A stretch of 64,000 nucleotides of DNA from Planctomycetota bacterium (GTDB lineage Bacteria > Planctomycetota > PLA2 > JAEUHO01): assembly GCA_965222115.1 (NCBI GenBank), contig CBDCTJ010000007.1:1728001-1792000 (forward strand), given 5' to 3'. Made by a program: the position numbers and the translations under genes. The notes beneath the pieces are model-generated. The model did not search any database. It saw nothing but the letters and a program-made list of their open reading frames with translations, and was not told the origin of the DNA. The number at the start of each line of letters is the position of its first letter. The stretch's first letter is position 1. Below are positions 1 to 64,000 of this stretch, one piece after another.

Positions 1-294
1 AACAAAGGCAAGCAGGACCGGGTCGCGTTGTCGCATATTGACCTGAGGTCGAAAAAGGATCGCCCGATCAAGGTGCTAAACATGGAACCGTGGAAGCCGG
101 GAATTCCACGAAGGATCTCGGTTCGTGTGGTGGGGAAATCCGTGGAAGTGTTTCTCAATGACAAGTCGGTCATGCGAGAGTCGATCGAGTCGATGTCATC
201 GCTACAGGGGTCAATTGGCATTACGTACCAGAATGCACGCTTTCGCCTTACGAAGTTCAAGTTCGGAATGGAGATCGCTGAGGACAAAAAATGA
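1..294 (+). CDS. Partial (5'-truncated) protein ending in a concanavalin-like / DUF1080-like beta domain
   Basis: Frame is open from base 1. C-terminal pattern (ISVRVVGKSVEVFLND...GSIGI...RFRLTKF) resembles DUF1080/LamG-type folds. Stop overlaps the next start (ATGA). Confidence 0.5.
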   Translation, partial: NKGKQDRVALSHIDLRSKKDRPIKVLNMEPWKPGIPRRISVRVVGKSVEVFLNDKSVMRESIESMSSLQGSIGITYQNARFRLTKFKFGMEIAEDKK

Positions 295-1376
295 TACGTT
301 GTCTCGCAGTGGCAGGGTGGGTCGTGGTGGGCTGGTTCGGGGCGGTGGCCCTCGCGAAGGAACCACCGGCGGCCGACGCCATCGATGTCCCCAAGCGCAT
401 GGCCGAAGCGCAACAAGCCCTTGAGTCGAAAGCGTGGGATGACGCCGTTCGCCATGCCCGAGCTGTGTTGCGCGAGGTGAGCGATCACGTGCCAGCCTAT
501 GTGATTCTCGGCAAGGCCTATGCGGGGAACGACGCACTCGAAAAGCAGCTCGATGCGTATCGAGAGGGCACCGCGCTACTTCGCCGTGCCGTGCCGCTCG
601 ACAAAGAGCAACGCCACGATTGGGACGAAATGATTGGTATCCTGAAGGCGAAGAGTAGCTCCGACGCAGCGATCATCGCCAGCGCGAAGAAACATGCCGA
701 TAAACTGGTGTCGTTGAGTTCGAAGAGTCTCAAGAAAGATCCTTACGGTGCGGAGCGAGCTGCTCTCGCTGCACTGGCACTCGATCCCACGCACGAGCCC
801 GCAGCTGCCGCGTTGACGGCCGCACAAGCGGGACTCGTGGGAAATGCAAAGCAGCTCATCTCAACGTCCATGGCGGCGTGGACATGGTTAACGAAGAAGA
901 ACTGGTACGCGAGTGGTAAGTCGTTTATCGGTGATGTGCCCGATGGCGCACTCTCGATTCGGACCAATCGCAAGTGGCCTATCGTCGCTGACATCGTGAT
1001 CGAGGCGCGGCTCTTGGATCCGTATGAAGACAAGGGTCCCACGGAGCTGGGTATTGTTGCGCCGTATCCCAGCGATGAGCAACTCTTGTGTTTTTCGCTC
1101 TTGGCGGACAAGCTTGAAATTTATGAGAAGACGTCGAAGCGAAGGGCATTGACGCACGTGTCGAAACGCATAACGTCTCTCGACCCTCCCGTGGACCCCA
1201 AGGCCTGGAACGTGTACCAATTCCGACTGCGTAAGAACGAAGTGATTGCGCTTGTGAACGACGTTGAAGTGGGTCGGTGCTCGCGTCCCAAGCATCTCGT
1301 TGAAGAGGGTTACTTGGGACTCAAAGTGCAGTACGGCAAATTCGAGTTCCGGTCGATCAAGGTAGTTCGGAAGTAG
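291..1376 (+). CDS. Exported TPR-like + DUF1080-like domain protein
   Basis: Signal peptide (VVVGWFGAVALA-KE), helical TPR-like segment, C-terminal WNVYQFRLRKNEVIALVND...GYLGLKVQYGKFEFRSIKV. Confidence 0.6.
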   Translation: MIRCLAVAGWVVVGWFGAVALAKEPPAADAIDVPKRMAEAQQALESKAWDDAVRHARAVLREVSDHVPAYVILGKAYAGNDALEKQLDAYREGTALLRRAVPLDKEQRHDWDEMIGILKAKSSSDAAIIASAKKHADKLVSLSSKSLKKDPYGAERAALAALALDPTHEPAAAALTAAQAGLVGNAKQLISTSMAAWTWLTKKNWYASGKSFIGDVPDGALSIRTNRKWPIVADIVIEARLLDPYEDKGPTELGIVAPYPSDEQLLCFSLLADKLEIYEKTSKRRALTHVSKRITSLDPPVDPKAWNVYQFRLRKNEVIALVNDVEVGRCSRPKHLVEEGYLGLKVQYGKFEFRSIKVVRK

Positions 1377-1394
1377 CGCGCGGGGCGGACCGAA

Positions 1395-3530
1395 TCACTT
1401 CTTTTTCGCCGCCTCAATCTCCTTGCGGATGCCTTCCGCGATGGACTGGGGCGCCACGCGATACTCGTGGGGCTCTAGGCTGTAGACGCCACGACCTTGG
1501 CTCATACCGCGCAGCACCTCGGAATACTTGAACATTTCCGCAAGCGGTACGTGGCCGTAGATGCGCATGGCGTCACCACTGCCCTTTTCTGTCTTTTCCA
1601 CCTGCCCACGGCGCTGGTTCAAGCTACCGAGCACGTCGCCCAAGTTGGCTTCCGGCGCAGTAATCACGATCTGCATCCACGGTTCCAAGATGTTTACGCC
1701 CACCTTGGCCACGGCTTCGCGCAGCGCGAGCTTGCCCGCGGCGCGGAAGGCCATTTCGGATGAGTCCACCTCGTGGTGCTTGCCGTCGTAGAGATTGAAG
1801 TGCATTTTCACGAAGGGGAATCCAAGCGGATAACCCTCTTCGCACGCTTCCTTCAATCCATAGTCCACGGCGGGAATGTACTCACGCGGCACGGAACCAC
1901 CCACCACGGTGGATTCGAAGGTGTTCTCGGTTTCGTCGTGGATCGACATTTTGATGCGTGCCACGGCGAACTGACCGCGACCACCGGACTGCTTGACGTG
2001 GCGGCCTTCGATTTCGCAGTCTTTCTTGAGCGTTTGACGATAGGCCACCTTGGGCTTACCCACTTCGCAGCCAATACGGAACTCCGTAAGCAACCGGCTG
2101 ATCAATACGTCGAGGTGAAGTTCACCCATACCCGAGATGATCGTGTCGCCGGTTTCATCATCGGTGTAGGCCTTGAACGTGGGATCTTCCTTGGAAAGAC
2201 GTGTAAGTGCTTCCCCAAGCTTATCGCGATCACCACGGCTCTTGGGTTGGATGGACATGGAGATGACGGTCTCGGGGAACGTCATGGGCTCAAGAAGAAT
2301 GGGCTCCTTCTTGGTGCAAAGTGTGTCGCCCGTGTAGGTGTCTTTGAGGCCAATACACGCGCCGATGTGTCCGGCGCCCAACTCGTCGATCAACTCGCGA
2401 TCGTTGGCGTGCATGATCATCAAACGACCGATACGCTCACGCTTGCTGCGCACGGCATTCCAGATCTGATCGCCTTGGCGCAACGTGCCGCTGTACACAC
2501 GCACGAAGTAGAGGTCGCCGTTCTTGTCGGCCACCGTCTTGAAGGCCAACGCCGAGAGCGGTTCATCCGGATCGGGATGACGAATGATGGGCGTTTCGCC
2601 ATCGAGGCTCGTGCCGTGAATCTCGGGTACGTCGAGGGGGCAGGGCAAGTAGTAGCCGATGGCGTCCAAAAGGCGCTGCACGCCCTTGTTGCGAAGCGCC
2701 GAGCCACACAGGACCGGCACAATGTTTCCTGCCAACACGCCCTTACGAATGGCCGGAAGCAGGTCATCGCGATGAAGCTCTTCACCGCCCAAGTAGCGCT
2801 CAAGCAATTCGTCATCAGACTCGGCGGCCGCCTCCACGAGTTCGTGGCGGAGCTCATCCACCTTCGCGCGAAGGTCGGCCGGCACCTCCTCCTCGTGCCA
2901 ACGACGACCTTGGCTCTCGTCGTCGTAGATAAATGCTTTCAACTCAAGCACATCGATAATGCCGCGAAAGTTCTGCTCGGCACCAATCGGATACTGAATT
3001 GGGAATGCTTTCGCACCCAAGCGTGTACGAATGGACTCAACGGCCATATCAAAGTCGGCGCCCGCTTTGTCCATCTTGTTTAGGAAGCAAAGTCGCGGCA
3101 CTTTGTGGCGGTTGGCCTGGCGCCACACCGTTTCGGACTGTGGCTCCACACCCGCCTGGGCGTCGAACACTGCCACAGCGCCATCGAGCACGCGCAAGGA
3201 GCGCTCAACTTCTGCAGTAAAGTCCACGTGACCGGGCGTATCGATAATGTTGTAGCGACAGCCCTTCCACTCGCAGTTGGTTGCGGCGCTGGTAATCGTG
3301 ATACCGCGTTCCTGTTCCTGCTGCATGTAGTCCATGGTGGCCGCGCCTTCATGGACTTCCCCGGTTCGATGAATACGACCCGAGTAAAACAACATGCGCT
3401 CGGTCACCGTGGTCTTGCCGGCGTCGATGTGCGCCATAATGCCGAAGTTGCGAACGTCGGCGAGGGGATTGCGCTTCTTGGCATCGCCTTCCATGGGAAT
3501 GCGAATCGGCGTGGGGGTCTGGGCGTTCAT
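1395..3530 (-). CDS. fusA: Elongation factor G
   Basis: [52 protein letters not shown]. Start placed at ATG 3530 (MNAQTP; alternative 3494), not at the ORF-track 3947. Confidence 0.97.
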
Positions 3531-3614
3531 ACCAGCAGGCTCCGTCAAATAAATCGTGCGCGTCGTACGTCGCGCCTGGGTGGGGCGATGAACAAAATCG
3601 CGTCGGGCGTGTCC

Positions 3615-3659
3615 CATTGTGAGTCGGCACAATGTGAGTCGGCCCAATGTGAGTCGGTA
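3615..3659. repeat. Three tandem 15-bp direct repeats CA(T/A)TGTGAGTCGGYM in the divergent fusA/TPR intergenic region
   Basis: cattgtgagtcggca / caatgtgagtcggcc / caatgtgagtcggta read directly from the sequence. Confidence 0.85.
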
Positions 3660-3904
3660 CGTGGTGCGCCGCGCCGAAGCCAAACGAACGTGGCGGAAAC
3701 TGAATCGCAATTGCTTGATTGCAATTGCGGGGTCGTCGCCGCTACCGTCCGGCCACGACCGGCATACACGGGGCGCTGTGTAGCAGGCAACCGAGCCCGC
3801 TTCACTCTCTTTTTGGGCACGAGTCGTGAAATCGGGCCATAGCGACGTGTTCGTTCGCGTCTGTGTTGTCCCCCCGAAGTGCGACGATTCGCGCCGGAGG
3901 GCCC

Positions 3905-5590
3905 ATGTGGCACGATGCCGAAGGTCGCCTGGACAAGGCGGTCGCACGCTACGACGAGGGAGATCTACGGACAGCGCGGACCATGCTCCGCGGGCTGGAT
4001 CGTCGGGGTGTAATTAGCCCGACCATCGATCTTTACCTCGGTCACTGTCACCTCGGCGAGGACGAGATTCCTGCAGCGATTCGTCGCTACCGACGTTGTG
4101 TGGCCCTCAGTCCCGACGATCCGGCACCATGGTTGGGGCTGGGTCTTTGTTACGGGCGCCTGGGTCGAATCCACCGTGCACTGCGCGCATTTGAAAATGC
4201 GTTGGCGCGAAATGAGAACATCGAGGACGCCCACTGCGGACTCACCCATTGCTACGCGCTGCTCGGGGACATGGAGCAAGCCGTTAAACACGCGCGACAT
4301 GCGGTGCGACTCGATCCCCGGTGTCCCCACGTCCATCGCCACATGGCACTGGCCTACCTCATTCGTGGTGAACCGTCGCAATCGCTCCGCGCGTGGCGCC
4401 GCGTGCGCGCCTTGGATCCGCTTTACCCCGAGCTGGCAGGCGGCATGGGACGCGCGCTACTCGATCTCGGACGGTACCGCGAGGCACGCGCGTCGTTTCA
4501 AATGGGTCTTGAGGGACCCATGGCGGCCGACGCCCACTTTGGACTCGGCGACGTCGCGCGGGTTCGCGGCGAGTGGGACGTCGCCACCACACATTACGAA
4601 CGCGCAGCGCGTATCGAGCCCGGCTTCAACGAAGCGCGCTATCGTTGGGCCGAGTCACTGCTCACGTTGGGACAACCTGTCGATGCGCGCCGCGCACTCA
4701 CGCCGCGATGGGAAGCCGACGAACCGTTGCGTCCGTATCCATCGGGGTTCGCACTTCTACGTGCCCGCATTGAGGCTGCCTGTGGCGCGCAAGCTACGGG
4801 ACTACGGTTGCTGCGCGACGAGCTGCGCGCTGCACAAACCGTCATCTTGGACGACGATGCAGGCACCTCATGGATCGACCGCATGAACGATCTTGGCGAG
4901 TACCTGCTCGATCGCGACCGATTGTTTGCTGCGCGTGCCGTGTTGCGGCGCGCGGGAAAGCGAGATGGGGGCACCGTACGAGCGTGGCGGTTGCTTGCGC
5001 GCGCCCAAGCGCGACTCGGCGACGGAAAACGCGCGCGCTCAACGTTGGCGCGAACGGCGCATCGTTGGCCCGAGGAAACCGAACTTGTATTGGATGGTTC
5101 GGCCGCGCAGTTCGCCGCAGGCCGTGTGGTATCGGCAGAACGCGCCTTACTTCACGGACTTGAACGCTGTCCTGTTTCGGCCGACCTTTGGGCCGCTGCA
5201 GGTGAACTCGCCCTGGAACGCGAGGACATCGATAGCGCTGCCATACGCGTTTCGGTTGCGCTTCGTTGCCATCCAAGACATCCATTGGCGTTGGGACTGC
5301 TCACACGCATTCACCTAGTGCGTGGCCATGCACGTCGTGCACTGCATGCTGGGCAAGCTGCAATGCGAGTCGTTCCACCGGGCGACCCTGCGATTCCCGC
5401 TTATGTCGAGGCCCTGTTGGCGGTCGATCAATGGCAGGCGGCTTTGCTACGCATTCGTCGTTACGTGCTCGATGCACCCGATGACCCCAATGGCTATCGC
5501 CTACTTGCTCGTTGTCACGAGCGTGCCGGTGACACAGCAGCGGCCGCAGTACAGCGACGGTTGGCGCGCCTAGTTGAGGGCAACAGGTAG
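3905..5590 (+). CDS. Tetratricopeptide repeat protein
   Basis: Repeated TPR consensus (LGHCH...A...YRR...L.P, AHFGLG...A...YERA..I.P). GGAGG precedes ATG 3905. Confidence 0.85.
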
Positions 5591-5845
5591 AGAGCAACAG
5601 GTAGAGCAGCAGGCGTGCGGTTGAACAACTGCCCCCACGACCAATACCAGTAACTGTTTGCGTAATCGACTCATGTGTCGTCGGTGGCGTAAGGCGCCCA
5701 CTTGTTAGTCTTTTGTATTGTTGCTAAATCTACAAATTGTCCCCTACGGTGAGGGCGAGTGCATCTATTTTAGGGTCGGGGTTTCGGCGCAACAGTCTAC
5801 ATCCAGAATTCAGGGCTCAGACCGGCTCCTTTTTGTGAGAAAGAT

Positions 5846-8728
5846 ATGCACGCGATTCGTACACATAAAAACGAACGTCATTCTCGCCTCGCGTGGCCAG
5901 CGAAACTTGCTGCCTTCGCAACGTTTTGCATCGCGTCGGTGAGTGTTTCCTCTTGCGGCGGGAGCGGTGGGAGCGGACCCGGTCCCGACGGCACCGGGCA
6001 AGGACTGGAGATCATCAAGTTTCATCAGGCCGGTCTGGACACCGTTGCTGCGAACCAAACGTTGCGCATCGATTTTTCCGAAGCCGTAAACCCTGCGACC
6101 GTTTTTTCGGGATCCTTCATCGTCAAAGAGGGCGGCACCTTTGGTTTGCAAGTGCCCGGCACGGTGATCGTGGACGGATCTACCATCTTCTTCGAACCCC
6201 AGTTGCCATCTTTATGTGATCTTTCCGACGCGGGATTCAAGCCCGGTACTGAGTATCGCGTTCTAATCACGGGGAATCCCGAAGAGTTCTCTGTCAAGAA
6301 CACGCGCGGACAGCCGTTGAGTCGCACAGCGACCTTTTCGTTCACCACGCGTGCCGAAGGTGGCATTCTTCCCGTCTTTCAAGATCAGATCGCGGGCGCG
6401 GCGCCCTTTGTCACGCAAGTCACCCCCGCCGATGGTGCTCAAGCGGTCACGGTTGCGGCCGGCAACCAAGTCGTGCTCGACGTATCAGAAAATTTGGATC
6501 CGTGTACCGTCACACCCAATAGCGTCATGTTGACCATGGTTGAGAACGGCGACGCCAATCTCGCGACGAATGTTGCTGCCCCCAATGGAAATAGTTCGGG
6601 ATTTTACGCCGGAACGGATACCAGCGACCAGGTACCGGGACCGTTGGGCGTCAGTACGTGGGGCGCCGATGCATCTACGCCGCGCTCTCCGGTGCAAGTA
6701 ATTTTGTCGCGTGTTGAGGTCGTCCAGTCGCAGGCGTCTACCCAGATCATCATTACGCCCGACTTCGGAAAGTTCCCGGAGAACTCGTTGCTGAACGTGA
6801 CGCTTACCGCCGCAATTCAGGACTTTGGTTCTCAGCCGCTGACCGCGTTTAGCGCCTCGTTTACAACCGAGAATTTGCCGACGCAGTCCGACTCATATGT
6901 GTTGGAGGCTGCCGGCGAAACGGCGTTTGACGACGGATTGACGTCTGCCGATGTCAATACAACGCGTTCACCGAGTTTGATTCAAGGCTACCTCTTGCTT
7001 ACCGGTGACGGCGACAACGGCCCGTACGCGCCCACCGATACCCTCGTGGATCCGGCGTATCCCAACTACGCCGCGGGCACCTGCACGGAAGTGCCGTCCG
7101 ATAACGCCAAGGACGACTTCAATCCCTCTGCAGACGTGATTCTGGATACGGGGGCCACACCAAATGCTTGCGTCAATGAAGCGGACGGCTCAACGGCCGT
7201 CGTGTGGCAGTTTCAGAACTTTACGATTCCCTCAGGCGTAACGGTTCGTATCGTCGGTGTCAATCCCGCCATCATCCATGTCCAAAATAGTGTGAGCATC
7301 TCAAGCTCGGGCGCCCTCTTAGTACGAGGCGATGGAATGGCAGGCGTCCAAAACTCCAATGGGATTCAGGGGCGCGCCCTCAACTCAAGCAGCCAAACGC
7401 CCGTTCCGGGTGTCATCGGCGGTAAGGGCCACGCCGGTGCGGGCGATGGCGGTGATAGCGCCAACTCCAAGGGCACAGGTTCTATTGGTCAGTACGGTCA
7501 GCACGGCGAGAGCGGCTTCGGCGCCGACACCACGTTGCCGCAAGACGGGCAGGGTGTGGTCGGCGGTCCCGGTGGAGGACACGGAAACGTTCGCAGTACC
7601 CATCCCAACAACAGCGGTACCCGAGCTACCGGTACAGGTGGTGGTGGTGGCGGGCACGCAGTGGTTGGCGGCGCAGGCGGTTCGGTGCCGGGAACAAGTG
7701 CAACGTTGGTCGCCGCAGCCGATGGTGCGGGCGGTTCGGTCTATGGCGACACCAATTCGACCATGCGCACGCCGCTCGCCGGCTCCGGTGGTGGCGCCGG
7801 CGGTGCCAATAGCGGTACCCATGGTTCGCAGTGGACTCAGACATCCGCTGGTAGTGGTGGTGCCGGCGGCGGGTTCGTAGACATTTCCACGTTGAGCGGC
7901 GACATTTCGATTTCGGGAACGATCGACGCGAGCGGTGGTCGTGGGGGGGCTGGCATTGGCAATACCAATCTCTCGGTCCCCTGGAATGGATCGGGCGGTG
8001 GTGGCGGCGGATCCGGGGGTGGGGTTCGGTTGCTTACGCCGAACAACATTATTCTTGCAGGTGCCACAATCACCACGGCGGGTGGCGCAGGTGGCGTCGG
8101 CTACGCGGGCACCGGTGCAACGCCCAACAACGCTGGCGCCGGTGGCAATGGCCGGATTGTGATGGAGGCAAACTCCATCATCGGACTCTCAGGTTCAACC
8201 GTGACGCCTACGCTTGGCGAAACCGGCTACTACAGTGGCCCATTTGATGGCTCACGCTTTGTGGGTGGTGGAACCCGTCCCTCAGCAACAACGGAACGCG
8301 TTCTCATGGGTCCCTTGGATCCAGACTATGCCGAGCCGATCGCCGCAGACTTCATATGTGGTGTTCCCGCTATTGCGTCAAATGGCCCCAGTAAGACATC
8401 CATCATGATTGAGGTACGCGGATTCCAACTGCTGCCGGACGGAACGGCGGAGAATCCCGCGCCCGAACCATTGTGGACAACCGTGGGCTATTTCACGGAC
8501 TCGGGCGCACCCAACTCACCCAACTGGATTCCGGGTGCCAATCCTCCCGTGGCCGACGTTGGCCCGCTCCCCCCCGACAACGACGGGTTGGCCGGCGGCA
8601 TGAACTCAGTAGACTTTGCCGAGTATCTGCAGATTCGCGTCACGTGTTTCTTGCCTATCACCATGCAGCCATTCGATGCTGGTTCGTTCCTCGATCGCTG
8701 GACGATTCGCTTCTCGTCGAACCTATAG
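5846..8728 (+). CDS. Surface lipoprotein with Ig-like (Big_5-like) domains and a Gly-rich domain, paralog 1
   Basis: Lipobox-like VSSC-GG, Ig-like IDFSEAVNPATV and VTPADGA..V motifs, long GxGGxG-rich centre. Confidence 0.8.
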   Translation: MHAIRTHKNERHSRLAWPAKLAAFATFCIASVSVSSCGGSGGSGPGPDGTGQGLEIIKFHQAGLDTVAANQTLRIDFSEAVNPATVFSGSFIVKEGGTFGLQVPGTVIVDGSTIFFEPQLPSLCDLSDAGFKPGTEYRVLITGNPEEFSVKNTRGQPLSRTATFSFTTRAEGGILPVFQDQIAGAAPFVTQVTPADGAQAVTVAAGNQVVLDVSENLDPCTVTPNSVMLTMVENGDANLATNVAAPNGNSSGFYAGTDTSDQVPGPLGVSTWGADASTPRSPVQVILSRVEVVQSQASTQIIITPDFGKFPENSLLNVTLTAAIQDFGSQPLTAFSASFTTENLPTQSDSYVLEAAGETAFDDGLTSADVNTTRSPSLIQGYLLLTGDGDNGPYAPTDTLVDPAYPNYAAGTCTEVPSDNAKDDFNPSADVILDTGATPNACVNEADGSTAVVWQFQNFTIPSGVTVRIVGVNPAIIHVQNSVSISSSGALLVRGDGMAGVQNSNGIQGRALNSSSQTPVPGVIGGKGHAGAGDGGDSANSKGTGSIGQYGQHGESGFGADTTLPQDGQGVVGGPGGGHGNVRSTHPNNSGTRATGTGGGGGGHAVVGGAGGSVPGTSATLVAAADGAGGSVYGDTNSTMRTPLAGSGGGAGGANSGTHGSQWTQTSAGSGGAGGGFVDISTLSGDISISGTIDASGGRGGAGIGNTNLSVPWNGSGGGGGGSGGGVRLLTPNNIILAGATITTAGGAGGVGYAGTGATPNNAGAGGNGRIVMEANSIIGLSGSTVTPTLGETGYYSGPFDGSRFVGGGTRPSATTERVLMGPLDPDYAEPIAADFICGVPAIASNGPSKTSIMIEVRGFQLLPDGTAENPAPEPLWTTVGYFTDSGAPNSPNWIPGANPPVADVGPLPPDNDGLAGGMNSVDFAEYLQIRVTCFLPITMQPFDAGSFLDRWTIRFSSNL

Positions 8729-9058
8729 CCCTATCCCATTGCCCATTTATTTCGGCGTCCGAAGCGTCTCCCAGCACATCGGAGTTTAGCCTGGGCGGCC
8801 TGCCTCGCGCTGTGAGCGAAGATGCACTGAAACGTGTGCGAATCGCGCCGACTGAGTGCCGGGCTCGATGAGCCGAGTCTCGATTCAGGGAGCGGCGGGC
8901 TTCAGCGATGGACTCGCAAAGGGCGATTTGGAGGCAATTAGGCGACGTGAATTGGCCCCGAGACCCCTTCTCATTCGTGGAGGTACACGCTTTGCGCCCT
9001 ATCCTGCTGGTCCAGCATGGTCATGGCGTCACGACGGCGTCGTTTCAGGAGGCTCCGT

Positions 9059-11935
9059 ATGCTGCTCTCAACTACGCACCGATCCCTTCGAATCCGCAAG
9101 ACGTTTTCCTTTGTAGTTGCATGCGCCTTCTCGCTGAGTGCATTAAGTGTGCTTGCAGCCTGTGGCAGTGGAGGCAGCGGTCCAGGTCCCGATGGCACCG
9201 GTCAAGGCCTCGAAATCGTGAAGTTTCACCAAAACGGTCTCGATACGGTTGCTGCCAATCAGACGTTGCGCATCGACTTTTCGGAACCCGTTGATCCGTC
9301 TACCGTGTTTTCGGGTTCGTTTGTCGTAAAAGAGGGGAGCACGTTTGGCCTTCAGGTCGCGGGCACGACGTATGTCGATGGGTCCTCCATTTACTTCGAG
9401 CCACAGTTGCCTTCTCGCTGCGATCTGACCGACGCCGGGTTCAAGCCGGGCACGACGTACCGTGTGCTGATCACAGGTCATCCCGAAGAGTTTGCCGTGA
9501 AGAACACGCGTGGCCAGCCGTTGAGTGCCACGAAGAATTATTCGTTTACAACGCGTGCCGAAGGTGGGGTGCTTCCTGTATTCCAGGATCAAATCGCAGG
9601 TGCTGCGCCCGTCGTTACTCAGATTACACCGGCCGATGGATCCGAAGCAGTGACCGTCGCTACAGGAAATCAGATCATTCTCGACATCTCCGAAAACTTG
9701 GACCCCTGCACCGTCACGACCGACTCCGTCATGTTGACTATGGTTGAGAATGGCGACCCAAATCTCGGCTCGAACGTATTGGCGCCCAATGGCAATCAAT
9801 CCGGCTTTTACGCTGGTACTGATACAAGTGACCAAGTACCGGGTCCGTTGGGAGTACAGACGTGGGGTGCCGACGCCTCGACGACCCGCACACCTGCGCA
9901 GTTGATTCTGGCGAGCGTGGAAGTGGTTCAATCCCAAGCGTCGACGCAAATCGTCATTACGCCCGATTTCGGAAAATTTCCCGAGAACTCGCTGCTCAAC
10001 GTCTCGCTCACGGCGGCGATTCAGGATTTTGGTGCGCAACCGCTAACGGCATTTAGCGCTTCATTCACAACCGAGAATCTTCCTTCGCAAACCGACACGT
10101 ATGTACTGGACGCCGCCGGCGAAACAGCGTTCGATGACGCACTTAGCACCGCCGATGTGAACACAAGCCGTTCGCCCAGTCTTATTCAAGGCTTCCTTCT
10201 GCTCACGGGTGATGGCGACAACGGCCCCTATGCGCCCACCGACACGGTGGTGGACCCTGCCTATCCAAATTATGGGGCTGGGACATGCGCGGAGGTGCCA
10301 TCGGATAACACGAAGGACGACTTCATGCCGTCGGCAGATGTGATTCTCGATACGGGTGCTACGTTCAATCTTTGCACCAACGAAGCGGACGGATCTACCG
10401 CTGTCGTGTGGCAGTTCCAGAATTTCACAATCCCTTCGGGCATTACGGTGCGCATCATTGGCGTAAACCCAGCAATCATCCACGTTCAGGGCGATGTAAA
10501 CATCTCTAGTGGCGGTACCCTATTGGCAAAGGGCGATGGTGTTGGCGGGACGCAATCTGCGAACGGTCGGCAAGGCCGAAACGGCAACTCGAGCAGCTCG
10601 ACTCCCATCCCGGGAGTGACCGGCGGGGCAGGGGCCGCCGGCGGGGGTGACGGCGGTGATAGCGCGAATTCAAAGGGCACCGGCTCGATCGGTTTGACGG
10701 GGCAGCACGGTTCATCGGGCTTTGGAAGCGATGACACGCTGGCCCAGTCTGGTCAGGGCATCGTTGGCGGTGTCGGCGGCGGGCACGGCAACATTCAGTT
10801 GAAGCACACGTCGAGCAGCGCAAATCGTGCGACGGGTACGGGTGGCGGAGGCGGCGGTCACGCCGCCGTTGGTGGAACGGGTGGCGCTGTTCCGGGCACG
10901 GGCGGAACACTCTCGGGTGCCGCGGATGGCGCCGGCGGAGCCAAGTACGGGGATACCAATGCGACGATGCGAACGCCAATAGCGGGCGCAGGCGGAGGCG
11001 CCGGCGGCGCTTCGAGCGGATCTACGAGCACATCACAGTGGGTGAACGCGTCTGCAGGAAGTGGCGGCGCGGGCGGCGGGTTCGTAGACATCTCGACGTT
11101 GAACGGTGACATCGCGATTTCTGGATCGATCGATGCAAGCGGTGGCCGTGGCGGCGCAGGCACTGGCAACGCCAACGTTACTCCGGCTTGGAACGGCTCG
11201 GGCGCTGGTGGTGGCGGATCGGGTGGTGGCATTCGACTCTTGACACCCAACAACATCATTCTGGCCGGTGCTACAGTGACCACAGCAGGTGGAGCTGGCG
11301 GAACCGGCTACGCAGGCGCTGGGGCCACGCCCAACCTCGGCGGCACGGGTAGTGTGGGTCGCATTGTCATGGAAGCGGAGTCCATCATCGGACTTGCCGA
11401 TTCGACGGTGGTACCCACGCTGGGCGAAGACGGCTTTTATAGCGGTCCGTTTGATGGAACTCGATTCGTCGGCGGTGGAACGCGTCCCTCAGCCACGACA
11501 GAACGTGTGCTGATGGGGCCCCTAGATCCTGACTACATGGAACCCGTTGCCGGTGACTTCCTCGCGGGCATCCCTGCGGCAGCGACCAACGGCCCAAGTA
11601 AGACTGCAATCATGATTGAGGTGCGAGGGTTCCAGCTATTGCCCGATGGTACCGCCGACAATCCGTCACCGGAGCCCATGTGGACCACGGTGGGATATTT
11701 CACCGATTCTGGTGCACCAAACTCACCGAATTGGATCCCAGGTGCGAATCCCCCGCTCGCAGACATTGGCGTGCTTCCTGCAGATAACGACGGCCTAGCC
11801 GGTGGTATGAATTCGGTAGATTTCGCTGAATACCTCCAGCTCCGCGTGACCTGCTACTTGCCAATCGGTATGGAGCCCTTTGATCCGGGCTCGTTCCTCG
11901 ATCGCTGGACCATTCGATTCACGTCGAATTTGTAG
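9059..11935 (+). CDS. Surface lipoprotein with Ig-like and Gly-rich domains, paralog 2
   Basis: GGAGG RBS before ATG 9059, lipobox LAAC-GS, collinear with paralog 1. Confidence 0.8.
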   Translation: MLLSTTHRSLRIRKTFSFVVACAFSLSALSVLAACGSGGSGPGPDGTGQGLEIVKFHQNGLDTVAANQTLRIDFSEPVDPSTVFSGSFVVKEGSTFGLQVAGTTYVDGSSIYFEPQLPSRCDLTDAGFKPGTTYRVLITGHPEEFAVKNTRGQPLSATKNYSFTTRAEGGVLPVFQDQIAGAAPVVTQITPADGSEAVTVATGNQIILDISENLDPCTVTTDSVMLTMVENGDPNLGSNVLAPNGNQSGFYAGTDTSDQVPGPLGVQTWGADASTTRTPAQLILASVEVVQSQASTQIVITPDFGKFPENSLLNVSLTAAIQDFGAQPLTAFSASFTTENLPSQTDTYVLDAAGETAFDDALSTADVNTSRSPSLIQGFLLLTGDGDNGPYAPTDTVVDPAYPNYGAGTCAEVPSDNTKDDFMPSADVILDTGATFNLCTNEADGSTAVVWQFQNFTIPSGITVRIIGVNPAIIHVQGDVNISSGGTLLAKGDGVGGTQSANGRQGRNGNSSSSTPIPGVTGGAGAAGGGDGGDSANSKGTGSIGLTGQHGSSGFGSDDTLAQSGQGIVGGVGGGHGNIQLKHTSSSANRATGTGGGGGGHAAVGGTGGAVPGTGGTLSGAADGAGGAKYGDTNATMRTPIAGAGGGAGGASSGSTSTSQWVNASAGSGGAGGGFVDISTLNGDIAISGSIDASGGRGGAGTGNANVTPAWNGSGAGGGGSGGGIRLLTPNNIILAGATVTTAGGAGGTGYAGAGATPNLGGTGSVGRIVMEAESIIGLADSTVVPTLGEDGFYSGPFDGTRFVGGGTRPSATTERVLMGPLDPDYMEPVAGDFLAGIPAAATNGPSKTAIMIEVRGFQLLPDGTADNPSPEPMWTTVGYFTDSGAPNSPNWIPGANPPLADIGVLPADNDGLAGGMNSVDFAEYLQLRVTCYLPIGMEPFDPGSFLDRWTIRFTSNL

Positions 11936-12255
11936 CCCGCGCGGAAGTCTTGGAGCGCTCCTGGAGGGCGTTTGTTAGGTTGTTCTTGTTGTGCGAAGCC
12001 GCACAAGTGCCCGCGCGACTCGAATCGGTCTCGTCGCGCGGGATCGCGCACCTCCACGAACGGAGCTTTGGGGTCGAAGGACCGCGTCTGGGCAAGAATA
12101 TGGGGCTTTCCGCCTGAGTCGACTCCAGGCGAAGGGAGCTTCTCCACTGCTATACTCCTGGTACGCCCTTTGCGGTTTCGCATGCGTATCACCTTCTCAT
12201 TCGCGCCGATCCCACGCTTTCGATCCGGCCAGCGATGAGGCATTCGGAGTCATTC

Positions 12256-15120
12256 ATGTCCCTGAGTACCAGTCGATTTACGCGGATTCGTACCGCGCTC
12301 ATGGTGTGTGCCGTCCTGTCCCTAGGAATACTGTCCCTAGGAATGCTGACGGCCTGTGGAAGTGGCGGAAGCGGTCCCGGTCCTGATGGCACCGGCCAAG
12401 GCTTGGAGCTAGTTAAGTTTCACCAAGACGGCATCGACACCGTTGCGGGCAACACCATCCTTCGCGTCGATTTTTCCGAGCCCATCGATCCCAATACGGT
12501 GTTCTCGGGCTCCTTTGTCGTGAAAGAGGGTAGCTCCTTTGGGTTGCAAGTCCCGGGCACCACGTACGTCGTTGGTTCTTCGATTTTCTTCGAGCCCCAA
12601 CTGCCGTCGAATTGCGATCTCAGCGACGCCGGCTTCAAGCCCGGTACCGACTACCGAATTCTGATTACGGGTCATCCGGAAGAGTTTGCGGTGAAAAACA
12701 CGCGCGGCCAGCCCCTGAGCCGCACGTTGAACATGGGCTTTACTACGCGCCCCGAAGGTGGCGTTTTGCCCGTGTTCGAAGATCAGATTGCAGGCGTTGG
12801 GCCCACAGTGACCGCAATGACGCCTGTCGATGGCGCACAGGCCGTGAGTGTTGCAACGGGTAACCAGATCGTTCTGGATATCTCGGAAAACTTGGACCCC
12901 TGCACCGTCACGACCGACTCCGTAATCTTGACCATGGTCGAGACCGGCGACTCAAACCTGGCCAGCAACGTTCAGGCGCCCAATGGCAACCAATCAGGTT
13001 TTTATGTGGGTACAGACACCAGCGATCAGGTGCCCGGTCCCACAGGCGTAAACACGTGGGGCGCCAGCGCCTCTGTTCCTGTTACGCCATCACAGGTCAT
13101 CAACGCCGACGTACAGATTGTGCAGTCTCAGGCGTCAACACAGATCGTAGTAACGCCCACTTTCGGGAAGTTTCCTGAGAACGCACTCCTTGTGGTGCAG
13201 TTGACCGCGGCGATCCAGGACTTTGGCGGGCTTCCGCTCACGGCCTACAACGGTTCGTTCACTACAGAAAATCTCCCGATGCAGTCCAATACCTATGTCA
13301 TGGAAGCCGATGGAGAGACGCCGTTTGACGAAGAGCTAACAACCTCGGATGTCGATACGGAGCGTGCCAACAGCCGCATTCAAGGGTATTTGCTGCTGAC
13401 CGGGGATGGCGACAACGGACCCTTTGCGCCCACAGATACCGTCATTCCCCCATCCTATCCCAATGGCGTATCGTGTACCGACGTGCCCAACGATAACTCG
13501 AAAGATGACTTCAACCCATCCGGGGACGTCATTCTAGATACTGGATCTACGATCAACGCCTGTGTAAACAACGTTGACGGTTCGACCGCCGTTGTATGGC
13601 GCTTCCAGAATTTCACGATTCCATCTGGCGTTACGGTGCGCATTGTTGGCGTGAATCCCGCCATCATACACGTGCAAAATGACGTCAACATCGCTGCCAC
13701 AGCCCGGTTGTTGGTTCGCGGTGACTCCGGCAGTCCGTTCAATTCCGACGGTCGCTCGGGACGCTACCTCAATACCACAAACTCATCGCCTACGCCGGGT
13801 GTGACGGGCGGCATCGGTGTCGCGGGCGCCGGCGATGGCGGCGATAGCTCAAACGCGAACGGTTCGGGCCCGCTTGGCAACTACGGTCAGAGTGGTTCGA
13901 GTGGTTATGGTTCAGACGACACGTTGCCCAACATGGGGCAAAATGTTTTGGACGGCCCCGGTGCCGGTCAAGGCAATGTGCGTGTTACATATTCTTCCAG
14001 CGGCAATCGACCTACGACGGGAACATCCGGTGGCGGCGGTGGTCACGCCGAAGTCGGCACTTCCGGAACATCCGGCACGGATCTCGGTACGCTCGCTGGA
14101 GCTGCGGATGGCGCCGGAGGAAGTTCGTACGGTGATACCAACGCAACGCTTCGCACGCCCATAGCAGGTGCAGGCGGGGGTGGTGGTGGTTCCGTTGACT
14201 ACACTTCAACGTCGTACCAGTGGTACGACACCACGGGCGGCAGTGGGGGCGCCGGCGGTGGGTTTGTCGACATCACAACACAAAACGGCGATATCAATAT
14301 TGCTGGAACCATCGATGCTGCGGGTGGCAGGGGCGGAAGTGGCGCCGCCATGACTCGCTACATACCCAATTGGCAAGGCTCGGGTGCTGGTGGCGGTGGA
14401 TCGGGTGGTGGCATCCGGCTTCTCACACCCAACAACATCGTATTGATTGCAGCCACCGTTACAGCCGCGGGCGGAGCCGGTGGTGCGGGCGCAACCGGTG
14501 CTGGTGGAACGGCCAACAACGGTGGCGCGGGCAGCAACGGTCGCATCGTTATGGAGGCCGATTCAATCACTGGCATCGCGGGTTCTACGGTGTCGCCCAC
14601 GCTTGGCGATGCGGGCTTCTACAGTGGCCCCTTCGATGGTTCGCGCTTCGTTGGTGGTGGAACCACGCCGGGCGCCACGAGTGGATTGATTCAAGTGGGG
14701 CCCATGAAACCCACCTATCTCGAACCGGTCGCAGCGGATTTCACTGTCGGTGTACCTGCTGGCGCCTCAAATGGACCTGGCAAGACCTGCATGTTGCTTG
14801 AGGTACGCGGCTATGAAATGAAGCCCGACGGCACGGCTGACAAACCGGCGATTGAACCCATGTGGACCACGGTGGGTTACTTCACCGATTCGGGGAATCC
14901 GACCAGTCCCAACTGGATCCCGCTAGCGAATCCTCCACTGGCCGATATCGGTGGCGCAATGCCCGCAGACAACGATGGCCTTATTGGTGGCATGGCGTCG
15001 CTATTCGAAATGGAGTTCGTACAGTTCCGTCTTACGTGCTATTTGCCCTCCTCCATGGGGCCCTTTGATCCCGGTCCCTACATGGACCGCTGGAACATTC
15101 GATTCACGTCGGATCAATAG
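12256..15120 (+). CDS. Surface lipoprotein with Ig-like and Gly-rich domains, paralog 3
   Basis: GGAG RBS before ATG 12256, lipobox LTAC-GS, collinear with paralogs 1 and 2 but more diverged. Confidence 0.8.
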   Translation: MSLSTSRFTRIRTALMVCAVLSLGILSLGMLTACGSGGSGPGPDGTGQGLELVKFHQDGIDTVAGNTILRVDFSEPIDPNTVFSGSFVVKEGSSFGLQVPGTTYVVGSSIFFEPQLPSNCDLSDAGFKPGTDYRILITGHPEEFAVKNTRGQPLSRTLNMGFTTRPEGGVLPVFEDQIAGVGPTVTAMTPVDGAQAVSVATGNQIVLDISENLDPCTVTTDSVILTMVETGDSNLASNVQAPNGNQSGFYVGTDTSDQVPGPTGVNTWGASASVPVTPSQVINADVQIVQSQASTQIVVTPTFGKFPENALLVVQLTAAIQDFGGLPLTAYNGSFTTENLPMQSNTYVMEADGETPFDEELTTSDVDTERANSRIQGYLLLTGDGDNGPFAPTDTVIPPSYPNGVSCTDVPNDNSKDDFNPSGDVILDTGSTINACVNNVDGSTAVVWRFQNFTIPSGVTVRIVGVNPAIIHVQNDVNIAATARLLVRGDSGSPFNSDGRSGRYLNTTNSSPTPGVTGGIGVAGAGDGGDSSNANGSGPLGNYGQSGSSGYGSDDTLPNMGQNVLDGPGAGQGNVRVTYSSSGNRPTTGTSGGGGGHAEVGTSGTSGTDLGTLAGAADGAGGSSYGDTNATLRTPIAGAGGGGGGSVDYTSTSYQWYDTTGGSGGAGGGFVDITTQNGDINIAGTIDAAGGRGGSGAAMTRYIPNWQGSGAGGGGSGGGIRLLTPNNIVLIAATVTAAGGAGGAGATGAGGTANNGGAGSNGRIVMEADSITGIAGSTVSPTLGDAGFYSGPFDGSRFVGGGTTPGATSGLIQVGPMKPTYLEPVAADFTVGVPAGASNGPGKTCMLLEVRGYEMKPDGTADKPAIEPMWTTVGYFTDSGNPTSPNWIPLANPPLADIGGAMPADNDGLIGGMASLFEMEFVQFRLTCYLPSSMGPFDPGPYMDRWNIRFTSDQ

Positions 15121-15181
15121 ACGCGAATCGGTAGATAAGATGGGTTGAGCGCGGTTACTCGCGCCCCCTGTCCATTGCCTG

Positions 15182-15218
15182 AAGCGGGCCGAGAACTCTC
15201 GGCCCGCTTTCGCTTTTT
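15182..15218 (+). terminator. Probable intrinsic terminator after the paralog array
   Basis: aagcgggccgag-aact-ctcggcccgctt followed by tcgcttttt. Confidence 0.7.
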
Positions 15219-15279
15219 GGACGAAAGCCATGTGGACGGCTAGCGATGATTGGTGCCGAGCGATCTAAAATCGTGGCGC

Positions 15280-16182
15280 ATGGCCGATCCGAACCATTCC
15301 CAATCGAATCATTCCCAGCCGATCATGACGGCGGGCAAGGCACCCGACACCATTGAAGAAGCGGAGCGTGCGCTCGTAGACGTCTTGGACTCGTACCGGG
15401 AGCGTTCCTCAAAGGCGTTGGTGGCGATCTCGGGTGGTGCCGACAGCGCATTGTTGCTGCATATGGTTGCCGAGATCTGGGGACCTGAGCAGTGTCTTGC
15501 GGTAACGAGTCGATCGGAGAGTCTGCCCATCGAGGAACTCGAAGACGCGCAAGCACAGGCGCAGGCACTCGGCGTACGTCATCTCGTCCTTGCTGGAACC
15601 GAAACGCAGATCGAGGCGTTTCGGCGCAACGATGTCGATCGTTGTTTTCATTGCAAGTGGCATTTGTATGGCGAGGCCGTAGGCGTCGCGGGAATACATG
15701 GCATTGATCTCGTCATGGATGGGACCAATGCGGACGACGGTGGCGAAGGGGATCATCGGCCTGGAATGAGCGCGGCCAACAAACGCGGCGTTGTTTCGCC
15801 GCTTCGCGAGGCCGGCATCACAAAGGTCTGGGTACGCGCGATATCAAAGGCGCGCGGCCTTTCGACGTGGGACAAACCGGCCGAGGCGTGCCTGTCGAGC
15901 CGCTTTCCCTACGGGACACGGGTCACAGAAGAGGGACTCACTCGCGTGTATCGTGCGGAGCGCGTATTGCGCGATCTCGGATTTCGAACCGTGCGCGTTC
16001 GTGTGCACGACCCGATTGCGCGCATCGAATTGGGGCGCGAGGAACTCGCCGCGGCGCTCGGCCCGGGGGTTCGAACCCGCATTGTTGAGGGATTGAAGGC
16101 GCAGGGGTTCGAATTCGTCACGCTGGACCTTGAGGGATTTCGCAGCGGGAGCCTCAACCGCCCGGAAGACCCCGCTTTGTAG
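15280..16182 (+). CDS. larE: ATP-dependent sacrificial sulfur transferase, LarE family
   Basis: PP-loop SGGADS, RCFHCK, DGTNADD..DHRPG, WDKPAEACLSSRF, VTLDLEGFRSGSLN. Confidence 0.9.
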   Translation: MADPNHSQSNHSQPIMTAGKAPDTIEEAERALVDVLDSYRERSSKALVAISGGADSALLLHMVAEIWGPEQCLAVTSRSESLPIEELEDAQAQAQALGVRHLVLAGTETQIEAFRRNDVDRCFHCKWHLYGEAVGVAGIHGIDLVMDGTNADDGGEGDHRPGMSAANKRGVVSPLREAGITKVWVRAISKARGLSTWDKPAEACLSSRFPYGTRVTEEGLTRVYRAERVLRDLGFRTVRVRVHDPIARIELGREELAAALGPGVRTRIVEGLKAQGFEFVTLDLEGFRSGSLNRPEDPAL

Positions 16183-16255
16183 CGCGCTTGGCCCTTCGGC
16201 GCGCCATGTGACCGCGAATCCGTTCGCGCCGCGCCCGCGCGGCTATGATGGCGCC

Positions 16256-17413
16256 ATGCATACACGCCGCGAGAACTGGGCTGGACTCTCGTTGGTGATG
16301 GGGGCGTTGCTTGCGCTCGTGGTCATGCCGCTCATGAGCCAACGCCACCTCGCCGAGGCGCGCGAATCGGGCATGCGCGATGCACGAACTGCCATGGCCG
16401 AGCCATCGGCCCACCGAAAGGCGCGCCATCGTGCGATCGATCGCGCATGCAAGTTTCTTGCGAGCCGACAGGCGCAGGACGGTAGTTGGGGTCCCAATCG
16501 CGCCAAGATTGCAATCACATCCCTGGTACTGCTCGCGCTCATGGCAGATGGCTCTACCGATGGACGAGGACCGTACGGCGCCGAAGTCCGACGGGGCGTC
16601 ACCTTTTTGGTCAAGCTGATTGAAGAGAAGCAGCCCGATGACCCCAACCCGCGCGGGTACTTCGCCCACCCCGACGACTACACCAGCCGTATGCATGGCC
16701 AGGGGTTTGCCACGTTTGCATTGGCGACCGCACTTGGCACGTCAACCGGCAAACGCGCGGCGCGCATCCGCGGCGCCGTGATCCACGCGGTGCGTTGCAT
16801 TGAAAACAGCCAAAATGCCACCGGTGGATTTGGTTACGAGCCCAAGCGCAACTCCGATCACGAGGGCAGTGTAACGGTTGCGGTGGCGCAGGGTCTGCGC
16901 GCGGCGCGCGACGTGGGCATCATTGTTGATGAGAACGTGGTACGCAAGGGCCTCAAGTACCTAAAGTCGAGTCAGAAGAAGGACGGATCGTTTCGCTACA
17001 GTTTGTTGCGCGAAGAGTCCACCTACGCGTTGACAGGTGCGGCCCTGAGTTCGTTCTTTCTCTATGGTGCTTACGCCAAGACCTACCGCGGTACGATTAA
17101 GCGGGCCTTGGGCTACATCACCAAAAAGCTCGGAAGCCAAGGAGCAAGCCAAGACTGGTATTACTACGGCCACTTCTATACCGGATGGGCACTGTGGCAG
17201 TGGGACGGCAACAACTGGCGGCGCGGTCGGGGTCATCTCTGGGCCAACTGGCAACACCAAGTGCTCACCGACATCATGAGTCAGCAGCGCGATAGCGACG
17301 GCAGTTTTGATAAGCGCGATCGCCGTCACGACTTCGGACCGGAGCTCAGTACCGCCTTTGCTGCGCTTACGTTGGCCATTCCCGATGAAGGGTTGCCCAT
17401 CTTTCAACGGTAG
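16256..17413 (+). CDS. Prenyltransferase/squalene oxidase repeat protein with N-terminal membrane anchor
   Basis: QW-type repeats (RQAQDGSW, SQNATGGFGY, SQKKDGSFRY), MHGQGFATFAL, C-terminal LPIFQR. Confidence 0.85.
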   Translation: MHTRRENWAGLSLVMGALLALVVMPLMSQRHLAEARESGMRDARTAMAEPSAHRKARHRAIDRACKFLASRQAQDGSWGPNRAKIAITSLVLLALMADGSTDGRGPYGAEVRRGVTFLVKLIEEKQPDDPNPRGYFAHPDDYTSRMHGQGFATFALATALGTSTGKRAARIRGAVIHAVRCIENSQNATGGFGYEPKRNSDHEGSVTVAVAQGLRAARDVGIIVDENVVRKGLKYLKSSQKKDGSFRYSLLREESTYALTGAALSSFFLYGAYAKTYRGTIKRALGYITKKLGSQGASQDWYYYGHFYTGWALWQWDGNNWRRGRGHLWANWQHQVLTDIMSQQRDSDGSFDKRDRRHDFGPELSTAFAALTLAIPDEGLPIFQR

Positions 17414-17418
17414 TCGTG

Positions 17419-20400
17419 TCAACGTTGCCGCGGACGCGACAGGCGAACCTCATCCTCCCGCACGTCTCGGATCAATGTGCCTGCCTCAATCAGTGATTCT
17501 GTGGCCCGCTTGACCGCCTCACCGATCTTGGAACCACGTCGCGCAAACCCAAAGACACGCCCGGTCTCTCGCAACAGGTCTTCAACGGTGAGACTCAGAT
17601 GGGCGTCAACAATGCACAACATGGCGGCTTCGACCTCTTCGGGCGCAATGTGTTCGATATCTCGCTGTACGCCGTCGCCCGGGCGACGGGGCTGAATGCT
17701 CGTCGTGCCCGGCTTCCACAGATACGAACCGCGTCGTTCCACCTCGCCCCGCGCTTCCGCGTCACGAATGGCTTCTTGCACACGGGTTTGCGTCTTGCTC
17801 GTCACACGTGACATGCCCCACGCAATCGAAAGGCGCCGCGCGGCCACGTCCTGATGAACAGGTGCTTCCTTGGCAACGACCTTGATCACGCAATTGCGGA
17901 TGCGATGAAGCGGGACCACGTGGAATTCTTCGGCAGCTCCCTGAGGTCGTAGGTGTATGGCGTTGTAGTCCACAATGCCGGGCAGATCATCGGTTTGAAG
18001 TTCGTCGGCAAGCCATGCCTCGTCGTTCGTATCATTCGTTGAGGTACCTTCGCTGTTGATGGCGACTGGGCCATTGGGTTCCGTCGCTTGCGGCGCGGGC
18101 TCACGCAATGCACGCTGAATGGCTTGCACGCACGCATCGGGCGTCCGTACCCAGTCCGGTGACCACACATGCAAGACCCGCCATCCCAGTCGTCGAAGTA
18201 GCGCGGCGCGCGAACGCTCGCGATCGCGCGATGTAGCCGCATCGCGATACCCCGGTCCGTCACACAATAGGCCCAAAGCGAACCGGTCTCTTTGCTTTTC
18301 CGGAATCGCCACATCCACTTGAAACGCGGAGGCGCCCACGCTGTGTACCGCGTCGTGTCCTTCCCGCGCGAGTGCTTCCACGATCGCGCGCATCATTTCA
18401 GGCGCGCCATCGTCTTTGGTGTCGCGTTTTGCGGGATGGGGCCACCCCGTTCCTTGCATACCGCGGCGTGCCGTTTCCAAGTACGCGCGAAGCAAGTGGG
18501 CCCCGCGGCTTTCGGTTCGATCCAGGGCGATGTCCTCTGGCTGAATCGACGCGTAGACAATGACTTGTTTTCGGGAACGCGTAACGGCCACGTTGAGTCG
18601 CCGGTCGCCGCCGTTTGCGCTCAGCGGACCGAACAGCAAGCGGAACGTGCCTTCCGGGTTGCGCGCGTATCCCACGCTAAAGAGAATGACGTCGCGCTCG
18701 TCTCCCTGTACCGACTCAAGGTTCTTCACGAACACGGGCTCATTGGATTCCAAATCGAAGCGATGATCGAAGGACGGGTCGTCGGCGCGCAGTTCGTCGA
18801 TTGCATCCCACACCGCGTCGCGTTGTGAGGCGCTAAAGGTCACCACACCTACGCTGTCACGCGGTCGCGTCGTCAGGATGTCGAATACATGCTTGGCCAC
18901 CGCCCTCGCTTCTATTGGGTTGGTTCGTGATCCGCCGCGCCCGCCGTAAAACACGCCGTCGGGCACATGGACGAATGAAATTCCAAGTGCGGCGGGGTCG
19001 CGATCGGCATTCGGAAACGTAACGAGGCCGTTCTCATAGAAGTGTCGATTGCTAAACGAAATCAAACTCTCGTCGAGACTTCGATAGTGCCACCTTAGCG
19101 ACACATGCGGTAGAGGGCCGGCCTGACATTCATCCAATACGCTGGGCAAGTCGGTGAGTTCACCTGCCAGCAGCGCCTCACTCTCGTCTTCCTCGAAGCG
19201 CCGCGTGAAGAATCGTGTGGGCGGTAACTGTTTGGAGTCCCCCGCAACAACGACTTGCTTGGCGCGGGCGATGGCGCCAATCGCATCCTCGGTACAGATC
19301 TGTGAGGCCTCGTCAAAGATCACAATATCAAGTTCGTTGTCACCCGGTGGCAAATAGGTCGCCACGCTGAGCGGGCTCATCATGAGGCACGGCTTCAGCG
19401 CCCGCAGCAGTCGGGGAATACGATCAAAGAGCACGCGCGTGGGCAAGTGTCGTCGCTCTTTGCGCATCTCCCGCTTGAGAATACTGACTTCACTGTCGCC
19501 CGTGGCGGCGGTCGTGGGTGGAGGAATGTCCGCGCGAAGTGTGCGCGCTACGCGTGTGCATGCCTGTGTCAACTGTTGCTGATCCAATTCACAGAAGCGT
19601 TCGATTCGCTTCTCGCGTGTGGTGGCATCGAAACTGCCAAGCTCGTCTACGGTACTCAACAATCGATCGGCAAAGGCGCGCCAGAACGTTCGAAACCACG
19701 TGTCAACCAAGCGGTGGCTCGCGGCTCCCGTTTCTTCAAATGCATCCAAGTACTCGCCCAACCCCTTCGTCGAGGCATCTCCTGCGGCCCGATGCCATGC
19801 CACCCACGTGGGCAACGATGCCGTGGAGGTAGATGCCTCGTCGGCAAATGTGCGAACTTCAATGATCGGGATATCGTTTAGCGCGTGGCCAAATCGCGCC
19901 TCGACGTCCAGGTCGAGCGTTGCACACACATCATTCATGGCATGAACAAACGTGTCTGCATCCCGTGTCCATGACGCCGATGCATCGAGGAAGATCTGCT
20001 TATCTTCTGCGTTGGCCGCGTTTGCTAACTGCGTGCGCGATATCGTCTGTGACGTGAGTGCCAGGGCTTGAGAAATCCACGTGGTGTGTTTGGCCACATG
20101 CGAGAGATCGCTGCGCGCCCCAGTGTACTCGTTGCCAAAGGCCGACAGCAGCGAGGCATCGCCTGCGTCCAACTCATGGTTGTACTGCTTCACTGCAACA
20201 AGTCGCGCTACGTCGCGTGGGAGATCAACGTCGCGCTTGGTCCGGCCCGATGCGAGCTGCGCGGCGAGCATCTTTTTTGCGCGGCGTCGTCGAAACCAGC
20301 CAACGATGAATCCGCCCGAACGAGACAGCTTTGCGAGACGTTCTGCATCGAGCGCGAGGACGCCATCGTCATAGGTCTTCTGTAGCGCGGCGATCTCCTC

Positions 20401-22170
20401 CGCGCGAGCTTTGCTTGCGGCAAGTAGTGATTGGATGCGGGGCGACGCGCCGGCCCAACTGGCGTCTTCAATCCACGCCGCAGGCGGCCGGGTGGAGTGC
20501 CCAAGATGAAGCGCAAGGTTCGACAGCGCGCCGCCTTCGGCGATGCTGCCGGGGGCATCGCACGGAAGCGACGAGGCAAGTTGATCGCGTGCCCGCTCAA
20601 GATCGTCTAGCGCGGAGAGCAGTACGTTAATCTTGCGTCGAACGTCGTCCGCCGTGCCTACGCCGAGTTGCGTGAGTCCCACGTGGCGCCACGGATGCTG
20701 CTGGATGGGATCGACGGCACGGTGCAGCGGTACGAGTTCTTCCAACGTGCGTTGGGTCTCTTTGAGCGCACCGCGCGTCGTAGCGAGCGGATCACCCACG
20801 TCAAACGAGCACGGCGGTAAGTGTTGGAGGCGTGCGGCGCGACCAAAGACTTCAAATGCGCTGTACGACGATTCACCGCGGGGCGCATGCAGGGCCTCGA
20901 CGTACGCACGAAGCGTGTCTTGCAATGTTCGCAGTTCATCGAGTCCCGTTGTCTTGTCCGGCGCATCGGGCGCCCACTGCTTCCAGGCCGACGCGAGGCT
21001 TTGCACAATCTCGCGCTTGTTGGCTTTGCGACTATGAACTTCCAAACAAAACGGTCCGAGCCCCGCTTGATCGAGTCGTCGCTTGACGACATTGAGCGCA
21101 GCAATTTTTTCGCTCACGAAGAGCACGCGTTTCCCGCGCGCAAGGCATTCAGCGATAATGTTTGCAATGGTCTGCGACTTGCCGGTGCCGGGCGGTCCTT
21201 GCAGGACAAAGCTCTGGCCACCTCGCGCGGCCAGGATCGCCGCCTGTTGACTGCTGTCGGCCAATAGAATCTGATACGAATCGGCCGGGTCCATCGCGGC
21301 TTCGACGGTGCTTGGCGTTGGCAGGTCCGACGTGCCTTCGCCCATGAGCGAGACCCCTTGGGCGAGACTTTGCACAACCGCATGGGAAGCAACGGCGGCC
21401 TCGTTCTGCAACAGGTCTTGATAGAGCGGGATCTTTGCAAACGAGAACAGGGCGAGCGCCATGTCGTTGGCCACCGACCAACCATCGCGTCCTTTCGCCA
21501 GCGTTTCAAATACCTCGCGCACAACCTGCATGGGATCTTCGCTCTCGGCCCAGCCTTCGGGAAGCGATATGTCGATGCCGAGTTCTTTGCGCAGCTTTAC
21601 GATGAGTGCAGGATTTACGCGTAACTCATCATCAAAAAGTTTGAGTTGGAACGCACCGCGAGCCCCACGCCGTGTTAGCTCGACTGGAATCAGAAGCAGC
21701 GGGGCGCGTAGGGGGCGGGGATCTTCGACAGTCGTAAAGGTGAACATACCAAGTGCGATATGCAGGGTGTTGAACCCCTGTTCCTCCAACATGGCACGGC
21801 TCGACCGAAAGAGGTTGAGCAAGATGCGGTTCATGCGCTCGGATTCAAGATCGCACTGCAACGTGCTGTCGGGCCGAGGCGGCGACGTGTCGTTCGCATC
21901 GCCGGGGGCTTCTGACGTCTCCTTGGTGCTAGGCGACGGGGGCTTGGCGGGCTTACCCGCAAAGGTGTAGCGGCGCCCGTAGATCAGGCGACGGGCGACC
22001 TCGTGGGGGTCCTCTCCCACGAAGTTCAATGTGCTGGCCTTCGTGGCACGGAATGCGAGCAGGCGATTGGCGCGCGAGAGATCGATGAGTTTGTCTCGCC
22101 ACTCAGCAATGCGCTTAGCGACCAGCGGCGGCACAGCCCCAGTCGATGGCGTCGAAGCGTCCTCGGTCAT
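17419..22170 (-). CDS. DUF4011 - SF1 helicase - Vsr/MTES_1575-like nuclease - DUF3320 protein (Hhe-like, putative anti-phage)
   Basis: WRDKLIDLSRANRLL (DUF4011), QGPPGTGKSQT, IFDEASQ, GDSKQLPP, HYRS, VQGDERD, RLNVAVTR, LGWRVLHVWSPDW, C-terminal EAPVH and RVFGFAR winged-helix-like repeats. Confidence 0.85.
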   Translation of the reverse strand: MTEDASTPSTGAVPPLVAKRIAEWRDKLIDLSRANRLLAFRATKASTLNFVGEDPHEVARRLIYGRRYTFAGKPAKPPSPSTKETSEAPGDANDTSPPRPDSTLQCDLESERMNRILLNLFRSSRAMLEEQGFNTLHIALGMFTFTTVEDPRPLRAPLLLIPVELTRRGARGAFQLKLFDDELRVNPALIVKLRKELGIDISLPEGWAESEDPMQVVREVFETLAKGRDGWSVANDMALALFSFAKIPLYQDLLQNEAAVASHAVVQSLAQGVSLMGEGTSDLPTPSTVEAAMDPADSYQILLADSSQQAAILAARGGQSFVLQGPPGTGKSQTIANIIAECLARGKRVLFVSEKIAALNVVKRRLDQAGLGPFCLEVHSRKANKREIVQSLASAWKQWAPDAPDKTTGLDELRTLQDTLRAYVEALHAPRGESSYSAFEVFGRAARLQHLPPCSFDVGDPLATTRGALKETQRTLEELVPLHRAVDPIQQHPWRHVGLTQLGVGTADDVRRKINVLLSALDDLERARDQLASSLPCDAPGSIAEGGALSNLALHLGHSTRPPAAWIEDASWAGASPRIQSLLAASKARAEEIAALQKTYDDGVLALDAERLAKLSRSGGFIVGWFRRRRAKKMLAAQLASGRTKRDVDLPRDVARLVAVKQYNHELDAGDASLLSAFGNEYTGARSDLSHVAKHTTWISQALALTSQTISRTQLANAANAEDKQIFLDASASWTRDADTFVHAMNDVCATLDLDVEARFGHALNDIPIIEVRTFADEASTSTASLPTWVAWHRAAGDASTKGLGEYLDAFEETGAASHRLVDTWFRTFWRAFADRLLSTVDELGSFDATTREKRIERFCELDQQQLTQACTRVARTLRADIPPPTTAATGDSEVSILKREMRKERRHLPTRVLFDRIPRLLRALKPCLMMSPLSVATYLPPGDNELDIVIFDEASQICTEDAIGAIARAKQVVVAGDSKQLPPTRFFTRRFEEDESEALLAGELTDLPSVLDECQAGPLPHVSLRWHYRSLDESLISFSNRHFYENGLVTFPNADRDPAALGISFVHVPDGVFYGGRGGSRTNPIEARAVAKHVFDILTTRPRDSVGVVTFSASQRDAVWDAIDELRADDPSFDHRFDLESNEPVFVKNLESVQGDERDVILFSVGYARNPEGTFRLLFGPLSANGGDRRLNVAVTRSRKQVIVYASIQPEDIALDRTESRGAHLLRAYLETARRGMQGTGWPHPAKRDTKDDGAPEMMRAIVEALAREGHDAVHSVGASAFQVDVAIPEKQRDRFALGLLCDGPGYRDAATSRDRERSRAALLRRLGWRVLHVWSPDWVRTPDACVQAIQRALREPAPQATEPNGPVAINSEGTSTNDTNDEAWLADELQTDDLPGIVDYNAIHLRPQGAAEEFHVVPLHRIRNCVIKVVAKEAPVHQDVAARRLSIAWGMSRVTSKTQTRVQEAIRDAEARGEVERRGSYLWKPGTTSIQPRRPGDGVQRDIEHIAPEEVEAAMLCIVDAHLSLTVEDLLRETGRVFGFARRGSKIGEAVKRATESLIEAGTLIRDVREDEVRLSRPRQR

Positions 22171-22312
22171 CGTTCACTCCTGGTCGCGACGGCAGGCACC
22201 CTACCCCAAATCGGGCTACGCGATGCCGAGGCGCCGTTCCTGCTGGAAACCATAGCCGTCTCGTTGCGAACATGGCCGTTTGGCGATCGACATTTATGCG
22301 TACGATGGCCTT

Positions 22313-24145
22313 ATGGAATCTCAATGGACCCGCATTCTGGCGTTCGCTGCGCTCCTCGTTTTGCTACAGACCGGCGTGGTTTATGGCGAGGAACACAAGT
22401 CGAGCGCCGATCTACCGCCGCCCCCCGCCCTCAAACCGACCGAGCCCGTCATTCCCGGTCGTAAGGGACCGTCCGCCAACGCGATCCCAAGTGAGTCGGG
22501 TCGCAAGGTGGCAGCGCCCGCCGCCGTGGACAAGCGCAACGTCGATTCCGGCAAGGGCCTTCCACCTGCACGCGTCGTTTCCACGGATGAGATACCGACC
22601 TTTCCCGCGCCGGCAGGTAGCTCGGGTGACATTCCAGAAATCGCAACCGGGGACGACGCACCCAACGCAGAGAGCACACCGCCCGGCGCCGACATTCCTG
22701 GCGGATTTCCAGCGAAACCCGCGCCGCGCGTACGGGCGTTTGCGCCGCCACGATCCGCTAAAGAAGACATTCGTCGCGAAGATGTATTGGTGTTTCACAG
22801 TGGGCGTTCGTGGAAGGGATACGTCGCCGAGGAGCGCGGCAATGTCGTGATTTTCGATCGCTATACCGCAAGCGGAGGCAGCGCGCGGCTAACTGTCCCG
22901 CGATCCAAGATTCGTACCATTCGCCGTGGCAAGCGCTTGCTGGATGCACCGGAAGGATCGGAACTCCTGCGTGATGCGTGGTTCCTGCTTCGCACCGATC
23001 GCGGCACGATTGGCACACGCCACTTGATGGTCATTCGCGTCAAGACCCCACGCGTAGATGGCTACCGACTTGCGGAAACGACGTACGAGCTTCCGCAGGG
23101 TCGCCACCTGCCCGCAACCGAAACAAGCACGGTTGAGGTCGTGGATCGACAGTTTCTTCCCAAGTTGATCAACTACCGCGAGCGCACCGTGTTTCGTCCC
23201 GGCCAACACGACAAAGAACGCGAATTTGATCGCCGCGTATCCGGCGTCATTGAAAACGGCGTGTGGAAGAAATTTTCGGGTGTGGGGAGCGACATGGATC
23301 GCGTGGAGGTCAAGGTGCCCGCGGGTACGCGCGCCCGACTTGGCCACCGAGAGTTCTTATTGCAGAAGACGCCGCGCACATTGGGGTTGGCGGATGCGGT
23401 CGTTTTGGATCCAAGCGTAGAGGGGCTCAGTGAAGTACGCGCGGGATTCGTTGCCATCGCCCCGCGCTATCGTCCCGGCCGACGCGTGAAGTCGTATCGG
23501 GGTGATGAGTTTCATTGGGAGCAAGAGGGCGCGCGCTTGATCTCGTGGTTCCACGAAGACAGCCGACCGCTACGAGAGGAAGTTGCGGAAGGTGTAGTGG
23601 CCATACCAGCAACGGAGGCTCAGTGTCGTGTGGCGATGGGTGAGCAAGAGGCCGTCAAAGGCCAAGTCAAGGGCGTATTGACACTGCCGGAGTGCGGACT
23701 GGGATTCGCGCTTCCGGGTCCCCTTTGGACCTGGAAACCCACGCTCGCACCCGCGAGTCACACCGGATGGCGCGTATTGGGCACCATGAAAAACACCATT
23801 CATGTCGCTGACATCCGCGTTGAGTGGCATCCCGAGGCCGCCACGACGCTGCGTCTAGGTCAGCATGCCGAGGCGTGGTTGCTGCGGCGATTGCGGGGAC
23901 TTGCGCCCAATTTACGTGTCGTCGGACCGCGCACGTCTCTGCCCGCCCTCGTTGCGGCGGGCGCATCTGATGCGTGGCGTTTCGAAGTGGAGGGCACCTT
24001 GCGCGGCGAAACGGTCCACACCATCGCGGTCGTTGTGGACCGCGGTCCCGATCGCGTCGTGATGCTCTGTGCGTGCCCCTCATCGGCACTCAAGCAAGCG
24101 CGGCCCGCCCTGGAGCGGTTTGTTGTGAGTCTGCGTGTACTCTAG
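22313..24145 (+). CDS. Exported hypothetical protein with a Pro-rich linker
   Basis: Signal-like N-terminus (WTRILAFAALLVLLQTGVVYG), Pro-rich stretch, long open frame. Function not recognised. Confidence 0.65.
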   Translation: MESQWTRILAFAALLVLLQTGVVYGEEHKSSADLPPPPALKPTEPVIPGRKGPSANAIPSESGRKVAAPAAVDKRNVDSGKGLPPARVVSTDEIPTFPAPAGSSGDIPEIATGDDAPNAESTPPGADIPGGFPAKPAPRVRAFAPPRSAKEDIRREDVLVFHSGRSWKGYVAEERGNVVIFDRYTASGGSARLTVPRSKIRTIRRGKRLLDAPEGSELLRDAWFLLRTDRGTIGTRHLMVIRVKTPRVDGYRLAETTYELPQGRHLPATETSTVEVVDRQFLPKLINYRERTVFRPGQHDKEREFDRRVSGVIENGVWKKFSGVGSDMDRVEVKVPAGTRARLGHREFLLQKTPRTLGLADAVVLDPSVEGLSEVRAGFVAIAPRYRPGRRVKSYRGDEFHWEQEGARLISWFHEDSRPLREEVAEGVVAIPATEAQCRVAMGEQEAVKGQVKGVLTLPECGLGFALPGPLWTWKPTLAPASHTGWRVLGTMKNTIHVADIRVEWHPEAATTLRLGQHAEAWLLRRLRGLAPNLRVVGPRTSLPALVAAGASDAWRFEVEGTLRGETVHTIAVVVDRGPDRVVMLCACPSSALKQARPALERFVVSLRVL

Positions 24146-24238
24146 CTCATGCAAGTCGCCCGTTTCGTAGGTGGGATGACCTACTTCCGACGCTGCTAGT
24201 GTGGCGTCGATCGATAGCGACCTTGACGATCGAAGGCA

Positions 24239-25588
24239 ATGCCGTTCGAAGGCAATGACGTCGGACGACGAGATTTAGGAACTCAATCCGTGGCAAACGC
24301 GCGTGAGGTAGAAATTGCAAAGCGCCTCCTCACGTCGCGCGTTCTCACCGACGATGTACTTCGTCAGAGTTTTTCGCTTCAGCAGCAGCTTCGCGAGCAG
24401 GGTCGCAACGTAAGTCTTGCACGCGTGTTGTATCACCTGAAGGCACTCCCCGTTGGCAGCCTCGCCGTTCTCGACGCGCCCTCGCCCATCGAGAGTCAAC
24501 CGATTGCCGATTACCGGTTGACGCATGAATTGGGTCAGGGCGGGAGCAGCGTTGTGTATGCGGGCACCTATCAACCCAACGGTTCGCCCATCGCCGCCAA
24601 GTTTCTTGACCCCATCCATGCCCTGCGGCCCGACTTCCTCAGCCGCTTTCGGCAAGAAGCTGAGACGCTCATCGAACTCGAACACGAGAACATCGTGCTC
24701 GGGTATCACGTGGGCAGTGCCACCGACGAAACTACGGGCGGGATCTGGCACTTTTTTACGATGGATCACGTGGAGGGGCTCACCGTTCTCGAGGTCATCG
24801 ATCGTCGCGGCTACTTGAGTAACGAAGAAGCGCTTTCCATTACGCTTCAAACGGCTCGTGCATTGTCGTATCTGCACGAATCCGGCTTCCTGCATCGCGA
24901 CATTAAGCCCGGTAACATCATGATCGAGGAAAACGGGCGTGCTCGCATGATCGATCTTGGCCTGAGCCGCCGACTTGCTTCAGAGGATGCAGAGGAAGGC
25001 ACCGAGGCAGCCGGCGAAGAAATGACCGTGGGAACGATGGAATATGTGTCGCCTGAGCAAGCACGGGGCCGCTCCGACTTGGACCCCCGCAGCGACATCT
25101 ACAGTCTCGGCGTATCGCTCTATCACATGGTCGTTGGCGACATTCCGTTTCATGGTGAGACCGACTACGAGGTGATGGCCAAACAGGTGTTGTCTGCTAT
25201 GGATACACAGAAGGTCAAACTGCGCCGCATTTCCCCGGAAGTGCAGTATTTCATTACGCGCATGATGCTGAAGGATCGCGAGGACCGCTATGGCACGGTG
25301 GCCGACGTCATGCAGGACATTGAGGGCTATTTGCCCGACGAATACGTGCCCGTAGATTTTGGCGACGAACCTCCGCCAACGGTCGAGCCTGTGCAGCCGG
25401 TAGCGCCCATCCGGGACGTTCCTTCCGTGAAGCCCATCAAGTCGGTGAAGCCCATCGAACCGATCGATTCCGCGAAGTCGGAGTCGCCGCGCTCAAGCAA
25501 GGCACCCACGCGACGATCCGGAAGCAGTCCCACGCGCAAGCGTGGTCAGGGGAAGGGGCGCCGCGGGACGCCTCGGCGGCGTCGATGA
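24239..25588 (+). CDS. Cytoplasmic Hanks-type Ser/Thr protein kinase with a basic C-terminal tail
   Basis: LGQGGSSVVY, AAK, HRDIKPGN, DLG, GTMEYVSPEQ, SDIYSLG. No TM helix seen. Confidence 0.93.
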   Translation: MPFEGNDVGRRDLGTQSVANAREVEIAKRLLTSRVLTDDVLRQSFSLQQQLREQGRNVSLARVLYHLKALPVGSLAVLDAPSPIESQPIADYRLTHELGQGGSSVVYAGTYQPNGSPIAAKFLDPIHALRPDFLSRFRQEAETLIELEHENIVLGYHVGSATDETTGGIWHFFTMDHVEGLTVLEVIDRRGYLSNEEALSITLQTARALSYLHESGFLHRDIKPGNIMIEENGRARMIDLGLSRRLASEDAEEGTEAAGEEMTVGTMEYVSPEQARGRSDLDPRSDIYSLGVSLYHMVVGDIPFHGETDYEVMAKQVLSAMDTQKVKLRRISPEVQYFITRMMLKDREDRYGTVADVMQDIEGYLPDEYVPVDFGDEPPPTVEPVQPVAPIRDVPSVKPIKSVKPIEPIDSAKSESPRSSKAPTRRSGSSPTRKRGQGKGRRGTPRRRR

Positions 25589-26646
25589 CGGTGCCCACCG
25601 ACGCGTCACAACCACATGATGCGTCATCGCAAGACAATCCTTCGGTGGCCGAACCGCCTTGGTACGCCGATGGTGTTCAGTTTCGATGCACGGCGTGTGG
25701 CGTGTGTTGCACCGGAGAGCCCGGTTACGTATGGGCGACCCGCGAAGAGATTGCGCGCATGGCCAAGGTCAAAGGGCTGTCCACGCCGGCATTCATGCGT
25801 CGCTTCGTACGGCGCGCGAAAGGCAAGTTGTCGCTCACCGAACGCGAAAACGGCGACTGCATCATGCTCGAAGAGGGGCGCTGCACGGTCTACAGCGCGA
25901 AACCCGCTCGCTGTACATCGTTTCCGTTTTGGCCCGATATTATGGATGCAGCGAGTTCGTGGAATGAAACTGCGACCACATGCGAGGGCGTGGGGCAGGG
26001 CGATCTCTATACACGCGACGAAATCGACGCGCTACTCGTCGGCAACACGTCCATCATGCTTGACAAACACAAGCGACCCCCGGAGTCGCCTGTAACGAGT
26101 CGTTATCCCCACACGGGCTTTCCTCCGCCCGATGAGCCCGATGCATCCACCGACGCTGCAAACGAACCTACGCTTCCGTGCCCTCGTATCGAAGCTCACA
26201 AGGACGTGGACTGGAAGGCCGCACTATCGGCGTTGATCGAACTCTATGAACAGTTGGACGCCGAGTTGCCGCATTGGGAGTTTACCTGTTCCGCGAGCGG
26301 ACGTTGTTGCGACTTCGAGGCCTATGGGCATCGACTGTACGCAACCACGCTCGAAGTGGTCTATTTTTATCGCGACGAACTGTTTGAGTCGTCGCAGGCG
26401 CCCGTCGTTCACACGGACGACTCGCTCTGTCCAGCATGGCGATCGGATCGACTCTGTCATGCGCGCGCGGGCCGCATGCTCGGATGCCGTACCTATTTTT
26501 GTGGTCCTTACCCGCGCGGTGTTCCCGAGGACTTGCACGGCGGGTATCACGACCGCATTCGTGAGCTTCACAGTCGATTTAAAATCCCCTACGCCTACGC
26601 AGACATCCGCGCGTGGGCTGCGCGTATGGCGCATTCTGTGGGTTAG
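25585..26646 (+). CDS. YkgJ-family cysteine-cluster protein with two Cys-cluster domains
   Basis: FRCTACGVCC...C...CTVY..KP.RC.SFPFW, then a second FTCSASGRCC...CP...C..R..R.LGCRTYFC. Overlaps the kinase stop (ATGA). Confidence 0.8.
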   Translation: MTVPTDASQPHDASSQDNPSVAEPPWYADGVQFRCTACGVCCTGEPGYVWATREEIARMAKVKGLSTPAFMRRFVRRAKGKLSLTERENGDCIMLEEGRCTVYSAKPARCTSFPFWPDIMDAASSWNETATTCEGVGQGDLYTRDEIDALLVGNTSIMLDKHKRPPESPVTSRYPHTGFPPPDEPDASTDAANEPTLPCPRIEAHKDVDWKAALSALIELYEQLDAELPHWEFTCSASGRCCDFEAYGHRLYATTLEVVYFYRDELFESSQAPVVHTDDSLCPAWRSDRLCHARAGRMLGCRTYFCGPYPRGVPEDLHGGYHDRIRELHSRFKIPYAYADIRAWAARMAHSVG

Positions 26647-26784
26647 GTGATGGACGTCGTCTCTGCCTAGGAACTCTCCTTCCCCGCCCGTGTCTAATGG
26701 CGGGTACTCAGCAGCGGCCCCAGGAACTTCGCGTCTCACGTTGACGCCCATTCTGAGGGTGCGCCGCCTCTAGTGGAGAATCCC

Positions 26785-29100
26785 ATGTCGATCTCGCGCG
26801 CCCTCACGCTCGTTTTCTTAGCTTCCGTCACCGCTGTTGGTGTGGCCATTGCCCCGAATGCCATGGCCAATGGCATTCTAATTTCGTCTCGTCCGGGTAT
26901 GACGCCACCGCATGTGATTCGTCCCCCGCATCGGCACATTCGGCGACCCAGGCCGCTCGTCACGCTGGAAGAACACAAGGTAAGCGCCACCATCGATGGG
27001 CGTGTCGCCAGCGTTACAGTCGAGCAAGTGTTTCGCAATCACAGTGGGCGTCAACTGGAAGGGACGTATCTCTTTCCGCTTCCCAAAGGTGCGTCGGTCA
27101 GTCAGTGGTCAATGACCATGTTCGGCAAGATGGTTCACGGCGAAATCATGGAGGCCAAGAAGGCGCGTCAAATCTATCAAGACATTGTGTCGCGTCGCCG
27201 CGATCCCGGGTTGCTCGAGTACATGGGTCGCGGGCTGTTCCGTGCGCGCGTGTTTCCGATTGAGCCTCACAAGACCACCACCATTCGTTTGACATTCCAG
27301 CAAGTGCTCACCGAAGACGCGGGCACGATGGAGTTTCGCTATCCGCTTGCTACGGACAAAATGAACGCAACGCCTGTAAAGAGCGTCGTCGTCAACATGA
27401 ATGTGCAGAGCGACGTTCCCCTTACGGCGATTTATAGCCCGAGCCACAATATCGACGTCAAGAAGGACGGTGACAAGAAGGCGGTGGTGAGCTACGAGCG
27501 CGGCGGTCGCAAACAAGCGCGCGACCTCGTCGTCTACTTCACCAAGAGTTCCGATGCGGTTGGCTTCTCAATGCAGAGCACCAAGGGCGTGGGCACCGAT
27601 GGCACGTTTATGGCCGTGCTTGCTCCCAAGACCGAAGTCGCGGTGGGCGATCTCGTACCCAAGGACGTTGTCTACGTGCTGGACACGAGCGGTTCCATGG
27701 CCGGCAAGAAGATCGAGCAGGCGCAGGCAGCCCTCGCATACGGCGTATCGTTGCTGCGTCCCGAAGATCGATTCAATGTGATGACGTTTTCCGTAGAAGC
27801 GCGTCCGTGGGTGGATGCACTCCAGCCGGCCAACAAGGAGACCAAGACGGCGGCCACCCAGTGGATTCGCGAGCAGCGCGCAGCCGGCGGAACCAATATC
27901 GACGACGCACTATCCAAAGCGCTTGCGCTGCGCAGCGGAGATCGCCTGTTCATGGTGGTGTTCATCACCGACGGTCGTCCCACGGTAGGTGAGGTGCGAA
28001 CCGACGCGCTCGTGAAGAAGGTCAAGTCGCAGAACAATGCCAACACACGTGTATTCACCTTTGGCGTGGGCCACGACTTGGATGTGGCGCTACTTGACAA
28101 GATCGCCGAGGCAACCCGCGCCGCGCGCGACTACGTTCAGCCGGGTGAAGACATTGAGGTGGTGACGGGGCGTTTCTTCCGCAAGGTCGAACAACCTGTG
28201 CTTACCAACGTGCGCATCGACTTCGGTAGTGACACGCGCGATGTATATCCCAAGACCATGCCCGACTTCTTCGCCGGGAGCCAGTTGACCGTCTTCGGGC
28301 GCTACACCAAGCCCGGCGCGCGGACGGTGCGCGTGCGCGGAAAGATCGGCAATCGTGAAGTCACCTACGAGTATCAGACCGAGCTCAAGGCCGATGGCAA
28401 GCGCGGTAAGTATCTTCCTCGCCTCTGGGCACATCGCAAAGTTGCGTACATGCTCGACGAGATTCGCCTAAACGGTGAGAACAAGGAACTCGTGAATGAG
28501 ATTGTGCGGCTCGCGAAGAAGCACGCGATTGTTACGCCGTACACCGCAGGACTTGTCGTAGAAGAAAGCGAACTCGGCGTACTTCGCGACGACCGCCGTC
28601 GCCAGGCAGACGCCGGCTCTCCGATGGATCGTCCCACTACGGGCGCCGGTGGTTTCCGTGGTGGTGGACTACCCGCACCGGCCGCCTCGCCGAACTCTCC
28701 GGGCAGTACTTCGGCTCCGGCTGGATCGAAGGCCAAGGACAGCAAGCGCATCGATCGTCTCCGCAAGTCGGCGGCGGAAGAAGTGGATGAAGAAGCCGGT
28801 GATGATCAGGATGGTCTGCGCAGCGTGCGCGAACGTGTTCGCCATGCGGCCGGCAAGTCGTTCACCCTCGAATCCCGCGGTCGTATGAACAATCAGCAGT
28901 TCGTCTGGATCGATTCGGCCTACAAACAGGGCACGTGGCCCAAGGATCACAAGCCCACCAAGATCGTGTCTTTCTCCAAGGCCTACTTCGACCTCGTCGC
29001 CAAGAGCGAAGACATCGCCAAGATCCTCGCCGTCGGCGAGCGCATCGTGTTCGTCTTCGACGGCGTCGTCTACGAAGTCGCCCCCGCCCAAACCAAGTAA
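26785..29100 (+). CDS. Exported VIT (vault inter-alpha-trypsin) + vWA domain protein
   Basis: Signal peptide, EGTYLFPLP...DPGLLEY, MIDAS DTSGSM...GGT...ITDG, RLWA..KV, IVTPYT. GGAGA RBS. Confidence 0.92.
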   Translation: MSISRALTLVFLASVTAVGVAIAPNAMANGILISSRPGMTPPHVIRPPHRHIRRPRPLVTLEEHKVSATIDGRVASVTVEQVFRNHSGRQLEGTYLFPLPKGASVSQWSMTMFGKMVHGEIMEAKKARQIYQDIVSRRRDPGLLEYMGRGLFRARVFPIEPHKTTTIRLTFQQVLTEDAGTMEFRYPLATDKMNATPVKSVVVNMNVQSDVPLTAIYSPSHNIDVKKDGDKKAVVSYERGGRKQARDLVVYFTKSSDAVGFSMQSTKGVGTDGTFMAVLAPKTEVAVGDLVPKDVVYVLDTSGSMAGKKIEQAQAALAYGVSLLRPEDRFNVMTFSVEARPWVDALQPANKETKTAATQWIREQRAAGGTNIDDALSKALALRSGDRLFMVVFITDGRPTVGEVRTDALVKKVKSQNNANTRVFTFGVGHDLDVALLDKIAEATRAARDYVQPGEDIEVVTGRFFRKVEQPVLTNVRIDFGSDTRDVYPKTMPDFFAGSQLTVFGRYTKPGARTVRVRGKIGNREVTYEYQTELKADGKRGKYLPRLWAHRKVAYMLDEIRLNGENKELVNEIVRLAKKHAIVTPYTAGLVVEESELGVLRDDRRRQADAGSPMDRPTTGAGGFRGGGLPAPAASPNSPGSTSAPAGSKAKDSKRIDRLRKSAAEEVDEEAGDDQDGLRSVRERVRHAAGKSFTLESRGRMNNQQFVWIDSAYKQGTWPKDHKPTKIVSFSKAYFDLVAKSEDIAKILAVGERIVFVFDGVVYEVAPAQTK

Positions 29101-29111
29101 CCCAACCCCTC

Positions 29112-29309
29112 ATGCGCCACAAAAGCCTGGCTTTTGTGGCGCATCGCCATGCTCGGGTGTGCGCCAGAAATACCAGGTATTGTTGGCTCGCGCCGCATAG
29201 GGCTGTCGCCAGAAATACCAGGTATTGTTGGCTCGCGCCGCATAGGGCTGTTACTTCGCTTTTTGCCTTTCGAACACGTGCGCCACAGATACCAGGTATC
29301 TTTGGCGCA
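29112..29309. repeat. Cluster of four REP-like palindromes centred on CCWGG, including an exact 45-bp tandem duplication
   Basis: Perfect 16-bp arms at 29112-29144, identical units at 29162-29206 and 29207-29251, near-perfect palindrome at 29279-29309. Confidence 0.85.
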
Positions 29310-32299
29310 TGGGTGTTCGCTTGCTGGTTTGGGGTTGCTTGGTGGCGCTGGTCGTGGGGACGCTCTATGTTTCGTTGCGATCGAGCCATGAGCGGGGAAC
29401 GAGAGTGCCGGAGCAGCGCACCAGCGACGAAGCGCCTGGTCTTGCTCCGCCCCTGAACGAGGCTATTGACGGTTCTCGGAAGAGTAAGCGGGACGGGGCG
29501 TCAATCAGCGCGGTCGTGGTGCATGGGTCGGTCGTTGATGCCAAGACTGGCGCGCCCGTTGAAGGTGCGGCAATCACGTTTGCTCGTATTGCTACATCAA
29601 TTCGTGGCAGCATTCGGTTGGTGCCGCTCAAGGTGCGCTTGCGAACCGACGCGAAGGGGACCTTTGTATGCCGCTCGCTCTCGCCGGGTAGGTGGGCTTG
29701 TGTTGTGTGGCATTCCGACTATCTCGCCCCGGGACTCTCCGCCTGGCTCGACGGCAACAGCATTGCGGCGGCACTGACGAGCGCGACTGTCAAGATCGAA
29801 CCCGATGCGACTGGCGAGGTTCATAAGACAATCAGGTTGAGTAGGGGAACTACGTACAGCGGGAGAGTGGTTGACGAAGTCAACAACCCTGTAGCGGGAG
29901 TACCCCTCGAAATCTCATTGCCGCCCGCGTTTATAATGCGACTCGGTTCACGCGCTGCGTCGCGGCTGCAAGAGATGATGTCGTTGGTTCCAATTCGAAC
30001 GAATGCCGAAGGTAGATTCTCAATGGCCTGTATTCCGTCGGCACTCAAGCGTGCGCGCATCGCCGCAAGCGTGGATGGCAGCGCCTGCAAGTACGTGGTA
30101 CTCGATGCTTCAGCTCCCATTGTGCTTCGTGCGTTGCCGTGCGCCGCAGTTTCTGGTACGGCAACATTCGCCGATGGACGTCCTGCTGTGGGTGCTATCG
30201 TTCGCATCAACGATTTTGGCGGATCGCCCTTGGGGAATTGGCTCTATGCACCGCCTGAAGACGCGCTTGTCAATGCGGAAGGCGAGTTTGAACTCAAAGG
30301 TATTCCACCTGCTTCCTGCTTCGTGCGGGCCGATTGGGACATTGACTCGCCCGACTACGATGCCACGGCGACGGAAGTCGCAGATCTCCAACCTTCCGAA
30401 GTCAGGACCGATGTACGCGTGATCGCGGATCCTCGACCCAGGACGGCGATGATCACCGTAAACGGTACCGACGGAGAGCCAGCGCCGAATGTGACGCTCG
30501 CGATTCGTCCGGTTGATATGCGTACGGCGGACATCGACGACTTGGATTGGTACAACACCGACGCTGACGGTGATGTCGAGTTTACGTTTGCCAAAGACGG
30601 GCGCGTCGACATCTTGCAGTACGCCCACGGCGAACTTCATGTGCTGCAGAAAGATGTTGACGTCACGGACGAGCCGATTGTGCTAACGAGCGCCGTAGAG
30701 CCGAAGCGGATTGAAATCCGTGTGCAATCCACGTCTGGAGAACCTGCACGGCGATTTGTGGTGAAAGTACGAGGGAGGGAAACTCTGTCGGCCCTCAGTC
30801 TTGCGCGATTTCGGGCAGAGAGCTCAAGCATTCGCGTTGAGACCTATGACACGGCTCCCTACATCATTTGGGTGAGCTGGGCGGAGACCGGTGAAACCCG
30901 TCCAGTACGTCTAGAGGGTAAGCGAGTAGAGATTTCGGAGGCCGAATCGCAGTCTCCAGTCGAGTTTCGGCTGGCTCCTAAACCGGTCGAAGTCTCTGGG
31001 GAGAATCACACATGCCTCTTTGTTGACGCCTCGGGAAAGCGCGTTGAGGGCGTGCGCCTGTGGAAACTAACTATGAAGGGACAGCTCGATCAGACTCGTG
31101 TACTTCGCACCGAAGTCACGCCGCGATCTGATGGCCATTTCGAGATGCCGTCACTCGATGAAGACGAGGATCATGCGGGATACGCAGTGGAAGTGCCTGC
31201 GGGATACGCCCCGGTTGTCGGTGGGGGTCGCCTACCTACGCGAGTAGAACTAATTGAAGCTGAGCGCATTGCAGGGAGGGTCATTGTTCCGCCGGGTATT
31301 GAGCTTCCGCCTGACTTTTCGCTGTACGTGTCCTGGGCTCACGAGTCAGAAGATCCGGACGAAATGGCGAGTGGAATGCCTGTCCCGATTCAATCGGATC
31401 ACTCCTTTGACGTGCATCACGTGCCGCCGGATCGCGAGCTTACGCTGAGATTGTTTGGAAAGAATGGCAGCAAGGTTGGACTGCAGTCGTTTCGTCTTGA
31501 CGGCATTCATGCCGGGACCACGAACCTGCAAGTACGGCTTGAAGCGGGTGGGATTATCCGAGGGAGCATAGAATTCGATGGCGAATCCGTTGACTACATG
31601 TTGGCCGCCACGCCACTTCAGAATGACTTGCCACCCACGTTTGTTCGGAGGAGTCGAAGCGTTCCAACATTTGAGTTGAAAGGACTGGGAGACGGACCTT
31701 ATGAGGTCACCGTATACGCGGTAGGCCCCTGGATCTCGGTTCTAGATCGCAAGGTAGCTGGACCAGGCGACGAGATTGTATTTCGCGTCGGCCCCCTAGG
31801 GGCCGTACGAATCGATGCTGGTGACGTGGAGCACGCTAGTATCACCGCTTGGAAGGCACGATCCCTGCTTCGAGTTAGCGGTCCGATCTACGTGAAGGGC
31901 ATCGATGCCACTGGCCCGATTGTCTCGAATCTTTCGCTCGCGCGTCGCTACGACATCGTTGCGGAAGATGGAGATCGTGTTGCCTATCATCCTGACGTGC
32001 TTCCGGGCGAGTCCATTTCGTTGGCCTTTCAGGAGAGTGTCGAGCTGTCCGGCCACATAAGGGGAGAAACGAAGTACAAGGAAGACCTGCTGCTAGTTGC
32101 GACACCCCGTGGTCCCAAGTTTCGCATTTATGCCGGTGTCGGGCCCATCACCCCGTTTGACCAACAAGTACTGGACGGCACTTACGACGCCGTGGTGTGG
32201 TCTCGTGACGGCACGAGTCGCGTCGTTGCTCGCGGCTTAAAGCCCGGGCAAGCCGGCATCGTCATCTCGCTCGACGAAGAAGCGGGCAAGGACAAGTAG
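29309..32299 (+). CDS. Carboxypeptidase-regulatory-like (transthyretin-fold) repeat protein, N-terminally anchored
   Basis: Repeated G.VVD..G.PV.GA.V...TDA.G.F motifs and an N-terminal hydrophobic helix. Confidence 0.8.
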   Translation: MGVRLLVWGCLVALVVGTLYVSLRSSHERGTRVPEQRTSDEAPGLAPPLNEAIDGSRKSKRDGASISAVVVHGSVVDAKTGAPVEGAAITFARIATSIRGSIRLVPLKVRLRTDAKGTFVCRSLSPGRWACVVWHSDYLAPGLSAWLDGNSIAAALTSATVKIEPDATGEVHKTIRLSRGTTYSGRVVDEVNNPVAGVPLEISLPPAFIMRLGSRAASRLQEMMSLVPIRTNAEGRFSMACIPSALKRARIAASVDGSACKYVVLDASAPIVLRALPCAAVSGTATFADGRPAVGAIVRINDFGGSPLGNWLYAPPEDALVNAEGEFELKGIPPASCFVRADWDIDSPDYDATATEVADLQPSEVRTDVRVIADPRPRTAMITVNGTDGEPAPNVTLAIRPVDMRTADIDDLDWYNTDADGDVEFTFAKDGRVDILQYAHGELHVLQKDVDVTDEPIVLTSAVEPKRIEIRVQSTSGEPARRFVVKVRGRETLSALSLARFRAESSSIRVETYDTAPYIIWVSWAETGETRPVRLEGKRVEISEAESQSPVEFRLAPKPVEVSGENHTCLFVDASGKRVEGVRLWKLTMKGQLDQTRVLRTEVTPRSDGHFEMPSLDEDEDHAGYAVEVPAGYAPVVGGGRLPTRVELIEAERIAGRVIVPPGIELPPDFSLYVSWAHESEDPDEMASGMPVPIQSDHSFDVHHVPPDRELTLRLFGKNGSKVGLQSFRLDGIHAGTTNLQVRLEAGGIIRGSIEFDGESVDYMLAATPLQNDLPPTFVRRSRSVPTFELKGLGDGPYEVTVYAVGPWISVLDRKVAGPGDEIVFRVGPLGAVRIDAGDVEHASITAWKARSLLRVSGPIYVKGIDATGPIVSNLSLARRYDIVAEDGDRVAYHPDVLPGESISLAFQESVELSGHIRGETKYKEDLLLVATPRGPKFRIYAGVGPITPFDQQVLDGTYDAVVWSRDGTSRVVARGLKPGQAGIVISLDEEAGKDK

Positions 32300-32337
32300 G
32301 TGGCGATTGTCCTGGCCGAAGCTGGTACATTTTGCCC

Positions 32338-33498
32338 GTGAAAGTACCAGCCCTTCCCATTGCCGTAATTGCGATTGCCATCGTGATGTTTCTTGCACCC
32401 TTCGGTGGGGGTGAGGCGGCAGCTAAGGAGATGGACGGAGACGTAAGACGAATCACGGAAGAGATTCTGCTTGCAGGTGATTCGGTGCCCCTGAAGAAGC
32501 GGATGCGGGCGCTCAGGATGTTGCGTACTGTTGAGGGGCCCATCGGTCGATTGCGTTTGGCGTTGGCGAAAACGCTCGACGATCCGAATCCCGAACTGCG
32601 GCGGGCGGTGCTTGAACTCGTGCGTGCACGGCGTGGTCACGGCATGGCGTCGTTTGTGTTGCGGGGCTTGGAGCGCGAGACGTCGGTCGAACTGATTCCC
32701 TCTTACTTGCTTGCATTCGGAGCAACGGCGAACGCGTCGCGGGCCTCGTCCATCACGTCGTACGTGACGCATTCGGTGCCCGCGGTGCGTGCAGCTGCCC
32801 TGACGGCGCTCGCAGACATGGGCGCGGAAGATGCGCGTCGGCTTGCTTTGCACGTGCTTCGTGATCCGCGGGATCCCGATCCAGGTTGGGTGTTGCGAAG
32901 CAGCGCATTGCTCGCACTCGCCAAGTGTGGCGACCCCGAAGACCTTCTGCGCATTCAGTCGATCGTAAGGGCGCGCTCTGGATCCAAGCATTGGTTGGCG
33001 CGCAGCGCTATGGTCAATGTGATTGCCGCGCTCCATGCACAACCCGCGCGCGAACTTCTGCCTTATGCCCACGACGGCGATCACCGCGTTGCACTCACTG
33101 CCATGCGCGCGCTCATGCGTGCTGGCGGATTGCCCGCGCTTCGACCCTTGCTGAAACACGGCGTCGCTACGACACGCGCGGCGGCGGTTCGGGCCGTGAT
33201 TCCCACTCGCGATGGCGAGTTCCTGGCCCAAGTCAAGCGCATGGCCAAACGCGATCCGTCCCGGGTTGTGCGTTGGACTGCCGCGACGTCTCTCTTTCGC
33301 GCGCGCGAACGCGAGGCCGATGAACTTGTAATTGACGGGCTGCGTTCGGAGGAGCCGGCCATTTGGTCAGAAGCACTTTCGTTGCTCATGTCGCGCACGG
33401 GCGAGTCTCATGGGCGCGATGCGAAGGCGTGGAAAAGAGTGCTGGCAGCCAGACGCGCGGCTTCGAGTCAGCCTACACGTGTTCGCAATGAACGATAG
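32338..33498 (+). CDS. Exported HEAT-repeat protein
   Basis: Signal peptide (…GGEAAA-KE), repeats such as LDDPNPELRRAVL and VPAVRAAALTALA, C-terminal TGE.HG.D..AW. Start GTG 32338 (TTG 32332 is an alternative). Confidence 0.8.
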   Translation: MKVPALPIAVIAIAIVMFLAPFGGGEAAAKEMDGDVRRITEEILLAGDSVPLKKRMRALRMLRTVEGPIGRLRLALAKTLDDPNPELRRAVLELVRARRGHGMASFVLRGLERETSVELIPSYLLAFGATANASRASSITSYVTHSVPAVRAAALTALADMGAEDARRLALHVLRDPRDPDPGWVLRSSALLALAKCGDPEDLLRIQSIVRARSGSKHWLARSAMVNVIAALHAQPARELLPYAHDGDHRVALTAMRALMRAGGLPALRPLLKHGVATTRAAAVRAVIPTRDGEFLAQVKRMAKRDPSRVVRWTAATSLFRAREREADELVIDGLRSEEPAIWSEALSLLMSRTGESHGRDAKAWKRVLAARRAASSQPTRVRNER

Positions 33499-34378
33499 CG
33501 AGTCGACCTTCCCGCGGACGACCAACGCGCTGCGCACGGCGCTTGAGCAAGCGGGCATTCGCGTAAAGAAACGCCACGGGCAGTGTTTTCTGACCGACGC
33601 ACAGGCTGTGGACGCCATCGTTCGTGACGCGAAGGTCGAACCCAGCGATCTCATTGTTGAAGTAGGGACGGGTCCCGGTCTCTTGACCGACGTACTGGCG
33701 TCAACCGGCGCAACCGTTCATACGTTTGAAATCGATGACGAAGTGCAAGCGTTTGCGACGAGCGCGCGTGAGTGGCCAGACTCGGTTCATTTTCATCTCG
33801 GTGACGTGCTTGCGTCAAAGCACAGGTTGTCTCCGAAACTTCTTGAGGTTCTCGAGCTTCAACACGGCGGGCGAACGCGCATGATTGCCAACCTGCCCTA
33901 TGCCATTGCCACGCCGTTGATTCAGTGCTTGCTTTCGCTGCCGCGACCGCCGGCAGATTTGCACGTGATGATCCAACGCGAAGTCGCGGAGAAGATGCTC
34001 GCGCATGTGGGCGCCGACAACTACGGCGCGCCGAGCGTAGGCGTGCAACTGCGCGCGGAGGGCCGTATCCTGCGTCGCTTCGGTCCCGAAGTGTTTTGGC
34101 CGCCACCGAAGATTCGTTCGGTCATTCTTCATCTTGTACCCCGTCAAGACATGCCGCTTAAAACAGAAGAGCAGCTTCCATTTCTACGATTTGTGACGCG
34201 GCTATTTACAAGGCGCCGCAAGTTGCTGCCCTCCGGAGTCTCGTACGCAGCTGAGATCGAGCGAGCAATCGTACGCGACCGGTTGATCGAACTCGATCCA
34301 ACGCTCGCCACCCTCCGGCCACAGGATCTCTCACCAGCCCAAGCGCTTGCGGTTTGGCGCACGCTGAGCCGGAGGTAG
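33488..34378 (+). CDS. rsmA: 16S rRNA adenine dimethyltransferase (KsgA)
   Basis: KKRHGQCFL, VEVGTGPGLLT, FEID, ANLPYAIATP, MIQREVA, FWPPPKI.S. Confidence 0.93.
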   Translation: MNDSESTFPRTTNALRTALEQAGIRVKKRHGQCFLTDAQAVDAIVRDAKVEPSDLIVEVGTGPGLLTDVLASTGATVHTFEIDDEVQAFATSAREWPDSVHFHLGDVLASKHRLSPKLLEVLELQHGGRTRMIANLPYAIATPLIQCLLSLPRPPADLHVMIQREVAEKMLAHVGADNYGAPSVGVQLRAEGRILRRFGPEVFWPPPKIRSVILHLVPRQDMPLKTEEQLPFLRFVTRLFTRRRKLLPSGVSYAAEIERAIVRDRLIELDPTLATLRPQDLSPAQALAVWRTLSRR

Positions 34379-34497
34379 GCCGGGTCCGAAGAAAACCTGT
34401 AACGCGCGCCAACGAATCAGGCTCCTGTGGTTGGATAGATAGGGCCAGCCATAGGGAGACCCCATGTCTCGAGAGTCGCAAACTTTGCGGAGTCGGC

Positions 34498-36582
34498 GTG
34501 AATACAACTAGCGCGGACGACCGCGATCGACTTGTCGATGAGCATCTGCACCGTGCCGGCCAGGCGCTGCGACGAGGGCGTTCTGTCGACTTGGCGAGCA
34601 TTCAAGCGGAACTCGGTGATGCCTACGCGAAGTTCCAGTCGTTGATTTCGTCACAACTCTTGCTGCACGGCACGGATGCGTCCGATGCACTGGCGATGCA
34701 GCACGAGACCATCGATGCCTATCGCATCGTGGGCGAGCTGGGTAGCGGCACCACCGCGGTTGTTCACGACGCTGTCGATCCAAGCGGCGTGCCCGTTGCG
34801 ATTAAGATGTTGCGACCCGCATGGGCAGCACATAAGGAGACGCGCGCTAACTTTGTTCGTGAAGCCAAACTACTCGCTCGTTCTAAACATCCCAATCTCG
34901 TAGCATTGCAGCGTGTCGGCGAGTGCGCCGGTCGTCCCTACCTCGTGCTCGATCGCGTTCGCGGTCAGTCGCTTTCGCACGTAGCGATGCCGAAGGACGC
35001 GTCTGAGTTTTCGAAGTTTTGTATGTCCGCTGCGAAATTGGTTCGTGGCGTGGCCCATATGCACGCGCAGGGCGTGGTCCATCGCGACATCAAACCGAGT
35101 AACATCCTGGTGGACGAACACGGGGGCTGGATCCTGGCAGATCTTGGTATTGCCTATGATGCCACAACGCCGGTAACCCCATCGCTCGCGGGGACCGGCA
35201 CGCCCGGCTATCAGAGTCCGCAACAACTCCTGACGCCCACAGCGCCACCCGTGCCAAGCGACGACGTGTACGCGCTCGGCCGAACGCTACTTGCCGTGCT
35301 CACGCCCAATCGTACGCAAACGGGCCAGGACTTCGCAACGCGCAAGGGATTGGGCGTTACGGCTGCACACGCGCTTTCGAGCATCGTGCCTGCACCATTG
35401 AAGCGCATTCTTGCCCGTGCGACCCGAACACGGCCCGAGGATCGCTACACAACCGCAGATGCTTTGGCTGCGGATCTTGAGCGAACAGCACGAGCACTTG
35501 CCGGTCCGCGTGCATCTTCGGGCTTCACGACCATGCGCGTGGGACGGACGATGCCATGGAAAGCGATCGGCGTCGCGGCCGCACTCGTAGTAGCCGCAAT
35601 CGGCGGCGCGCTGTTTGCATTGAAGCCGGGCGACACCCGACTAACAATTCGATCGGTCCCGGGCGCCGTGGCGTCTGTTGATCTAGGGCCTGAGCAAGTA
35701 CTTCCACACACGTTCTCACTTGGCGCCGGGTCCAGGGACGTGCGTGTGACCGCGCCGCGCTTTCGGGATCGCGAACTTGCGATCAACGTCGAAGCCGGCA
35801 GTCGCCATGTCGTCGAGTTGGTGCTTGTTCCGAAGGACTCAAGAGACACACAGGCCATGCTCGATGCGTTGCGTGTGCTTGGCTTGCCAACGAATGAGTT
35901 GATTCACGTGGCAAAGACCGTGCCCACGACGCGAAGCAGCGACTCAAGGCGCGCCGCAGTGTTGTTCTATCCACGAGGTCCCCTTGCATCGAGCGCGCTG
36001 GATCGGGCCGAATTTGAGTGGCTTGGCCCGCTGCCGAAACGCGCAACCATTCACTGGCGAACCAGTTCAAAAGCCGAAGCAACTCCGCTCACCACCATCA
36101 CGCGATCCATGTCGATACCGATTCCGGCAGCGGTATCCGAGCTACTGACTGCGGGCACGCGTTTGACGTGGTCCGTTTCGGTAGACGAAGTTGAGCTCGC
36201 GCGCGCTCAGTGTGAGGTCGCTGCATTGTCACCGACTCGGCCCACGCGCGTGTCTGAGGGTGCAGAAACGCCCTTTGATCGTGTCCGGGATGTGCTTCGC
36301 CTTCGTCGAGAGGGACGCCTAACCGCTGCGCTTCGCCGCACGTTTGGTGTGCCTGAGTCTGTGCGATCGCCGCTGCTACTGCGTGCTCGCATGCTTGTAC
36401 TACGAGACCTTTGTTCGGGCGTCGAGGGACTCGCATCCACCGAGCTGTGGCGCGCCAGTTACTATGTATCCCGCGACGTCGAACGTTCGATGTCGCCTGC
36501 GGATGCCGATGACTCAGCTAACGCCCAACCCCGCCGATCCCTCCCCAATCGAAGCCCTGATGAAGCGGGCGAGCAGCGGTGA
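34498..36582 (+). CDS. Membrane Ser/Thr kinase with an extracytoplasmic PEGA-like region
   Basis: LGSGTTAVV, VAIK, HRDIKPSN, DLG, GTPGYQSPQQ, DVYALG. TM helix WKAIGVAAALVVAAIGGALFAL, then LTIRSVPGAVASVD. Start GTG 34498 is inferred. Confidence 0.85.
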   Translation: MNTTSADDRDRLVDEHLHRAGQALRRGRSVDLASIQAELGDAYAKFQSLISSQLLLHGTDASDALAMQHETIDAYRIVGELGSGTTAVVHDAVDPSGVPVAIKMLRPAWAAHKETRANFVREAKLLARSKHPNLVALQRVGECAGRPYLVLDRVRGQSLSHVAMPKDASEFSKFCMSAAKLVRGVAHMHAQGVVHRDIKPSNILVDEHGGWILADLGIAYDATTPVTPSLAGTGTPGYQSPQQLLTPTAPPVPSDDVYALGRTLLAVLTPNRTQTGQDFATRKGLGVTAAHALSSIVPAPLKRILARATRTRPEDRYTTADALAADLERTARALAGPRASSGFTTMRVGRTMPWKAIGVAAALVVAAIGGALFALKPGDTRLTIRSVPGAVASVDLGPEQVLPHTFSLGAGSRDVRVTAPRFRDRELAINVEAGSRHVVELVLVPKDSRDTQAMLDALRVLGLPTNELIHVAKTVPTTRSSDSRRAAVLFYPRGPLASSALDRAEFEWLGPLPKRATIHWRTSSKAEATPLTTITRSMSIPIPAAVSELLTAGTRLTWSVSVDEVELARAQCEVAALSPTRPTRVSEGAETPFDRVRDVLRLRREGRLTAALRRTFGVPESVRSPLLLRARMLVLRDLCSGVEGLASTELWRASYYVSRDVERSMSPADADDSANAQPRRSLPNRSPDEAGEQR

Positions 36583-37123
36583 TGAAGCGGCGGTCGCGGC
36601 TGTGTTTGAATTGGTGCGGCCTCGCATTGAGTTTGCGGTCGTGGCCAAAATGGGTCGTCGCTTGGCGGCGCGCATTGACGTGGAAGACGTACTTCAAGAA
36701 ACGTTCTCTGCCGCTACGCAGAGTCTGGCCAACTTTGAAGTGCGCGATGAGCCCTCATGTTGGGCGTGGTGGCGCACGCTTGCACTCAATCAAATCCGAA
36801 AGGCCGCTGCCCATTGGAGCGCAAAACGCCGCGATCAAGAACGTGTTGCGGCGCTTACGCGCTCGCTTACGGCCGCGGGTACCACGCCCAGTCAAGCCTT
36901 TGGCCGCCGCGAAGAACATGAACGCGCATTGTTGGCCATGCGATCGCTTTCCGATGACGAGCGCGAGATTCTCTGGCTTACCGTGGTGGAAGAACTTAGT
37001 CCCACCGAAGCGGCCGAACTCATCGACATTTCGCCACAAAATGCGCGAGTTCGAAAGCACCGCGCGCTCGAGTCCCTGCGCACCGCATTTGCTACACTGG
37101 GGGGATGGGAAGACGCCGCCTAA
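36503..37123 (+). CDS. ECF RNA polymerase sigma factor, planctomycete TPSQ type (TIGR02984-like)
   Basis: LAARIDVEDVLQET, HWSAKRRD, GTTPSQAFGRRE, LSDDEREILWL, EAAELIDISPQNARVRKHRALESLR. Overlaps the kinase 3' end by about 80 nt. Confidence 0.88.
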   Translation: MPMTQLTPNPADPSPIEALMKRASSGDEAAVAAVFELVRPRIEFAVVAKMGRRLAARIDVEDVLQETFSAATQSLANFEVRDEPSCWAWWRTLALNQIRKAAAHWSAKRRDQERVAALTRSLTAAGTTPSQAFGRREEHERALLAMRSLSDDEREILWLTVVEELSPTEAAELIDISPQNARVRKHRALESLRTAFATLGGWEDAA

Positions 37124-37180
37124 CTGGCGGGACCACGCGCGCTTGATGACGCGGCCGCTCCGTCTTGTTGGAGCACGATC

Positions 37181-40100
37181 ATGTCTGTGATTCGCAGTTT
37201 CCGAGTCGCACTGTATGCGGTGACGCCCATTGCCTTGATTGCAATCTTCGTATGTGCCCCTGCGGCTGCGAAGGAGACCCCGGCCAACGACTCGCCAGGT
37301 GTGGTGGCGAAGCGACTCCGCGCCGCCCTTCATTCGGGTGACGACGACGTGCTGACTGAGATCGCAAAGAACCCAGATAACGATCCCTGGCGTCTCATAA
37401 GTGAAGTGGCCCTTTTATCGCTGGATGACGCGGAGGCATTTGCCAACGTAGTTAAAGTGCATCGCACCAAAGAAGTAGACAAACTCGTCGACTACGTGAA
37501 GCGCCTCCGCCAAGACGATGCGCTGTCATCGGAGAAGCGGTCAAAGCGCCGTGCAACCCATCGCGCTGCCCAGGAAGCCTACAAACGGCGAGAGCTTGAG
37601 GAGGCACACAGGCTTCTCAAAGACGTAGAGTCGTGGCCGTTGGATGTCGAGTCGTTGGATGCGATCGAGCAACTCGCCTTCGTAGAGTTTCGAATGCGGA
37701 CGGGTCGATTTTATGAGTTGCTCGCCCGCGTGGCGACCGACGCCGAGTCGTTGGGCTGGCTTAGGCGTGCCGCCGCGACACATAAACGCCTCGCGAACTA
37801 CTACAGTATGGGAAAGCGTACTGCGATCACGATCGACTCGCTGAAGCGCGCGGGGGCGCTTTACGCATCGATTGGTGACGATGCGGCGTCGTGCAGGGCC
37901 CTCAGTCATGCAGCGGCCGTGTTGATCGGAGTAGGCCAGCAGGAGGAGGCCGGGAGCATACTTGCGTCGTCATTGCCCGCGGCGCGGCGCGTTGGCGACA
38001 AAACGGTGCTCGCTCGTCACCTGCTCGCGCTCGCGCGTATTCGCGTGCAAGCGGGTACGCTTGATCATGCGCTCGAGCTTTGCAACGAGGCATGGGATCT
38101 GTGCAAAGACTCGGACGACCATGTCGCAAAGTCGGCCATCCAGCAGCAGTTTGCTCTGTTGGCGGGTGAACGGGGGAATCGGGAATCGCTTTATACGCAC
38201 TATGCGAACGCGATTGCCTTCGCGGAACGAGCAGGGAACTCCGACATCCTTGCCGACATGCTCACCAAGACCGCCAACAATCACCTTGTCGATCATCGTC
38301 CGAAAGAGGCGTTGCCATTCTTGAGGCGCGCTCGTAGGGCGGCGCAGAAGGTTCGCAGCCCCGCGGTTCTTGTGCGCGTCAACGTATCTCTCGCCACCGT
38401 TCACGACGCGTTGGGCAACCGCGATGCATCACGGCGGGCTCTGCATGAAGCGAAGCGCGGTGTGGAGCGTTGTCCAGCCACATCGCAAGTGTGGTTCACT
38501 GCCACCATCGGTGCCATTCACCGTCGGCTGGGTCACTACGCCGAGGCAATCCACTTGTTGGAGAAGGCCGTCGACCTCGGCGATTCACTCAAACAGGATG
38601 TAGGCCATGTGTGGGTCGAGTTGGGGCACAGCCATGTAGCGTGTAGAAATCTCGACGCAGCGTTGCAGTGCTATTCTCAAGCGCAATCCAGCGCAACGCG
38701 CCAAGGGAACAAGGCCGTGCTGCGAGGTGCCACGCTTGGTCTGGGCAGCGTCGCGTTTATGCGTGACGACATGCCGGCAGCTGCGAAGGCGTTCCGGACT
38801 GTATTTCGTGACCCCAACGCAAAGCCGGGCATGGCCTATTCAGCCGGAAGTCTTCTTGCGCAGTGCATGGCACGCATGGGGAACGACAAGGTGGCGCTGG
38901 CGCTAGTGCAAGAGACCGAGCGCGCGTGGGCAAGCACCTCGCTTCCTCCCCACGTAAACGGAATTGACTTCACGCGAGGTCAGGTGGAGCGGTCGATCGG
39001 TGACCATGCGGCGGCACTTGCTTCCTTTCGCCGCGCCTACGAGGTCAATCGACGCATGGGCTACCTCCGTAGTCAATCCATGGCTGCCGGTGGCATCAGC
39101 GGCGCCCTATTCGCGTTGGGGAAAAAGAACGAGGCGTTGACGTGGGCGCGCCGCGCCGTAGACGTCGGCGATGCCATGACGGCGCCGTTGGCAAGCGTGG
39201 ATGCACACCGCGCGCGTGACACGTTTCGTCCGTTCTATGAGTTCGGCGTGTCTTCAGCCGCCGAGCTTGGGGATGTGAATTCCCTGCTTTATCTCGCGGA
39301 ACACGGTCGTGCGCGTGCAATTCGCGAGTCGTTGGCCGAACGGCAACACGTGGAGCGCGCCACGTTGGGGGTCGAAGAACAGCAGCGTCTCGATGAAGCG
39401 CGAAGACGTGTCACCGAGCTTCGTAAGAAACTGGAGCGTCAATCGGTTGACTCGACATCGGACGCGTCCAAGCGCCATGCCGCGGAGCTGATCAAGGCTC
39501 AAGAATCCTTGATCCGAATTACTGCGTCGCTAGAACGCAGCAGAGCATCTGCACACGGTGGCACGTGCCCGATTATCGACGATCCGGATGATGTGCAAGC
39601 TACGGTGCGATCGGATGAAGCGCTCGTCACGTTCGTCGAAGGGGCCGGCGAAACACTTGCGCTGGTGTTTACCGACAAGACCACGCGGATCGTTCGCGTG
39701 GGATCCACGAAAACGATCGAGCAACTTGTATCGCCCCTGCTGGAGAACCATGGCGGTGGGCTCCATGCAAAGTCCATAGCAACGTTGTCGAAGCGATTGG
39801 TGGAACCTCTTGAGCTAGGTGACAAGAAGACCGTCATTGTCTCACCGTCCGGTGCTTTGGCGTACGTGCCGATGGCATTGCTGATGCCGCGTCGGCATGT
39901 GGCGCATGTTCCGTCTGCCATGTCTCATGTCATGCTTCGAAGCGAGGTGCCCACGTCGGGAACGGGTGTGCTCGCACTCGGCGACGCGCGCTACAACGCG
40001 CCTTCGGCCGGTGACATGAAGTCGCTCGCGTGGCGTTCCGAACCATTGTCGCCGTTGCCCGCAAGTGGTGACGAAGCGCGTGCGGTGGGGGACACCGTGC

Positions 40101-40609
40101 TACTTGGCAAAGAGGCCAACGTTACGGAGCTGCTCAAGTCGCTCGATCGCAAAGAGCGCTGGCGTTCCGTTCACTTGGCATGCCACGGCGTTGTGGATCC
40201 ATCGCGGCCCTTGCTTTCGAGCCTTGTGATTTCGGCCGATGAGCAACACGACGGCTACGTGTCGGCATTGGATCTACTTCATATTGACGTTCGTGCCGAC
40301 CTAGCGGTGTTGTCGGCCTGCGAAACCGCTAAAGGCAAAGTGTATCGAGCGGAAGGCGTCGTTGGATTGACCAGCGCGTTTATGGCATCCGGCGCACGGC
40401 GCGTGATCACGTCGCTTTGGCGCGTTGACGATTCCGCGACCAAAGCGCTGATGACAAAGTTCTATGCGCTTTGGAATCCCAAAGACGGCACGCCGGGATT
40501 GCCTACCGCCGAGGCACTCAAGCAGGCCCAGGCGCATGTGCGAAGTCACCCAAAATGGGCGCATCCCAAGTTCTGGGCAGCGTGGGTTCTTTGGGGATTA
40601 CCTGAGTAA
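37181..40609 (+). CDS. Exported TPR + CHAT (caspase-like clan CD) protease
   Basis: Signal peptide (…CAPAAA-KE), many TPRs, intact dyad motifs VHLACHG and LAVLSACET, plus SLWRVDD and HPKFWAAW. Confidence 0.92.
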   Translation: MSVIRSFRVALYAVTPIALIAIFVCAPAAAKETPANDSPGVVAKRLRAALHSGDDDVLTEIAKNPDNDPWRLISEVALLSLDDAEAFANVVKVHRTKEVDKLVDYVKRLRQDDALSSEKRSKRRATHRAAQEAYKRRELEEAHRLLKDVESWPLDVESLDAIEQLAFVEFRMRTGRFYELLARVATDAESLGWLRRAAATHKRLANYYSMGKRTAITIDSLKRAGALYASIGDDAASCRALSHAAAVLIGVGQQEEAGSILASSLPAARRVGDKTVLARHLLALARIRVQAGTLDHALELCNEAWDLCKDSDDHVAKSAIQQQFALLAGERGNRESLYTHYANAIAFAERAGNSDILADMLTKTANNHLVDHRPKEALPFLRRARRAAQKVRSPAVLVRVNVSLATVHDALGNRDASRRALHEAKRGVERCPATSQVWFTATIGAIHRRLGHYAEAIHLLEKAVDLGDSLKQDVGHVWVELGHSHVACRNLDAALQCYSQAQSSATRQGNKAVLRGATLGLGSVAFMRDDMPAAAKAFRTVFRDPNAKPGMAYSAGSLLAQCMARMGNDKVALALVQETERAWASTSLPPHVNGIDFTRGQVERSIGDHAAALASFRRAYEVNRRMGYLRSQSMAAGGISGALFALGKKNEALTWARRAVDVGDAMTAPLASVDAHRARDTFRPFYEFGVSSAAELGDVNSLLYLAEHGRARAIRESLAERQHVERATLGVEEQQRLDEARRRVTELRKKLERQSVDSTSDASKRHAAELIKAQESLIRITASLERSRASAHGGTCPIIDDPDDVQATVRSDEALVTFVEGAGETLALVFTDKTTRIVRVGSTKTIEQLVSPLLENHGGGLHAKSIATLSKRLVEPLELGDKKTVIVSPSGALAYVPMALLMPRRHVAHVPSAMSHVMLRSEVPTSGTGVLALGDARYNAPSAGDMKSLAWRSEPLSPLPASGDEARAVGDTVLLGKEANVTELLKSLDRKERWRSVHLACHGVVDPSRPLLSSLVISADEQHDGYVSALDLLHIDVRADLAVLSACETAKGKVYRAEGVVGLTSAFMASGARRVITSLWRVDDSATKALMTKFYALWNPKDGTPGLPTAEALKQAQAHVRSHPKWAHPKFWAAWVLWGLPE

Positions 40610-40755
40610 AACTGCGTCACGGGGCGATTGGCTGGGCGTCGTTCCGTCTCACGGAAGGGGCACCGGGGTGTAGGCGCTGTGATTTAGAATCCCGGATTCA
40701 AGTCATTTCGGGCGTCCTATCAGCGGAACGTCCTGGCAGCGTCCGGGAGCGCGGC

Positions 40756-43026
40756 GTGATTCCAGACGTGGTTATCGATCAAGTGCGCGACGCACACGAC
40801 ATTGTCGAGATCGTATCCCGATTCACCCCGCTCAAGCGAATGGGGTCCGCGTACAAAGCGCTTTGTCCCATGCAGGGGCACGACGAGAAGACGCCGTCGT
40901 TCACGGTCAATCCGGGACGGCAAATCTATAAGTGCTTCGGATGCGGCCGTGGCGGCAACGTCTTCAGATTTCTCATGGAGATGCAGGGTCTCACCTTTGT
41001 TGAGGCAGTACGCGCGTTGGCCGAAGAGCGCGGCATTTCGCTTCCGAGCACCTCCGGAATCAAGGGTCCACCGCCCAACCGAAAGCGAAAGACGTTGCGC
41101 GCTCTATCATTGGCTCAGCGCTACTTTCACGCGTGCCTCCTGCGTGATGGCGAAGGCGATGTCGCGCGCGCTTACCTGACGAAGCGCGGCTACGACCTGT
41201 CGGCCATTCGGCAATTTGGCTTGGGCTACGCACCTGCATCGCGCCACGGGCTGATTGATGCACTTAGGAAACGTAGCGTAGACGAGCAAACGTTGTCAGA
41301 CGCCGGACTCATTTACGCGCGCGAAGGTGCCAAACCCGCTGCCGATCGTTTTGTACACCGTGTCATGTTTCCCGTTACGAACTTGCAAGGCCAAGTCGTT
41401 ACGTTTGGAGGCCGCGCGCTCAATCCCGAAGAACGCGCCAAGTACCTCAACGGTCCAGAGACATTCGTCTTTCATAAGTCGCAAACACTCTATGCACTTG
41501 ATCGTGCGCAAGGTCCGATTCGCAAGCGTGGTGAAGCGCTCATCATGGAAGGCTACACCGATGTGCTGATGTGCCACATGCATGGCTTTGATCATGCGGT
41601 GGCGGGCATGGGCACGGCGTTTACCGCTCAGCAGGCGCGGCTAATCAACCGTTTCGCGTCGCGTGCCCTGTTGCTCTACGACGCGGATGACGCTGGACAA
41701 AAGGCCGCCGAGCGCGCCGTGGAGATCCTTTTGGAGGCAGGCCTGGAAGTGCGTGTCGTTGTCTTGCCTGAGGGGCGCGACGTGGACGAGATCTTGCTCG
41801 AAGACGGGAGTGATGCGCTCGACAGGATCCTCGGCGGGGCGCTCAACCTCTTTGATTACAAGATCGTGAGGTTGGGCCGTGAACATGATTTGCGAACGCC
41901 GCGCGGTCGTGCGGCCGTTGTGGAGGCGCTTGCGCCCACCATTGTCCGGGTGCGCAGCCCGGTGGAGCGCGAACAGCTCATTCGCCACGTCGCCGAACGA
42001 ATCGGCGGGGATCGGGAGCAGGTCACGACCGAGCGACTCCTGCGAGCCGAGGCGGCGCGCGTCGTTCAGTCTGAGCAGCGCATTGCCCGTCGCCGATCGC
42101 GCCGTTCTGCCCCACGTGCTGCGCGATCGTCTGCGAACGACGCGACTCAAGTGCTCAGCGACGAGGAGCGCACGCGTCGCGAGAGCCGTTCGCGCGATGA
42201 ACTCGATCTGTTGGGCGGTTGCTTTGTGTCGCGGGAACTGCTTGATGCGGTGGCGCGCGCCATGGGCCCCGAGGACTTTGTGCACCTCGCCCATCGCCGT
42301 GCCTACGAGGGGGTCTTGGCCGAGCTCGATGCGGGTCGTGTGGAATCGGGACAGCCCATGGAACTTCATCGCCTCTTGAAGCGTTTTATGGGGGATCCCG
42401 AGGTTTTGAACGTGCTGACAGCCCTGCCAGATGATGCTGCTCTCGACGAGCGTGTGACGTTTCAGATCGAGTTTGTCGAGAAAGATCGTCTCCGAAAGAA
42501 CCGCTTTGCGCGCCTCAAAGCCCGGTTGCGGGAGGGCGCGGAGGCGCCCGCGAATCCACCTCAGACGCTGCCTGCCTCGTCCGTTACGAACGCCATGACA
42601 GGAGCGAGCGGTGAGGGATCCGATCCGACGATGCGGCTCGAATCGCCGCTCGAGTCGCCGCAGAAAACAACAGAAATCTCAAAACGGGTCGTGGCGAATG
42701 ATGCGCAACCCTCGGCGGGGTGCGATCCTCTCGACACTGTACAATTGGATATTCAGGTGGAGTTTGACGAAGAAGGGTGTCCCGTGCTCGACGGCCCACC
42801 GGATGACGCAGAGGCGTACATCGCGGGTGTTGGCGACGAACAATGGATTACCCAAGAGGCATCGTCGACTTCATCGCGTTCATCGTCTGGTTCCGGCACT
42901 TTAACAAGCGGCACATCAGCAAGCAATACGAGTACATCAGACGATGTCTCCCTTGTTGTGGATGCTGACGCTCGTTCTTCCTCGTCAAGCGACCCGTCGT
43001 CCGATGCGAATGAGTCCAACGAGTGA
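40756..43026 (+). CDS. dnaG: DNA primase with a long acidic/Ser-rich C-terminal extension
   Basis: Zn-binding CP...H.EKTPSF...CFGC, RVMFP, FGGR, KYLNGPET, MEGYTDV, YDADDAG (TOPRIM). Confidence 0.95.
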   Translation: MIPDVVIDQVRDAHDIVEIVSRFTPLKRMGSAYKALCPMQGHDEKTPSFTVNPGRQIYKCFGCGRGGNVFRFLMEMQGLTFVEAVRALAEERGISLPSTSGIKGPPPNRKRKTLRALSLAQRYFHACLLRDGEGDVARAYLTKRGYDLSAIRQFGLGYAPASRHGLIDALRKRSVDEQTLSDAGLIYAREGAKPAADRFVHRVMFPVTNLQGQVVTFGGRALNPEERAKYLNGPETFVFHKSQTLYALDRAQGPIRKRGEALIMEGYTDVLMCHMHGFDHAVAGMGTAFTAQQARLINRFASRALLLYDADDAGQKAAERAVEILLEAGLEVRVVVLPEGRDVDEILLEDGSDALDRILGGALNLFDYKIVRLGREHDLRTPRGRAAVVEALAPTIVRVRSPVEREQLIRHVAERIGGDREQVTTERLLRAEAARVVQSEQRIARRRSRRSAPRAARSSANDATQVLSDEERTRRESRSRDELDLLGGCFVSRELLDAVARAMGPEDFVHLAHRRAYEGVLAELDAGRVESGQPMELHRLLKRFMGDPEVLNVLTALPDDAALDERVTFQIEFVEKDRLRKNRFARLKARLREGAEAPANPPQTLPASSVTNAMTGASGEGSDPTMRLESPLESPQKTTEISKRVVANDAQPSAGCDPLDTVQLDIQVEFDEEGCPVLDGPPDDAEAYIAGVGDEQWITQEASSTSSRSSSGSGTLTSGTSASNTSTSDDVSLVVDADARSSSSSDPSSDANESNE

Positions 43027-43164
43027 GGCATGTGAAACAGATTGTGGGCAATTGACGATGCGTCGGTGCATTCGTTTTGTGATGGCCGTGCGGTGAGCCA
43101 GGCCGCCATGTGCATCGTCACAAGACAAGAAGCCGTGTTTTCGTAGGTATGGAGTTGCGCGCGT

Positions 43165-44904
43165 ATGACCCGCAGAGTTGACCCCTTCGTTCCTCCGAAT
43201 CCGCTTGATGAAACGGAACCGGAAATCAAGGCGCTCATTGCCACCGGCAAGAAGCGCGGCTACCTCACGTACGAAGAGCTGAATACGGCCGAGCCCGAGC
43301 AAGCACCGTGTCCCGCCATGATGGACCGCATATTGCAAACGCTCGACCTGCACGTCATGACCGTCATGGACGGTGACGACGCACGCAAGATGGAGCGCGA
43401 TGCGGCGATCGCCCGTGGCGAACCTGTGGGTCCAGAACCGCATCGTCCCGGTCATGCGCCCGCGCCCAACGTCAACTTGAGCGGGTTGCGTGGCAGCAAT
43501 GGCCAGCGACTCAATCTCACGGTCACCACAGAAAAGATCGACGACCCCGTACGCATGTACCTCACGCAAATGGGCGAAATTCCGCTGCTCACGCGCGATG
43601 AAGAAATCAGTCTTAGTAAGAAGATCGAGATTACACGTAAGCGCTACCGTCACACGGTGTTGCAGGGCGGCGCCGGCATTGCGGCGGCGATTCGCATCCT
43701 GCGTGAAGTGGCTCGAGGCGATCAGGCCTTTGACCGTACCTTGCGCATTGGGACGGCCGATCCCGTAGACAAGGACGATCTCCAGCGTCGAATGCCTATG
43801 AACCTGCGCTCGCTTGAAAAGATGCTCAAGATCATGCGCGACGAGTTCACGCAAATCCAAGATCCCGAGATGGCGGTCCGCACGCGCGAGCGCATCGAGG
43901 CCAAGCTCCACCTACGCAGCCTCAAGGCTTTGAAGATGTTGGAAGAAGTGGCCATCCAAACCAAGAAGATCCGCCCCGTGCATGAGGAATGCTACGACTT
44001 GGCGGAAGAAGTTCGCGAGAATCGCCGGCGCATGCGCGACCTCAAGCGCCGTGGCGACTCCGAGGAAGAAATCAAAGAAGCCGGCGAGCGCCTCGACGAG
44101 ATCGCCATCCACACGTTGGAGTCCAACGACGACTTCCTCAAGCGCTGCGACGAGATCAAGCACCGTTTTGCTGAGTACGAAGAGGCCAAGAGAAAGCTAT
44201 CGAGCGGCAACTTGCGCCTTGTCGTATCGATCGCGAAAAAATATCGAAATCGCGGCCTGACTTTTCTCGATCTGATTCAGGAAGGCAACACCGGCCTCAT
44301 GAAGGCCGTTGAAAAGTACGAGTACCGCCGCGGCTACAAGTTCAGCACCTACGCCACGTGGTGGATTCGTCAGGCCATTACGCGTTCCATTGCCGATCAG
44401 GCGCGCACCATTCGCATTCCGGTGCACATGATCGAGACCATGTCCAAGATTCGCAATGTCACCAAGCGCTTGCTGCAGAAGCTCGGCCGCGAGCCCACCA
44501 TCGACGAGATCGCCACGTCGAGCGGCATCAGCGTGGAAGAGACCAAGCGGGTGATGAAGATCTCCAAGCACCCCATCAGCCTCGACCGTCCTATCGGCGA
44601 CTCCGAAGACAGCTACTTCGGTGATTTCATCGAGGACGAGCAGGCCGAGAGCCCGGTCAGCGCTGCCACTCACGAAATGCTGAAGGACAAGATCGACCAA
44701 GTCCTCCAGACGCTCACCTTCCGCGAGCGCGAGATTATCAAGCTTCGTTACGGCATCGGCGACGGCTACACCTACACCCTTGAAGAAGTCGGCAAGATTT
44801 TCAAAGTCACGCGCGAACGCGTCCGCCAAATCGAGGCCAAGGCCGTCCGCAAACTCCAGCACCCGGTGCGCGCTCGCAAACTGGAAGGGTTCTTGGAGAC
44901 GTAG
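43165..44904 (+). CDS. rpoD: Primary sigma factor sigma-70
   Basis: [84 protein letters not shown]. Confidence 0.98.
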
Positions 44905-45083
44905 TTCAGTCATGGCGCCGGTGCACTGGCGTCGGTGCATCGGCGGCCGTGTCTTGTTCGAGTTGTGACGCTGCGAAAGGGCAGTCCGGGCGACCCGTGT
45001 GATTTCCCCCGCGCCATCCTTTGGTGTCGGGAGGCGTGCTGCTATTCATGGCGGGCTATGAGGTGTCCCGAGGTACCAACCGC

Positions 45084-45794
45084 ATGACAGCCGCCGCCGA
45101 CGAGGTCCTTCAACAGTTGATTGCCCTCGACGGGCTCGACGCCAGAATCTTGCGCCTCGACAAGCAACTCCAGCGCGCTCCCGGCAAACTAGCGGAACGC
45201 GAGAAGGCCGTGGTGGCCATCGACGCCAAGATCAAACTGCTCTCCGACAAGACGCAGGTGATTCGTACGCAGATTCGAATCAAAGAGAATGAGTACAAGA
45301 GCGTCGAAGAGAAGATCGAACGTATGAAGGAGCAATCCTCCGAACTCCGCAACAACAAAGAGTTCGTAGCGTTCAAGGCCGATCTATCCAACGCGCAGGC
45401 CGAATGTGATCGGTTGCTGCGCGAAGTCGACAAAATGCAAGACGTGGTCAATCTCGCCGATCAGAAGGTGAGTACGCTCACGGGGCAACGCGACGAAGAG
45501 GCGCTCAAGGTGGAGATGTTGCGGCAACAGACCCAGGAGAAACTGACTTCCGTACGAGACGAGAAGGAAGATCTGCTCGCTAAGCGCCCAGAGTTGCTCA
45601 AAGCCGTGCCCCACGAACCGCGCGCCCAGTACGAACGTGTGCGAATAGCGCGCGGGCGCGCGCTATCGGCATTGGAGGGCAACTACTGCTCGGCCTGCGG
45701 CGAAGTCCAGACGCGAAATGACGTCTACGCGGTGCAGAACCGTACGCGGCTGGTTCCCTGCAAGACGTGCAATCGCATCCTCTTTGTTGGATAA
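45084..45794 (+). CDS. Coiled-coil protein with a C4-type zinc ribbon (DUF164-like)
   Basis: Long coiled coil, then CSAC...CKTCNRIL. Common neighbour of rpoD. Confidence 0.88.
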   Translation: MTAAADEVLQQLIALDGLDARILRLDKQLQRAPGKLAEREKAVVAIDAKIKLLSDKTQVIRTQIRIKENEYKSVEEKIERMKEQSSELRNNKEFVAFKADLSNAQAECDRLLREVDKMQDVVNLADQKVSTLTGQRDEEALKVEMLRQQTQEKLTSVRDEKEDLLAKRPELLKAVPHEPRAQYERVRIARGRALSALEGNYCSACGEVQTRNDVYAVQNRTRLVPCKTCNRILFVG

Positions 45795-45881
45795 CGGCTT
45801 TGTCGGATAGAGGCTCCGGTGGTCGGGGGCATGAGGTAGGTGGGGCGTCGTTCGACATTGATCGTGATACAACGATAGGCC

Positions 45882-46466
45882 ATGAATCGCATCTGGATCA
45901 TGGGCACCACGGGCGCTGGAAAAACCACGTTGGGACGCACGCTAGGCGAGGTGCTCGACGCACCCTTCTATGACATGGACGAACTCTACTGGCGTCCCGG
46001 TTGGACGAACGCCACCGACGAAGAGGTGAACGAGCAACTGGATCGAATCGTCGCGTCGCCCACATGGGTCATTGCAGGCAACTACCGTCGCTTCCGCCGA
46101 CTGCGCATGCATCTTGTTGATCTTCCTGTGTGGCTCGATCTGCCATTCCACACGACCTATCGTCGTTTGCTGGGGCGCACGTGGCGCCGAGCTGTTCAAG
46201 GTGAACTGTGTTGCAATGGAAACTACGAGTCGATTCGCCGCACGCTTCTTAGCCCCGAGTCGATCCTCTGGTGGGGGGCCAAGACGTATCGCCCCCTTCG
46301 CCGTGCGCTTCACGACGAACAGTGGCCTGAGCCCTATGCGCGTCTGCGAACACCTCGCGACGTTGAACGATTCGTCCAATGCATACGCATGCGTGCCAGG
46401 CACAGCGACGTACGCCATCGGTGTGCCTGGCACCGAGGTGTATGGAAAAGTGACGAGGGGCCGTAA
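45882..46466 (+). CDS. Adenylate-kinase-like / topology modulation P-loop protein
   Basis: RIWIMGTTGAGKTT, MDELYWRPGW, WVIAGNY, WLDLP, CNGNYES. Confidence 0.85.
   Translation: MNRIWIMGTTGAGKTTLGRTLGEVLDAPFYDMDELYWRPGWTNATDEEVNEQLDRIVASPTWVIAGNYRRFRRLRMHLVDLPVWLDLPFHTTYRRLLGRTWRRAVQGELCCNGNYESIRRTLLSPESILWWGAKTYRPLRRALHDEQWPEPYARLRTPRDVERFVQCIRMRARHSDVRHRCAWHRGVWKSDEGP
46393..46433. repeat. 12-bp inverted repeat gtgccaggcaca / tgtgcctggcac, 3' of rnpB
   Basis: Perfect inverted arms at 46393-46404 and 46422-46433, each centred on CCWGG. Confidence 0.7.
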
Positions 46467-46845
46467 GCCGGGTTCTGTCCCAACAAGTGGGGATGACCAT
46501 CGATCTCGGACCGCCGTCTCCGACGGCCTCTAGCAACCTACCCGGAAGTACTGGCGGCGCGGGTCACGCCGCGTTCCTCGAAGGGAACTCCTTCACTCTC
46601 GGTTTCGCTCCTGGAGGGGTTTGTCGCGCCGGAGACGTCGCCGCTTCCGCGGTGGGCTCTTACCCCACCTTTCCACCCTTACCTGTGCTCATCCGAAGAC
46701 AAGCCATCGGCGGTTTAAGTTTCTATGACACTTTCCCTAGCTCGCGCTTGTGGGAGTTACCCACAATCCACGCCCTGTGGAGCCCGGACTTTCCTCGGCG
46801 CCCATGCAAGCACAGGCGACGCGGTCATCTAGGCCCGCTCGTCAC
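46450..46845 (-). ncRNA. rnpB: RNase P RNA (bacterial class A)
   Basis: Minus strand carries GAGGAAAGTCCGGGCTC and ACAGAACCCGGCTTA. Ends pair as P1 (gtgacgagcgggcc / ggcccctcgtcac). Confidence 0.96.
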
Positions 46846-46907
46846 CATGCAGCATAGTGCCCGTGGTGGGTCTGCAGTCATTCCCTCTGAGTGGTTGGAA
46901 GATGGGG

Positions 46908-47882
46908 CTACGAACCGCGGCGCGGTCTCGCACTTCCGGGCTTCCACTTGCGCGCCTTCTTGTTGTCGTTCCACCAGCGACGCCAGTCGCGCGGATCCGA
47001 TAGGTTCTGGCCCGTGAGTTCCTGCAGCGTGAACCGCAAGGTCTTGCCGTAGACCTTGTAGCGCTCGGTTGCCTGCGCGCGCGCAATGCGATCCTCTGGG
47101 CGGACCGACATCATGAGGTTGCGTGTGCTTGCGTAGAGATTGAGCAGCCGAAGCACCGCCTCCTTCTTGTGCTTGACCGGGACCGAGCGATAGGCCGCCA
47201 ATGCTTGGGCCGCTTCCGCCACTACGTCCGCCGGTTCGTCGCTGCGAATGAGCTCGGCGAGGGGTTCGATGGCGCTCGGATGATCAACGACCGCGAGTAC
47301 ATGAGCGAAACGCATGCGGGCATCGTTGTCTCGTCGGTAGCGCTTGTCGTCTAGCAGCTTAGTCAGAATCTTGACCATCGATTTGTCGCGATACTGTTCG
47401 ACCAGCGCAAAGGCCTTGTTGCGAACACCTTCATCGAGGATGGGCGCCGCGCGCAAGGCGGCGAGACCTGCCTCCGTGCCACGCAAAGAGGCCAGGGCAT
47501 CGAGGATCTTGTGAACCTCGTCGAGCTTCTTCTTGACGTGGGGGCTGCGCGCAAGTTTGCCGAGTCGGATGCGAAGATTCTTGATCGATCGCAGCCGGGC
47601 GGCGTCCATGCCTTGCTTGACGGTGTCCTTAACTTTCTTTTCAGAGACGCCGCCGTCTTCGTCTTCGGTCTCCGCCGCGGTGTCTTTTTCGAGTGCCTCG
47701 CCCTTTGCGGGTGCCTCGACGGCTGGTTCATCGGCCTTGGCGAAAGACGGGGCCACCCAGGCTGCAGTCAATGAGATCAGTCCGATGCCGAGTGCAAATC
47801 TCAGTGATTTGACGCTCAGCCGCGGCCACATGGGGACACTAGTAGGAAAGTCGCGCTGGGGGTCGGGCAGATGCTTGCTCAT
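46908..47882 (-). CDS. Exported HEAT-repeat protein
   Basis: GGAGG RBS, signal-like helix, HEAT-like repeats, C-terminal LQELTGQ..SDPRDWRRWW. Confidence 0.8.
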   Translation of the reverse strand: MSKHLPDPQRDFPTSVPMWPRLSVKSLRFALGIGLISLTAAWVAPSFAKADEPAVEAPAKGEALEKDTAAETEDEDGGVSEKKVKDTVKQGMDAARLRSIKNLRIRLGKLARSPHVKKKLDEVHKILDALASLRGTEAGLAALRAAPILDEGVRNKAFALVEQYRDKSMVKILTKLLDDKRYRRDNDARMRFAHVLAVVDHPSAIEPLAELIRSDEPADVVAEAAQALAAYRSVPVKHKKEAVLRLLNLYASTRNLMMSVRPEDRIARAQATERYKVYGKTLRFTLQELTGQNLSDPRDWRRWWNDNKKARKWKPGSARPRRGS

Positions 47883-47963
47883 GGAACCTCCTGCATCCTA
47901 ACGTTTCCTGTCGGGGCTTGCAGAGACCACCCGCAGTCCGCACTCAAATCGCACCGGAGGCCT

Positions 47964-49166
47964 ATGACAGCCGCCATCGACGCCCTAACACAACTACGCA
48001 GCGAGTTTCCCACGCTCGAATCGTCCACCTATCTCATTAGCAACTCGCTCGGCGCCATGCCGCGCGGCGCCCGACGCGATCTCGAGTCGTACGCCGACAT
48101 ATGGACCTCTCGTGGCGTGCGCGCGTGGGCCGAACGTTGGTGGGCACTTTCGGGTGAGGTTGGGGACACCATCGGCCAGCTCTTTCATGCCGAGCCCGGC
48201 ACGGTGTCGATGCATCAGAATGTAACCATCGCGCAGGCGATTCTCATTTCATGTTTCGACTGGAGCGGGAAACGCAACAAGGTCGTTTATACGAGCATGC
48301 AATTTCCGTCGATTGCCTACGTCTACGATCGACTCGCTAAGCCACTTGGCGCTGAGATTCACGTCGTGGATTCTCCCGATGGTATTGGTGTGCCCACGGA
48401 AGCCGTACTTGACGCCGTCGACGAAAACACATTGCTTGTGCCGATTAGTCACGTGCTATTTCGAAGCGCCTACATTCAAGACGCCAAAGCGATTTGCGAG
48501 AAAGCCGAACGCGTGGGTGCCCACGTTGTTCTCGATGCCTATCAGTCGATAGGTACGGTACCAACCGACGTGCGAGATCTTCGTTGTTCGTTCCTGGTGG
48601 GGGGCGTGCTCAAGTGGCTTTGCGGAGGGCCAGGCGGGGCCTACCTCTATGTGCGACCGGATCTTCGCGACACGCTTGAACCTAACTTCACTGGTTGGAT
48701 GGCACACCCACGGCCGTTCGCTTTTGAAGCAGCACCCATTGAATACACGGAAGGTGCGTATCGCTTCCTAAATGGAACGCCAAATGTGCCTGGCTTGTAT
48801 GCGGCACAGGCCGGCCCGAAGCTTGTGTCGCAAGCGGGCTTGGATGCGATTCGCGAGAAGAGCATGATTCAGACAGCCCACTTGGTAGAGCGCGCCGACG
48901 AGAAAGGCTGGCGTGTGACGGCGCCTCGCGATCCAGCGCGCCGAGGCGGTACGGTGGCTGTAGACGTTCCACACGCCGCCGCCGTGAAGCTCGAATTGCT
49001 GGAGCGCGATGTGGTCGTTGACTATCGACCCGGCGCGGGTATTCGCATTTCGCCCCACTTCTACAACACTATGGACGAGTGCGATCACGCGATCGATCAA
49101 ATCGACGACATTCTCGCGACCGGCGCTTGGAAGCGTCACGCCGACGCTGCGCCCACGGTTACGTAG
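47964..49166 (+). CDS. kynU: Kynureninase-like PLP enzyme (class V)
   Basis: YLISNSLGAMP, LDAYQSIG, GGVLKWLCGGPG, GW.AH..PF.F, RRGG. GGAGG RBS. Adjacent to kynB. Confidence 0.82.
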   Translation: MTAAIDALTQLRSEFPTLESSTYLISNSLGAMPRGARRDLESYADIWTSRGVRAWAERWWALSGEVGDTIGQLFHAEPGTVSMHQNVTIAQAILISCFDWSGKRNKVVYTSMQFPSIAYVYDRLAKPLGAEIHVVDSPDGIGVPTEAVLDAVDENTLLVPISHVLFRSAYIQDAKAICEKAERVGAHVVLDAYQSIGTVPTDVRDLRCSFLVGGVLKWLCGGPGGAYLYVRPDLRDTLEPNFTGWMAHPRPFAFEAAPIEYTEGAYRFLNGTPNVPGLYAAQAGPKLVSQAGLDAIREKSMIQTAHLVERADEKGWRVTAPRDPARRGGTVAVDVPHAAAVKLELLERDVVVDYRPGAGIRISPHFYNTMDECDHAIDQIDDILATGAWKRHADAAPTVT

Positions 49167-49170
49167 CCGC

Positions 49171-49809
49171 ATGAAAATTCACGACATATCACGCACACTA
49201 CGATCGACCATTGGCGTTTGGCCAGGGGATACACCATTTTCATTTGACTTTGTAGCGCGTATCGCCGAAGGGTCGTCGGTCAATGTCGGTCAAATCAAGA
49301 TGAGCGTTCATACTGGTGCACACATTGATGCGCCGCTGCACTTTGAAGACGGAGCGCCCGACGCGGCGTCCGTTCCCCTCGCCAACTACTACGGACCCTG
49401 CGTAGTACTCGATGCGCGACCGAGTGATCGTGGCATCTTGCCCGAGCATCTTAGTGACCATACTGAGGCGACCATTCGCAGCGCTCGTCGCGTGCTCATC
49501 CGCTCGTACGCCAAGCGGCCCCCGGGTTTCGATGAACACATGGCTCACGCCACGCCCGAACTTGCCGATTGGCTTGCGTCTTTGGGCGTAGTGCTTCTCG
49601 GCGTCGACTCCGACTCGATGGATGCCTTTGAGAGCAAAGAGCTGCCCGCGCATCATCAATTGCATCATCACGGTATTGCGATTCTTGAAGGTGTGGACTT
49701 GTCGAGGGTTTCACCGGGTACGTACACACTTTGCGCGTTGCCGCTCAAGATTGAAGGCGCAGATGGAAGTCCGGTTCGCGCCGTACTTATTGAAGACGCA
49801 CCGAATTAA
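49171..49809 (+). CDS. kynB: Kynurenine formamidase (cyclase family)
   Basis: VWPGDTPF, HTGAHIDAPLHF, GVDSDSMD, ILEG.DL, ALPLKIEGADGSPVRAVL. Confidence 0.87.
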   Translation: MKIHDISRTLRSTIGVWPGDTPFSFDFVARIAEGSSVNVGQIKMSVHTGAHIDAPLHFEDGAPDAASVPLANYYGPCVVLDARPSDRGILPEHLSDHTEATIRSARRVLIRSYAKRPPGFDEHMAHATPELADWLASLGVVLLGVDSDSMDAFESKELPAHHQLHHHGIAILEGVDLSRVSPGTYTLCALPLKIEGADGSPVRAVLIEDAPN

Positions 49810-49833
49810 CGGCACGTAAGTAGGGACGAGATC

Positions 49834-50430
49834 ATGACATCGATAATCTGGATCGAAGAACTTCAAGCAGCAAAGGCTGCATCCAAAGAGTCTGGCAAGT
49901 TGTTGCTCACCTATGTCTATTCGCCGGGATGACTCGGCTGCAAACAGATGGGTGCCGTGACGTACCCCGATGCCGATGTCGCGAACGCGCTTGCCGAACA
50001 CTTCGTGCTCTACAAGATCAACATGATGGAACGCCATCCCGACTTCAAAGAAGCGTGCGCGGGTGCAAAGGTCATGTGGGGCCCTACGATCATAGTGGCC
50101 GACGCGCGTGGAAACGAAGTGCGACGTTGGACGGGTTGGCTCGATCCCAAGGCCTTCGTCGCCGAGCTTGACTTGACACGCGCCCTCGCGCTGCATCACA
50201 GCGCAAAGTTTCAAGAAGCGCTCGAGGGTTTTACCGCACTTGTTGAAGGGGACACATCCACGTCGCTCATGCCGGAAGCGCTCTATTGGCAGGGCATCTC
50301 GGGATTCATGGCGGGTAAAATGGACTGGGATGCGCTGGGGAACGCTTGGCGCGCCGTGGCGAAGACATATCCCGGTACACGCTTCGGTATGCATGCATCG
50401 GTCATTAACCAGGCGCCAAACGCAGGCTAA
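49834..50430 (+). CDS. Thioredoxin-fold + TPR-like protein with an in-frame UGA (putative selenocysteine, U-L-G-C)
   Basis: ATG 49834 reads MTSIIWIEELQAAKAASKESGKLLLTYVYSPG-TGA(49930-49932)-LGCKQMGAVTYPD, in frame with the track ORF 49948..50430. Confidence 0.85.
49950..49967 (+). promoter_or_regulatory. Candidate bacterial SECIS hairpin
   Basis: Stem GGGUGC/GUACCC with loop CGUGAC. G-U at loop positions 2-3; loop begins about 24 nt after the UGA. Confidence 0.55.
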
Positions 50431-50477
50431 GTCCTGGACACACGCTGTCGTGACGGCGCGCTAAGATTCTCGGTTCG

Positions 50478-52574
50478 ATGATTCAGGCCACGGAACAAAC
50501 CCCCGACGATGAGACGACTGCGCGCGCAAAGACTGTGCTGCGCGACGTGTTCGGTCATGACGCGTTCCGTCGTGGTCAGCAGGATGTGATTTCGTCCGTA
50601 CTTGCCGGGCGAGACGTGTTGTGTGTAATGCCCACGGGCGCCGGCAAGAGCCTCTGCTATCAACTTCCCGCACTGGTTCGTGAGGGGCTGACGCTTGTCA
50701 TCAGTCCGTTGATCGCGTTGATGCAAGATCAAGTGCAAGCCCTCCGACAACGCGGCGTCGCGGCGGCGGGCATCAACAGCATGGTGCCCACCGACGAGCA
50801 GTACGACATTCTGGAGGCCGCGGTTCGCGGCGAAGTTCGTTTGCTCTACGTGGCGCCCGAACGATTTCGAAACGCAAGTTTTCGACGGCGTATCGTGAAT
50901 GCAGGCGTAAATCTCGTTGCCGTTGATGAGGCCCATTGCATTTCGCAATGGGGACACGATTTTCGACCCGACTACCGTCGCATTGGCGAAGCCCTGGGTT
51001 CGCTTGGGCGCCCCCAAGTGCTCGCGCTCACGGCTACCGCACCAAAAGAAGTGCAAGACGACGTCGTGAAACAGCTTGAACTCCGCGACCCCGTGCGATT
51101 TGTGCATGGCATTGTGCGTGAGAATCTCTGCTACGACGTCGTGCATGCCACGCGGCGAGACTCCAAAGAACGCATTTTGCTTTCAACGGTAAGGGCATCG
51201 CCTTCCACGTTGATCTACTGCGCCACGCGCAAGCAAGTCGATCGACTGTATGACATGCTGCGTGGCGCGGGACAAAAGCCTCGCCGTTATCACGCGGGTC
51301 TTTCGCTGGAAGAGCGCGACGTGTCGCAACACGCGTTCCTTGTGGAGGGTGCGCCGCTACTTGTTGCCACCAATGCTTTTGGGATGGGCGTGGACCGCCC
51401 CGACATTCGCATGGTGATTCACTATGAAATTCCCCGAACCATCGAGGCGTATGTTCAGGAATCCGGTCGCGCGGGGCGCGATGGCGATCCAGCCAACTGT
51501 CTGTTGATCTACAGTCCCGGCGATACCCACATCCAGCGCTTTTTTATTGAGGCGTCCAATCCCAGTGAAGCCGTCGTGCGCGACGTGTATCGCGTATTGA
51601 CTGAGGCGGGCGACTATCGGCTCGAACTGAGTGTTGAAGAGATCGCAGATCGTCTTCGAATGGACGCGCCCACGTCGGCGGTAGGCGCCTCGCTCGCGAT
51701 CCTCCACGAGGCATCTGTTGTTCGGCGAGGTAAACGCGGCGACAATTTGGCAAGAGTGACTGTGCTCCCGCCGCCCGGCGATCTTTTTGAGAACGCGCCG
51801 TTACCTCCCGGACTATCGCGCCTGCTGGCCGAACTTGTACGTCAGTTCGGCGTGGATCAACTTGGCCATCTAGACGCCGAGACGCTGGCCGCCGCACGTG
51901 GCGTAACGGTTGAAACCGTGCGTCGTGGACTCCGAAAGCTATCCGACCTCGAACGCATTCGTTATGTGCCTGCGTTTCGCGGGCGAGCCACCGAAGTGCG
52001 GCGGGTTGACGCACCCGAGATTGCGCTCGAGAAAGTTGACTTCGCCAAGATTGCCGAGAAGCGAGCGCGTGAGGAACGCAAGCTCGATCAGATGATCGAC
52101 TACGCCACCTGCCCGGCGTGCCGCGTCCTGTTTTTGTTACGCGGCTTTGGTGTTGAGAGCAACGAGCGTTGCGGTCGCTGCGATCGCTGCAAGGGATCGG
52201 GAAAGCGTGCCGCGTCCGCAGCGCGAGACGTTGGACGCTCCAAAGTAGCCGACAAAATGATTCGCCACGCGCTTGCGGCCGTAAACACGTTTGACGAGCG
52301 TTACGGCTTTCGCAAACTCGCCGGACACCTTGCGGGATCCAATGCTGCCGACATCGCCAACGGCCCGTTGGCGCGTGGGATGACCCGCGGCGTTATGCGC
52401 GCACTCGGAACCAAAGGCGCCGAGCGTTACTTGCGCATGGCACTCGATCTGGGGCTCCTCAAACTCGTGTCTCACAAGCTCCAAGGCCGGGGCGGCCGCC
52501 GCGTTCACCTCGTCGCCATCTCCGACCGCGGCCGACGCGTACTCAAAGGCGAGCCCATCGAACAGGGATCTTAG
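50478..52574 (+). CDS. recQ: RecQ-family ATP-dependent DNA helicase
   Basis: MPTGAGKSLCYQLP, VDEAHCISQWGHDFRP, LTATA, ATNAFGMGVD, QESGRAGRDG, Zn site CR...CGRCDRC. Confidence 0.93.
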   Translation: MIQATEQTPDDETTARAKTVLRDVFGHDAFRRGQQDVISSVLAGRDVLCVMPTGAGKSLCYQLPALVREGLTLVISPLIALMQDQVQALRQRGVAAAGINSMVPTDEQYDILEAAVRGEVRLLYVAPERFRNASFRRRIVNAGVNLVAVDEAHCISQWGHDFRPDYRRIGEALGSLGRPQVLALTATAPKEVQDDVVKQLELRDPVRFVHGIVRENLCYDVVHATRRDSKERILLSTVRASPSTLIYCATRKQVDRLYDMLRGAGQKPRRYHAGLSLEERDVSQHAFLVEGAPLLVATNAFGMGVDRPDIRMVIHYEIPRTIEAYVQESGRAGRDGDPANCLLIYSPGDTHIQRFFIEASNPSEAVVRDVYRVLTEAGDYRLELSVEEIADRLRMDAPTSAVGASLAILHEASVVRRGKRGDNLARVTVLPPPGDLFENAPLPPGLSRLLAELVRQFGVDQLGHLDAETLAAARGVTVETVRRGLRKLSDLERIRYVPAFRGRATEVRRVDAPEIALEKVDFAKIAEKRAREERKLDQMIDYATCPACRVLFLLRGFGVESNERCGRCDRCKGSGKRAASAARDVGRSKVADKMIRHALAAVNTFDERYGFRKLAGHLAGSNAADIANGPLARGMTRGVMRALGTKGAERYLRMALDLGLLKLVSHKLQGRGGRRVHLVAISDRGRRVLKGEPIEQGS

Positions 52575-52602
52575 ATTCAACCTCGCCCCCCGATTCTCGC
52601 GC

Positions 52603-52630
52603 TTGACGCCTCTCCCCGCCCCACTACGAT
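52603..52630 (+). promoter_or_regulatory. Sigma-70-type promoter of tRNA-Gln
   Basis: TTGACG-N16-TACGAT, 17 nt upstream of the tRNA. Confidence 0.65.
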
Positions 52631-52647
52631 TCCCCTCTCAGCATCGC

Positions 52648-52720
52648 TGAGGAGTAGTTCAGTTGGTAGAACGCCTGATTCTGGATCAGGAAGTCGTAGG
52701 TTCGAGTCCTACCTCCTCAG
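52648..52720 (+). tRNA. tRNA-Gln (anticodon CTG), CCA not encoded
   Basis: Acceptor TGAGGAG/CTCCTCA, anticodon arm CCTGA-TTCTGGA-TCAGG, T arm GTAGG-TTCGAGT-CCTAC. Confidence 0.96.
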
Positions 52721-52723
52721 TTC

Positions 52724-52945
52724 CTTTTAAGGGGCAAAGCCCCTTACGCGTCAAACTTGGACGGCTCAGCAGGCTTCGCCCTCCAAGATTTGACGCTATC
52801 CCCATTTGTTCCTCAAGGGGCAAAGCCCGCGCAGCGCGGAGCGCTGCTTGCCAATGGCACGGGCGTTCAACTTGTATTGAAATGCTGCGCATGTCTTCTC
52901 CAAGATTGAACGCTAACCCCATTTTGTCCTTATAAGGGGCAAGGT
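52724..52945 (+). repeat. tRNA-linked structured repeat, copy A (two units plus the start of a third)
   Basis: Units start AAGGGGCAA(A/G)G and contain a long hairpin GCGT..AACTTG...CTCCAAGATT..ACGCTA.CCCCATTT. Near-identical to 54635-54788. Confidence 0.85.
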
Positions 52946-53513
52946 CTGTGTGGCGCTTCGCCGTCCGTTCGCGCTCCCATTCAAAATTTGCGCCCCTCTA
53001 CGCTTGCGCCTCTCTAAATCCGATCGCAAGTAGGCGTCTTGCCATCCGTTCGCGCTTGGTGAACTTGGTGTCCTTGGTGAGAGCCTCTTTTTTGAACGTG
53101 CTCGCTACAACCAACCGCGCACGCGCTCGCCAAACGGCTTCCATCAACGCTTGCGTCCCTGCGTATGATCAACCACCCAGAACTACAAACCGGCATCGTA
53201 TTCCCACCAACACGAACATGGCCGCACGTGTATTGACAAGACAACACGCGCAACTTGTCGAGAAAGCGCGTCGTTAAGCACCCAATCACGACGACCGCTA
53301 CCGCCCGGTGGCGAGAACGTTCCGGACGGCGCAAAGAACTTCGAGGGACTCGTTGCTTCGATTTAGTCGCATTGAGCTAAGTCACGTGCCACACCCACGT
53401 TACGCATGGTCTCGATAGCGATACGCACTGACCGCGCACCACGTTGCGAGTACGGCATTCGGTGTGTGCATGCATCGGCGTCAACGAAACCTTGTTTCCA
53501 ACTAGGAGTAATC

Positions 53514-54353
53514 ATGAAGCGACTCTTCATCGGAGCTGCACTTGCCGGTGCAGCGTTGCTATTACCCACAACGGATGCCTGGGCACACGGCGGTCAGTAT
53601 CGCGGTGGTGTGGGCGAGATTCCGCCCGCCCTTCGCGATGCCGAGGACCCAACACCGGAGCCTCCCGTTTGCGAGCCCGGCGATGGGCCCACGACGGACC
53701 ACGGCGATCCCGATTCTCCACAGACGGGTCCGGTTACGGCGCCCACGCCCGATACCCCCCCGGTGGCCACAGGTCCTGGATCATCTCGAGACGTCGGTCC
53801 CAAGACACGTCGCAGGAAGAGCTCCACAGGATTTGAGACGTGGAACTTCTGGTACCACTTCAACAACGGCCGTGTTGAGAATCTCAAGCGCTCGCTCTAC
53901 ACGCGCGTCCACTCGCGCAATCCGCTCTTTGAGATCGGCGGGAGCGACACCTCGAATCGATCCGATTCACTGCATGCCATCGACGCGCTGGTTCGTACTG
54001 ATGTCGTCGATGCACTCAAGTGGGCCATGAACAAGAAGAACGTACCCCATTCGGACGCGCGTTCGGCTGCATTCATTGGCATGGGCAAAGTGGCGACCAC
54101 TCCTGCTCACGTTGAACTCTTGAGCAAGGGCTTTGATGCCGACGAAACCGAGATTGTGAAGGAATCCACTGCGCTGGCGTACGGCGTACTACGCCGTGCC
54201 AACCCGGCTCGTCAGTTTGCGTCAAGTGACCTTTCGAAGATTCGGGATCGCCTGTTCGAGGTGTTCGAGAATGAGAAGGATTTCGGTACACGCACACGTT
54301 CCTTCGCCATCATGAGCATCGGCCTGCTCGGCGATCAGCCCTTCGTTCGCTAG
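53514..54353 (+). CDS. Exported HEAT-repeat-type protein (HGGQYRG N-terminus), possibly C-terminally truncated
   Basis: AGGAG RBS, signal peptide …AWA-HGGQYRG, Pro/Thr linker, W.FW..FN motif, about 3 HEAT-like repeats, then TAG. Confidence 0.7.
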   Translation: MKRLFIGAALAGAALLLPTTDAWAHGGQYRGGVGEIPPALRDAEDPTPEPPVCEPGDGPTTDHGDPDSPQTGPVTAPTPDTPPVATGPGSSRDVGPKTRRRKSSTGFETWNFWYHFNNGRVENLKRSLYTRVHSRNPLFEIGGSDTSNRSDSLHAIDALVRTDVVDALKWAMNKKNVPHSDARSAAFIGMGKVATTPAHVELLSKGFDADETEIVKESTALAYGVLRRANPARQFASSDLSKIRDRLFEVFENEKDFGTRTRSFAIMSIGLLGDQPFVR

Positions 54354-54556
54354 ATCACGCCGTCCTTTCCCGCGACAGAGAACTCGTCGCACCACTCGGC
54401 ATCGGCGTAACGCCGTGACCCATGTTGCCGGGCGAGACCTTGGGGCCATTCGCTTCGGCGGGTGGCCTCTTTTCGTATATGCCCGACGAATCTGCGATTG
54501 ACGCCTTCATCAATCTGGACGCCCCCGCGTGCCTTGGTAGATTTCCCGCGCCACGC

Positions 54557-54632
54557 GGCCCCTTCGTCTAGTGGTCTAGGACACGGCCCTCTCAAGGCTG
54601 AAACACGGGTTCGAACCCCGTAGGGGTCACCA
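54557..54632 (+). tRNA. tRNA-Glu (anticodon CTC) with encoded CCA
   Basis: Acceptor GGCCCCT/AGGGGTC-A-CCA, anticodon arm CGGCC-CTCTCAA-GGCTG, T arm ACGGG-TTCGAAC-CCCGT. Confidence 0.96.
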
Positions 54633-54634
54633 AT

Positions 54635-54788
54635 CTTTTAAGGGGCAAGGCCCCTTACGCGTCAAACTTGGACGGCTCAGCAAGCTTCGCCCTCCAAGAT
54701 TTGACGCTAACCCCATTTTGGCTTCGTAAGGGGCAAGGCCAGCGTAGCGCGGAGCGCTGCTTGCCAATAGCTCGGGCGTCAAACTTGG
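54635..54788 (+). repeat. tRNA-linked structured repeat, copy B
   Basis: About 150 bp near-identical to 52724-52873, starting 2 nt after the CCA. Confidence 0.85.
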
Positions 54789-55290
54789 GTGTTTACGAGC
54801 AAGGCCCCTGGCGCGATTCGTAATTGTTGCGTGCGAGGCCCTTCGGATGAATTTGACTTCGTGTCGTGCAAGGCCCCTTGGACGAACCAGGGTTCCACCT
54901 CGCTATCAACGGCAATGCCTTCGGCATAGCCTTCTTCCAATTCGTATTCAATGCCTTTCGATTGCACCTTGGGACGCCGTCTCCACTTAATAAGATGCGC
55001 GCATTCCTCGGACGGCATCCACCATCGCCTGTGCCCCTATTCCTAATTGAGCACCGTCGCAAGAACAGCATCGGTGCGATGCGAGCCGGTGTCACGACTA
55101 CGGGTTGCGCTTGGTGTCCTTGGAGAGCGCTTCTTCGTTCAAGATACGCACGACAACAAGTCACGCGCGCGCTCGCCAAGCCTCCCTCACCCACGCCAGC
55201 GCCACGCGTTAGGTCCCCGTTCGCTTCCTCAAGCACAGCCGTATACGCGACGATTGGGAATTGCGGAGCCTTGTACTTTTGGAGCCCTAC

Positions 55291-55749
55291 ATGCGCGCCA
55301 TGCCGCGAACTGCGTATCAACTACTCGATGGTTGCGTACGCGTCGTCGGCGTGCTGTTGCTCGTTGCGGTAATCGCCAGCTTCGTGACGTCCACACCGCT
55401 CCCCGAACGACTTCTTTCACCGGGTGGCGCGTTGCCGTTTTGGATTTCCGCTTTGCTGGCCGCGCTCTTTGGCTTGAGCCTCGTCTTGGGTCCTTCGATT
55501 CATCGTGGGTATCGAGACGTGGCCCGCATACTTGCCGTCTTGCTAGCCGTGGCGTGTCTTGCGGACGGACTCACCTATTTTCGGCACATTGCCGCCGGTC
55601 GTGTTCACGCAACGCTGCCGATTCCGTTGAGCCTGCTTCTGGGGTTGTTGCTCCTCTTTTGGGCATCGGCCCGACCGCGGCAGCGTCGTATGTCGGTCAA
55701 GGGTGAAGACGCGCTCTGGATGAAAATCGCGGATCAGGCACATCCCTAG
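55291..55749 (+). CDS. Small multi-pass membrane protein (about 4 TM helices), possibly a truncated N-terminal fragment
   Basis: Four hydrophobic segments. Start uncertain (55261, 55291 or 55300). Confidence 0.55.
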   Translation: MRAMPRTAYQLLDGCVRVVGVLLLVAVIASFVTSTPLPERLLSPGGALPFWISALLAALFGLSLVLGPSIHRGYRDVARILAVLLAVACLADGLTYFRHIAAGRVHATLPIPLSLLLGLLLLFWASARPRQRRMSVKGEDALWMKIADQAHP

Positions 55750-55833
55750 CCATCAAAGCAATCCCGGCATTGACCCTCCCCGCCAAACGGCTACCCTCGA
55801 CACATGAGACATTCCCCTTGCGATGGCGTTCGT

Positions 55834-56973
55834 ATGCTGTTCGTTTCATCCAGCGTCGCTTCCCGCCTGATTGCGGTCGTACTGGTCCTTGTCGTGTCCG
55901 CCGCCGTCTCTCCAATTGCCGTTGCGAAGGAGAAGACACCTCACGAGCAGTATCTCGATGATCTAAAAGCGGCCGTCAAGATCGAAGACTCGCTGGTGAG
56001 AGGCATCAAGAGAGTGCGCCAGTCGTCCGTGAGTGTCCTCTGCTACGTCACGATACGGCGCGGTGGCGATTCGGTCCGCATGCTGGCCGGCTGTGGGTCG
56101 GGCGTCATAATCAGGTACAAGAGTAAGCTGTGGATCGTCACCAACGTTCACGTGATTGCACGTGCCAAGGAAATCGAAGTGGTAACCGCCGATGGCGTTC
56201 ACCACGCCGTCGAAGAGCACGACTCGATACTCGAGTACGACATAGCACTACTCAAGTTCTCCAATAAGCCCAAAAAGCGTCCCAAGCACGTCACGCTAAA
56301 GCCGAACGTAAGCGAGTCGCAAATCAAAGAAGGGTCTTGGGTCATTGCCACGGGTACTCCCTTCTTCCTTGCTACAGACGGTCGTTCAGTAACGACGCTA
56401 GGCGTCGTGTCTGGCAAGGATCGCTATCTGCCGGGCCAATACAACTACGTGGGTGCCGTGCAACACGACGCGGAAGTCAATCCAGGCAACAGTGGTGGCC
56501 CGCTTTGGGATCTCAAAGGACAACTGGTTGGCATCAACGGAAAGATTGCAACAAGCTCTCGCATTCCTGGAGGCACCCCTACGAATACCGGTGCATCGTT
56601 CTCACTTCCGGTTCATCAAGTCAATGCCTACCTCAAGTTACTCGTGCGAGAGGACAATGCACAAGCGGGCTATCTCGGGCTGCAAACCAAAACGTGGAGC
56701 GATAAGAGGGGTCGCCCCTCAGGAGCAGAAATCACAAAATTGCAACGCGGCAGTCCCGTGCGTGGTAGGAAAGCCCCCGCCGTAGGCGACGTGATTACCG
56801 CAATCACCATCAAGACGAAGCGCACCGCTATCTACACGTCGATGGACCTTCGCAACGCACTTTCTACCCACTCGTCCGGTGAAAAGGTCTCCTTGGTGTT
56901 CAAACCCAAAGGCGGTAGTGGCATTAGAACGTGGAAGGGTGTTTTGGGATCCCCGCCACGGGGACGTCGTTGA
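55834..56973 (+). CDS. HtrA/DegP-like serine protease with PDZ domain
   Basis: Signal peptide; GSGVII, TNVHVI (His), YDIALL (Asp), NPGNSGGP (Ser); GYLGL PDZ. Confidence 0.9.
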   Translation: MLFVSSSVASRLIAVVLVLVVSAAVSPIAVAKEKTPHEQYLDDLKAAVKIEDSLVRGIKRVRQSSVSVLCYVTIRRGGDSVRMLAGCGSGVIIRYKSKLWIVTNVHVIARAKEIEVVTADGVHHAVEEHDSILEYDIALLKFSNKPKKRPKHVTLKPNVSESQIKEGSWVIATGTPFFLATDGRSVTTLGVVSGKDRYLPGQYNYVGAVQHDAEVNPGNSGGPLWDLKGQLVGINGKIATSSRIPGGTPTNTGASFSLPVHQVNAYLKLLVREDNAQAGYLGLQTKTWSDKRGRPSGAEITKLQRGSPVRGRKAPAVGDVITAITIKTKRTAIYTSMDLRNALSTHSSGEKVSLVFKPKGGSGIRTWKGVLGSPPRGRR

Positions 56974-58850
56974 TGCAGCGCCCCTCCCGCGACGATTTTC
57001 ATCGAATTCGTATAGCGTGCATCGCTTGCATGATATTTGCGCTTGTGGCCACCGCGTGCTTGACGACCCAACGCGCGTTTGCAAACGCGGCGGCGGTCGA
57101 AGATGAGTTTGAAAAGGCCATCAAACTCGTTACGCCAGCCACGGTCGTGTGTCTGCCGAAGGGGTTTCCAGGTCATATGGCTACAAGCGGCGTCGTGATA
57201 TCGCGAAAGGGTCTAGTGCTATCCGATAGTGATGTCGGCGCATACATTTCGGGTCCCATTAAACGCGGCGTGAAGCCAAATGTGAAATACACGGATGACG
57301 TCGAAGTTCGAATTCCAAATCTTAAGTCTAAGGGGCGCGGCTACAAGAGTCTCAAAGCGCGGGTGATCCTGAGAGACAAGGATCACGACACAAGTCTGAT
57401 TCAGATCACGGATGTGCCCAGTCGCGGCTTGGCGCACGTAGAGATCGGCAGTAGCGACGACATGCAGACGGGCGACTTCGCGTTCGTTACAGGCAACTCT
57501 TTTGGGATGGCGTCGGAAGGAACACCCACACTTACGGCGGGTGTGATCTCGGCGTTGATTCCCGCGAAAGACAAGTCAGAAGGCAAGTATGAGAACTTGT
57601 ACACCAGTGCTGCAGTGAATCGCGGCGTCAATGGTGGCCCCATCGTCGACGTGGAAGGCCGCTTGATTGGAACGATCTCCACATTTATGGGGCCGAAAGA
57701 TCGATATCAGTATCTCGGCAAGGCGGTGCCCATCGATCGGTTGCGAGCCTTTTACCTGTCTAAGGAAGCCACCAAGGATCTGTTTCCAAAGAGTAAGAAA
57801 TCGCGAGACAAGAGCAAGCGCGCCGGGCGGCTGGAAGCCGTGTTTCATCACGTGGCGACGACAAGCTACCCCGGTTTGGTGAGTCTCACCGTAGAGCGCA
57901 GTGGAGATCTTGAACACATCGCGCGTGCGCGCGGCGGTCGTCAGCCGATTGTGAACGTGCCGCGATACACGGGCGCTACGAGTGGCTTTGTGATTGACAA
58001 GGAGGGCTACATCGTCACGGCCCTCTACAACTTGGCCAGCGTAGAGGCGATTTCACAGCCACGCTGGCTCAATCCACCTGCCAATGCGAAGGTCGCACAC
58101 GGAATTTCACAGATCAAGTCGATACGCGTCCATTTCGTGGGGGGTGAGTCAGCGGATGCTGAACTGGTGGGCTACAACGAGGACATCGGCGTTGCGCTTC
58201 TCAAAGTCAAAGGCGACGTCAACAGGGACGCGATCCAACCGTTGCAGCCTGCGCCAATCGACGCGTATCAGGCAGGTCGATTTGTGGTTGCCGTCGGTCA
58301 TCCCTTTGGCGACAAGCCACTTCGCGCGCCCCTCACGGCCGTGGGAATCCTCTCCAAGCAACACCGGGTAGGCGCATCCGATCCTTGGGCTGGACAGTGG
58401 CAAACCGATGCCAGTTGCACGGATGCAACCTGCGGCGGTGCAGCCATGAATATCCACGGCAAATTGTTGGGCATGCTCTCGGTGTGGTCGCCGATTCAAC
58501 ACGGACGCGGATCGGGTATTGGCTTTATTGTTCCTTGGCCCATGATTCAGGAAATGTTGCCCGCTCTGAAACGGGGGAAGCGTCCGCCTCTTGTGGGTGT
58601 CATTTGGGGCGATGCTACGGATGACGAGCAGCTCGTGATTGGTAAAGTGATTGGCGAAGGTCCCGCGGCCAAAGCGGGGCTCAAGGCCGACGATATCGTC
58701 TTAAAGATCGACAGCAGGACGATTAAGTCGATGGCCAATGCCAAGCAGGCGCTCAAAGGCAAGTGGGCGGGTGATGTGGTTTCGTTTCTCGTCAAACGCG
58801 GCGGCATCGAAGTCAAAGTAGACATCACGCTTGGTGAACGAAAGCGCTAA
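56973..58850 (+). CDS. Double trypsin-fold + PDZ protein lacking catalytic residues (pseudoprotease)
   Basis: TGATG coupling to the upstream protease. Domain 1 has LSDSDV and NRGVNGGP; domain 2 has VTALYN and TDATCGGA; C-terminal GPAAKAGLKADD PDZ. Confidence 0.8.
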   Translation: MQRPSRDDFHRIRIACIACMIFALVATACLTTQRAFANAAAVEDEFEKAIKLVTPATVVCLPKGFPGHMATSGVVISRKGLVLSDSDVGAYISGPIKRGVKPNVKYTDDVEVRIPNLKSKGRGYKSLKARVILRDKDHDTSLIQITDVPSRGLAHVEIGSSDDMQTGDFAFVTGNSFGMASEGTPTLTAGVISALIPAKDKSEGKYENLYTSAAVNRGVNGGPIVDVEGRLIGTISTFMGPKDRYQYLGKAVPIDRLRAFYLSKEATKDLFPKSKKSRDKSKRAGRLEAVFHHVATTSYPGLVSLTVERSGDLEHIARARGGRQPIVNVPRYTGATSGFVIDKEGYIVTALYNLASVEAISQPRWLNPPANAKVAHGISQIKSIRVHFVGGESADAELVGYNEDIGVALLKVKGDVNRDAIQPLQPAPIDAYQAGRFVVAVGHPFGDKPLRAPLTAVGILSKQHRVGASDPWAGQWQTDASCTDATCGGAAMNIHGKLLGMLSVWSPIQHGRGSGIGFIVPWPMIQEMLPALKRGKRPPLVGVIWGDATDDEQLVIGKVIGEGPAAKAGLKADDIVLKIDSRTIKSMANAKQALKGKWAGDVVSFLVKRGGIEVKVDITLGERKR

Positions 58851-58876
58851 CCGGCTTGGTTTGGGCATCGCTTCCG

Positions 58877-59854
58877 CTATAGGCGAACCTCGATTGGGCC
58901 ATCGGTCTCGTCGATATGGACTGTGTCGATAAACCGAATGCGGCGCGGCTCGCCCATGCCCATGATCAAGCTGTGCGTGCGACACCCCTGGCCGAAGAAC
59001 GTGACTTCGCGAAGCAACTCGCCGTCGGTGACACCCGTGGCTGCAATGACGAGCCGTTTGCCGGGAGCCAAGTCCTTGGCGGTAAGCAACTTGTCGAAGT
59101 CGGTCACTCCCATTTTTGCGGCTCGTTCCTTATCACCCGCTTTGTATTCAACGAGTCGGCCTTGCATGTCGCCGCCCAAACAACGAATGGCCGCCGCAGC
59201 AATCACCCCTTCCGGTGCACCGCCCACACCCATCACTGCATGCACAGCCGTACCGGTAATGCACGCGCTAATAGCCGGTGAAAGATCGCCGTCGGTTATG
59301 AGTCGTATGCGCGCGCCCGCTTCTCGAATCTCACGAATGAGCGTCTCGTGTCTCGGTCGCTCCAAGACGACAACAAGGACGTCTCCAATATCGCGATCCA
59401 AGCTATCGGCGATCGCTTTGAGGTTCTCCTTCACCGGGGCATCCAAGTCGATGCGGCCGCGACTCCGTGGACCAACAACAAGTTTGCTCATGTAACAGTC
59501 GGGTGCTGCGTACAGACCACCGGTTTCGGCCGCGGCCAATACTGCGATGGATCCGGGTGCTCCTGAAGCGCAGAGATTGGTGCCCTCAAGTGGGTCAACG
59601 GCGATATCGATGCCAGGCGCATCGCCCGACGTATTGCCCACCTCTTCACCAATGTAGAGCATGGGTGCTTCGTCGCGCTCCCCTTCGCCAATCACAATGC
59701 GACCGCGCATGGGGATATTGTGCATGGTCTTGCGCATGGCCTCGACAGCCTGTTGATCGGCGAAGTCCTTCTTTCCCTGGCCTGTTGTGCGGGCGGCGGC
59801 AATGGCTGCGGCTTCAACAACATGAAGGAATCGCGTGGCGAGGCTGATGGGCAT
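58877..59854 (-). CDS. glpX: Class II fructose-1,6-bisphosphatase
   Basis: [63 protein letters not shown] before 59854. Confidence 0.95.
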
Positions 59855-60087
59855 GAGAACTCCTAGCACATGTCGGGCAAAGCCTACAAACGACTGGGAT
59901 TAGAGGCTCGACGTTCCCGGCTGGACCGAGGGATTTTGGGACCGGTCGTACCGATATCGTGGCAAGCAACGTTTGGCGGATTTCAGCCCGCCTCCCGGGT
60001 ACTCATCCCCGATTCAAGCCGCCCCGTGTATGAGTAACGCCCCACAAACCGCGCGCCCCACTTCATGGTTGCGGGCCGGGAGCCATC

Positions 60088-62349
60088 ATGCCTAGGAAGA
60101 AGGCCGCACTCGAGCGCGACACGCTCGCCTATCACGAACTCCCGCGTCCCGGGAAACTCGAAGTTGTCCCCTCCAAACCGGTCGCCACGCAACGCGATCT
60201 GAGTTTGGCCTACACGCCGGGCGTGGCGATTCCCTGCACCAAGATTCACGAGAATCCGGAGCTGGCCTACAAGTGGACCAATCGTGGCAACCTTGTGGCT
60301 GTCATTACCAATGGCACGGCGGTGTTGGGACTCGGCAATATTGGCGCGCTTGCCGGCAAGCCGGTCATGGAAGGCAAGGGCGTGCTCTTCAAGAAGTTCG
60401 CCGGTATTGACGTGTTCGACATCGAGGTGGACGAGACCGATCCCGAGAAGTTCATCGAACATGTTCGTGCCATAGCCCCAACGTTTGGCGGCATCAATCT
60501 GGAAGACATTAAGGCACCCGAGTGTTTTGAGATCGAACCCCGACTCAAAGAACTGCTCGACATTCCCGTCTTTCATGACGATCAACATGGAACCGCAATC
60601 ATCGCGTCGGCGGCGCTAATTAATGCCGCAGAGATTGCCGGCAAGAAACTCGGCGACCTCTCGGTGGCCGTATCGGGTGCCGGCGCAGCGGGCATTGCAT
60701 GCATCGACATGTTTGTTGAGATGGGGGTGGATCGATCCAAAGTCGTGTTTGCCGATAGCCGCGGCGTGGTCTACAAGGGCCGCAAAGATGGCATGAACGC
60801 GTCCAAAGAAGCGATTGCCGTAGACACAAAGGCGCGCACGTTGGCCGATGCCATGAAGGGTGCCGATGTGTTTCTGGGCGTGTCGGGTCCCGGTGTGGTG
60901 GACCAAGACATGATTCGTTCCATGGCCAAGAATCCCATTGTAATGGCCATGGCCAATCCTGATCCTGAGATTAGCTACACGGATGCCAAGGCCGCTCGTG
61001 ACGACGTACTGATGTGTACCGGTCGGTCCGACTTCCCTAACCAAGTCAACAATGTGCTTTGCTTCCCATTCATGTTTCGTGGCGCGCTCGATGTGCGTGC
61101 CAAGTCCATTAGCAATGCAATGAAGATCGCCTGCGCCAAGGCATTGGCCGAACTCGCTCGTGAAGACGTGCCGGAAAGCGTGAGCGAGGCCTATGGAGGC
61201 GAAAACCTAAAGTTTGGCCCCGAGTACCTGATTCCCAAGCCGTTCGATTACCGTGTCCTGTTGTGGGTCGCGCCCGCGGTCGCCGAAGCTGCATTCGAGG
61301 AAGGCAACGCGCAGATTGCATCTTTTGATCGCGAAGCCTATGTGCGATCGCTGGATCGCTACTTAGGCGGCGCCCGACAAGTAATGGCCGGGGTTGAGGA
61401 TCGCGCCAAACGCGCCCAAGCGCGCATCGCGTTTGCCGAGGGTGAAGAGCAGCGCTCGCAGCGCGCGGCCATTCAGATTGCGGAGCGCGGTATTGGACGT
61501 TCGGTGCTAGTGGGGGATGAAGCGCGCATTCTGCAACGTGCTGAAGAATTCGGACTCTCGCTTGATGGCGTTGAGATTGTTGATCCCCTTGCCGACGATC
61601 GCCGGCCAGAACTTATCCAGCGCTTTCTTGAACTTCGTGGTCGCCGTGGCGTGAACAAGCGCGATGCAGTGTTTCTCACCAAGAGCGCGCGTCGTCACGC
61701 GCTGTTGCTGCTTGATCGCGACGAGTTCGACTGTGTCGTGACCGGAGTCAATCGAAGTTTTCCCAACTCGGTGCGTGAGGTCTTGGAGATTGTTGGGACC
61801 GATACCGATACCCGTGCATCGGCCGTGCACCTGATGGTGCTCAAGGATCGAACACTGTTCCTTGCCGACACATCGCTCCACGTGTCACCCTCTACCCGTG
61901 AGTTGGCCGACATTGCCATCGCCGCCGCCGATACCGCGCGGGCCTTTGACTACAAGCCGCGCGTGGCGATGTTGAGCTTTAGCAACTTTGGTAGCGTAGA
62001 TCACGCCGTGGCACGTCGATCCGAGGATGCTGTGAAGCTCGTGCGCGCGGAGCGTCCCGACATTCTGATCGATGGTGAGATGCACGTGGACGTGGCCATC
62101 GACCGCTCCATCGGCAATAACCTTCACCCGGACAGTCTGATTGACGGCGACGCCAACGTATTGGTGTTCCCCGATCTCACCAGTGGCAACATCGGTTACA
62201 AGCTGGTTGAACACTTGGCGGGCGCCGAGGCTATTGGCCCCATTCTGGTCGGCCTACGCAAGCCGGTTGTGGTTTGTTACCAGGCCGCCAAAGTGCACAC
62301 GTTGGTCAACTTGGCATCCATCGCGGTGGCGCGTAAGGACGTGAAATAG
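60088..62349 (+). CDS. maeB: NADP-dependent malic enzyme fused to a phosphotransacetylase-like domain
   Basis: [49 protein letters not shown]; PTA-like [23 protein letters not shown]. Confidence 0.96.
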
Positions 62350-62394
62350 CCCGACGTGCAAAGGCACGACGTGAAGTAACGCGTTCGAGCCGGA

Positions 62395-63444
62395 TTAGTC
62401 AGATTCTGCGCCGATATCCGGTGGAATGCGCCGTAACGCGCGTTGCACGCGTGGCGTGGACGAGATGTCGAGACGTCGCGTGAGTATTGCGTGGGCCGTT
62501 TCGTAACGCTCGGCATCGATGAGCGCCTCGGCCATCATGGTCATGATCAGTGGGTAGGCGTGCGTGCTTTGATCGGGCTCTTCACCGAGTCGAAATGCGG
62601 CGGCGACGACATCGAAGTAGAGATCTGGATCGTCCTTGCGCTGAGGCTCGAATGCGCGCGCGGCGTCGTAGAGCAGCTTGGGGGCGCCGCCGAACGACTT
62701 GGCGTTTCGATGGGCGGCAAGCGTGGCCGACCGCGCCACGTAGCGCGCCCACAAGCGACCGCGCGGGCTTGTGGGTTTATCGAATGCTTGCAGATCATCG
62801 AGCATCCACTGCGCAGCCATCGCGCGCGTGGTGTGATCGACGTCGCCCATCTCCCGTTTGGCGGTGGCGTAGTTGTCGAGTACCGTGGCGTAGGCAGGGA
62901 CTCCATCGGCCGACTTGCTTGACGAGGCTTTTCGCAGGGCCAACGCGGCTTCGATCAATCCGTCGTGAACATGCTTTTCCTTGTAGCCCGTGCGAACGGC
63001 AGTCGTAAACATGGCCGCCGCATCCTTGAAACGACCGGCCTGACGAAGTGCTTCCCCGAGGTAGCTCCGCGTGGCGCCGCTTGACGGATTGTCCTTAAGG
63101 GCCACCTCGAGGGGCGCAATGGCTTCGGCACCCCGCTTGGCGCGAATGTAGGCCCAACCGATGCGTTGTTGAACGACCGGATGACTTGAACGTCCCTTCG
63201 GCAGTTTCTTCAACCAGTCGCCGAATGCACCGTGATCGGCAAAGCCCTTGGGGTGGCCAATCGCTTTCATGGCACGATCCAGAGCCGCGCGAATGTGGTG
63301 CGCTCCCGGCGCTTCGGCAATCTCGATCGCAAGATTGGGAAGATGCGGATCGCGCTTCTTCTTGGCGAAGCTGGGTCCAGCCAGGAAAGCAAGGCCGAGT
63401 ACCAGCACACCGTTCATGAGAACGCACCGATGCAATGACTGCAT
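62395..63444 (-). CDS. Exported TPR-containing protein
   Basis: Signal peptide (VLVLGLAFLAGPSFA-KK), TPR pair (IGWAYIRAKR...YLGEALRQAGRFKDA). Start overlaps the upstream stop (TGATG). Confidence 0.7.
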   Translation of the reverse strand: MQSLHRCVLMNGVLVLGLAFLAGPSFAKKKRDPHLPNLAIEIAEAPGAHHIRAALDRAMKAIGHPKGFADHGAFGDWLKKLPKGRSSHPVVQQRIGWAYIRAKRGAEAIAPLEVALKDNPSSGATRSYLGEALRQAGRFKDAAAMFTTAVRTGYKEKHVHDGLIEAALALRKASSSKSADGVPAYATVLDNYATAKREMGDVDHTTRAMAAQWMLDDLQAFDKPTSPRGRLWARYVARSATLAAHRNAKSFGGAPKLLYDAARAFEPQRKDDPDLYFDVVAAAFRLGEEPDQSTHAYPLIMTMMAEALIDAERYETAHAILTRRLDISSTPRVQRALRRIPPDIGAESD

Positions 63445-63998
63445 CACTTGGCACCTCCCGCGCGCAGCGCGTCGCAATACTTCGTTAACGCCGCTCGCCA
63501 CGTGTCTGTGTCGGCGTCGTTCGACACTTCTTTCAATATGCGTTTCAGTTGTCGTTTCGTGTCGGGTCCTTCGATTGGATCGCCGAGCGCGAACGATAGT
63601 TCGTTTGCAACTTCATTTTTGGGTCCCAGCGTCTTTGTGCGTAACAATGCGATCGCTAAGGAACTGCGGAGTGGGTCGTGTGTTGAACCATTGAGCCGTT
63701 TCAGTAGTAGATACTTGTGCTTGATTAGTTGTTCTGGCGTAGATCGGCTTGCGGAGGCAATCACCTCAGGCGTAGAACTCGACGCCAGTGCATCGGCAAG
63801 CGCTTCATCGCTTACCGAGGGGCGTGCGCTAGCGTTTCCAAGTGAACGTCCGATTCGGGATTTCCATAACTCTGATGTTGCCTTGTATGAGGCGGCTTGA
63901 CCCTTCTTCGCCCGTCCGTCGCCAGCCAGCGCCAACGCTTCAAATGCACGCGGACGTTCATCCGCCGGTAGTGCATCGATCGACTTCGTCTCCTTTCC
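63444..63998 (-). CDS. Partial (5'-truncated) helical hypothetical protein
   Basis: Frame is open to the window edge and coupled to the downstream gene. Confidence 0.55.
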   Translation of the reverse strand, partial: GKETKSIDALPADERPRAFEALALAGDGRAKKGQAASYKATSELWKSRIGRSLGNASARPSVSDEALADALASSSTPEVIASASRSTPEQLIKHKYLLLKRLNGSTHDPLRSSLAIALLRTKTLGPKNEVANELSFALGDPIEGPDTKRQLKRILKEVSNDADTDTWRAALTKYCDALRAGGAK

Positions 63999-64000
63999 CG

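Follow-up and report, generated by a model that had tools for sequence, protein, structure and literature searches.

The 64-kb window (the whole stretch of DNA that was analyzed) carries at positions 49834..50430 (+) what is very probably a selenocysteine (Sec) gene of a known family. The full coding sequence specifies 198 aa when its sole in-frame TGA, codon 33, is read as Sec (U). The product, a thioredoxin-fold UxxC selenoprotein with a TPR-like tail, is a new member of the already catalogued "thiol:disulfide interchange protein" selenoprotein family (PF13098), whose representative, WP_011366075.1, we take to be from G. metallireducens. The annotation of the gene is hereby corrected, and the organism very probably uses Sec; the understanding of Sec decoding or of thioredoxins is unchanged by this gene.

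The in-frame TGA and the downstream hairpin

The table-11 ORF list for the window contains the 160-aa piece at 49948..50430 (+) alone, which lacks the active site, and not the 198-aa coding sequence. In a first-pass annotation, made from the sequence alone, it had been proposed that an upstream ATG opens a thioredoxin-like N-terminus and that annotation pipelines would truncate the gene. The first of these proposals was borne out by a Pfam search, in which the 198-aa protein passed PF13098 Thioredoxin_2 (35 bits versus a cut-off of 27) and also Thioredoxin_7, whereas the 160-aa piece alone gave no match. No NCBIfam model scored above its cut-off for the window protein.

In order to analyze the gene at the codon level, we used the window together with four related loci (L001-L004) obtained in one scan of GTDB genomes. 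These loci originate from Acidobacteria bacterium Mor1, two Acidobacteriota MAGs and one Eisenbacteria MAG, and their products share 53-63% protein identity with that of the window gene. A start codon is present in all four at the position equivalent to the ATG at 49834 (+). In the window, this ATG is preceded at a distance of 7 nt by a Shine-Dalgarno-like purine-rich sequence, AGGGA (49822..49826, +), which may act as the ribosome binding site; no Shine-Dalgarno-like sequence occurs at normal spacing before 49948. The reading frame is closed by a TAA at 50428-50430 (+).

The TGA (49930..49932, +) occupies the first position of the redox motif (Y-S-P-G-U33-L-G-C36-K-Q-M), as had been recognized at first pass, and PDB sequence matches align the U/C pair of the window protein with the CxxC of DsbD-gamma. 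A comparison of homologs for Cys or TGA at this codon, suggested at the same stage, revealed TGA in all four related loci. Within the top 150 of the 1418 library representatives, 67 proteins span residue 33, and 62 of these have Cys there. The remaining spanning proteins have Ser (3), Gln (1) or a gap (1); the 67 are more distant, and some of them are multi-domain thioredoxins outside the family. Sixty-four other proteins of this set start at residue 39. Truncation was observed directly among the close homologs (n = 109, the window's own entry included): in 105 of them the annotated start is the Met that corresponds to residue 39, and residue 33 is not covered by any. Cys36 (49939..49941, +), the second partner of the UxxC pair, is conserved as Cys in 61 of the 67 spanning homologs and in all four loci and, by analogy with thioredoxin chemistry, would be the resolving cysteine of the motif.

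The 32 codons located 5' of the TGA are under purifying selection. L001 and L002 differ in this stretch by four synonymous and no non-synonymous changes, and third-position differences exceed those at the first and second positions in 10 of 10 pairs.

The first-pass annotation had also pointed to a hairpin, GGGUGC-CGUGAC-GUACCC, at a SECIS-like distance from the TGA. This bacterial SECIS-like element (49950..49967, +) is composed of a 6-bp stem, with arms GGGTGC (49950-49955) and GTACCC (49962-49967), and a 6-nt loop, CGUGAC, in which the G at position 2 is followed by U. The UGA and the loop are separated by 23 nt, and the energy of the structure is −8.0 to −8.8 kcal/mol. The bSECIS model, as set out in the Fig. 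2 legend of PMC13188914, allows a loop of 3-9 nt, a stem of 4-16 bp, a G at loop position 1 or 2, a spacing of 16-37 nt and an MFE of ≤ −7.5 kcal/mol, and the window hairpin fits all of these limits, even at −8.0. A scripted filter using the same limits was passed by three of the four relatives. In the case of L003, the hairpin failed the strict filter (it is borderline, at −7.5, when flanks are included), and it is not the preferred fold within its 60-nt context (pair probability 0.0).

On its own, the window hairpin is no more stable than could arise by chance (z = −0.34 to −1.84 relative to shuffled sequences, five folds), and a model-conforming hairpin is present at 70 of the 1778 TGA triplets in the six frames of the window. 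An open TGA-x-x-Cys together with such a hairpin occurs at three of these 1778 triplets, the other two being antisense to kynB and dnaG, and this combination is beyond chance. The hairpin pointed out at first pass stays within the published limits, at a spacing of 23 nt, and has the compensatory pair described below, but the element is not statistically unusual when taken alone.

Pairing of the stem is kept in 30 of 30 cells across the five sequences, with one G-C/A-U double change. The compensatory pair connects codons 40 and 44, which are Gly40 (GGT) and Tyr44 (TAC) in the window but Asp40 (GAT) and Tyr44 (TAT) in the relatives. This TAT is the only one among the 4-7 Tyr codons of each relative's gene; TAT usage in the neighboring ORFs of the relatives (chosen by eye) amounts to 3/57, 1/35, 3/37 and 14/39, and is thus rare in three of the four loci. 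Moreover, the degenerate codons of Ala41-Val42-Thr43 are identical in all five sequences, which elsewhere is the case for 12 of 69 such codons. A covariation shuffle control with the five sequences was not significant (102/500 shuffles), as expected because only five rows were available. The substitution pattern places the compensatory change that mended the SECIS stem on the branch leading to the window gene. The conserved TGA, the Cys column, purifying selection on the 32 upstream codons and the model-conforming SECIS with its compensatory pair support the Sec oxidoreductase proposed at first pass.

Protein architecture and proposed function

The AlphaFold2 model of the protein, based on a 76-row alignment (mean pLDDT 95.6), comprises a thioredoxin alpha/beta domain extending to approximately residue 104 (49834..50145, +), followed by five helices. 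The thioredoxin domain was also recognized with Foldseek, whose best match was 1uc7 DsbD-gamma (E 1e-6), and with VIA-align, which gave Z 15.5 and rmsd 2.4 over 123 residues for 3f9u, and Z 15.2 for DsbH 2ju5; the range for DsbD-gamma, DsbH and related thioredoxins was Z 14.6-15.5, with rmsd 2.3-2.8 over 111-126 residues. The residues W82-G83-P84-T85 (50077-50088, +) are located at the place of the thioredoxin cis-Pro loop, which we presume them to form, and Pro84 is present in 108 of 108 close homologs. A further cysteine, Cys75 (50056..50058, +), lies within a subclade-specific segment, ERHPDFKEAC, which is missing from the Geobacter-type representative. The corresponding column in the close homologs contains Cys in 87 of 108 cases, Ser in 13 and Thr in 5. 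No hydrophobic N-terminus or signal-peptide-like stretch was detected in the first 30 residues (Kyte-Doolittle 11-residue maximum 0.79).

According to DSSP of the model, the C-terminal module (residues 105-193; 50146..50412, +) consists of five helices. The designation as TPR-like, suggested at first pass, is based on TPR, YbgF and BamD profile matches in homologs (among the 76 aligned members, Pfam TPR_16 in 13, TPR_6 in 10 and NCBIfam YbgF in 38). For the window protein, Pfam gave no TPR match, and NCBIfam YbgF gave E 0.001. A fold search with the tail only, for which the model was weak (pLDDT 66.5), returned mostly TPR or helical-repeat proteins at Z 6-8.2, values within the range given by common helical bundles.

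The best overall explanation of these data, which we consider highly likely to be correct, is that the gene encodes a cytoplasmic Sec-containing thiol:disulfide interchange protein. Translation would start at 49834 and, as in the established mechanism, SelB with Sec-tRNA(Sec) acting on the hairpin past the UGA would insert Sec33. From what is known of Sec and thioredoxin biochemistry, Sec33 would be the attacking nucleophile, and Cys36 would resolve the mixed selenenylsulfide. The most likely outcome, with the direction of the reaction presumed, would be the reduction or reshuffling of disulfides on protein substrates, with the TPR helices possibly picking or holding the partner. The enzyme would then be re-reduced by thioredoxin reductase or a low-molecular-weight thiol. 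A disulfide-reductase function of the Sec protein is likely.

The order of the domains (thioredoxin, then TPR) is the same as in CnoX/YbbN (PMC8129009), which raises the possibility that the selenoprotein acts mainly as a chaperedoxin, i.e. a holdase of the CnoX kind that protects the cysteines of its substrates, possibly via Cys75, and hands its clients to GroEL or DnaK, rather than as a simple reductase. The YbbN chains 3qdn and 3qou were indeed matched by Foldseek at E 2e-5, and Cys75, being a third conserved Cys, invites an analogy with Cys63, through which E. coli CnoX binds its substrates, as described in the same source. However, superposition with YbbN gave TM 0.39/0.28 and an rmsd of ~11, the thioredoxin domain is nearer to DsbD-gamma/DsbH, and the tail has five helices versus the ten of CnoX (PMC8129009). 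In addition, the window gene has no groEL or other chaperone gene next to it, and none was seen in the four loci. We therefore regard a principal role as a chaperedoxin as unlikely, and retain the thiol:disulfide interchange protein as the preferred reading.

Genomic setting and decoding of the UGA

The gene is placed 24 nt 3' of kynB and 47 nt 5' of recQ, with kynureninase and arylformamidase genes upstream. The tandem kynureninase-like and arylformamidase (kynB) genes (47871-49809, +) score just or well below the respective NCBIfam cut-offs, and no tryptophan 2,3-dioxygenase gene was seen beside them. When five window neighbors (kynU, kynB, recQ and the genes for a HEAT protein and a kinase-like ORF) were used in tblastn searches, no match was found in the four related loci. 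Since no neighbor recurs, we rejected a link of the selenoprotein with RecQ or with the catabolism of tryptophan. In L004, an Acidobacteriota MAG, a ferritin-like gene (5537-5998, +) ends 2 nt before the start of the homolog; this is the only redox or iron neighbor seen in the four loci. No match indicating a mobile origin was obtained among 72,556 plasmid or 50,697 phage records, and the promoter and terminator scan remained at chance level (2 found versus 1.9 expected, and 7 versus 5.7).

Several other features of the window were recorded. Three tandem paralogs of ~960-970 aa (5846-8728, 9017-11935 and 12235-15120, all +) have a lipoprotein-like N-terminus, a common GSGGSGPGPDG stretch and one Big_5 Ig-like domain, and belong to no NCBIfam family. 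They are followed by genes for a LarE-type sacrificial sulfur transferase (278 bits, above the cut-off) and a prenyltransferase/squalene-cyclase-repeat protein (15250-17413, +). On the strand opposite to its neighbors, a possible defense gene (17419-22170, −) encodes a 1583-aa DUF4011 helicase-nuclease resembling the anti-phage ProA/Hhe proteins (1366 bits versus a cut-off of 1500, and 771 versus 2000). A 1142-aa TPR-CHAT protease-domain protein (37181-40609, +) is encoded downstream of a Ser/Thr kinase gene and a small ORF, and DnaG (40756-43026, +; 756 aa) carries a long acidic Ser/Thr-rich C-terminal extension, its profile covering residues 1-415. The RNA genes comprise RNase P class A RNA (46450-46841, −), which at its 3' end overlaps with the terminus of the kinase-like ORF 45882-46466, tRNA-Gln(CTG) (52647-52721, +) and tRNA-Glu(CTC) (54557-54632, +).

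With regard to the selABCD machinery implied at first pass, searches with ARAGORN, Rfam and NCBIfam (38 ORFs scanned) revealed no selA, selB, selD or tRNA-Sec in the 64-kb window, a result that does not bear on the remainder of the genome, and no tRNA was found in L001-L004. The former result would fit an orphan gene or pseudogene, descended from a Sec gene in a host that has lost the Sec machinery or, after transfer, never had it, so that only fragments are made. The relatives that can be named belong to Acidobacteriota and Eisenbacteria and have no neighbor in common with the window gene, and Sec is patchily distributed even among members of one phylum (PMC4807772), both of which are compatible with such an origin. 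However, according to the same source sel genes can lie dispersed and need not adjoin their targets, the reading frame is intact, and the stem of the SECIS was mended on the window's own branch. Furthermore, Met39 is also the annotated start of P0003, the closest homolog (76% identity), which is the sister of the window gene in the tree (SH-aLRT 99), which suggests, from the annotated start and leaving the codon itself aside, that the stop has lasted in this lineage. We consider an orphan gene improbable, and infer that Sec is inserted in this host.

The UGA might also be read in another way, as Cys by an opal tRNA-Cys (selC*), or as Trp or Gly under genetic code 4 or 25. There are precedents in selC* tRNA-Cys(UCA) and in nonsense-suppressor tRNAs of acidobacteria (PMC5389517), and the Sec column is occupied by W in the database homolog P0258, which probably results from a genetic code 4 gene call reading through the UGA. 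In the window, however, TGA is used as an ordinary stop, closing 5 of 31 long ORFs, including that of a complete EF-G (profile match to position 688 of 691), and Trp is encoded by TGG (213 codons). Full-length homologs have Cys, and not Trp, at this position. As far as the available part of PMC5389517 goes, selC* is known from anaerobic Firmicutes, Thermodesulfobacteria, Nitrospirae and Proteobacteria; those of its hosts that are isolate genomes also encode the complete Sec apparatus. Such alternative decoding is very improbable.

Finally, it is hardly credible that the 160-aa ORF is the true product, a redox-dead TPR adaptor with the upstream reading as a relic: the annotation of so many close homologs in this form, some of them named "TolA-binding protein" or "TPR repeat protein", would speak for it, but in the shorter protein the thioredoxin sheet is missing its first strands and no Pfam match is obtained, the upstream codons are under purifying selection, and a Shine-Dalgarno-like sequence precedes 49834, with none at normal spacing before 49948.

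Family spread and comparison with known systems

A quick tree was constructed from 152 of 195 rows; a row was dropped if its length fell outside 140-225 aa, if it stopped short of residue 175 or if its start was unclassifiable. In this tree, the window gene is part of a 19-row clade without a full-length Cys form (SH-aLRT 92). The 152-row set contains 103 start-truncated and 48 full-length rows, which are interleaved, and if the start-truncated rows are taken as Sec, at least 11-12 Sec/Cys changes are forced by strongly supported branches. These numbers, behind which the TGA was seen directly in only five sequences, suggest that the family is larger and more often mis-annotated than early counts indicated. 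The Sec form (TGA confirmed in those five) may outnumber the Cys form across the family, with repeated switches between the two. The active site is missing from the database entries of at least 105 close homologs. With a curated profile, many selenoproteins would be recovered, and the family would no longer be confined to the Deltaproteobacteria of its first listing.

The subclade that includes the window protein (characterized by ERHPDFxxAC, Cys75 and WGPT, and found in Acidobacteriota, Eisenbacteria and this host) may be widespread and Sec-only, and could conceivably represent a selenium-dependent chaperedoxin. Sec33/Cys36 and Cys75 would then shield or repair substrate thiols, and the TPR helices would hold the substrate. 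We put this forward as a tentative idea and think it rather doubtful; if true, the group is hidden in databases under "TPR", "TolA-binding" or hypothetical proteins.

The best sequence and fold matches of the window protein, over residues 1-120, are DsbD gamma/DsbH-like thioredoxins (1uc7, 2fwe, 3f9u, 2ju5), whose CxxC corresponds to U33/C36. These are periplasmic or membrane-linked Cys enzymes. In contrast to them, the window protein lacks both a signal peptide and a membrane part, contains Sec and carries a TPR-like tail. Membership of DsbD proper, which has a signal peptide, a transmembrane domain and ~570 aa, was rejected on the basis of length (198 aa), the lack of a hydrophobic segment and a score of 46 bits versus a cut-off of 330. 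The NCBIfam families TsoB (NF045694), VPGUxxT types (NF041382/3) and Trx7/PDZ (NF041199) display weak similarity in the thioredoxin domain; they were rejected because the scores are far below the cut-offs (24 versus 805; 20 versus 275) and the motifs and architectures are different.

CnoX/YbbN proteins (3qou, 3qdn) share with the window protein the thioredoxin domain followed by TPR helices, as well as a cytoplasmic location. They differ in length (~285 versus 198 aa), in having two five-helix TPR subdomains (PMC8129009) versus one module here, and with respect to the UxxC motif of the window protein. Membership was rejected in view of the superposition values given above, a TPR region of half the size and the absence of a CnoX profile match among the 76 members. 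Among the Leptospirillum thioredoxin-fold proteins described in the accessible part of PMC7084401 there is no Trx-TPR fusion of this kind, and this candidate was also rejected. A motif search of the main texts of papers gave irrelevant matches only.

The known system to which the gene belongs, the thiol:disulfide interchange selenoproteins, had not been recognized in the first-pass annotation; a 2026 review places it under "predicted with high confidence". It is still listed as predicted, and any member is therefore an open biochemical target. No experimental study of the family was found in the literature, although subscription journals and supplements may hold one, and the matches of 76 members include no family-specific NCBIfam model. 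The 2006 survey (PMC1794560) counts three members, which come from Syntrophus and from two species of Geobacter. WP_011366075.1, as given in the deep-Sep supplement (PMC12013277), has 190 aa with U at position 33 (PGUIGCKQMDAVAYPD), and supplement file 1 of that paper contains another member with a G-U-L-G-C motif.

Counted from the start Met without any gap, Sec is residue 33 in both the window protein and WP_011366075.1, and lies in a single UxxC (U33-L-G-C36 versus U33-I-G-C36). Over residues 31-49, 15 of 19 residues are identical (by eye), and the two proteins, of 198 and 190 aa, have in common the WxPT loop and the tail elements PEA-x-Y-x-x-G and (Y)P. Homology with WP_011366075.1 itself was judged by eye, and was computed for two proteins of the same type. 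P0258 (Geobacter-type) is homologous over the full length, tail included (29% over 188 residues, E 1e-26), and P0201, a phmmer match of the query (E 2e-14, 32%), looks like a near-identical Cys form of WP_011366075.1. The window protein differs from the Geobacter-type members in overall identity (~30%), in its extra ERHPDFKEAC segment with Cys75, and in having WGPT versus WTPT. The recorded hosts differ as well: the window type occurs in Acidobacteriota, Eisenbacteria and this host, and the members named in the 2006 survey occur in Syntrophus and Geobacter.
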